This document shows positions 1-24,000 of a DNA stretch of 24,000 nucleotides, piece by piece; positions within the stretch are counted from its first letter, which is position 1, and each line of letters opens with the position of its first letter. The notes beneath the pieces are model-generated. The model did not search any database and was not told the origin of the DNA. It saw only the letters and a list, made by a program, of their open reading frames with translations. Location of the stretch: positions 96,400-120,399 of the forward strand of contig CALODI010000010.1 in NCBI GenBank assembly GCA_942492135.1, given 5' to 3'. Made by a program: the position numbers and the translations under genes. The DNA comes from an uncultured Peptostreptococcaceae bacterium (lineage in GTDB: Bacteria; Bacillota; Clostridia; Peptostreptococcales; Peptostreptococcaceae).

Positions 1-53
1 ATTTTATTTACAAAAACAGACACTTTCACAGTGGAATTAAGTTGGCATGAAAT

Positions 54-82
54 TTGCTTAATATAAAGATAATTCTTAATAT
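54..82 (+). promoter_or_regulatory. candidate sigma-A promoter for the aminotransferase-iorAB-MFS operon
   Basis: TTGCTT (54-59), 17-nt spacer, TAATAT (77-82). It would give a roughly 200-nt leader before the ATG at 293. Confidence 0.3.
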
Positions 83-141
83 TCTACAAACATTTTTAAA
101 GACATCTTGGTAGGCAATTTTGATTAAAGTTAATATACTTT

Positions 142-266
142 ATCCGAAAGCTAAAAGTTCTAAAATTCGATCTGTAGGAAGAATGGAATTAAGAACTTAA
201 CAGCTTCTGGATTAGTGCAACTATAAATTCAGTTGGAATAAAAACTCCATCTGAATTAAGTTTTAC
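142..266 (+). promoter_or_regulatory. structured 5' leader with two hairpins, the second terminator-like (possible attenuator)
   Basis: Hairpin 1: atccgaaagctaaaagttct (142-161) pairs imperfectly with agaacttaacagcttctggat (192-212). Hairpin 2: aattcagttgga (226-237) pairs with tccatctgaatt (246-257) at 11 of 12 bp, followed by aagttttacttc. Confidence 0.3.
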
Positions 267-292
267 TTCATAAATATAGAGGGGTTGAAATT

Positions 293-1405
293 ATGAGTGA
301 AAATCTGTTTAGAAAAGAAGTAGCTTCTATAAAACCGTATATACCTGGAAAGTCTGTAGATGAATTAAAGAAGGAATTAGGTCTTGAAGATATTGAAAAG
401 CTCGCATCTAATGAAAATCCATTAGGTCCATCGCCTAAGGCTATCGAGGAAATAAAAAAAGAATTAGATAGTATACATATATACCCAGATCCTAACTGTA
501 CTAAGTTAAAAGATGGATTATGTGAAAAGTATAATCTAGAACATGAAAATATAGTTGTAGGTAATGGGGGAGAAGAACTTTTAAAGATAATAGCTCAAAC
601 TTTTATAAATGAAGGGGATGAGGCTATAATGGCTAATCCTACATTTGGAAAATATGCGAGTGAAGTTCTTTTTATGGGTGGAGTTGCTCACCAAATAGAG
701 CTTAAAGACTATAAACATGATTTTGAGAAATTCGTTCAAAAAATAAATGATAAAACAAAATTAATTTATGTATGTAATCCAAACAATCCAACTGGAAATA
801 TAATGACAAAAGATGATATTGAATATTTAGTAAAGAATACTCCAAAAGATGTAGTTTTAGTATTTGATGAAGCTTATTATGAGTATGCTATAAAGAATGA
901 TACGTATCCAGATTCTTTATCTATATTAAGAACAAGACCAAATACTATTATACTTAGAACATTCTCAAAGGTTGCAGGAATTGCATCTGTAAGAGTTGGG
1001 TATTTACTTACATCAAGTGAAATAGCAAGTGCTATGAATAAGATGAAGATGGTATTTCATGTTAATAGATTAGCTCAAGCTGCAGGAATAGGAGCTTTAG
1101 ATGATTCTGAGCATATAGACAAAACTGTAAAGCTTAACTATGAATGTATAGATATGATGGAAAAATACTTTGAAGAGAATGAAATGGAATATATAAAGTC
1201 TAATTCAAACTTTGTATTTGTAAATGTTGGACTTGATTCAAAGTTAGTATTTGAAGAATTACTTAAAAAAGGAATAATAGTAAGACCAGGATATCTTTGG
1301 GATTGGAAAGACTGGTTAAGAGTAAGTACAGGAACTAAAGAGCAAATTCAGAAATTCATAGATGCATTACAAGAAGTATTAAAAGCTAATAAAATACATG
1401 CTTAA
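293..1405 (+). CDS. PLP-dependent class-II aminotransferase, histidinol-phosphate/aromatic aminotransferase family
   Basis: 370-aa ORF with RBS agagggg 8 nt upstream. Family hallmarks: [10 protein letters not shown] near the N-terminus, NPNNPTG, FDEAY, and [16 protein letters not shown] (PLP lysine in SK). It lies 18 nt upstream of iorA, which suggests an arylpyruvate-forming role rather than histidine biosynthesis. Confidence 0.8.
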
Positions 1406-1423
1406 ATAAGGGGGAAATTTATA

Positions 1424-3199
1424 ATGAAAAAACTTATGACAGGTAATGAAGCTATTGCTAGAGGATTTTATGAAGCAGGTGGAAGTATAGCTTGTGCTTA
1501 TCCGGGAACTCCATCTACTGAGGTACTTGAAAATGTAGCTTTATATAAAGATATATATTCTGAATGGGCTCCAAATGAGAAGGTAGCGCTTGAAGTTGCT
1601 ATAGGATCATCTATAGCAGGAGCTAGATCTTTATCTGCTATGAAGCATGTTGGAGTTAACGTTGCAGCAGATCCTCTAATGACTTTTGGTTACACTGGTG
1701 TTAATGGAGGAATGGTATTAGTATCTGCAGATGATCCTGGAATGCATTCATCTCAAAATGAGCAGGACAACAGATATTATGCTAAATTTGCTAAGATTGC
1801 AATGATAGAGCCTAGTGATTCACAAGAGGCAAAGGATTTCATGAAGGATGCTATGGAAATATCAGAAAAATTTGATGTACCTGTTTTATATAGAGTTACA
1901 ACTAGAATATGTCATTCTAAAACTTTAGTTGAATTTGGAGAAAGGGAAGAAGTTGGAATAAAGCCTTATGAGAGAAATACAGCTAAGTTTGTTGCAACTC
2001 CAGGTAATGGTAGAAAGTTACATGTTGTAGTTGAAGATAAATTAAAGAAAATGGAAGAGTTTAGTAATGAAACTCATTTAAATAGAGTAGAGTGGAACGA
2101 TAAAAAGGTGGGAGTTATAACTTCTGGTATATCTTATCAATATGCTAAAGAGGTATTTGGAGATAATGTTTCTTATCTTAAATTAGGATTTACTTATCCA
2201 CTTCCGTTTGAAAAAATAGAAAATTTTGCTAAAGAAGTAGAAACTTTATATGTAATAGAAGAACTTGAGCCATTTATAGAGGAACAATTAAAGGCTAGAG
2301 GAATCGACTGTATAGGAAAAGAAAAAATATCTAATTTAGGAGAGCTGAATCCTGATATAATAGCAAGTTCTCTTTTAGGTACAGAAAGTGAAGTTGCAGC
2401 TGCTGTTGCTGAGCTTCAAGAAGATGTAATAAATAGACCTCCAACATTATGCGCAGGATGTCCACATAGAGGATTCTTCTATACTTTATCTAAGAAAAAA
2501 AATGTAATGATTACAGGAGATATAGGATGCTATACTCTAGGATCAGCAGAACCACTTAATGCAATGGATACATGTATTTGTATGGGAGCATCTATAAGTG
2601 CTGGCCATGGAGCTCAAAAGGCATTTAATTTCCATAATGTAGATAAGAGAGTAGTGAGTGTTATAGGAGATTCAACATTCTTCCATACAGGAATATTAAG
2701 CTTAATAGATGTTGTATATAACAAAGGTAATTCCGTAACTGTAATTTTAGATAATAGAATAACTGGTATGACAGGACACCAACAAAACCCAGGAACAGGA
2801 TATACTTTAATGGGAGAAAAGACTAATCAAATAGATATACCAACTATGTGTAAAGCGATAGGAGTTAAGAATATAACTGTTGTAAATCCACTTGATTTAA
2901 AGGCTAATGAAGAAGCTTTAAACAATGCTCTTGCATGTGATGAACCATCAGTAATAATAACTCAATGGCCTTGTGTTCTTAAAAAATTCTCTCAAGAAGA
3001 TAAAGAGAGATTTGACTGCAAACCTAAGTCTTATGAGGTTAAAGAAGATAAGTGTAAACAGTGTAAGGTATGCTTAAAATCAGGATGTCCAGCAATATCA
3101 TTTGATGAATATGCTAAGATAGATAAAAATATGTGTGTTGGATGTAGTGTATGTGCTCAAGTATGTCCATTTGATGCTATAGAAAAGGTTGGTGAATAA
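1424..3199 (+). CDS. iorA: indolepyruvate:ferredoxin oxidoreductase, alpha subunit (TPP-binding, two C-terminal 4Fe-4S motifs)
   Basis: 591 aa. N-terminal MTGNEAIARG...GYPGTPSTE pyruvate:ferredoxin oxidoreductase-like domain, TPP motif GDIGCYTLG...GDSTFFHTG, and C-terminal CKQCKVCLKSGCP and CVGCSVCAQVCP ferredoxin motifs. Confidence 0.85.
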   Translation: MKKLMTGNEAIARGFYEAGGSIACAYPGTPSTEVLENVALYKDIYSEWAPNEKVALEVAIGSSIAGARSLSAMKHVGVNVAADPLMTFGYTGVNGGMVLVSADDPGMHSSQNEQDNRYYAKFAKIAMIEPSDSQEAKDFMKDAMEISEKFDVPVLYRVTTRICHSKTLVEFGEREEVGIKPYERNTAKFVATPGNGRKLHVVVEDKLKKMEEFSNETHLNRVEWNDKKVGVITSGISYQYAKEVFGDNVSYLKLGFTYPLPFEKIENFAKEVETLYVIEELEPFIEEQLKARGIDCIGKEKISNLGELNPDIIASSLLGTESEVAAAVAELQEDVINRPPTLCAGCPHRGFFYTLSKKKNVMITGDIGCYTLGSAEPLNAMDTCICMGASISAGHGAQKAFNFHNVDKRVVSVIGDSTFFHTGILSLIDVVYNKGNSVTVILDNRITGMTGHQQNPGTGYTLMGEKTNQIDIPTMCKAIGVKNITVVNPLDLKANEEALNNALACDEPSVIITQWPCVLKKFSQEDKERFDCKPKSYEVKEDKCKQCKVCLKSGCPAISFDEYAKIDKNMCVGCSVCAQVCPFDAIEKVGE

Positions 3200-3200
3200 T

Positions 3201-3797
3201 ATGTGTAAGGTAAACAATGTTTTATTAGTAGGAGTTGGAGGACAAGGAATAATACTAGCTTCAAAGGTATTATCAAGTGGATTAATAGACTCAGGCTATG
3301 ATGTTAAAATGTCTGAGGTTCATGGTATGGCTCAAAGAGGTGGAAGTGTTACAACTCAAGTAAGATATGGAGAAAAAGTATATTCACCTATAATAGGAAA
3401 AGGTCAAGCTGATATAATTGTTGCATTTGAAAGAGTAGAGGCTTTAAGATGGTTAGAGTATTTAAAGCCAGGTGGAAAGATTGTAATAAATGATTACGCT
3501 ATTCCATCAGCAACTGTTTTATCAGGAAAAGAAGCATATCCAGAAAATATAATTGAAAAGATAGAAGCTAAGTATGATGATGTATCAGTTATAGATGCAG
3601 CTAACGAAGCTATAGAACTTGGAAATATAAAAGCTCAAAATATAATAATGCTTGGTGGACTTATTAAGTCACTGGGAATTGAAGAAATAGATTGGGATAA
3701 GGCATTAAAAGATAATGTTAAAGAAAAATTCGTAGAGTTAAACATGAAGGCTATTAAAAAAGGTCTTGAAAGTGGATTAAAAGAGAAAGCATTATAG
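3201..3797 (+). CDS. iorB: indolepyruvate:ferredoxin oxidoreductase, beta subunit
   Basis: The track ORF starts at TTG 3189. ATG 3201 (MCKVNNVLLVGVGGQGI...) is preferred because GGTG lies 6 nt upstream. Small gamma-domain-like subunit with GVGGQG and HGMAQRGGSV motifs, placed directly after the iorA stop (3197-3199). Confidence 0.8.
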   Translation: MCKVNNVLLVGVGGQGIILASKVLSSGLIDSGYDVKMSEVHGMAQRGGSVTTQVRYGEKVYSPIIGKGQADIIVAFERVEALRWLEYLKPGGKIVINDYAIPSATVLSGKEAYPENIIEKIEAKYDDVSVIDAANEAIELGNIKAQNIIMLGGLIKSLGIEEIDWDKALKDNVKEKFVELNMKAIKKGLESGLKEKAL

Positions 3798-3810
3798 AAT
3801 TATATATAAA

Positions 3811-3846
3811 TTGTGTGGCTTTATAAAGGTCACACAATTTATTTCT
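3811..3846 (+). terminator. rho-independent terminator or attenuator after iorB
   Basis: ttgtgtg (3811-3817) pairs with cacacaa (3831-3837), followed by tttatttct. Confidence 0.5.
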
Positions 3847-3875
3847 ATACAGACAAAATAGAGAGGGGCTTTTAT

Positions 3876-5198
3876 ATGGCAAGCTTTAATGAGGCAAAAA
3901 CTTGTGATATTTTGGATAAAAGCAAGGTCGACAAAATGATGAAATACAGGTGGATTGTATGGGGAGTACTTGCGTTTGCATATATTATAGTATTTTTTCA
4001 TAGATTAGCACCTGGAGTTGTTAAGGATGATTTGATAAATGAATTTAATATTTCAGGAACTACATTTGCAAATTTAGGAGGTATGTATTTTTACGCTTAT
4101 ATGATAATGCAAATTCCAGCTGGAATGTTAGCAGATTCATTAGGTGCTAGAAAGACTGTATCTATAGGGGTTTTATTATCGGGAATAGGGTCTATTTTAT
4201 TTGGAATGGCTCCTACTATATTTTGGGCATTTGCAGGAAGGTTACTTGTTGGTGTAGGGGTATCTGTTGTATTCGTACCGATACTTAAGATACAGTCTGT
4301 TTGGTTTAAGGAAAGTGAATTTGGTATAATGTCTGGTATTACTTCTTTTGCAGGGAATTTAGGTGGAATAATAGCTCAAACTCCTCTTGCTCTACTTGTT
4401 GCAGCTATAACTTGGAGAAGTTCATTCGTTGTTATGGGTGTTTTTTCTATAATAATAAGTGTACTTTGTTATATGATAGTTAGAAATGATCCTAAAGATA
4501 TGGGATATCCATCTATAGCTGAGATAGAAGGTAAAGGTATAAAGCATGTTAATAAAACTAAGGTGAATATGAAAAAGGCAGTTATACAGGTTATGCTTAA
4601 TCCTGGAACTTGGCCGGGATTCTTTATATTTGCAGGATGTTTTGGTGCATTTGTTTCATTGACTGGAGCATGGGGAAATGGGTATATAACGGATGTATAT
4701 AATGTATCTAAGATACAAGCTTCTAATTATATGATACTTCCTGTTTTAGGACTAGCTATTGGAAGTATATTTATTGGAGTTATTTCTGATAAGATGAGAA
4801 AAAGAAAGACTCCTATGATGATGTTTGGAACTGTTTATTTACTGTGTTGGGCTACTATTGCTTTTGGAGGAAGACTTGATACTAATGTCTTAAAGGTTGT
4901 GTTGTTTACGTTAGGTTTTACTTGTTCTACATTTGTACTTGGATGGGCTTGTGCAAAAGAGGTAAACCAACCAGAAATAGCGGGTATATCAACGTCTATT
5001 GTTAATATAGGAGGGATTTTTGGAGCTGCTATTATGCCATCTATACTTGGAGGAATTTTTGATAAATATGGAGCTACTTTAGTTAGTGTTGACCTTTATG
5101 GTAAGGCATTTATGTATTGCTTTTTGAGTGCTCTTGTAGGGTATGTGTTTGTATTTTTGGTTAAGGAAACTAATTGTAGGAATATATATTCTAAGTGA
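3876..5198 (+). CDS. MFS transporter (12-TM type, anion/organic-acid permease-like)
   Basis: The track ORF begins at GTG 3813, inside the terminator hairpin. ATG 3876 (MASFNEAKT...) has RBS gagagggg at 3861-3868. The sequence is highly hydrophobic with a typical MFS loop motif (GMLADSLGARKT). Confidence 0.8.
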   Translation: MASFNEAKTCDILDKSKVDKMMKYRWIVWGVLAFAYIIVFFHRLAPGVVKDDLINEFNISGTTFANLGGMYFYAYMIMQIPAGMLADSLGARKTVSIGVLLSGIGSILFGMAPTIFWAFAGRLLVGVGVSVVFVPILKIQSVWFKESEFGIMSGITSFAGNLGGIIAQTPLALLVAAITWRSSFVVMGVFSIIISVLCYMIVRNDPKDMGYPSIAEIEGKGIKHVNKTKVNMKKAVIQVMLNPGTWPGFFIFAGCFGAFVSLTGAWGNGYITDVYNVSKIQASNYMILPVLGLAIGSIFIGVISDKMRKRKTPMMMFGTVYLLCWATIAFGGRLDTNVLKVVLFTLGFTCSTFVLGWACAKEVNQPEIAGISTSIVNIGGIFGAAIMPSILGGIFDKYGATLVSVDLYGKAFMYCFLSALVGYVFVFLVKETNCRNIYSK

Positions 5199-5231
5199 TT
5201 TTTTTAAGAAGATTATATGGTGGTTAAGCCC

Positions 5232-5432
5232 AAAATAAGGCTTATTAAAATACCGTGAATGTGTTAAATGTTTTTAATAAAACTAAGTATTACATCTTAT
5301 TGAATATCCTAAAAGTTCTAAACTCCCGTTGGTCAGACAACGAACTTTCTTAACGGATATTCAAAAGATGCAATACAAGTTTTATACAAAAATATTTAAA
5401 TCATTCACTAACATTTTAATAAGCCTTATTTT
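5232..5432 (+). repeat. long-hairpin repeat, copy A (about 200 bp imperfect palindrome followed by a T-run)
   Basis: The left arm aaaataaggcttattaaaataccgtgaatg... is complementary to the right arm ...cattcactaacattttaataagccttatttt over about 70 bp per arm. Apical region: cctaaaagttctaaactcccgttggtcagacaacgaactttcttaacgg. Homologous copies lie at 10688-10883 and 12244-12452. Confidence 0.8.
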
Positions 5433-5524
5433 TTTAGTTAGGTACTTAGATGTTTGTGAATACAGATTGAAATTTACCAACCTCAAATTTGAGAAAAATC
5501 TTTGAAAGTATTGAAAAACAGAGG

Positions 5525-5554
5525 TTTACAAAGGATGTTTTTTAGAGTTATAAT
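5525..5554 (+). promoter_or_regulatory. candidate sigma-A promoter driving the omega-RNA/iscB transcript
   Basis: TTTACA (5525-5530), 18-nt spacer, TATAAT (5549-5554). Confidence 0.45.
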
Positions 5555-5559
5555 TATAT

Positions 5560-5845
5560 GTGAAGAGGCATTCTACTCTCTTTAACTGTAACATGAGATG
5601 TATGTCAATAACCTACCGCTTACAACCTAAAGGTTGTTGAAGTGGGGGCTTGTAAAAGCTCTTATTGTCTAGACTAAGCCTTAATTGGCTACATTAGAAT
5701 AGTTATGATAACTTTGTATGATACCCTAGTACATTTTGTTATCAAGGCTCTGTAAACAGCTTTCATGGGAGGAAGCAGTCAACCTTATGTAAGAAGCTAT
5801 TCTAATATTGTCTAAGGGTAACTACTCTGAAAGGAGGAATACTTT
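5560..5845 (+). ncRNA. candidate omega-RNA (IscB guide/scaffold RNA); boundaries approximate
   Basis: A stretch of about 285 nt with no ORF immediately 5' of iscB, where IscB omega-RNAs are encoded. Nested helices are visible: attagaatag (5692-5701) with ctattctaat (5797-5806); gataac/gttatc hairpin (about 5705-5745); caacc-taaa-ggttg; gctt-gtaa-aagc; ctg-taaa-cag. Confidence 0.5.
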
Positions 5846-7165
5846 ATCTTAGTATTCGTAATCAATAAGAATGGCAATCCTTTAATGCCATGTAAACAAT
5901 CAAAAGCTAGAAAACTATTGAAGCAAAATAAAGCTAAAATAATAAATTATAAACCATTTACCATACAACTTTTATATGGTTGTAGTGGATACAAGCAACC
6001 TATAGAAATAGGAATAGATAGTGGATCTAAATATATAGGAATAGCTATTACAAGTGAAGATAAAGTATTGTCTAAAGGAATTATTCAGCTTAGAACTGAT
6101 GTAAAAGAACTTCTAATTACTCGTAGAATACTTAGGAGAAGTAGAAGGAATCGCAAAACTCGTTATAGAAGATGCAAATTCAAATATAAAACTACTAGAA
6201 AATATAATCCTAAAAAGAAAAAGTGGGTTAAGCATAAGTTTTCTTTTAAAAGTAATCGCATTGAAGAATGGTTACCACCTTCAATACAAAGTCGAATAGA
6301 TAATCAAATACTTTGGATTAATAAGTTTATAAAACTTGTACCTAATCCTAAAGTAATTATTGAGTTAGGCAAATTTGATGTCCAAAAGATAATTAATCCA
6401 AATATTACAGGTGAACAATATCAACAAGGAAAATCCTATGGATTCTACAATTTTAGATATTATGTGTTTGCTAGAGATAATTACAAATGTCAAATTTGTA
6501 AAGGTAAAAGTAAAGATGATATATTACAAACACATCATATAATTCAGCGAAAAGATGGAGGCTCTGATAGAGCTGAAAACTTGGCTACAGTATGTATGAC
6601 TTGCCATTCGGATTTTCATGCTGGCAAGATAAATTATAAATTTAAAAAACCTAAGCAGTATAAAGAAACTACTTTTATGAATATACTTAGAAGGAAAATA
6701 CTCAAAAGACTTGATTGTGATGTTACCTACGGTAATATTACAACATCAAATAGAAAAGCCTTAGAATTGGATAAAACACATTATAATGATGCAATTGCTA
6801 TTAGTGGAATTGTAAATATAAAAGATAATTCTAATGTTATCTTTTATATAAAACAGTTCAGAAAGAAAAAAAGATCTTTGCATGAATCTACTGCTCGAAA
6901 GGGTAGAAAAACAAAGAATACAATTTCTAAAAGAAATGAGAAAAATACTAAATTTTCAAAGGGGTTCTACCTTAATGATAAGGTAAAAGTCTTTAAAAAA
7001 GTAGGGTTTATAAGTGGCTTTTGTAAAGGTGGAGTTTATATAAAAGATATAGAAGGCAACTATATAACAATGTCTGGAAAGAATTATAAACAAGTAAGCT
7101 TTAAAAATATAGAAGTTATAAACCATAATAATAATTGGCAATTTATACAAAGTATAAGTGCATAG
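5846..7165 (+). CDS. iscB: IscB-type RNA-guided nuclease (PLMP, split RuvC with inserted HNH, C-terminal beta-rich domain)
   Basis: Motifs seen: (I)LVFVINKNGNPLMPC...PFTIQL (PLMP domain), GIDSGSKYIG (RuvC-I Asp), RRSRRNRKTRYRR (Arg-rich bridge helix), VIIELGKFD (RuvC-II Glu), CQIC...HHIIQRKDGGSDRAENLATVCMTCHSDFH (HNH) and HYNDAIAI (RuvC-III). The start is set at ATC 5846, 8 nt after AAGGAGG (5831-5837). The first ATG at 5885 would remove the conserved N-terminal strand and has no RBS. Confidence 0.85.
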   Translation: MLVFVINKNGNPLMPCKQSKARKLLKQNKAKIINYKPFTIQLLYGCSGYKQPIEIGIDSGSKYIGIAITSEDKVLSKGIIQLRTDVKELLITRRILRRSRRNRKTRYRRCKFKYKTTRKYNPKKKKWVKHKFSFKSNRIEEWLPPSIQSRIDNQILWINKFIKLVPNPKVIIELGKFDVQKIINPNITGEQYQQGKSYGFYNFRYYVFARDNYKCQICKGKSKDDILQTHHIIQRKDGGSDRAENLATVCMTCHSDFHAGKINYKFKKPKQYKETTFMNILRRKILKRLDCDVTYGNITTSNRKALELDKTHYNDAIAISGIVNIKDNSNVIFYIKQFRKKKRSLHESTARKGRKTKNTISKRNEKNTKFSKGFYLNDKVKVFKKVGFISGFCKGGVYIKDIEGNYITMSGKNYKQVSFKNIEVINHNNNWQFIQSISA

Positions 7166-7233
7166 AAATTCAGCCCACCACCTATTTTATTGAGGCTGGA
7201 GACGTAGTGATAATATAGGCTAACTATTAGAAG

Positions 7234-7259
7234 AAAAGGACTTTTTATAAGTCTTTTTT
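7234..7259 (+). terminator. weak terminator-like hairpin downstream of iscB
   Basis: gactt (7238-7242) pairs with aagtc (7248-7252), flanked by an A-run and a T-run (tctttttt). Confidence 0.3.
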
Positions 7260-7366
7260 GTGTGTGAGGTATTTTGCTGAGCCGATGGGTTGAAAGAAAA
7301 CTTCTCGCCTAAATAATGGGATAATAAGTTATAAGCAAGGACGTTTTTGATGACAAAAGTACCTAA

Positions 7367-7489
7367 AGTAAGCTGATGAAAGGTGTTGGAATGGAACGAG
7401 AGATTATGAGTAAAGGTATTATAATAGTACGTTATGCTGATGATAGTTCGTCACGAAGTAGGAGCCAATCAACTAGAATGGTTGTTTGA
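7367..7489 (+). pseudogene. fragment of a group II intron/retroelement reverse transcriptase (YADD motif region)
   Basis: A short frame reads ...EREIMSKGIIIVRYADDSS... with RYADD at 7430-7444. There is no start or full-length ORF, and the flanks are stop-rich. GTGTG at 7261 resembles a group II 5' end, but this is not compelling. Confidence 0.4.
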
Positions 7490-7834
7490 AGATAGCTATG
7501 CTATACAGATGATGCCTATGGAGGGTATACCACAAAACACAAATAAACCTAAAGAATTAAAGTGAGGTATTAAGGAACATGATAAATAAAAGAAATGTTA
7601 TAGATATAATTTCTAAAGAAACGCAAGGGAAAAGATATAAATCACATAGATATTGTCATGATGTGATAAGCTCTTCTGCAATAGAATATGAAGAAGAGTG
7701 AGAGGTTGTTTGGAAAAAATTGGTGAAACAACTAAACATCAAAAGCCAAGTGTGTTGATTATGAAAAATTTTCTATAAAGATTATCAGCACACAACTTCC
7801 TTATAAATTGAATTAATGATAATTTAGTATATTT

Positions 7835-8212
7835 CTATCGTTTAGATGTTTCTGCATGTGTGAAATACAAAATAATATATGCTATTAATGCAGAAAAAAG
7901 TTGATTATATACAGCGTTTTCACTTGTTCCAAAGAATCTTTTCGCATTTAGATTTTGTTTTATAAATCTAAAAAAAGTCTCCACTTTCCAACGTTCTTTA
8001 TAAATATTGGCAATAGTTTCTTCAACTTGTGATGGTATCGTTTGAGTTACATTTAAAGCTAGATGAAGTTTTATGCCTGATTTTTCCCTCTTAAATTTAG
8101 CCCATTTGATACGGTTTTTTCCTACTGTAACAGTAGTAGAATCAATAGCTAATAAATCTTTAGGAAGATTCAAAGCTCTTTTTGTTGCACGATTACATTT
8201 GTCTGAAAGCAT
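7835..8212 (-). pseudogene. IS4-family (DDE_Tnp_1) transposase remnant, N-terminally truncated and internally deleted
   Basis: The 125-aa ORF contains LAIDSTT (first DDE Asp region) joined almost directly to YKERWKVETFFRFIK, which matches the Y-2-R-3-E-6-K signature. The segment carrying the second Asp is missing. Confidence 0.6.
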
Positions 8213-8232
8213 ATGAAAAAGCTTTTTGGTAA

Positions 8233-8391
8233 TTTGATGATCTATTGAACAATGATGAAGGTTTTATATTTGGGAAAATAGGTGATAAGTACATCACAAA
8301 ATTACAAACAGAGGACGGTCATATATTAATTATTGGAGGAGCTGGAAGTGGTAAAAGTTCATGTATGGCAATTTTAACTCTCTTAAACTGA
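8233..8391 (+). pseudogene. N-terminal fragment of a VirD4/TraG-like type IV coupling protein (Walker A)
   Basis: The frame reads FDDLLNNDEGFIFGKIGDKYITKLQTEDGHILIIGGAGSGKSSCMAILTLLN then stops. This pattern (GxxxGK, about 15 aa, H-hydrophobic run, G-GSGKS) is typical of conjugative coupling ATPases. Only about 52 codons remain. Confidence 0.45.
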
Positions 8392-8512
8392 ACAAGTCCT
8401 GTATTTGTACCAGAAAATGTTGTATTATTGATATAAGTAAAAGAAAATATATTAAGCAAGTATATTATATGTATTAGGAAAAACAAAAGAGAGATCTTAG
8501 AAAGGAAAAATT

Positions 8513-10591
8513 ATGATTCAAAATATATGTGATAAAAGAAAGTCTTTAATCCTTGTAGTAGATGATTCTAAATTAATTCGATTTACATTTAGGAATTTTT
8601 TAGAGAATGAAGGTTATGAGGTTATTGAGGCTGAAGATGGCATCGCGGCTCTTTCTCTATTTGCAAAACTAAAGCCCGATATCGTTCTAATGGATTATGT
8701 AATGCCAGAGGTAGATGGTGTTACTGCCTGTACTCAATTACAGGAATTACCTAATGGGAAGTCTACTCCTGTAATTATGGTTACCTCTCTTGAAGATGAA
8801 AACTCTGTAAACCTTGCTTTTGAGGCTGGTGCTACTGATTATATTAGTAAGCCAATCAACTGGGCTGTTTTACGCCAACGTCTAAGACGTTTAATACGTG
8901 CAAGACATACAGAGATAATACTTGATCAAAGTGAATCATTTGCGCGTTCTATAATCAACCATGCAATCGAGGGAATTATTACTATCGATATTAATGGAAT
9001 AGTCAGATATATTAATCCTGCAGCTGAACAAATTTTTGGCTATATGCCTAGTGAGATAATAGGAGAAAACATTAATATGATTATTCCAGAACTTTCTTAT
9101 AGAGATTACGATAATTTTGATATTAATGATAAATTTATACATATGACCAAGGAAATAATTGGCCAGCGAAAGGATACCTCCACATTATCTATTGACCTTA
9201 CAGTAAGTAAGTTTTATGTAGAGGAAAAATATTTTTTTACTATTATCCTTCGTGATATTACGGAACAAAAACGTTATGAGGAAATGATCAGGCATCAAGC
9301 TTTTTACGATTCTTTAACCAATCTACCTAATCGACTTTTATTAAAAGAACGTATTGAGCTTGAAATTTCTCGTGCTAAACATACTGGCCAGAAGGTGGCA
9401 GTAATGTTTCTTGATTTAGATAGATTTAAGCTTATTAATGATACCCTTGGACACGATATCGGAGATAAAGTACTGAAAGAAATCGCCAAGAGACTAAAAA
9501 GTTGTGTACGTGAAGACGATATCACTTCTCGGATAGGAGGTGACGAATTTGTAATTTTACTACCTGGAATAACTCATGAAGAAAACGTAGGTAGAATTGC
9601 TAATAAAATCCTTAATACTATCAAGCAACCGTTAATAATTGACAATCACGAACTGTATCTCACTATTAGCATTGGAATTACTATTTGTCCCAATGATGGT
9701 GAAGATGATGAAGTGTTACTGACAAATGCTGACATTGCTATGTATCGGGCTAAAGAAAAGGGTAAAAATAATTTCCAGCTATATACACCATCTTTGAATG
9801 CCAAAGCTCTTGAACGATTAGAACTGGAAAATAGTTTGCGCCGCGCTCTAGAATATAAAGAATTTGTAGTTTATTACCAGCCCAAAGTAAACACTAAAAC
9901 TGAGAAAGTAACTGGAATGGAAGCCTTGATACGCTGGCAACATCCCCAATGGGGGTTAGTTCCTCCACAAAAATTTATTCCTTTAGCTGAAGAAACTGGG
10001 TTGATTGTACCTATTGGCGAATGGGTATTACATACTGCTTGTGCCCAAAATAAAGCCTTACAAAACGCTGGATTCCCTCCTTTGACTGTGGCCGTTAATC
10101 TTTCGGTAAGGCAATTTGAGTTACAAGACTTAACAAAAATGGTCTTAAAGACATTGAAAGAAACTGGGCTAGAACCACAATACTTAGAATTAGAAATTAC
10201 AGAAAGTATAGCTATGCAGAATGTAAAACATACACTGGATACGATTAGTAAATTAAAAGCGATGGGAGTTAAGTTTTCCATAGATGATTTCGGTACTGGA
10301 TATTCTTCTTTAAGTCAATTAAGTAGTTTTTCTGTAAATAAATTGAAAATTGACAAGTCTTTTATAAGTAAGATTACTGAAGAAAAAGGTAATTCAATAA
10401 TTGCTTCAACAGTCTTAGCTTTAGGAAAAAGCCTTGAACTAGGGGTAGTTGCTGAAGGCGTTGAAAATGAAGAACAGGCTGATTTCTGTAAGGAAAATAA
10501 TTGTGACGAAATGCAGGGTTATTTTTTTGGTAAACCTATGTCTAACGAAAATTTTGAGAAGTTTTATTGTCAAAAACTCCAAGAAAGTTAA
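8513..10591 (+). CDS. response-regulator receiver-PAS-GGDEF-EAL protein (c-di-GMP turnover)
   Basis: 692 aa. REC domain (LVVDDS...DIVLMDYVMPEVDG...KP), PAS domain (IINHAIEGIITIDINGIVRYINPAAEQIFGY), GGDEF domain (RIGGDEFVILL, with RxxD-like context), and EAL domain (EALIRW, ELEITES, DDFGTGYSS, KIDKSF, EGVE, QGY). Confidence 0.9.
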   Translation: MIQNICDKRKSLILVVDDSKLIRFTFRNFLENEGYEVIEAEDGIAALSLFAKLKPDIVLMDYVMPEVDGVTACTQLQELPNGKSTPVIMVTSLEDENSVNLAFEAGATDYISKPINWAVLRQRLRRLIRARHTEIILDQSESFARSIINHAIEGIITIDINGIVRYINPAAEQIFGYMPSEIIGENINMIIPELSYRDYDNFDINDKFIHMTKEIIGQRKDTSTLSIDLTVSKFYVEEKYFFTIILRDITEQKRYEEMIRHQAFYDSLTNLPNRLLLKERIELEISRAKHTGQKVAVMFLDLDRFKLINDTLGHDIGDKVLKEIAKRLKSCVREDDITSRIGGDEFVILLPGITHEENVGRIANKILNTIKQPLIIDNHELYLTISIGITICPNDGEDDEVLLTNADIAMYRAKEKGKNNFQLYTPSLNAKALERLELENSLRRALEYKEFVVYYQPKVNTKTEKVTGMEALIRWQHPQWGLVPPQKFIPLAEETGLIVPIGEWVLHTACAQNKALQNAGFPPLTVAVNLSVRQFELQDLTKMVLKTLKETGLEPQYLELEITESIAMQNVKHTLDTISKLKAMGVKFSIDDFGTGYSSLSQLSSFSVNKLKIDKSFISKITEEKGNSIIASTVLALGKSLELGVVAEGVENEEQADFCKENNCDEMQGYFFGKPMSNENFEKFYCQKLQES

Positions 10592-10687
10592 TTACCTAGA
10601 TTTCGTACAAATGTAATTATTTATTCACTATAAAATACCAATTGATTAAATCTCTAATTTGAAAAAACTATAGGTCTTAATCCCAAA

Positions 10688-10883
10688 ACAAATGACATTA
10701 AAATACCGCTAATGTGGTAAATATTTTTAATAAAACTAAGAATTACATCTTATTGAATCTCCTAAAAGTTCTGAACTCCCTCGAGGTCAAACAACGAACT
10801 TTCTTAACGGATATTCAAACGCTGTAATTCAAGTTTTATACAAAAATATTTAAAGCATTCGCTAACATTTTGATGCCATTTGT
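10688..10883 (+). repeat. long-hairpin repeat, copy B (inside the IS1380-like element)
   Basis: Near-colinear with copy A (...attaaaataccgctaatgtgg...tcctaaaagttctgaactccctcgaggtcaaacaacgaactttcttaacggatattcaaa...cattcgctaacattttgatg...), followed by tttgttttttt. Confidence 0.8.
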
Positions 10884-11018
10884 TTTTTTAGCATGTTTCT
10901 TAGATATGAAATGGATTTAAATATATGTTATTTTCAAAAAAGACAAAAAGAAACAAAGGCAATTAATTCATTACCATCATTTGTAATAAACGTTCTGTTT
11001 TATTTCTTATCTAAATTA

Positions 11019-12110
11019 TCATAAATTAAAACTTAATTGCTCATATGAAGGATTACACATTGCGTTAGCAATGAGGTTTGCAAGTTTAGTTATGGTTGGA
11101 ATATCTACAATTATTTCATTTAAAGTACGCTTTACAAATCCTTTTACATTTCCTACTTTTTTTACTAAATCTCCGATACCTACATTTTTTAATGGTGTAT
11201 CTTTTAATAGTGTTTCTTTAAATAAAACAATAAGATTATGAGTTATAAAAACGATCCACAAAAAAGCATAAATCCCATGAAACTTAGTAGTCCTAAGGTT
11301 TCTAATATGATAAACAATTTTAGCCATTTTAAAAAAAGCTTCTATAGTTTTTGCAATGTTTTTTGCTGTTTTAGAAGAATATCCTTTTATAACGAATTTT
11401 AATTTTGATACAGAAGATACCATATCTATTATTTCCTCAGTTCCATATCCGCTATCCGCACGTATAATTAGCTTACTTATTTTTAATTGTTCACTATATT
11501 TTTCTAATGAAGAATTTAAAAGGTCTCTGAATCTATGTGAGCAATGAACATTTCCAGAATCAAGATACATTCCAACTGTCTCGGCATTTTTTCCTGCAAA
11601 TGCTGCTGATAATTGATATCCAGATTGATTCTTTTTCTTTGAAAAGTATCCTTTTGTGCTACCTTCATAAGATTTACCATTTGCAATCAAACCAGATTGA
11701 TCAAAGTCTACGACTATCTGCTCTTGAGAATTAGCCGAAGAACTATGTTCTTTGAAAAGTTCGCTATGAATATCTTCAAGTTGAGATATATTTGTAGAAT
11801 CCATTCGCCTTAAAAGAATATTAATTTGAGATTGATCCGGGAAACTATCCATGTTAAATAAATTTGCTGATAGTTTTTCAGTTCCGAGCTTTTCGTTTAT
11901 ATCTTTCATAAATTCACAGCCCATTACAATTGACATTATTATCGTCATCATCTTTTGATAAACAGAATATTTAACTTTTTTCATTTTTAATTCAAAGTAC
12001 TTAAAAGGCTTGAAAAAGTCAATTTTTAAGCCAAATTTCATTACAGCAATCAACCAAGTGGAAGTAGTCTCCTCTTTACAATTATTCTGTTTAAATGTTA
12101 TTCTTTTCAT
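11019..12110 (-). CDS. IS1380-family DDE transposase, internally shortened (likely non-functional)
   Basis: The start is moved to ATG 12110 (MKRITFKQ), with GGTGG 8 nt upstream. VVDFDQSG...STKGYFSKKKNQSGYQLSAAFAG...LDSGNVHCSHRF...IRADSGYG...KFVIKGYSS parallels the ISEcp1 D, KGYNPKK, RSGN, RMDSGY and YLIKAK blocks (from memory). Roughly 85-95 residues seem missing before the TIEAFFKMAK (E-containing) block. Confidence 0.65.
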   Translation of the reverse strand: MKRITFKQNNCKEETTSTWLIAVMKFGLKIDFFKPFKYFELKMKKVKYSVYQKMMTIIMSIVMGCEFMKDINEKLGTEKLSANLFNMDSFPDQSQINILLRRMDSTNISQLEDIHSELFKEHSSSANSQEQIVVDFDQSGLIANGKSYEGSTKGYFSKKKNQSGYQLSAAFAGKNAETVGMYLDSGNVHCSHRFRDLLNSSLEKYSEQLKISKLIIRADSGYGTEEIIDMVSSVSKLKFVIKGYSSKTAKNIAKTIEAFFKMAKIVYHIRNLRTTKFHGIYAFLWIVFITHNLIVLFKETLLKDTPLKNVGIGDLVKKVGNVKGFVKRTLNEIIVDIPTITKLANLIANAMCNPSYEQLSFNL

Positions 12111-12243
12111 AAATAATACCACCTTTCTTATTCTAGATTTGTTTTTCAAGGCGAATTCTTTTATAATAATATGGTATTATTTTTTTGTCTTTTATTCTAT
12201 GGTAAAAATAGGGGATGAAGTTTTAATTTATAATAGAGTTGCT

Positions 12244-12452
12244 AATATTAAAACTGTCTATACAAATGTTAGTGAATGCTTTTAGATATTTTGACTAATA
12301 TAACTTAGGTTTTATCGTTTAATATTCCGTTAAAAAATTTGAGTGTTTGACCGTAGGGAGTTCTCAAATTTTAGGACTATTAATAAGATAGAATCTTAGT
12401 TATATTCAAAATATCGTTGTATTCACGGTATTTTTATAGATAGTTTTTAATA
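12244..12452 (-). repeat. long-hairpin repeat, copy C (inverted relative to A and B; inside the IS1380-like element)
   Basis: The reverse complement reads ...ataaaaataccgtgaatacaacg...tcctaaaatttgagaactccctacggtcaaacactcaaattttttaacgg...cattcactaacattt.... It is more diverged, but arm complementarity is kept. Confidence 0.7.
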
Positions 12453-12550
12453 ACCCAAAGACCCTAAAAAAATAACCCAGATTTCGTTTGTACGAAATCT
12501 AGGTAATTAAGATATTTATAATAATATTTTTATCTAACCTCAAGAATTTT

Positions 12551-12800
12551 GGTTCTGGTGCAAAAAATATTGAATGCTAGAGTAATCCCTTTTTCAATTG
12601 TACTTTATGTCACTAAGCTAAATAATTTATTGATAAATTCAACTTCAGCAAGGGCACATCGATTTATACCCTCGACCTGCCCTTTTTTATCATATGAAAA
12701 GCTTCAATTCCTTTTAATGTTTTTCTTGATGTATTAAAGGATTTAAATCAAGCATAGTTTGTATTTAACAATTCCATGAATGGTTATTTGGGGATTAGTT
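12551..12800 (-). mobile_element. IS6-family element remnant (terminal IR plus frameshifted 3' end of the transposase gene)
   Basis: GGTTCTGGTGCAAAAAAT at 12551-12568 resembles the IS257/IS1216-type IR GGTTCTGTTGCAAAGT (from memory). Minus-strand frames read ...FNTSRKTLKGIEAFHMI then, after a 1-nt shift in an A-run, KKGQVEGINRCALAEVEFINKLFSLVT-stop (stop at 12605-12607). This matches the typical IS6 transposase C-terminus. Confidence 0.55.
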
Positions 12801-12877
12801 AAGGTTTTATATGATAACGTACATTTTTTATTAGTTCAATTTAATTATACAATTAAGCAAATTTATTAAAACAAGGC

Positions 12878-12926
12878 AAGCTTATTAAAATCCTATTTAG
12901 TAGGTATTTTAATAAGCTTTATTTTT
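12878..12926 (+). repeat. collapsed mini version of the long-hairpin repeat (outer stem only); terminator-like
   Basis: aagcttattaaaat (12878-12891) pairs with attttaataagctt (12906-12919), plus cct/agg, followed by tatttttag. The sequence of the stem and the 3' tail (tttttagttag) matches the outer stem and tail of copy A (aaggcttattaaaatacc...ttaataagccttatttttttagttag). Confidence 0.6.
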
Positions 12927-13124
12927 AGTTAGATTATTAGTTGTAAGAGGTGTATAAAAAATATGCTAATTATATCGATATATCTACCTTTCATTTACTT
13001 AAATTAAGGGAAATGTTCAAAAATTGAAGAAATTGAATAATATTCCAAAATGTTTTAAGATATAGTTATTATTAAGTTCAAAAATAGATAAATTTGTTTA
13101 ATTACTTAAAAAACAGGAGGGAAT

Positions 13125-13496
13125 ATGGAGATAATAGGGGATATGATAGGTTTATTAATAGGATTAATGACAATTACTTTTTTATTGAGGACTATTTATA
13201 AAAAAGTAATTGATATTATTGAGCAGAGGAAAAAACCTATTCAAACAGTTAGAGCAACTTTAATTTCAAAGAGGATGGATCCTAGAACAAGTGTAAGTTC
13301 GAAGGAGGGGGTATCTAATTTCTATGTAATTTATTATTTGGTTTTTAAATTAGAAAATGGAGAGGAAATAGAATTTCTAGTAAAACTTAAAGAATATGCA
13401 ATTATATTAGAAGGAAATATAGGAAAATTAACTTTTAAAGGAAATCGATATATTAAATTTTATCTTGAAAAAATAAGTGAAGATGCAACAGAGTAG
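13125..13496 (+). CDS. membrane-anchored DUF2500 (YhhM-like) protein
   Basis: RBS caggaggg lies upstream. An N-terminal TM helix is followed by ...ATLISKR...YYLVFKLENGEEIEFLV..EYAIILEGNIGKLTFKGNRYIKF, which matches the architecture of E. coli YhhM/DUF2500 as I recall it. Confidence 0.6.
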   Translation: MEIIGDMIGLLIGLMTITFLLRTIYKKVIDIIEQRKKPIQTVRATLISKRMDPRTSVSSKEGVSNFYVIYYLVFKLENGEEIEFLVKLKEYAIILEGNIGKLTFKGNRYIKFYLEKISEDATE

Positions 13497-13556
13497 TATG
13501 CAATATGTATAAATTGAGTACTAAATTAAAGAATTTAAAAAGCTGTTTGATAGGAT

Positions 13557-13925
13557 GTGATTCACATTATAAATAAAATTTTAATTTCTATAGTTGCTCT
13601 TTTGAATATATATGAGAGTATCAGAATTCTTTATCTAGCAAAAAAAGATAATTATAATAATGATGATTTTTTAAAGAGCAATAACAATAATCTAACTAAA
13701 ATATTAAACATTACTAATGCTTGCCTTTTAATCTATTTTTTTATAATAGCAAGTCTGGAATATCGTCACCTAGCTATTATAATTTTTTATATAAACTTTT
13801 TTTTACGAGATTTTTACATACAATACAAGTATTCTAAAAATGATAAAAACAGAGGTCAGTTAATTCCATATGGAATAGTTGCTATATTCTTTACGATACT
13901 TTTAATTGTAGATTCATTAAGCTAA
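13557..13925 (+). CDS. hypothetical small membrane protein (about 4 TM)
   Basis: 122-aa ORF with a GTG start and weak RBS (tagga). Hydrophobic segments alternate with Asn/Lys-rich loops. No recognisable motif. Confidence 0.4.
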   Translation: MIHIINKILISIVALLNIYESIRILYLAKKDNYNNDDFLKSNNNNLTKILNITNACLLIYFFIIASLEYRHLAIIIFYINFFLRDFYIQYKYSKNDKNRGQLIPYGIVAIFFTILLIVDSLS

Positions 13926-14000
13926 AAATAAAATGTTTAATTTATATTACTATAGGCAAAATAAATATATTATAGATATATTTAAGTGTGGTGATATAAA

Positions 14001-14369
14001 GTGAGAACACAAAAGTTTGTAGCTGTTATAGGTATTAATAAAGGTCATTTTCATAAAAATAATAAACATGAAAATAAAGAGGATATATATTTAAAGTGGC
14101 AGTCATTAGCTAAGAAAGATTATGAACTAAAAGGGGTGTATGTTTCTGCTAATATATCTAAAATAAAGACCATATATCATGAAAAGTGGGGTTGTCCATT
14201 AGGTGGAGAAGATACTTATGAAATAAGAGGAGTATGTAATCCTACATTTTCTGATTTAAATAAGTGGAAGGAGATTGTTTTAGATATTGTTAAAGAGTTA
14301 AAGTTATATTATGAGCAATCAAGTTGTAGTTTGGAATTTTGCGAGTGTGAGTTTTATTACTTAAAGTGA
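14001..14369 (+). CDS. hypothetical soluble protein, Cys-containing (WGCPLGG, CSLEFCECEF)
   Basis: 122-aa ORF with a GTG start preceded by ggtga. No family recognised. Confidence 0.4.
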   Translation: MRTQKFVAVIGINKGHFHKNNKHENKEDIYLKWQSLAKKDYELKGVYVSANISKIKTIYHEKWGCPLGGEDTYEIRGVCNPTFSDLNKWKEIVLDIVKELKLYYEQSSCSLEFCECEFYYLK

Positions 14370-14444
14370 TAAGACCTATTAATATATACTTTTCTATATA
14401 TTAATAGTAAAATAAGATATAGTAAAGCTACGGGAGTTGATATT

Positions 14445-14780
14445 ATGATGAGTGGATTTATATTTGCGTTAGTTGGAGTCATAAGTATTGCTTATGCTTT
14501 TTCTGTTAAAAAGTCTGAAAGAAGACAAAAGAAGCTTTTGGAAGTTTTGAAGAAAAATGATGAGGGTGAAATTATATTTGGGAGCAAGAAATTTAAAAGT
14601 GAAGAAGGATATTTTTCTTACCAATTTTACAGTTACTTAAATTCGGGTATATTTGCATTAATATATGGGTTTGCAGTTAATACTTTTAATTTATATAAAA
14701 GAGGTTTGTGGGTACTTATATCTTTTTTAATCCTCATATATATAAATCAATTGATTTATAAAAAATTCGCTTCATGCTAA
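14445..14780 (+). CDS. hypothetical small membrane protein (3 TM)
   Basis: 111-aa ORF with RBS gggag 9 nt upstream. An N-terminal TM helix is followed by a charged linker and two C-terminal TM helices. Confidence 0.5.
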   Translation: MMSGFIFALVGVISIAYAFSVKKSERRQKKLLEVLKKNDEGEIIFGSKKFKSEEGYFSYQFYSYLNSGIFALIYGFAVNTFNLYKRGLWVLISFLILIYINQLIYKKFASC

Positions 14781-14921
14781 CGCATGGCTCATGTCGACAA
14801 CGAGTTCTACGGGCTCCGTTGCTCAAATTAGTTGTAAATTTAGTGATTTAATCAACGTTATTCATAGATTTAAAATTTTATAAGTTTATATTAAGTAAAA
14901 AACATAAAGATATGTAATTTG

Positions 14922-14957
14922 AATCTTTCTTGGATAATCCAAGAAAGATTTTTTTTA
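14922..14957 (+). terminator. strong rho-independent terminator
   Basis: aatctttcttgga (14922-14934) pairs perfectly with tccaagaaagatt (14938-14950) and runs into tttttttt. Confidence 0.8.
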
Positions 14958-15041
14958 TTGTATTCAAAATAGTTAAAGCATTAATCAAAAAGTAAAATCA
15001 TATACATATATAGCAAGTCAGTTTACAAGGGGGTAAGTTAA

Positions 15042-17765
15042 ATGGATGATAGTAAAAAAATGAAACTTGCTGATATTTTGGCATCTAAAGGATTGTCAAT
15101 TAATTATCAGTATGGAGGAAGAGCTCCAGAGGAGATGGTTGATAGAGAAGTCAAAAAAGAACCAACTCCAAGAGCTAAGAGGTTAAGAGATATATTCTAT
15201 AATACATTATCAACTGCTAATATGGAGTTTCCTTATTGGTACAACCGTAAGTTTAATGAGCTTGAAGGCGAGATTACAGTAGTTAGAAGAGCTCTTGCTT
15301 TAAAAGAGGCATTTTCAAGACTTACACCAAATATTGTTCCTGGTGAAAAGTTAGTTATGCAAAAAACTTATAACTATAGGGGATCTTTTCCTATGCCATG
15401 GCTTTCCGAAAGCTTCTTCGTAGCCAAAGAAAGTGAACTATACAAAGCTGCTCTTGAATCAGGAAGTGCAAGTGCTGGCGAGTTAAGTGAATTCGGACAT
15501 GGTGGAGGAAATGTTACAAAGAGTTTTGGAAATGTAGTTTCTATTGCTGGTAAGTTTGGAATGAGAAAAGAAGAAATTCCTGTTCTTTTAAAAGTTGCTA
15601 ATGAGTGGGTAGGAAGATCGGTTGAGGATTTAGGACATAAATACGAAAAGATGGTTCCAGATTACGAGGTTAAAGAAAATATAATGAGAAGCTTAGTTTG
15701 TATGTTTGACTCAGGATTTACTCTACCTCAAGGAAGAGAAGTAATAAACTATTATTATCCTCTTCAATATGGATTTGACAAAATTATAGAAATGGCTAAG
15801 GAATGTAAAGATGAGGTTGCTGGAAATGCAGATGGAGATGGAGTAGCAGGAATGGACAGACTTTATTTCTATGATGCTGTAATTCATATTATAGATGGTC
15901 TTCAAACTTGGATATTAAACTACGCAAAACATGCAAGAAGACTTGAAAAAATAGCTAAGAATGAAGCAGATAAAAAAGAGTATATGGATATAGCTGACTG
16001 CTTAGAAAACATAGCTCATAAACAGCCATCTACATTCAGAGAAGCACTTCAATTATCATACATCCTACATATTGCAGTTTTAAATGAAGATGCAATATCT
16101 GGATTATCAATAGGAAGATTAGGTCAAGTACTATATCCTTGGTATGAGCAAGAGATTGAGGCAGGAAAGATAACTAAGGAAGAAGTATTAGAACTTTTAG
16201 AATTATATAGAATAAAAATTACATGTATAGACTGTTTTGCATCAACAGGAGTTGTTGGAGGCGTTTTATCAGGAAACACATTTAATAACTTAAGTCTTGG
16301 AGGACTTACTCATGATGGACAGTCTGCTACTAATGACTTAGAAATGTTAATTGTTGAAGCTGGTATAACATGTGGAACACCTCAGCCTACTTTATCAGTT
16401 CTTTATGATGAGAAACTTCCAGAAAAGTTCTTATTAAAATGTGTAGAATGTGATAAAACTGGTGCAGGATATCCAGCATGGATGAACAATAGAGGTGGAA
16501 TAGAATTCATGATGAATCAATATTCACCTGAGGGAATGACTATTGAAGAAGCTAGATCATTTGCAATAGGAGGATGTCTTGAAACATCACCAGGATGTTG
16601 GAAGGATCTTAAGTTAAATGGTAAGAAATATAAAATACCTGGAGGAGCAGGTCAACCTACAAGCGTTGGAGTTCACTTTGTAGCAAATCCTAAGGTATTA
16701 GAGTTAGTACTTACTAATGGAGTAGATAAAAGAACAGGAATCAAAGTATTTGAGCCTCATAATAGAAAGCTTGAAACTTATGAAGAACTAGTTGATACAT
16801 TCAAGATGTATTATGAAAAAGCAGTTGACGTTTTAGCTAAAACTAACAATGTACAACATGATATATGGCGTAAGCAGAATATGTCTGTTGTAAACTCTTT
16901 CTTAAAACCAGATTGTTTAGCTAAAGGACAGCATATAGGTAATATGGGATATAGATATAATGCTACATTTAACGTTGAAAGCTGCGGAACTGTAACTATG
17001 GTAAACTCATTAGCTGGAATCAAAAAAGTTGTATACGATGATAAGAAGTTTACTCTTGAAGAATTAACGGATGCTATGACAAACAACTTTGGATTTAAAA
17101 ATGCTCTTGAAACAAGAAATTTCTCGATGATGGATCAAGAAAAAATAGATAATAGTGGTAAATACGATGATATATATGGAGAATGTTTAATGGCTCCTAA
17201 GTATGGTAATGACAATTCTTATGCAGATAATATACTTAAGGGATATGAAGATTGGTTCTGTGAAATGTCAAAGACTGCAATGTCACTTTATGCAAAACCT
17301 ATGTATGCTTGTCAAATATCAGTTTCAACTCATGGAGCACAAGGTGCTGCAACACTTGCTACACCTGATGGAAGACTTGCAGGAACAACATATTCAGATG
17401 GTTCAATGTCTGCTTATCCTGGAACTGATAAGAATGGACCATATGCTTTATTTGAATCAGCTACAGTTTGGGATCATTCAAATTCTCAAAACTCTCAGAT
17501 GAACATGAAGATTCATCCAAGTGCATTAAGAGGAGAGCAAGGAACTAAGCATTTATTAGATTTAACACGCTCATATATGAGAAAAGGTGGATTCCACATA
17601 CAATACAATATTGTAGACTCTAAGATATTAAAAGATGCACAAGAAAATCCTGATAGCTACAGAGATCTTATGGTAAGGGTTGCAGGGTTTACACAATACT
17701 GGTGTGAAATAGGTAAGCCTATTCAAGATGAAGTTATTTCAAGAACAGAATATGAAGGAGTGTAG
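15042..17765 (+). CDS. hpdB: 4-hydroxyphenylacetate decarboxylase, glycyl-radical (large) subunit
   Basis: 907 aa with RBS aaggggg. Glycyl-radical motif RVAGFTQYW (Gly882) and thiyl loop GGCLE (Cys512, Glu514). Ser353, His545 and Glu646 align at a uniform +9 offset with the residues recalled for the C. scatologenes enzyme (S344, C503, E505, H536, E637, G873). It is followed by a small Fe-S subunit gene. Confidence 0.85.
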
Positions 17766-17769
17766 AGAT

Positions 17770-18027
17770 ATGTTAAAACACAATGATTGTTTAAATTTTT
17801 CACCTATGGATGCTGCAAAGGGAATTTGTAGAGTTACAGGAAACGTAGTTAATATAGATTCTGATGTATGTGAAGCATTTGATCTGTGTCCTAAATGTAG
17901 AAATTGCTCTCACTTTAAAAACTCTGATAAAGATGAACTAGGAATGTGCACAGGTCTTGATAAAGATAACTGGACGTATGGAGATTTAAATGCTATAACA
18001 TGTAATGAACATGAGTTGGAAAAATAA
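17770..18027 (+). CDS. hpdC: 4-hydroxyphenylacetate decarboxylase small (gamma) subunit, Cys/His-rich Fe-S protein
   Basis: The track ORF starts at 17728 inside hpdB. ATG 17770 (MLKHNDCLNF...) lies 10 nt after GAAGGAG and 4 nt after the hpdB stop. It encodes 85 aa with an H-x2-C...C...C and CPKCRNC...C...C pattern. Confidence 0.8.
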   Translation: MLKHNDCLNFSPMDAAKGICRVTGNVVNIDSDVCEAFDLCPKCRNCSHFKNSDKDELGMCTGLDKDNWTYGDLNAITCNEHELEK

Positions 18028-18059
18028 TATAGCAACTAATTTGGAAGGATTGATATGGA

Positions 18060-19337
18060 ATGCTAGAGAACAGAGTAAGTGAAAAGGAAGCAAAACACCT
18101 AGGTTATATGGTAGTGCTTGCATCTTGGCTTGCAGTATTTTGTTTATTTGGTTATAGAGCTACTTTTTCTGTACTTCAAGGACCTATGGCAAAGGATCTG
18201 GGATGGAGTGCATCTAAATTAACTCTAGGTTATTCACTTATGATGAGCGTTTATGCAGTAACTGCATTCTTTAGTGGAATGATAATAGATAAATGGGGAA
18301 CTAAGCCTGCTTATTTTTTAGGTGCTTTAAGTGGTTCCTTAGGATTTCTGGTAACAAGCTTTGCCAAAACATATATGTCTTATTTGATTCCATATGCTGT
18401 ATTTGCAGGGATTGGAACTGGTATGCTTTGGGTATCGTCAACTGTATCGGTTAGAAAATGGTATGTAGGTAAGTCATATGCAACTATGTGGGGTATAGCT
18501 TTTATGGGAGCTCCTGTTGCACAGGTTGTACTAAGTCTTGGAGCTAAACAGGTTCTTGCAACTATGGACTGGAGATTTGCTATGAGAATATTATCTCTTG
18601 TAGTATTAATCGCTTTAATAATAGCTACTTGTGTTGCTAAGAAAAATCCTCAATACTATGGGCTTAAGCCTTTTGGTATGGACACAGTAAAAACTAAGAA
18701 AAATAATGTGAATGATAGAGAATGGAGTATAAAACAGGCATTTTCTACATTCCCTATATGGGGTGCTATAATAGCATTCTTGACTAGTATGGTTGCAGAG
18801 TTTTTAGTTTGGACTCAAATTGTAAAGTATTGGATGGCGGATTGTGATTTATCTTTATCTACAGCTACCAATCTTTATGTAGCAATAGGAATAGCTGGAA
18901 TACTTACAATGCCTTTAATGGGAGTTGTAGCAGATAAGATGGTTACAAAGTTAAACCATGAAACAAAGGGTAGAAAATATATGCTAATATTCGCGCCTTT
19001 AATGGGAGTTATAGCTTGTATTGCTTTGATGACAGGAAAAGGTGCAGTAACTCTTAGTATAGTATCTTGTATAATATTTGCTGTATACTGGGCTATCGAA
19101 CCTGGTGGAGTTGCAGGATATGCAGCATCTGTTTATGGAAATAAGACTTTCGGTAAGATATGGGGACTATCAACTCTTGTAGTTATGGGTATAGGACCAG
19201 CACTTGGAAGTTTTATGGGAGCTTATTTATATGACGTATCTGGAAGTTATTATAATTCACTAAAGTTTGCCATGGCATCATTCGCAGTATCTGCTATAGT
19301 GGCGATGCTTCTTCCATTATCTATAGATAAGGATTAA
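18060..19337 (+). CDS. MFS transporter embedded in the hpd operon (oxalate/formate-antiporter-like in general appearance)
   Basis: 425 aa, about 12 TM helices, with RBS ggaagga 10 nt upstream. It sits between hpdC and hpdA. Confidence 0.8.
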   Translation: MLENRVSEKEAKHLGYMVVLASWLAVFCLFGYRATFSVLQGPMAKDLGWSASKLTLGYSLMMSVYAVTAFFSGMIIDKWGTKPAYFLGALSGSLGFLVTSFAKTYMSYLIPYAVFAGIGTGMLWVSSTVSVRKWYVGKSYATMWGIAFMGAPVAQVVLSLGAKQVLATMDWRFAMRILSLVVLIALIIATCVAKKNPQYYGLKPFGMDTVKTKKNNVNDREWSIKQAFSTFPIWGAIIAFLTSMVAEFLVWTQIVKYWMADCDLSLSTATNLYVAIGIAGILTMPLMGVVADKMVTKLNHETKGRKYMLIFAPLMGVIACIALMTGKGAVTLSIVSCIIFAVYWAIEPGGVAGYAASVYGNKTFGKIWGLSTLVVMGIGPALGSFMGAYLYDVSGSYYNSLKFAMASFAVSAIVAMLLPLSIDKD

Positions 19338-19361
19338 AGTTAAACTAATTCAGAAACTATT

Positions 19362-19403
19362 AAGTTCTTATCTCCAGCCTTAAGAGGAAGGAGATAAGAA
19401 CTT
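19362..19403 (+). promoter_or_regulatory. 14-bp perfect hairpin between the MFS gene and hpdA (partial terminator, processing or stability element)
   Basis: aagttcttatctcc (19362-19375) pairs with ggagataagaactt (19390-19403) around a 14-nt loop. The tail ttagctttctg is only a weak U-tract. Confidence 0.5.
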
Positions 19404-19437
19404 TTAGCTTTCTGATAAATGAAATGAGGGATTTGAA

Positions 19438-20367
19438 ATGGATAAGGGTATAGTATTTGATATACAGAGTTTTTCAGTACATGATGGACCTGGATGTAGA
19501 ACTACGGTTTTTATGAATGGATGTCCTTTAAGATGTCAGTGGTGTGCAAACCCAGAAAGCTGGACTTTGAAGCCTCATATAATGTTTAGCGAAAGTAGCT
19601 GTAAATATAAAAAAGGATGTAGTATTTGTAAAGATTCATGTCCTCATGGAGCGCTTGAATTTGATGATATGCCGACATTGAATTGGAATATATGCAAAAG
19701 CTGTACTACATTTGAATGTAGTTTGAAGTGCTATTATGATGCATTTAAAGTATGTGGTAAAGAATACAGTGTTGATGAAATAATGAAAATACTAACTAGA
19801 GACTCTCATTCATGGAGTAGTGAAGGGGGGGTTACCTTTAGTGGAGGTGAGCCGTTACTTCAAAGTGAATTCTTGATTCAATTACTAAAAGAATGTAAAA
19901 ATAATTATATCCACACTGCAATTGAAACAACCGCATACAAAGATAATGAAACATTTTTAAATGTCATGGAGTATATAGATTTTGCATTTATAGATGTAAA
20001 ACATATCAACCGAGACATGCACAGAAAAAAGACTGGAGTATATAATGATATTATTTTAAACAACATTAGAACATTAAAGCAGAGTAAATGGAAGGGTAGA
20101 CTAATACTTAGGATGCCTGTTATAAGAGATTTTAATGACACATATCAAAATATAATTGATACCATCCAATTTATGAAAGAAAATGATTTGTTTGAAATAA
20201 ATATACTTCCATTTCATAGACTGGGAGAATCTAAGTGGAGACAACTAGGTAAAGAGTATAAATACAAGGATGAGGAGGGAACAGATTCTAAGAAGCTTGA
20301 AGAAATACAGGATTTGTTCTTAGAAAACCAAATAGCATGCTATATAGGAGATGACACCGCATTTTAA
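19438..20367 (+). CDS. hpdA: glycyl-radical enzyme activating enzyme (radical SAM) for the decarboxylase
   Basis: 309 aa. FSVHDGPGCRTTVFMNGCPLRCQWCANPES (CX3CX2C radical SAM motif) plus an inserted Cys-rich ferredoxin-like region (CKYKKGCSICKDSCP...CKSCTTFECSLKC). Confidence 0.85.
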   Translation: MDKGIVFDIQSFSVHDGPGCRTTVFMNGCPLRCQWCANPESWTLKPHIMFSESSCKYKKGCSICKDSCPHGALEFDDMPTLNWNICKSCTTFECSLKCYYDAFKVCGKEYSVDEIMKILTRDSHSWSSEGGVTFSGGEPLLQSEFLIQLLKECKNNYIHTAIETTAYKDNETFLNVMEYIDFAFIDVKHINRDMHRKKTGVYNDIILNNIRTLKQSKWKGRLILRMPVIRDFNDTYQNIIDTIQFMKENDLFEINILPFHRLGESKWRQLGKEYKYKDEEGTDSKKLEEIQDLFLENQIACYIGDDTAF

Positions 20368-20404
20368 CAAAATGGATAGACCTTTGGTCTATCCATTTTG
20401 TTTT
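20368..20404. terminator. bidirectional terminator between the convergent hpdA and MATE genes
   Basis: caaaatggatagacc (20368-20382) pairs perfectly with ggtctatccattttg (20386-20400). T-run on the plus strand, and A-rich (U-run on the minus strand) upstream. The right arm overlaps the last codons of the MATE gene. Confidence 0.7.
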
Positions 20405-21741
20405 GCCATTATATTCATTTCTTTTTTTAGCATAATACCTGTTATTATAGTTGATATAGCATCGGCCATAGGGAAAGTTATCCATACACCTAAAAGTGGA
20501 GGATTGATTACTCTAGGCAAAATAAGAATTAGTGGTGCAAATAATATTACCTGTCTTAATGCTGATAAAACAAGTGCTGGAATGGCTTTACCTATTGATT
20601 GATAAACTGAGCCTCCAACAGATTGAATTCCTATTACTGGCATGAATAAAAGTATTATTCTAAGAACTGTAGCGGATTCATCTACTAGTTTTGGATCAGT
20701 CAAGAATAGTCCCATAAGTTGCTTTGGAAATAACATACCAAAAATCACTGATGTAGTTGCAAATACAGTAGTCGATATTATAGCGTATTTTATAGATTTA
20801 TTAACTCTATCCATTTGTGAAGCACCGTAATTGTAGCCAACTAGTGGTTGAAGTCCCTGAACTATACCGAATAAAGGCATCATTAAAAACATCAATATTT
20901 TGAAAGACGCACCATAAATTGCAAATGCATCATTTCCGCCGTATATCTTAAGAGAGTGATTTAAAAGTATAGCTACAAAGCTACTAGCTATTTGTCTTGC
21001 AAAAGATGAAAATCCGATTGAAAATATTTGATTCAATATATTTTTATTTGGCTTATAATGATGAGCCCTAGGTTTCATATTTGTTTTATCACCTTTTAAG
21101 TAAAATATTACAAATAAAAATGAACAAAATTGAGATAATGATGTAGCAATAGCAGCACCCTTAATTCCCATTCCAAATCCGAATATAAATATAGGATCTA
21201 GTATTGTATTAAGTACAGCTCCTATAAGCATTGTAAACATAGCGGCTTTTGCATTTCCTTCAGCTCTTATAAGTGAGTTAGTAGACATAGCGAATTGATT
21301 GAATAAACTTCCTATCAATATAACGCTTACGTAATCTTTAGCATAAGGCATTATTTCAGTTGTTGCACCAAATAATAAAAGTATCGGATCTATAAATATA
21401 AGACCAATTGATACCATTAAAACACCTAAAACTATATTAGATAAGAATGCATTACCTACTACGCTTTCGGCTTTTTCATAGTCTTTTTCACCCAGAGCTC
21501 TTGAATATACAGAAGATGCCCCCATACCTACCATTTGAGCTACTGCTGTTAAAACCATTTGTATAGGAAATGCTACTGTAAGAGCTCCAAAAGCTAAAGG
21601 CCCTGCACCTTTACCTATAAATATACCATCTATTATATTGTATAGAGCACTTACTAAAAGCCCTATTATAGCCGGTAGCGATAATTTAAATAAAGTCTTT
21701 TTTATATCGCCAGTTTCTAACATTTGATTACGTTCGTTCAT
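20389..21741 (-). CDS. MATE-family multidrug/toxic-compound efflux transporter
   Basis: About 450 aa and 12 TM helices, with a typical MATE N-terminus (...LFKLSLPAIIGLLVSALYNIIDGIFIG). The start is moved from GTG 21750 to ATG 21741, 6 nt after AAGAGGTG, which lies within the marR 3' end. Confidence 0.85.
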   Translation of the reverse strand: MNERNQMLETGDIKKTLFKLSLPAIIGLLVSALYNIIDGIFIGKGAGPLAFGALTVAFPIQMVLTAVAQMVGMGASSVYSRALGEKDYEKAESVVGNAFLSNIVLGVLMVSIGLIFIDPILLLFGATTEIMPYAKDYVSVILIGSLFNQFAMSTNSLIRAEGNAKAAMFTMLIGAVLNTILDPIFIFGFGMGIKGAAIATSLSQFCSFLFVIFYLKGDKTNMKPRAHHYKPNKNILNQIFSIGFSSFARQIASSFVAILLNHSLKIYGGNDAFAIYGASFKILMFLMMPLFGIVQGLQPLVGYNYGASQMDRVNKSIKYAIISTTVFATTSVIFGMLFPKQLMGLFLTDPKLVDESATVLRIILLFMPVIGIQSVGGSVYQSIGKAIPALVLSALRQVILFAPLILILPRVINPPLLGVWITFPMADAISTIITGIMLKKEMNIMAKQNG

Positions 21742-21743
21742 AT

Positions 21744-22220
21744 TTAGCACCTCTTATTCTTTAAATGATTTGCAAGCTTTGTGTCTCCGGAGTATTCACA
21801 TGCATTTATAGTTAACTTTGTTAAAGTTTTTGTAAATTGTGCTATCTCATCATCTGATATTCCATCGGTTATTATATCCATCCATTTTATTGATGAATCG
21901 TATATCTGAGGTTGAACTTTGATAGCTTTTTCAGTTGGATATAGTCTATATGCTCTTTTATCATCTGGGTCTACTTTTCTTGCTACATAACCGTTTTCTT
22001 CTAATTTTTTAACACCTCGTGCTACATTTGCTTTATCTATTCTAAGTTTTTGGGCAACATCATCTTGAGTTATCCCTTCATGATGGTAAAGATATATCAA
22101 AATCATGTATTGACCTTTACCTATTGATAATTCTTTGAATTCATCATTAAAAAACATTTTGCCATATCTGTACAATATAGATATAGATTTGCCTATTATA
22201 TGTTTATCTTCATATTTCAA
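21744..22220 (-). CDS. MarR-family transcriptional regulator
   Basis: 158 aa. Winged-helix core (GQYMILIYLYHHEGITQDDVAQKLRIDKANVARGVKKLEENGYVARKVDPDDKRAYRLYPTEK). Its stop is 2 nt from the MATE start, which suggests a regulator-pump operon. Confidence 0.85.
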   Translation of the reverse strand: MKYEDKHIIGKSISILYRYGKMFFNDEFKELSIGKGQYMILIYLYHHEGITQDDVAQKLRIDKANVARGVKKLEENGYVARKVDPDDKRAYRLYPTEKAIKVQPQIYDSSIKWMDIITDGISDDEIAQFTKTLTKLTINACEYSGDTKLANHLKNKRC

Positions 22221-22290
22221 TTCAATCTCTCCTTTATTTAAGCAACGAAGTCAGTAGGACTTGTTGGCATCATGAGTTATTCATTAGCAT

Positions 22291-22357
22291 AAAATGATTT
22301 TTAGTTGCGATAACAACTAAAAATCATTTTAACATATAATTGTTGCGAATGCAACTA
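22291..22357. promoter_or_regulatory. twin palindromic operator boxes in the marR promoter region
   Basis: A 17-bp perfect inverted repeat: aaaatgatttttagttg (22291-22307) and caactaaaaatcatttt (22314-22330). Its core TAGTTGCGATAACAACTA (22302-22319) is repeated as TTGTTGCGAATGCAACTA (22340-22357). Confidence 0.5.
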
Positions 22358-22363
22358 AATAAA

Positions 22364-22400
22364 TAAAAAAATATAGTGGCTACGTTAGTAACCACTATAT
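22364..22400 (-). terminator. rho-independent terminator of the lipoprotein gene
   Basis: atatagtgg (22371-22379) pairs with ccactatat (22392-22400). On the minus strand the hairpin is followed by a U-run (plus-strand aaaaaaa at 22364-22370). Confidence 0.7.
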
Positions 22401-22414
22401 TTGAGATAGATAGT

Positions 22415-22957
22415 CTAATTAAAAGCATCAAGACGTTCTTTTGTTACTTCTAATATACCTTTTTCAGCACTTTTTATATTTTGAGTAGGTATATCTAAAA
22501 CATTCATATTCTCATCCATCCAAAGAACCATTTTTTCATTCTCAAATATGTGATTTGAAAAAGGGGCTTTATAGAATATTAACTTTCCATTCTTGAAGTA
22601 AGAAGAAGATAAACCATCCATTTTACCTGAATCATCTGCTTCTGTAGCTGTCAATTTCATTGGATGTCCATCTTTGCTCCAAAGAGAAAATGTTTGTTCT
22701 TCCCATCCTTCTTTTGTTGGAGGTAACTTCACTTCTTTTGTCTCATATGTATTTAATTCTTTATCAATCATTTCTACTTGAGCCATTACTATTTCATATA
22801 TATCCGTAGATTCATTCTTAGCAACTGACTCTTTTTCAACCAATTCATTTGTTATAGGTTTAGATTCTTGAGGATCTTCTACTTCTTCTTTTTTTGAACA
22901 TCCAACAGAAAGTATTAGTCCTAAGCTTAGAACTGAACATAACAATAGTTTCTTCAT
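22415..22957 (-). CDS. putative lipoprotein of unknown function
   Basis: The start is moved to ATG 22957 (MKKLLLCSVLSLGLILSVGCSKKEE), with GGAGG 7 nt upstream. Signal peptide with lipobox LSVGC. Confidence 0.75.
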   Translation of the reverse strand: MKKLLLCSVLSLGLILSVGCSKKEEVEDPQESKPITNELVEKESVAKNESTDIYEIVMAQVEMIDKELNTYETKEVKLPPTKEGWEEQTFSLWSKDGHPMKLTATEADDSGKMDGLSSSYFKNGKLIFYKAPFSNHIFENEKMVLWMDENMNVLDIPTQNIKSAEKGILEVTKERLDAFN

Positions 22958-23133
22958 GATACAACCTCCAGTATTTTGGCAATATTTTTGCATATACCAA
23001 TTATATTATATTTTTTATTTTATATAGTTACAATAAGATTACAAATATGATTTGTGAATAATAAGGATTTGTTAGAAAATAAAAATTTAGTATATAATAA
23101 TAGTAATAGATTTAATTTAAAAGGAGTTTGAAT

Positions 23134-24000
23134 ATGATTGATATACAAAAAAATATATTAAAAAGATATTTCGGATACGATAGATTTAGAAAAGGTCAAG
23201 AAGCGGTTATAGATAGTATAATACAAGGAAATGATACGATAGCGATAATGCCTACGGGTGCTGGTAAGTCTCTTTGTTATCAGGTTCCAGCTATGGCACT
23301 TCCAGGAATAACAGTAGTCATCTCTCCGTTAATATCATTGATGAAGGATCAAGTGGATACACTTAATGAAATAGGAATAAAATCAACATATATAAACAGT
23401 ACATTAACAAATATGGAGATAACAGAGAGATTATTTGATGCAAAGGATGAAGAATATAAACTAGTTTATGTTGCACCAGAGAGACTTAATTCAGGTGAGT
23501 TTCTAAACTTTTTAAATGAAGCAAAAGTATCTTTAATAGCAATAGATGAGGCTCACTGTGTATCTCAATGGGGACATGATTTTAGACCAAGCTATACAAG
23601 AATTAGCCAAACCATAGAGAATTTAGATAAAAGACCTATAGTTTGTGCATTTACAGCAACTGCCACAAGCGAAGTTAAAGATGATATAAAAAAATTATTA
23701 AAGCTTAGAGAGCCGAATGAATATATAAGCGGATTTGATAGAGAAAACCTAACATTCTCAGTTATGAGAGGAGAAAATACTAAAAAATTCATATGCGATT
23801 TTGTTGAAAATAATAAAGAACAAACTGGTATAGTATATACATCTACAAGAAAAGCAGCAGAATCTATATATGAAGTACTACTTAATAAAGGGTATAAAGC
23901 AGGTATATACCATGCAGGTCTTACAGATGAGCAAAGAACTCAAATGCAGGATGATTTTTCGTATGACAACATAAATGTTATTGTAGCAACTAATGCATTT
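23134..24000 (+). CDS. recQ: ATP-dependent DNA helicase RecQ (5' part; continues beyond the window)
   Basis: RBS aaggag 7 nt upstream. LKRYFGYDRFRKGQEAVI, MPTGAGKSLCYQVPA (Walker A), ISPLISLMKDQV and DEAHCVSQWGHDFRPSY (DEAH box). The frame is open to the window end, so it is absent from the ORF track. Confidence 0.9.
   Translation, partial: MIDIQKNILKRYFGYDRFRKGQEAVIDSIIQGNDTIAIMPTGAGKSLCYQVPAMALPGITVVISPLISLMKDQVDTLNEIGIKSTYINSTLTNMEITERLFDAKDEEYKLVYVAPERLNSGEFLNFLNEAKVSLIAIDEAHCVSQWGHDFRPSYTRISQTIENLDKRPIVCAFTATATSEVKDDIKKLLKLREPNEYISGFDRENLTFSVMRGENTKKFICDFVENNKEQTGIVYTSTRKAAESIYEVLLNKGYKAGIYHAGLTDEQRTQMQDDFSYDNINVIVATNAF

What the first reader, a model, noticed from the sequence alone, without database searches (positions are those of the whole stretch)
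5232..5432. Family of roughly 200-bp long-hairpin repeats with covarying stems and a conserved apical loop
Three full copies (A 5232-5432, B 10688-10883, C 12244-12452 inverted) each fold into a hairpin with imperfect arms of about 70 bp. A and B are close in sequence. C is diverged, but its inner stem changed on both sides (A aaagttc/gaacttt versus C aaaatttgag/ctcaaatttt). The apical loop keeps AACTCCC...GGTCA(A/G)AC(A). Compensatory change with a conserved loop points to selection on structure, either as a structured RNA or as a DNA hairpin bound by a protein, rather than neutral repeat decay. Copies A and B sit directly after stop codons (MFS gene at 5198, GGDEF-EAL gene at 10591) and end in T-runs, so they may also act as large terminators. 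I cannot assign them to any named repeat family. They could be MITE-like elements, transposase or recombinase substrates, or an undescribed ncRNA.
Basis: seen in the sequence. Interest (0 to 1): 0.65.

Follow-up and report, generated by a model that had tools for sequence, protein, structure and literature searches.

The report
Strand-specific long-hairpin repeat, conserved across phyla
The three 200-base hairpins are real copies of a dispersed repeat in Tepidibacter, and their tip carries a sequence-and-structure motif found at the tip of similar long hairpins in many bacterial phyla and absent from Rfam, so this is a local expansion of a widespread and apparently uncatalogued element.

Summary
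Observation confirmed. A (5224-5451), B (10677-10905) and C (12228-12457, inverted) are copies of one repeat, and each folds into one roughly 200-nt hairpin (z -5 to -12). About 34 more copies lie in three other Tepidibacter genomes, all intergenic. Compensatory change is massive.

Corrections:
It is more stable in 27/27 copies, with 167 versus 25 G·U pairs.
- B and C are passengers inside an IS1380-type insertion sequence (10595-12503) that landed on the GGDEF-EAL stop codon. B is therefore not that gene's terminator.
- The "conserved apical loop" is not genus-specific. TGTYTGACC-GNA-GGGAGTT, plus an internal loop CGTTAAG/TTTAG, caps 150-300-nt hairpins in Clostridia, Lachnospiraceae, Halanaerobiales, Bacteroidota, Campylobacterota and Nitrospirota. 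It shows strong covariation and the same strand bias (99/103).

Orientation relative to genes is random. No promoter and no partner gene was found.

Best reading: a non-autonomous, REPIN/MITE-like palindromic element that is used as one single strand (ssDNA or RNA) by an unidentified trans-acting factor. It incidentally acts as a terminator-like insulator and as an IS110 landing pad. The mechanism is inferred, not shown.

The parts
5224..5451 (-). Copy A, the whole repeat unit. The hairpin is 5232-5432, and the favoured strand is minus. It lies 34 nt after the MFS stop codon and about 150 nt before the IscB omega-RNA.
   Evidence: Orthologous copy in another Tepidibacter sp. (L119 7336-7550).
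5302..5362 (-). Conserved core of copy A. On the minus strand it reads CCGTTAAG-AAAGTTC-gt-TGTCTGACC-AAC-GGGAGTT-ta-GAACTTT-TAGG. The cap is at 5321-5339. The internal-loop strands are at 5349-5355 and 5309-5314.
   Evidence: Covariance model R1 hit, 74.2 bits. Cross-phylum alignments A6 and A7.
10677..10905 (-). Copy B (hairpin 10688-10883, core 10755-10816). It is inserted in the non-coding end of the IS, downstream of the transposase gene.
   Evidence: An internally deleted version sits in the same IS in L076.
12228..12457 (+). Copy C, a diverged subfamily (hairpin 12244-12452, core 12321-12381). It is inserted in the non-coding end of the IS, upstream of the transposase gene.
   Evidence: The same subfamily also occurs solo in L001 and L037.
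10595..12503 (-). IS1380-family insertion sequence, the carrier of B and C and not their parent. Inverted repeats are CCTAGATTTCGTACAAA. Target duplication is TAATTA (10589-10594 and 12504-12509). The transposase ORF (11019-12149) is degenerate. The IS inserted on the GGDEF-EAL stop codon.
   Evidence: (I4).

Best explanation
The hairpins are members of a non-autonomous, REPIN/MITE-like family of palindromic intergenic elements. The family has expanded in Tepidibacter and belongs to a much wider class, not in Rfam, found in many bacterial phyla.

Anatomy: the unit is one 150-300-nt hairpin with freely covarying arms. Two small modules are kept on one particular strand (called F here; minus for A and B, plus for C):
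- An apical cap, TGTYTGACC-GNA-GGGAGTT. It has two C-G pairs closing a 3-nt loop, next to tandem G·A/A·G.
- An asymmetric internal loop, CC-GTTAAG-AAA / TTT-TA-GG.

Inferred mechanism: the element is read, and copied or homogenised, as a single strand of fixed polarity. That strand is either ssDNA or RNA, and a trans-acting factor encoded elsewhere binds the cap and loop. The long stem only has to stay paired on that strand. That is why G·U(T) is tolerated there and its mirror image A·C is not.

Inferred by-products: once resident, a copy is a strong bidirectional hairpin with T-runs. It is therefore terminator-like and acts as an insulator. It also serves as a safe landing site for other mobile DNA such as IS110.

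Shown: the family, the structure, the strand bias, the cross-phylum modules, insertion into an IS, and random orientation.

Inferred: the single-strand intermediate, the trans factor, and mobility as the reason for copy number.
For: Family and structure:
- About 37 copies in 4 Tepidibacter genomes, none overlapping an ORF of 100 aa or more.
- RNAalifold on the F strand gives 61 pairs, 36 with double-sided changes. Energy is -53.7 versus -28.0 on the other strand.

Strand bias:
- F is more stable in 27/27 Tepidibacter copies, with G·U 167 versus 25 and A·C 1x1 mismatches 8 versus 44.
- F is more stable in 99/103 hairpins from other taxa, with median ddG -11.6 kcal/mol.

Cross-phylum modules:
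- Covariance model R1 gives 93 hits in genome loci.
- It gives one marginal hit in 39 viral loci that carry the same loop string.
- 93.5% of cells are paired versus 57.5% when shuffled. Covariation is 0.764 versus 0.163, and 0.17 or less when slid.
- 87 of 125 metagenome matches have flanking stems.
- The module order is flipped in Cytophagales and Thermodesulfovibrionia, but the strand is kept.

Mobility or turnover:
- B and C are clean insertions of about 220 bp into an IS whose relatives are 1637 bp without hairpins.
- Tandem duplication in L073 compared with L102.
- Internal deletion derivative in L076.
- Absent after the orthologous MFS gene of T. formicigenes.
- Orthologous copies A and L119 are mosaics of subfamilies.

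Not host-gene linked:
- Neighbours are unrelated housekeeping genes.
- F orientation relative to flanking genes is random.
- No sigma-70-like promoter was found.

IS110 transposases abut the hairpin at 3 of 148 loci. IS110s are known to do this with REPs (PMC12288879).
Against: - No target-site duplication and no clean empty site were found, so mobility of the hairpin itself is inferred only from its insertion into the IS and its patchy presence.
- No candidate partner gene recurs next to 166 elements at 148 loci.
- Copy A is retained at the same site in two species whose flanks differ by about 11%. That is also what a host-useful element would look like.
- ssDNA versus RNA is unresolved. With DNA energy parameters the two strands of A fold equally well (-52.9 and -52.5). 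The roughly 20:1 excess of G·U over A·C is more typical of RNA-level selection.
- The F-strand cap is a DNA-like GNA triloop, whereas its complement would be the classic RNA cUNCGg tetraloop.
- Only a weak orientation bias relative to GC skew (58 versus 36, p=0.03).
Confidence: 0.45

Rival explanations
1. A family of structured non-coding RNA genes transcribed from the F strand. The long hairpin is the RNA, and the cap and GUUAAG loop are protein- or RNA-binding sites. Multi-copy spread is secondary.
For: - The G·U-rich strand is constant, and a G·U to A·C ratio of about 20:1 is RNA-like.
- Conserved G·U pairs sit at fixed positions.
- In Campylobacterota and Bacteroidota the F-strand hairpin is followed by a U-run and a second small hairpin. 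The unit there is about 330 nt with further conserved stems.
- Halanaerobium and Frackibacter keep one copy at a syntenic locus.
Against: - No promoter-like site lies upstream on the F strand in the window, and only about 20-45 nt of weak conservation lies beyond the stem.
- F is antisense to both neighbours in about 40% of cases, including the orthologously conserved copy A.
- In Halanaerobium the only promoter-like site points into the other strand.
- The F cap is not a standard stable RNA loop.
- No Rfam family matches, even at E of 10 or less.
Confidence: 0.25
2. Host-beneficial bidirectional intrinsic terminators or mRNA-stabilising hairpins, as REP and ERIC are thought to be. They would be kept because they insulate neighbouring transcription units.
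For: - Always intergenic.
- T-runs on both sides of the stem.
- A sits 34 nt after a stop codon, and it is conserved in a second species where T. formicigenes has an ordinary terminator.
- Several copies lie between co-directional genes.
Against: - Termination needs pairing on the transcribed strand, yet the favoured strand is the same in all copies whatever the direction of the neighbours.
- A 19-nt cap conserved across phyla is not needed for termination.
- B and C are inside an IS.
- The terminator scan does not call them. That scan counts only short stems.
Confidence: 0.15
3. An ordinary double-stranded MITE whose two arms are terminal inverted repeats bound by a DDE transposase. The compensatory changes would come from palindrome correction or gene conversion, not from selection on a folded strand.
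For: - The whole element is an inverted repeat.
- Subfamily mosaics suggest gene conversion.
- In Lachnospiraceae the unit is about 860 nt with 22-nt terminal inverted repeats.
Against: - Template-switch correction or dsDNA recognition is strand-symmetric. It cannot give G·T versus A·C asymmetry in 27/27 and 99/103 elements.
- The ends of the element do not resemble the inverted repeats of the only adjacent IS.
- No TSD was seen.
- No transposase recurs nearby.
Confidence: 0.1

Closest known systems
REPINs and REP sequences mobilised by RAYT (TnpA-REP, HUH Y1) transposases
   Same: - Intergenic, multi-copy and non-autonomous.
- The unit is one long imperfect hairpin whose pairing is maintained.
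- Thought to act as ssDNA of one strand.
- The partner gene is single-copy and elsewhere in the genome.
- Targets of IS110-family elements.
- Secondary roles as terminators or stabilisers.
   Different: - No GTAG/GTGG foot 5' of the stem.
- AT-rich stems of 70-110 bp instead of GC-rich 10-20 bp REPs.
- Conserved apical cap and internal loop instead of a conserved foot.
- No RAYT found nearby.
- Shared across phyla rather than species-specific.
Transcribed hairpin repeats such as ERIC/IRU, Correia/NEMIS and the Bacillus cereus bcr repeats (from my own knowledge of that literature)
   Same: - Hairpin-forming repeats of 100-200 bp in intergenic DNA.
- Compensatory changes, with G·U used to infer the folded strand.
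- Both orientations occur.
- Effects on termination and mRNA stability.
   Different: - Those families are confined to a genus or family.
- They have TIRs with a TA or TTTAT target duplication, or a parent IS.
- None has a cap motif shared between Firmicutes, Bacteroidota and Campylobacterota.
Single-strand DNA hairpin sites: integron attC, IS200/IS605 end hairpins, and plasmid single-strand origins (ssoA)
   Same: - Structure is conserved more than sequence.
- Only one strand is functional.
- Small conserved motifs within a variable hairpin.
- GNA-type DNA loops are plausible.
   Different: - The attC R''/R' inverse core sites are absent.
- No integrase, TnpA or Rep gene is adjacent.
- There is only a weak replication-strand bias, unlike the strong one known for IS200/IS605.
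- The elements are dispersed on chromosomes rather than sitting in cassette arrays or plasmids.

Membership tests
REP / REPIN (RAYT-associated) | GTAG or GTGG tetranucleotide 0-2 nt 5' of a GC-rich stem (PMC6006769) | tested here: not met
   The base of the stem is AAAAAT/ATTTTT. Flanks are GGTTAAGCG and T.TAGT..TTAG. There is no conserved GTAG 5' of the stem on the favoured strand.
REP / REPIN (RAYT-associated) | A Y1 HUH transposase gene flanked by copies | tested here: inconclusive
   No recurrent neighbour protein at 148 loci. Whole genomes could not be scanned.
MITE derived from an IS | Terminal inverted repeats matching a parent IS, and target-site duplications | tested here: not met
   The inverted repeats of the IS1380-type element (CCTAGATTTCGTACAAA) do not occur at the hairpin ends. 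Relatives of that IS lack the hairpin. No TSD is seen in 30 aligned flanks.
Any Rfam 15 RNA family (6S, SRP, HEARO, riboswitches and others) | Covariance-model match at or near the gathering score | tested here: not met
   No hit on the copies in the window, in 18 Tepidibacter loci or in 27 loci of other phyla. Short-stretch searches at E of 10 or less give only spurious miRNA-precursor or snoRNA hits.
Intrinsic (Rho-independent) terminator | Stable stem-loop followed by a T-run on the transcribed strand, downstream of a gene in the same orientation | tested here: inconclusive
   The stem and T-runs are present on both strands. Orientation relative to genes is random. The consensus scan does not call them, but it counts only short stems. 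No transcript data.
Integron attC site | Inverse core RYYYAAC at the 5' end and core GTTRRRY at the 3' end pairing at the stem base, next to an intI/cassette array | tested here: not met
   GTTAAG-like motifs lie in direct orientation outside the stem, and in the internal loop. There is no cassette array or integrase.
IS200/IS605 ends or PATE | Separate small subterminal hairpins at the left and right ends, and strong orientation bias relative to replication | tested here: not met
   The element is a single giant hairpin. The GC-skew bias is only weak (58 versus 36). The IscB element beside A is an independent insertion that is absent in L119.
Retron msr-msd | An adjacent reverse transcriptase gene | tested here: not met
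   No RT lies next to any of the copies examined. The only RT trace in the window is a fragment at about 7400-7450, 2 kb from A.

The most novel reading that the evidence does not exclude
The cap (TGTYTGACC-GNA-GGGAGTT) and the GTTAAG/TA internal loop define a previously undescribed, pan-bacterial class of strand-specific hairpin element. The class would be either a new kind of selfish element that spreads through a single-stranded intermediate using an unknown conserved enzyme, or a new widespread structured RNA. The Tepidibacter repeats would be its first recognised large expansion.
Probability: 0.35. Interest if true: 0.8.

Novelty: new variant of a known kind. Interest (0 to 1): 0.62.

Why it matters
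Dispersed palindromic repeats (REP, REPIN, ERIC, MITEs) are normally lineage-specific. Except for REP/RAYT, they lack a known mechanism.

Here the same two small modules sit on the same strand of otherwise unrelated 150-300-nt hairpins in Firmicutes, Bacteroidota, Campylobacterota and Nitrospirota. That implies a conserved reader, either a protein or an RNA machine, that nobody has tied to such elements.

The motif is short and specific enough to support three lines of work:
- Census all genomes.
- Find the partner by phylogenetic profiling.
- Test directly whether bacteria maintain long ssDNA or RNA hairpins for a purpose.

For annotation, the results also show that these copies are not parts of the neighbouring IS or of the IscB element.

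Tried and rejected
1. Rfam at gathering and at permissive thresholds, on the window, Tepidibacter loci and other phyla: nothing.
2. Parent IS. The IS1380-type element around B and C was suspected, but its relatives lack hairpins. Rejected.
3. IscB/HEARO link. The IscB element is an insertion absent from L119, while copy A is present there. Rejected.
4. IS110 bridge-RNA idea for the Helicobacteraceae unit. L093 has the unit without the transposase, and in L060 the IS interrupts it. IS110 is a guest, not the owner.
5. Small conserved ORF in the element. ATG-led 21-codon frames exist in only a few copies (reading). Rejected.
6. Hypervariable basal stem as target-derived sequence. It is shared by closely related copies, so it is inherited. 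Rejected.
7. Clean empty site. L043 versus L066 diverge beyond the gene, and T. formicigenes is too diverged. Inconclusive.
8. Plasmid BLAST of A and of a Lachnospiraceae hairpin: no match.
9. Literature searches by sequence string and by description: no description found.
10. Neighbour-gene clustering for a partner: none.
11. Viral contigs. The 39 pattern hits have no flanking stems, with one marginal model hit, and so serve as a chance control.

Full report
1. THE OBSERVATION

The three stretches are as described. A MAFFT alignment of A, B and the reverse complement of C gives 80% mean column identity. A and B match at 84-87% over 225 nt.

Each copy folds into one long hairpin:

| Copy | RNA MFE (kcal/mol) | z-score |
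|---|---|---|
| A | -73.9 | -11.9 |
| B | -58.4 | -8.7 |
| C | -49.1 | -5.3 |

Dinucleotide shuffles average -26 to -28 kcal/mol, and no shuffle does as well.

Rfam finds only a HEARO RNA at 5604-5825. This is the omega-RNA of the IscB gene at 5885-7165.

2. A REAL FAMILY, IN TEPIDIBACTER

A scan of one genome per species with the loop pattern returned many hits. blastn and nhmmer show full-length copies only in three Tepidibacter genomes: sp. Z1-5, T. mesophilus JCM 16806 and MAG McLGI.53. There are about 34 copies in 18 eight-kb blocks.

- None overlaps an ORF of 100 aa or more.
- Neighbours are ordinary genes such as murC, mazG, permeases and proteases.
- Copies occur in both orientations, as tandem pairs (L073, L089) and as inverted pairs (L001, L037).

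The window's own MFS protein has an 88%-identical orthologue in another Tepidibacter metagenome bin. The flanks align at 88.7% over 5.3 kb, and a copy sits at the same place there (L119 7336-7550). T. formicigenes (74% identity) has an ordinary terminator there instead.

3. COVARIATION, AND WHICH STRAND

On 25 full copies RNAalifold predicts 51 pairs, of which 30 show double-sided changes. It finds almost no G-U but many A·C or C·A cells. That pattern means the wobble pairs are on the other strand.

Folding each copy on both strands confirms this:

| Measure | F strand | Other strand |
|---|---|---|
| Copies in which it is the more stable | 27 of 27 (by 5-28 kcal/mol) | 0 |
| G·U pairs | 167 | 25 |
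| A·C single mismatches | 8 | 44 |

It is minus for A and B and plus for C.

On the F-strand alignment the consensus has 61 pairs. Of these, 36 have compensatory changes, and several G·U pairs are conserved. Energy is -53.7 versus -28.0 kcal/mol.

A strand-symmetric process cannot give this asymmetry. Such processes include dsDNA recognition of two arms and palindrome correction.

The orthologous pair A/L119 differs by block-wise, two-sided replacement of the mid-stem with another subfamily's sequence. This gives 11 compensated pairs while the apex is unchanged. Copies therefore exchange sequence, or evolve, under a pairing constraint.

4. B AND C RIDE IN AN INSERTION SEQUENCE

The ORF between B and C (11019-12149, minus strand) is a DDE_Tnp_1_4 transposase. 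Inverted repeats CCTAGATTTCGTACAAA lie outside B and C (pair I4). The same unit recurs, with deletions, in L076 and L031.

The element is 10595-12503 with a TAATTA duplication. It landed on the stop codon of the GGDEF-EAL gene.

Full-length relatives in Clostridium pasteurianum and a Clostridium sp. have these features:
- Transposase identity of 51-66%.
- The same terminal repeats.
- A length of 1637 bp, with 140-nt and 205-nt non-coding ends and no hairpin.

The window's element has 356-nt and 424-nt ends. B and C are therefore two separate insertions of about 220 bp into the IS, later carried along with it.

This is the best evidence here that the hairpin has been mobile.

5. THE APICAL LOOP IS NOT GENUS-SPECIFIC

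Most of the supposed chance hits of the pattern scan turned out to be real.

- Of 121 matches in genomes, about 85 have a covarying stem of 6 bp or more directly flanking the loop. They sit at the tip of 150-300-nt hairpins.
- Thirty-nine matches in viral contigs have no such stems and serve as the chance background.

On the F strand the shared parts are:
- The cap TGTYTGACC-NNN-GGGAGTT. The three-base loop is GNA in 61 matches and AAA or AAC in 16.
- An internal loop, CC-GTTAAG-AAA opposite TTT-TA-GG.

A 62-position covariance model was built from 22 sequences of Tepidibacter, Clostridium, Campylobacterota and Bacteroidota.

- It finds 93 hits in the genome loci and the window.
- It finds a single 27.7-bit hit in the viral controls.

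On the 79-sequence alignment the pair counts are as follows:

| Measure | Observed | Shuffled | Slid partners |
|---|---|---|---|
| Cells paired | 93.5% | 57.5% | not stated |
| Covariation score | 0.764 | 0.163 | 0.17 or less |

This alignment is fitted to the model, so it leans towards the structure.

Taxa include Clostridium, Lachnospiraceae, Halanaerobiales, many Bacteroidota, Arcobacter and Helicobacteraceae, and Thermodesulfovibrionia. There are single hits in a deltaproteobacterial and a Saccharibacteria bin.

In Cytophagales and Thermodesulfovibrionia the internal-loop module is turned round relative to the cap, but it stays on the same strand.

Of 125 matches, 87 have flanking stems.

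The strand bias holds outside Tepidibacter. F is more stable in 99 of 103 hairpins, with median -11.6 kcal/mol and G·U 508 versus 203. About one G·U per element comes from the cap itself.

6. WHAT IT IS NOT

- Rfam 15 has no family for it at any threshold tried.
- Neighbours are unrelated genes.
- Clustering all ORFs within 2 kb of 166 elements at 148 loci gives no recurrent family. The exceptions are syntenic orthologues in close relatives and IS110-type transposases at three loci.
- In L060 the IS110 interrupts the unit just after its T-run, whereas the near-identical L093 is intact. The hairpin is therefore a target, as REPs are for ISPpu9 (PMC12288879).
- The REP hallmark, a GTAG foot (PMC6006769), is absent, and so are attC core sites.
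- There is no adjacent RT, integrase or Y1 transposase.
- Sequence-string and descriptive literature searches found nothing. That is not proof the element is undescribed.

7. HOW IT MOST LIKELY WORKS

Orientation of F relative to flanking genes is random:

| Set | Upstream gene, co-oriented / anti-oriented | Downstream gene, co-oriented / anti-oriented |
|---|---|---|
| Outside Tepidibacter | 22 / 25 | 23 / 27 |
| Within Tepidibacter | 10 / 9 | 8 / 13 |

No sigma-70-type promoter precedes the copies in the window. Conservation fades 20-45 nt beyond the stem.

A constraint that is tied to the element's own polarity, and not to its genomic context, is what one expects if the constraint acts while the element is being copied or homogenised as a single strand. 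I therefore favour a REPIN-like, non-autonomous element. In this reading a trans-acting factor reads its cap and internal loop.

Resident copies would still behave as large bidirectional hairpins with T-runs.

I cannot decide whether the single strand is DNA or RNA.
- For DNA: the F cap is a C-GNA-G triloop with tandem G·A, a classic stable DNA mini-hairpin. Its complement would be the classic RNA cUNCGg loop.
- For RNA: the roughly 20:1 preference for G·U over A·C. With DNA parameters both strands of A fold equally well (-52.9 and -52.5). With RNA parameters the values are -81.2 and -73.9.
- In Campylobacterota and Bacteroidota the F hairpin is followed by a U-run and a second small hairpin, inside a unit of about 330 nt. 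That looks RNA-like.
- A weak bias of F toward the C-rich strand (58 versus 36, p=0.03) is far from the bias known for IS200/IS605.

8. VERDICT

The finding is real and better than ordinary, but the interpretation needed three corrections: the strand, the IS context of B and C, and the phylogenetic range.

In kind it is an interspersed palindromic repeat, which is a known category.

The cross-phylum, strand-specific cap and loop are, as far as these tools show, uncatalogued.

Noticed in passing
window 5568-~7525 (omega-RNA 5604-5825, IscB 5885-7165): An IscB gene (RRXRR + HNH) with its HEARO omega-RNA and a TTTACA-18-TATAAT promoter (5525-5554). Relative to the orthologous locus L119, the block from 5568 to about 7525 that carries it is an insertion. 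It replaces about 170 bp there.
   Followed up: partly
window ~7400-7460: A fragment encoding ...GIIIVRYADD..., the YADD motif of a group II intron-type reverse transcriptase. It has no intact ORF. The region 7165-8500 looks like a graveyard of mobile-element debris.
   Followed up: no
window 7835-8212 (-): A 125-aa remnant of a DDE_Tnp_1 (IS4-like) transposase, unrelated to the IS that carries B and C.
   Followed up: no
L027 ~5400-5480 and L108 ~1500-1570; also L123 7400-7470 and L027 140-230: A second small repeat, ATTCGCTTA.GCTCATGGCGCCAACGAATTCTAATGAATTCCGTTGCTTAA. It is inserted at the same position inside two hairpin copies. It also occurs, with a terminator-like AAAAAGTCT...AGACTTTTTT module, after the MFS gene of T. 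formicigenes and abutting a truncated copy in L027.
   Followed up: no
window 134-271 and 19334-19419; L043 4548-4700; L065 1526-1594: Another repeated, partly palindromic sequence (AAGAATGGA.TAAGAACTTAACAGCTTCTGGATTAG...). It occurs upstream of the aminotransferase gene and after the gene ending at 19337. No Rfam match.
   Followed up: no
L114 7685-7768 (-) with hairpin copy at 7411-7632 and gene 6937-7389 (-): A c-di-GMP-II riboswitch aptamer is separated from its downstream gene by a full hairpin copy. The copy sits inside a riboswitch-controlled leader.
   Followed up: no
L113 2302-3158 and L051 6564-7272 (Lachnospiraceae MAG): Here the repeated unit is about 860 nt with 22-nt terminal inverted repeats and three long hairpins. 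The first has the CGTTAA/TTTAG internal loop but a different cap, on the opposite strand to the third.
   Followed up: partly
L041, L057, L068 (three Bacteroidota families): The element lies near a dinB/umuC-type (IMS family) polymerase gene in three different Bacteroidota. In two of them it is about 400 nt downstream. This may be chance or conserved synteny.
   Followed up: no
L073 5944-7404 and L102 3993-5453: An AAA_15/AAA_23 ATPase gene plus a 218-aa gene of no known family is bracketed by hairpin copies in direct orientation in two Tepidibacter genomes. It may be a defence-type gene pair.
   Followed up: no

Follow-up and report, generated by a model that had tools for sequence, protein, structure and literature searches.

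An IscB nuclease locus with its omega-RNA and an ATC codon at the start position in a Tepidibacter lineage

The iscB frame and its product

The DNA analysed here, referred to as the window, is a stretch of 24,000 nucleotides in which a sigma-70-type promoter (5525–5554), an omega-RNA scaffold (5604–5845) and an iscB coding sequence (5846–7165) follow one another on the forward strand. The coding sequence comprises 439 codons when counted from the ATC at 5846–5848, which is residue 1 in the numbering used below, and lies within a stop-free frame of 445 codons (5831–7165) that begins after a TGA at 5828–5830. The iscB region has a GC content of 27%, and the remaining five frames over the same span contain 13–76 stops each.

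The assignment of this frame to IscB, made in an earlier note on the same DNA, was confirmed by profile-HMM searches and by matches to IscB structures. The frame matched Pfam RRXRR (PF14239; 8.4e-55) over the complete profile (positions 1–174 of 174), Pfam HNH (PF01844; 1.3e-10) and the NCBIfam equivalog NF040563, ‘RNA-guided endonuclease IscB’, at 324.5 bits vs. a cutoff of 175. All sequence matches in the PDB were IscB proteins, with TbaIscB (5.8e-37) and OgeuIscB (2.6e-32) among them, and the top 10 Foldseek matches of an AF2 model (pLDDT 75.7) were all IscB or IsrB (E-values from 1.7e-23 to 2.5e-12). The phmmer alignments to the PDB IscB proteins end at about residue 350, and the C-terminal 90 or so amino acids were matched by fold only; this part is beta-rich in the model (strands within residues 378–427), and the Foldseek matches of the whole chain were IscB proteins with TM scores of about 0.5. 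Values of pLDDT below 50 were found at residues 85–110 of the bridge helix, as expected for a model without RNA.

The domains are arranged as a PLMP domain, RuvC-I (D58), an Arg-rich bridge helix, RuvC-II (E173), an HNH domain (H231, CxxC...CxxC) that interrupts the RuvC fold at this point, RuvC-III (H312, D315) and a putative C-terminal WED/TI-like beta domain. The motifs and intact catalytic residues listed in the earlier note were all recovered. The PLMP motif (P12-L13-M14-P15) aligned with residues 14–17 of OgeuIscB, the segment VFVINKNGNPLMPC aligned with OgeuIscB residues 3–17, and the RRXRR profile was matched from its position 1. RuvC residues D58, E173, H312 and D315 correspond to OgeuIscB D61, E193, H340 and D343, and are invariant across a 47-sequence alignment, while H231 of the HNH domain corresponds to OgeuIscB H247, and the positions of the CxxC...CxxC motif and of N245 are kept. 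The bridge helix, RRILRRSRRNRKTRYRR, follows RuvC-I inside the RRXRR match, and its residues R97, R101 and R108 are invariant. Further, the protein departs from the family at 5 of the 154 columns conserved at 90% or above, which equals the family median. The protein is thus an IscB with canonical catalytic positions and not a non-guided HNH endonuclease. As in characterised family members, RNA-guided and TAM-dependent cleavage of double-stranded DNA is predicted.

This is a known kind of system, in a family of more than 3,700 IscB homologues that NCBI names routinely, to which the present copy adds one divergent member. The nearest homologue, a Clostridium botulinum ‘RNA-guided endonuclease IscB’, is 68% identical; no sampled sequence exceeds this value and the protein forms a singleton cluster. 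A scan of GTDB species representatives returned nothing closer than 59% and no Tepidibacter match. The relatives from C. botulinum, Bacillus spp. and Halolactibacillus miurensis, the last being a three-copy family, share with the present copy the length class (404–470 aa), the omega-RNA type, the element architecture and a hairpin at the 3′ end; they start, however, with ATG, TTG or GTG, whereas the present copy has ATC and a divergent terminal motif. Among the structurally solved systems, OgeuIscB–omegaRNA (7UTN/7XHT/8CSZ) and TbaIscB (9K30) were the best matches in sequence and fold, have the same domain order, counting the putative WED/TI part of the present protein, and, likewise, an upstream omega-RNA with a 5′ guide, which is predicted in our case. 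Their identity to the protein described here is only about 20–25%, OgeuIscB is longer (496 vs. 439 aa), and ATC at the start position is found only here.

The omega-RNA, its guide and the promoter

The omega-RNA that the earlier note expected in the ORF-free region upstream of the gene was detected by a covariance-model search. The Rfam HEARO family (RF02033) matched positions 5604–5825 of the forward strand with 98.8 bits (gathering score 83, E-value 1.7e-19), a score within the range of the relatives (84–132 bits). The model was covered end to end (positions 1–211 of 211), and the match stops 20 nt before the start position of iscB, on the same strand; the scaffold was delimited as the HEARO match plus a tail reaching the start codon. 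This tail contains a hairpin, CUCU-GAAA-GGAG (5825–5836), which includes the Shine-Dalgarno sequence of iscB; the Rfam model lacks this 3′ terminal hairpin. In a nine-sequence alignment with relatives, RNAalifold found compensatory double changes at 29 of the 44 consensus pairs, and the minimum free energy fold recovered the main helices. Non-canonical pairs flagged by cmscan had raised the alternative that the omega-RNA is decaying. This was rejected, because the helices in question are well formed in a register different from that of the Rfam model and are common to the C. botulinum relative.

The position of the guide was derived from previous work (PMC10055086, PMC9640706), which places it 5′ of the scaffold. 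The predicted guide, GTAACATGAGATGTAT (5588–5603, forward strand), is flanking DNA directly 5′ of the scaffold and outside the transposon end, and its length of 16 nt is an inferred value. In line with this boundary, identity among the three Halolactibacillus copies begins exactly at HEARO nucleotide 1, while their 5′ flanks differ from one another. No second match to the 16-nt guide was found in the 24,000-nt window or in the loci that were retrieved.

The promoter (TTTACA-18-TATAAT) agrees with the consensus at 11 of 12 positions, was the best site in the scan and has a predicted transcription start near 5561. While the description of this promoter as near-consensus in the earlier note holds, its inclusion in the IscB system does not: it is conserved in the sister genome L030 (11605–11634), there ahead of a gene for a 158-aa host protein, and is thus pre-existing host DNA outside the element. 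IscB omega-RNAs need transcription from outside the insertion sequence (PMC10055086), and we infer that the host promoter is the likely source of a transcript carrying the omega-RNA and iscB.

Boundaries and insertion site of the element

By comparison with its relatives, the element appears to span about 1.6 kb (approximately 5604–7223) and to consist of the HEARO scaffold, iscB and a short far end bearing a hairpin. The left boundary, corresponding to RE, was placed at 5604 by homology to the three-copy relative, in which the element runs from HEARO nucleotide 1 to about 43 nt past the stop; a HEARO bounded by RE, with the guide lying outside the IS, has been described previously (PMC10055086). 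The 3′ end (7166–7223, forward strand), which corresponds to LE when IS605 elements are read in their canonical orientation and has its boundary at about 7205–7225, comprises hairpin arms CAGCC/GGCTG, then GGAGAC and, further on, ATATAGGCTAA. It aligned with the post-stop ends of four relatives (L001, L007, L022 and L003), whose consensus is a hairpin followed by ACTTCTTGC, one variable nucleotide and GTTAAA. The corresponding terminal motif is GCTAAC in the present copy. If a motif of the GTTAAA type were the TAM or the cleavage site, the GCTAAC found here would impair both mobility and homing; a GTTAAA-like TAM, read in the iscB orientation, is our guess. A right end at about 7312 was also considered, as positions 7277–7312 resemble the end consensus, and was rejected as the main end because 7167–7223 aligns better and is contiguous after the stop; the 7277–7312 segment may be a second, solo end.

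Comparison with a sister Tepidibacter MAG (L030) by blastn and pairwise alignment showed that positions 241–5567 of the window match L030 6366–11647 (88.7%) and that positions from about 7488 to 7747 match L030 from about 11782 to 12043. The intervening block (5568–7487), a 1.9-kb insertion made up of the IscB element and approximately 260 nt of other debris, is replaced in L030 by about 134 nt. This ‘empty’ segment aligned with the flanks of the window no better than shuffled controls did, and metagenome scans found no match, either to a 24-mer covering left flank and guide or to a 31-mer from the right flank. The sister genomes L030, L034 and L035 keep the aminotransferase-iorAB-MFS genes without IscB. 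The IscB element is located about 50 nt downstream of the host promoter, in a variable, IS-littered intergenic region that has the gene of the MFS transporter on one side and the hpd cluster on the other. The decayed mobile neighbours mentioned in the earlier note were also seen in our searches, as fragments of an IS4 DDE transposase, a P-loop FtsK/T4CP-like protein, a group II RT motif and an IS1380-like transposase.

Also as claimed in that note, no Y1 (HUH) TnpA domain was present among the window ORFs of at least 80 aa, and without Y1 TnpA in cis the element is at most non-autonomous. This is the usual situation, since tnpA is found near only about 1.5% of iscB genes, while around 98.5% of the loci are without it (PMC10055086). 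The closest published parallel is GstIscB of the ISGst elements of Geobacillus stearothermophilus (Meers et al. 2023, PMC10055086), which likewise form a non-autonomous IS605-family unit of HEARO plus iscB. GstIscB and the present locus have in common an omega-RNA bounded by RE, a guide taken from flanking DNA and dependence on transcription from outside, these three as predicted for the present locus, together with the orientation of the upstream gene and the lack of tnpA in cis. The Gst elements, however, occur in several copies and their TnpA partner and TAM (TTCAT) are known, whereas a single copy is visible here.

The start codon and alternative readings of the locus

The earlier note had given both 5846 and 5885 as start positions of the ORF. 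The codon at 5846 is ATC instead of ATG, GTG or TTG, and the canonical start lies only at 5885. Aligned relatives carry ATG, TTG or GTG at the position of the ATC, most of them beginning with the weak TTG or GTG, and none of the approximately nine independent relatives examined has ATC. The closest relative at the DNA level has ATG there, one base from ATC (start region GAATACTTTATGTTAGTATTCGTA in L001 and GAATACTTTATCTTAGTATTCGTA in the present locus). The ATC is preceded by the Shine-Dalgarno sequence GGAGG (5833–5837, forward strand) with an 8-nt spacer. The sole canonical in-frame start is the ATG at 5885–5887 (forward strand), which encodes the M of PLMP and lacks an upstream Shine-Dalgarno sequence. 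The RRXRR profile starts 11 residues upstream of this ATG, and initiation there would be expected to delete the first strand of the domain together with the ‘PL’ of PLMP, so that the complete PLMP domain is encoded only when translation begins at the ATC. Mutations in PLMP lower cleavage (PMC9640706). With ATC as the start codon, full-length IscB would probably be made at a very low level, if at all. In this respect, the description of the locus as apparently intact was overstated. Judged from the sequence, constraint on both the RNA and the coding sequence looks undiminished. Whether the locus still yields an active nuclease we consider an even question.

The locus as a whole is very probably an ordinary non-autonomous IscB element of the IS200/IS605 family (OMEGA) that inserted behind a host promoter in a lineage-specific event. 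Modelled on characterised family members, transcription from the promoter at 5525–5554 would read into the element and the 5′ part of the transcript, about 16 nt of flanking DNA (5588–5603), would serve as the guide. The next 220–240 nt or so would fold into the scaffold bound by IscB, with iscB itself carried on the same transcript. The resulting complex would cut guide-matched double-stranded DNA adjoining a TAM, with RuvC (D58, E173, H312, D315) and HNH (H231) each cleaving a different strand. The natural target would be the ‘donor joint’ left when the element is excised by a TnpA supplied in trans, and its cleavage would force the element to be copied back (homing).

Nested within this explanation, and leaving the identity of the locus unchanged, is the possibility that the copy is an early-stage relic, that is, a stranded single-copy insertion no longer providing useful amounts of active nuclease, in which an original ATG or TTG start has become ATC, the motif at the far end has degenerated, and frameshifts and stops have yet to accumulate. 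We regard this as a serious possibility, somewhat short of even. The ATC at a conserved start position, one base from the ATG of the closest relative, speaks for it, as do the loss of part of the PLMP domain, needed for activity, that the sole canonical ATG would entail, the change of GTTAAA to GCTAAC, the decayed mobile-element fragments all around and the singleton status of the protein. The state of the gene and of its RNA, however, argues in the other direction: the frame remains free of stops over 445 codons in DNA of low GC content where the other frames are riddled with them, substitutions at conserved columns are no commoner than in other family members, every catalytic residue is kept, and the omega-RNA scores as the relatives’ do. 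In addition, a strong Shine-Dalgarno sequence stands at ideal spacing before the ATC, Table 11 permits ATC as an initiator, and the weak starts of most relatives also count against this reading.

The earlier note had gone further and considered the locus possibly domesticated. In such a case the host would retain an IscB without TnpA, its guide fixed, to serve a role of its own, for example in defence or regulation. An intact ORF and RNA amid decayed neighbours, a strong host promoter in front and the absence of TnpA from the window would be in line with this idea, which we nevertheless find very unlikely. The comparison with sister genomes, put forward in that note as a way of telling a fixed locus from a mobile one, found no IscB at the syntenic site of T. 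hydrothermalis, T. mesophilus or the Tepidibacter MAG, the sites having diverged, with no clean empty site among them; the locus is therefore not conserved in the genus, and the insertion appears specific to one Tepidibacter lineage. Selfish IscB elements normally lack TnpA and rely on a promoter outside the element (PMC10055086), and the promoter here is host DNA; domestication is unsupported. Moreover, the guide is the adjoining flank, as in mobile copies, with no other match in the window or the retrieved loci, and a weak or non-canonical start speaks against selection for expression. Hardly more credible is a variant in which the copy is being tamed instead of decaying. In it, an immobile single unit would stand behind the strong host promoter, with its protein output throttled by the ATC start and by the burial of the Shine-Dalgarno sequence in the terminal hairpin of the omega-RNA, and the host would keep it, the guide being fixed, for guided cleavage or DNA binding at a low dose. 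If true, such a copy would be the IscB counterpart of the domesticated TnpB derivatives. Finally, a non-guided HNH homing endonuclease or a restriction-type (McrA-like) enzyme resembling IscB might be suggested by the labels ‘HNH endonuclease’ or ‘McrA’ that some databases give to homologues, and by the HNH domain, which on its own also matches group II intron maturases. We rejected both this reading and that of a maturase, on domain content and the adjoining HEARO: with a full-length RRXRR domain, the residues of RuvC-I, -II and -III, an equivalog score far over its cutoff, the cognate RNA directly upstream and solved IscB structures as the best fold matches, the chance of such an enzyme is negligible.

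The locus leaves the current understanding of IscB unchanged and is a natural example of two published points, namely that IscB elements rely on landing downstream of host promoters and that TnpA is usually missing. As a compact orthologue (439 aa), moderately divergent and accompanied by its cognate omega-RNA and a mapped genomic context, it may be of modest use in cataloguing or mining small genome-editing nucleases. The ATC start adds a small curiosity about how IscB nucleases are silenced or throttled.

IscB protein and omega-RNA

The iscB frame, directly preceded by an in-frame TGA (5828-5830), is open from 5831 to the TAG at 7163-7165. It comprises 445 codons with zero stops in DNA of 27% GC, and the other five frames across this span contain 13-76 stops each. 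Its translation matched the Pfam family RRXRR (PF14239, 8.4e-55) over the full profile (1-174 of 174), with an HNH domain (PF01844, 1.3e-10) C-terminal to it, and scored 324.5 bits against the NCBI equivalog NF040563, 'RNA-guided endonuclease IscB' (cutoff 175). The best PDB matches by sequence were all IscB (TbaIscB, 5.8e-37; OgeuIscB, 2.6e-32). In line with this, the AlphaFold2 model (47 homologues; mean pLDDT 75.7) yielded a predicted fold whose top ten Foldseek matches in the PDB were IscB or IsrB (E 1.7e-23 to 2.5e-12), with small Cas9s next. The earlier note had thus identified the protein correctly.

In OgeuIscB, the RuvC residues are D61, E193, H340 and D343, the HNH residue is H247 and the PLMP motif spans 14-17 (Kato et al., PMC9640706). 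The counterparts in the aligned window protein (codon 5846 as residue 1) are D58, E173, H312, D315, H231 and P12-L13-M14-P15. The catalytic residues therefore occupy canonical positions and, together with PLMP, are invariant across the 47-sequence alignment. Further, of 154 columns with conservation of at least 90% in 46 homologues, the protein differs at 5, exactly the family median; the coding sequence beyond the start codon shows no relaxation.

When the whole window was scanned against Rfam, the single match was the omega-RNA family HEARO (RF02033), upstream of iscB at 5604-5825 (+ strand), as the earlier note had expected. It covered all 211 model positions (1-211) with 98.8 bits (gathering score 83; E 1.7e-19), which is typical, since relatives score 84-132 bits. 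Compensatory double changes were found in 29 of the 44 consensus pairs in an alignment of nine omega-RNAs, and the long helices were recovered when the window RNA was folded alone. Decay of the RNA, considered on account of pairs marked non-canonical by cmscan, was rejected: these pairs lie within helices that pair well in a slightly shifted register and are identical in the omega-RNA of the Clostridium botulinum relative. At this locus lies a genuine IscB-omega-RNA (OMEGA) module, non-autonomous as is usual, whose IscB is a further member of a well-known family.

Insertion site and element ends

On clustering at 90%, the flanking MFS transporter groups with proteins of Tepidibacter mesophilus and T. 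hydrothermalis, and it shares 88% identity with a transporter of a Tepidibacter MAG. This places the host in Tepidibacter (Clostridia), in agreement with the earlier assignment to Clostridia. The aminotransferase-iorA-iorB-MFS block was kept in all three sister genomes (the two species and a sister MAG, locus L030), and IscB was absent downstream of MFS in each of them.

The window and L030 are collinear to 5567 and again from ~7488, and the 1.9 kb in between stands in place of ~134 nt in L030. The promoter at 5525-5554 (TTTACA-18-TATAAT, 11/12 consensus) is conserved in L030 at 11605-11634, where it serves a 158-aa gene (11874-12350). A 40-codon remnant of that gene, cut off by an IS4 fragment, is left in the window at 7579-7701 (+). 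The promoter is thus host DNA, and the element landed ~50 nt behind it; formerly serving the 158-aa gene, it would now feed the IscB element. Landing behind host promoters had been inferred by Meers et al. from iscB orientation bias (PMC10055086), and the window element is likewise placed.

In the three copies of the IscB element in Halolactibacillus miurensis (L003, L004, L006), the common sequence starts exactly at HEARO nucleotide 1 (GTCAAT...), the upstream DNA is unrelated, and the far end lies ~43 nt past the stop codon, at ...ACTTCTTGCCTAAGTTCGTTRAA. These ends agree with the account of Meers et al. (PMC10055086), in which HEARO is delimited by the right end (RE) of the transposon, the guide is 5'-adjacent DNA outside the element, and the TAM (the motif adjoining the guided target) adjoins the left end (LE) and is common to TnpA and IscB. 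With HEARO at the element edge and the guide outside, transcription of the omega-RNA must therefore, on their account, begin outside the IS.

By homology, the window element would begin at 5604, and its predicted ~16-nt guide would be 5588-5603 (GTAACATGAGATGTAT). Past the stop codon, 7167-7223 aligns with the relatives' ends (hairpin, GGAGAC, then ...ATATAGGCTAA), with an uncertainty of ~20 nt in the right boundary. The far-end motif is GCTAAC in the window versus GTTAAA in relatives, a divergence that would impair mobility if this motif acts as TAM or cleavage site. Neither metagenome scans for both flanks nor alignment of the L030 segment to the window flanks yielded a clean empty site. Further downstream, 7277-7312 (CTGAGCCGATGGGTTGAAAGAAAACTTCTCGCCTAA) resembles the IscB-element 3'-end consensus (ACTTCTTGCCTAA after a hairpin; alignment score 32, shuffle maximum 27) and may be a second, solo end that a previous IscB insertion left at this site.

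Start codon and translation

Homologues start 13 codons before ATG 5885 (MLVFV.NK.GE.LMPC). At this position, relatives carry ATG (L001, L022), TTG (L002-L004, L006, L007, L010, L026-L029) or GTG (L005), and the window carries ATC (5846-5848, +); at the DNA level, the start region is GAATACTTTATGTTAGTATTCGTA in L001 and GAATACTTTATCTTAGTATTCGTA in the window. ATC is a permitted yet very weak bacterial initiator. A strong Shine-Dalgarno, GGAGG (5833-5837), lies 8 nt ahead of it; nothing comparable precedes ATG 5885, upstream of which the iscB frame contains no ATG, GTG or TTG. This ATG encodes the M of PLMP itself. Since the RRXRR profile begins 11 residues N-terminal to it and PLMP-motif mutations lower cleavage (PMC9640706), a product initiated at 5885 would probably be defective.

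The locus is either expressed at a very low level or a very recent casualty, and we make no choice between the two. The earlier description as apparently intact holds for the frame, catalytic residues and RNA and needs its main correction at the start codon; the functional claim, like that of domestication, is weaker than the earlier note put it.

The iscB Shine-Dalgarno (GGAG) is also part of a small hairpin at the omega-RNA 3' end (CUCU-GAAA-GGAG, 5825-5836), of which it makes up the 3' arm; this layout is found again in relatives (CTCTGAAAGGAG, CTCTAAAAGGAG, CTTCGAAAGGAG). As most relatives, in addition, use TTG or GTG starts, this hints that IscB translation is generally held low, or coupled to RNA folding or binding.

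Domestication, relatives and genomic surroundings

The earlier note had proposed that the host may have domesticated this IscB, a reading that found no support. Absence of TnpA is the norm, tnpA lying near only ~1.5% of iscB genes (PMC10055086). Sister species do not share the locus, and its guide is simply the adjacent flank; neither the window nor the fetched loci contain a second match to it. Further, the start codon is weakened rather than optimised, and the protein forms a singleton cluster, the closest of its 3,709 homologues (E < 1e-20) being 68% identical.

That relative, in C. botulinum (L022, RWKN01000005.1, 5755-7317), neighbours phage- or plasmid-like genes (DnaG-type primase/DUF3854, N6/N4 methyltransferase, ProQ-like); one NCBI record calls it 'Paclitaxel/taxanoid biosynthesis susceptibility protein TS1', evidently a misannotated IscB. 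Another IscB of this kin, 40% identical and accompanied by a full-length HEARO match (93.7 bits), is found at 3016-4461 of a contig attributed to the MAG of an archaeal methanogen (uncultured Methanobrevibacter, CACWUH010000114.1), which would reflect cross-domain spread or, alternatively, a binning artefact. The sister MAG encodes a TnpB (OrfB_IS605 + Cas12f1-like_TNB; L030 18892-20160, L031 10038-11306) ~7.5 kb downstream of its copy of the MFS gene; guided nucleases of the IS605 family thus circulate in Tepidibacter even where IscB is lacking.

Between the MFS gene and the hpd cluster, each genome compared has different content. Here the window contains a group II reverse transcriptase fragment (7403-7447, +; IMSKGIIIVRYADDS), too short for a Pfam match, with the YADD motif characteristic of group II intron enzymes and the remainder missing; the C-terminal part of an IS4-type DDE transposase (PF01609; 7835-8212, -); and a 48-aa P-loop fragment (GGAGSGKSS; 8245-8391, +). 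The last, with weak FtsK/SpoIIIE, TrwB and T4SS coupling-protein matches (best E 1.9e-5), is what remains of a conjugation or DNA-translocation ATPase. An IS1380-like transposase gene (11019-12149, -) is flanked by 30-nt inverted repeats (10588-10617 and 12481-12510; 93%). A ~230-nt intergenic repeat occurs directly at 5224-5451 and 10677-10905 (84-87% identity) and partially, inverted, at 12259-12298. The copy directly downstream of the MFS gene has a counterpart at the corresponding site of sister genomes and therefore resembles an old solo end or MITE of the IS1380-like IS.

At 15042-20367 (+) lies a 4-hydroxyphenylacetate decarboxylase-type glycyl-radical cluster, also conserved in T. mesophilus: a PFL-like/Gly_radical large subunit (907 aa), a gamma small subunit (4HPAD_g_N + HPIP_like), an MFS transporter and a radical-SAM activase. 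Its gene content suggests p-cresol-type chemistry in this Tepidibacter.

Follow-up and report, generated by a model that had tools for sequence, protein, structure and literature searches.

The window, by which we mean the whole 24,000-nucleotide stretch of DNA analysed here, comes from the genome of an uncultured Peptostreptococcaceae bacterium (G000) and carries on its forward strand a structured RNA of the HEARO family with an iscB gene immediately downstream (Table 1). A scan of the full window with Rfam covariance models returned a single match, to HEARO (RF02033), which covers model positions 1-211 of 211 and scores 98.8 bits (E = 1.7e-19) against a gathering score of 83 bits; many other HEARO matches score higher (110-166 bits), and the nearest relatives of the window copy score 91-96. 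The scaffold ends at 5825, and an RRXRR-HNH open reading frame starts on the same strand at 5846. HEARO was later identified as the IscB omega RNA (Meers et al., bioRxiv 10.1101/2023.03.14.532601), and its role as the IscB guide RNA rests on experiments and structures (the IscB structures matched here and Meers et al.). The initial annotation, made from the letters alone, had proposed an IscB omega-RNA scaffold beside the ORF, in a region free of coding sequence. Both points hold, as the full-length match lies above the cut-off and adjoins an intact iscB, and no ORF of at least 40 aa was found on the plus strand within 5560-5845.

Table 1. Features of the IscB locus and its CRISPR surroundings, in window coordinates.
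Feature	Position	Strand	Basis and remarks
Type I-B CRISPR leader remnant	5471-5579	+	90%/81% identity to the two leaders on contig C82 of G002, 77% to G003
Sigma-70-like promoter TTTACA-18-TATAAT	5525-5554	+	CRISPR leader promoter, 11/12; hexamers invariant in four leaders
Leader-proximal CRISPR repeat, first 24 nt	5580-5603	+	Differs at one position from nt 1-24 of the 30-nt G002 repeat
Predicted 16-nt guide GTAACATGAGATGTAT	5588-5603	+	Directly 5' of scaffold position 1; flanks variable in relatives
Omega-RNA scaffold, HEARO RF02033	5604-5825	+	98.8 bits against 83, covariation; 5604 is the transposon near end
Putative iscB ribosome-binding site AGGAGG	5832-5837	+	Sequence reading; motif and spacing repeated in relatives
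iscB ORF, 439 codons	5846-7165	+	RRXRR and HNH, guided_IscB; ATC at the ancestral ATG position
Far-end subterminal part (AATTCA, CCACC, TTGAGG, GGAGAC blocks)	7166-7203	+	Aligns with the far ends of relatives
Far terminus, degenerate or replaced	7204-7224	+	CTAAC (7220-7224) where relatives have TTAAA

The protein encoded by this ORF is an IscB, a putative nuclease with a split RuvC and an inserted HNH. Besides the Pfam domains RRXRR and HNH, it scores 324.5 bits with the NCBIfam equivalog guided_IscB (NF040563; cut-off 175) and matches solved IscB structures, and its catalytic motifs are intact: PLMP (residues 12-15), D58, E173, H230/H231, N245 and H312..D315 are all present. The reading frame, in turn, has no canonical start codon before the PLMP domain. 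The closest relatives begin with ATG TTA GTA TTC, and in the window a point change has turned the first of these codons into ATC (ATC TTA GTA TTC); initiation at the first ATG, at 5885, would cost 13 residues. An early reading, in which a 3-nt deletion had removed a TTG start, was dropped once closer relatives were seen to have ATG at the position of the window's ATC. ATC initiates translation very weakly in bacteria, and with this start IscB may be made at a very low level or not at all.

The nearest protein in a large collection is 68% identical (the relatives P0002 and P0003 span 64-68%), and the best matches in plasmid and phage collections reach at most 52%. IscB was not found in four sister genomes, nor did a 399-genome sample of the class contain a match at E <= 1e-80. 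Contigs classed as viral in IMG/VR (L090-L107), several of them 100-220 kb long, carry many of the IscB's closest relatives (55-61% identity), and this IscB clade may often travel in phages. Within G000, blastn found no second copy of the element; the only other IscB, 44% identical in protein, belongs to a second HEARO/IscB locus (L001, contig C35:266443-267686; 124.7 bits) whose upstream flank is unrelated.

The helices read from the sequence were judged against the Rfam HEARO alignment, an independent RNAalifold consensus and a repeat finder. The long-range helix, originally placed at 5692-5703 / 5795-5806, lies within 1 nt of a 12-bp helix at 5693-5704 / 5795-5806, which includes one G-U pair and contains a perfect 10-mer inverted repeat. 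Two local hairpins had been drawn inside it, one of which, gataac/gttatc (5707-5712 / 5738-5743), is the base of a conserved hairpin. The other, ctg-taaa-cag (5750-5759), finds no support as a local hairpin: in the family, UAAACAG hardly varies and stays unpaired, and the consensus partner of the CUG is a distal CAG at 5776-5778. The helices proposed upstream agree with the family consensus or with extensions in relatives: caataa/ttattg is HEARO helix P1 (5604-5611 / 5662-5669), gctt-gtaa-aagc (5647-5658) is a conserved hairpin, and caacc-taaa-ggttg (5624-5637) forms the tip of an extended hairpin of which several relatives have covarying versions.

Covariation across homologous loci, named in the initial annotation as a check on these helices, is extensive. 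In an alignment of 25 sequences (the window copy, the other G000 copy, nine loci found through their protein and 14 from the class sample), RNAalifold run without the Rfam structure predicted 37 pairs, 29 of which show compensatory double changes. Paired cells on this structure amount to 93%, where column shuffles give 74.6% and slid partners 30-41%, and none of 500 shuffles matched the observed values. The window copy keeps P1, the long-range helix and the hairpins; its U-U mismatch in P1 and the shifted register of one hairpin are common to, or near those of, its closest relatives. The folding z-score of the single sequence (-1.59) is not significant alone, and the centroid structure recovers the family helices. 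This modest score, together with a consensus scan that found no terminator-like site between scaffold and ORF, would be in keeping with a region that is only the 5' untranslated leader of the iscB mRNA, giving rise to no separate stable RNA in this strain. We attach almost no probability to that reading, since the family is an experimentally and structurally established IscB guide RNA, its covariation applies here, and the helices are kept. RNA and protein are ordinary members of known families: the segment at 5604-5825 is an ordinary omega-RNA scaffold of an IscB transposon, and only its insertion site is unusual.

What makes the site unusual becomes apparent upstream of the scaffold. The TTTACA-18-TATAAT element had been taken for a promoter dedicated to the omega RNA. 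As a promoter sequence it is real, matching 11 of the 12 consensus positions and being the best site in 5150-7500, a region in which promoter-like sites as a whole are not enriched (17 against 13.4 +/- 3.8 in shuffles). It is not dedicated, being the type I-B leader promoter that two sister species free of IscB also possess. Window positions 5471-5569 share 90% identity with the sequence that directly precedes a CRISPR array in G002, a genome of the same genus. There the leader occurs twice, once heading a 65-repeat array (90%) and once a 24-repeat array (81%), and this homology to array-heading leaders identifies the promoter region of the window as a CRISPR leader. Both promoter hexamers are unchanged in all four leaders, including those of the IscB-free genomes, and the leader alignment shows a conserved leader-repeat junction. 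A consensus promoter beside an omega RNA, then, need not belong to the element. Compared at 5560-5579 with G002 C82:31905-32005, the window leader is missing about 70 nt that are present in both G002 leaders, a deletion that leaves the promoter only about 25 nt from the first repeat. Just upstream of the leader, here (5224-5438) as in G002, lies a partly self-complementary repeat of about 215 bp, which recurs in the window at about 10677-10905 and 12264-12438 (-), has about 90 blastn matches genome-wide and is present in many copies in all five sister genomes.

Synteny places the leader in a wider context. In G002, the POR genes before the leader match window positions 2667-3797 at 94%, and the DNA about 2.4 kb past the second array matches 14164-20366 at 88-91%. 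Between the two arrays lies a type I-B operon (cas6, a 567-aa ORF, cas7, cas5b, cas3, cas4, cas1b and cas2). With synteny on both sides, the window locus is orthologous in position to a CRISPR-cas locus of type I-B. G003, also of the same genus, is syntenic at about 87% identity up to window position 5567 and resumes at 7526; it keeps the promoter and has no IscB. The 173 bp that intervene in G003 do not align significantly with window 7150-7300 (local score 25, against 19.3 +/- 3.2 for shuffles), and this empty site fixes the left side of the insertion and not its far side.

Several further differences mark this region. An MFS transporter gene (3813-5198) stands between the POR genes and the leader in G000 and G003 and is absent from that place in G002. 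The 8.5 kb from 5570 to about 14100, after which synteny is regained at 14164, stand where G002 has its type I-B CRISPR-cas locus of roughly 18 kb; they contain, besides the IscB element, fragments of an intron and of IS elements, a REC-PAS-GGDEF-EAL gene and an IS that encodes a DDE transposase. At 7236-7259, immediately beyond the IscB element, an A/T-rich hairpin that leads into a run of T has the look of a terminator and was not listed by the consensus scan. A group II intron reverse transcriptase is represented by two pieces at 7253-7445, with an RYADD motif near 7421-7445. The pieces match contigs C35 of G001 and C14 of G002, where they lie about 1.2 kb apart, which indicates that the intron copy in the window has an internal deletion.

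Directly downstream of the leader, the window carries the beginning of the G002 repeat, and agreement with the leader-repeat junction of G002 extends to the few leader bases before 5580. Repeat nucleotide 24 is followed immediately by the omega-RNA scaffold, at the very point at which an intact G002 repeat continues with TTAAAT. Of the CRISPR-cas locus, only the shortened leader and these 24 nt of the first repeat survive in the window. No other copy of the repeat was found in G000 at up to 6 mismatches; 5000-9000 contains no further repeat and no spacer, and repeat remnants of the array were found neither elsewhere in the window nor elsewhere in the genome. Cas1 and other cas homologues are likewise absent from G000, with the exception of one weak match (26%), elsewhere on contig C10, to the Csa3-like ORF that comes first in the G002 locus.

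The contiguity of leader, partial repeat and omega-RNA scaffold, all read in one direction, calls to mind a working CRISPR-associated IscB of the DelIscB kind, in which array transcripts would supply guides through an anti-repeat, and such CRISPR-associated systems do exist (PMC12660989). We consider it highly improbable that the window encodes one. Its single repeat is truncated and is accompanied by no spacer or second repeat within 5000-9000, and no inverted repeat arm of at least 8 nt involves 5580-5603, which leaves no anti-repeat. Moreover, the repeat belongs in the sister genome to a class 1 type I-B system, and the IscB relatives have ordinary unique flanks. The boundaries of those relatives point to the near end of a transposon at the repeat-scaffold junction.

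Among 28 other HEARO loci, obtained in genome-based searches and in some cases from genomes with several copies, conservation starts exactly at GTCAAY in most, and the 24 nt that precede the scaffold are unique to each locus and show no relationship between loci. Viral relatives show the same boundary: an element present at two insertion sites (L093-95 and L096) has its near end fixed at the G of GTCAAT, and beyond its far end the two sites share TTAAA and then diverge. This agrees with a published layout in which a transposon end delimits HEARO, the guide lies outside the element and the TAM at its other end (Meers et al., bioRxiv 10.1101/2023.03.14.532601), as it does with the description of ISC transposons by Kapitonov et al. 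(PMC4810608). A guide of 16 nt is reported for IscB (PMC12660989). Since the boundary of the relatives lies at GTCAAY and is preceded by a unique flank, the guide in the window would be 5588-5603, which is to say CRISPR-repeat sequence, lying 28-44 nt downstream of the predicted transcription start.

This placement differs from the guide first proposed, the initial 16-20 nt of the transcript (gtgaagaggcattc...), as the guide of the family is the flank that touches GTCAAY. A search of the host genome with 5560-5579, the first 20 nt of the predicted transcript, returned no other match at up to 3 mismatches. The suggestion that a fixed, promoter-proximal guide argues for domestication falls together with the dedicated promoter and the transcript-start guide on which it was built, for the guide consists of insertion-site DNA, which is the rule for IscB transposons. 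Domestication of this IscB, with a promoter of its own and 5560-5579 as a fixed guide against a target chosen by the host, could account for a strong promoter 50 nt upstream of the scaffold, and a single copy with a degenerate far end and no TnpA found is what would be expected of an immobilised element. It is nonetheless very unlikely: both the promoter and 5560-5579 belong to a CRISPR leader that sister genomes without IscB share, the guide of the family lies elsewhere, 5560-5579 has no second match in the genome, and the change of ATG to ATC does not suggest selection for expression. The juxtaposition is a chance insertion of a transposon into a CRISPR repeat, not a domestication.

The insertion point itself provides the evidence for transposition. 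In 17 related insertions, the motif after the far end is TTAAA in 14, TTGAA in two and TTAAG in one, and these flanks suggest TTAAA as the TAM, with the proviso that TTAAA is also a common word in AT-rich DNA. On the iscB strand the motif reads TTAAA, which corresponds to TTTAA 5' of the left end as TnpA defines the strand. Because TTAAAT continues the repeat at the junction, an intact repeat carries both a guide match and the putative TAM. G002 contains 89 exact guide-plus-TTAAA sites. G000 itself holds no guide-plus-TTAAA target and no exact second guide site, its best candidate being a site with 1 mismatch followed by ATCCA rather than TTAAA. A search of metagenome contigs with the junction CATGAGATGTATGTCAAT gave eight matches, all in unrelated contexts and attributable to chance. 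The 28 genome-derived loci, with their unique flanks, do not suggest a preference of the clade for repeats, and the flanks of the viral relatives compared here differ as well.

Given that the element starts, to the base, at the junction and that an intact repeat continues there with TTAAA, we favour transposition over a random break. Our main reading, to which we give a probability of roughly 0.85, is that a non-autonomous IscB element of the IS200/IS605 family (ISC) transposed into the leader-proximal type I-B repeat, between nt 24 and 25. Deletion or illegitimate recombination between the array and a nearby IscB element might also have created the repeat-scaffold junction in a locus as heavily rearranged as this one, with its 70-nt leader deletion, lost array and cas genes, missing element terminus and the fragments of a group II intron and of IS elements downstream. 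We regard this as improbable, as the junction coincides to the nucleotide with the element boundary that multi-copy relatives define and also lies exactly 5' of TTAAA in the intact repeat, the motif after most related insertions, a combination that a random breakpoint would rarely produce.

The transposed element, on our reading, has not remained whole. It spans about 5604 to 7203-7219. The far end of relatives reads GACTTCTTGC, followed after 8-10 nt by G|TTAAA, and neither motif occurs in the window, where the far end is recognisable up to GGAGAC (7198-7203) and the TTCTTGC block of the clade is absent. What follows the element is CTAACT and not the repeat remainder TTAAAT, so that the insertion is read from one junction only. 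A search of G000 for a Y1 TnpA (PF01797) gave no match. With the array and the cas operon gone, a degenerate far end, no TnpA found and ATG changed to ATC, the locus looks like a stranded, possibly decaying copy.

How the inserted element would work can be outlined from the sequence and from what is known of the family; where transcription begins, where the RNA ends and whether it is stable are in this outline all predictions, with a primary 5' end expected near 5560-5563, a processed one near 5586-5590 and a 3' end near 5825-5850. The element would have inserted just 5' of the TTAAA of the repeat, with iscB on the same strand as the repeat is given here. The leader promoter, the only strong one upstream, probably drives both the omega RNA and iscB, transcribing guide, scaffold and iscB as one RNA. 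IscB elements tend to share direction with upstream host transcription (Meers et al., bioRxiv 10.1101/2023.03.14.532601), and read-through from the leader into the scaffold and iscB would fit this reported co-direction. Trimming at the 5' end may then leave the 16-nt guide GTAACATGAGATGTAT, and the IscB-omega RNA complex would cut an uninterrupted site, that is, a guide match followed by TTAAA, as found in the intact repeats of the array family.

These considerations yield a concrete prediction, namely a guide GTAACATGAGATGTAT and a TAM TTAAA that together match every repeat of the arrays of the sister species. It is tempting to speculate that IscB, by recognising every repeat of the array family, could spread through the array or shred it, that it may have helped to bring about the loss of the type I-B system, and that the locus captures the first step by which IscB becomes linked to CRISPR; we consider this extension unlikely. 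If it were true, transcription from the leader and a guide 5' end derived from the repeat would correspond to the proposed first step that ties IscB to arrays.

In relation to known systems, the RNA alone adds little to a well-studied family, and the value of the locus lies in its context. Compared with HEARO RF02033 of the OMEGA/ISC systems, the window RNA has the same position and strand relative to iscB, covarying helices, the GTCAAY start and a variable 5' flank as the putative guide; there is no difference in the RNA itself, and the window differs only by its insertion site. Like GstIscB/ISGst5 (Meers et al.) and the ISC transposons (Kapitonov et al. 2016), the element is non-autonomous and has a 5'-GT terminus; one transposon end delimits its omega RNA, and the other is adjoined by an AT-rich pentanucleotide, which is TTCAT in GstIscB and, on the iscB strand, TTAAA here. 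Unlike those elements, the window copy has no recognisable far terminus or adjacent motif, no TnpA was found, and its iscB starts with ATC.

The CRISPR-associated IscB systems, exemplified by DelIscB, resemble the window in that the guide-RNA gene abuts a leader and a repeat and would be co-transcribed with them. As cited in PMC12660989, these systems combine spacer-containing arrays with an ncRNA that includes an anti-repeat (Altae-Tran et al. 2021), whereas the window has one truncated type I-B repeat, no spacer and no anti-repeat. Our limited literature search found no described IscB element that lies inside a repeat and uses the repeat as its guide. Chance insertion of IscB or TnpB transposons into or near CRISPR loci is an accepted idea and has been proposed as the first step towards class 2 effectors, and spurious juxtapositions have been reported (Koonin and Makarova 2019, PMC6452270). 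Some Tn7-like elements, too, are known to target CRISPR repeats (PMC11837452). In the window, unlike in the scenario of PMC6452270, there is no sign of selection for the juxtaposition, and the array and cas genes have been lost. The locus nevertheless shares with the cases described in both papers a mobile element with an RNA-guided nuclease inside a pre-existing class 1 CRISPR locus, and thereby offers a clean, datable instance of an IscB transposon within a class 1 CRISPR repeat, the type of chance event that evolutionary models assume at the origin of Cas9-type systems (PMC6452270).
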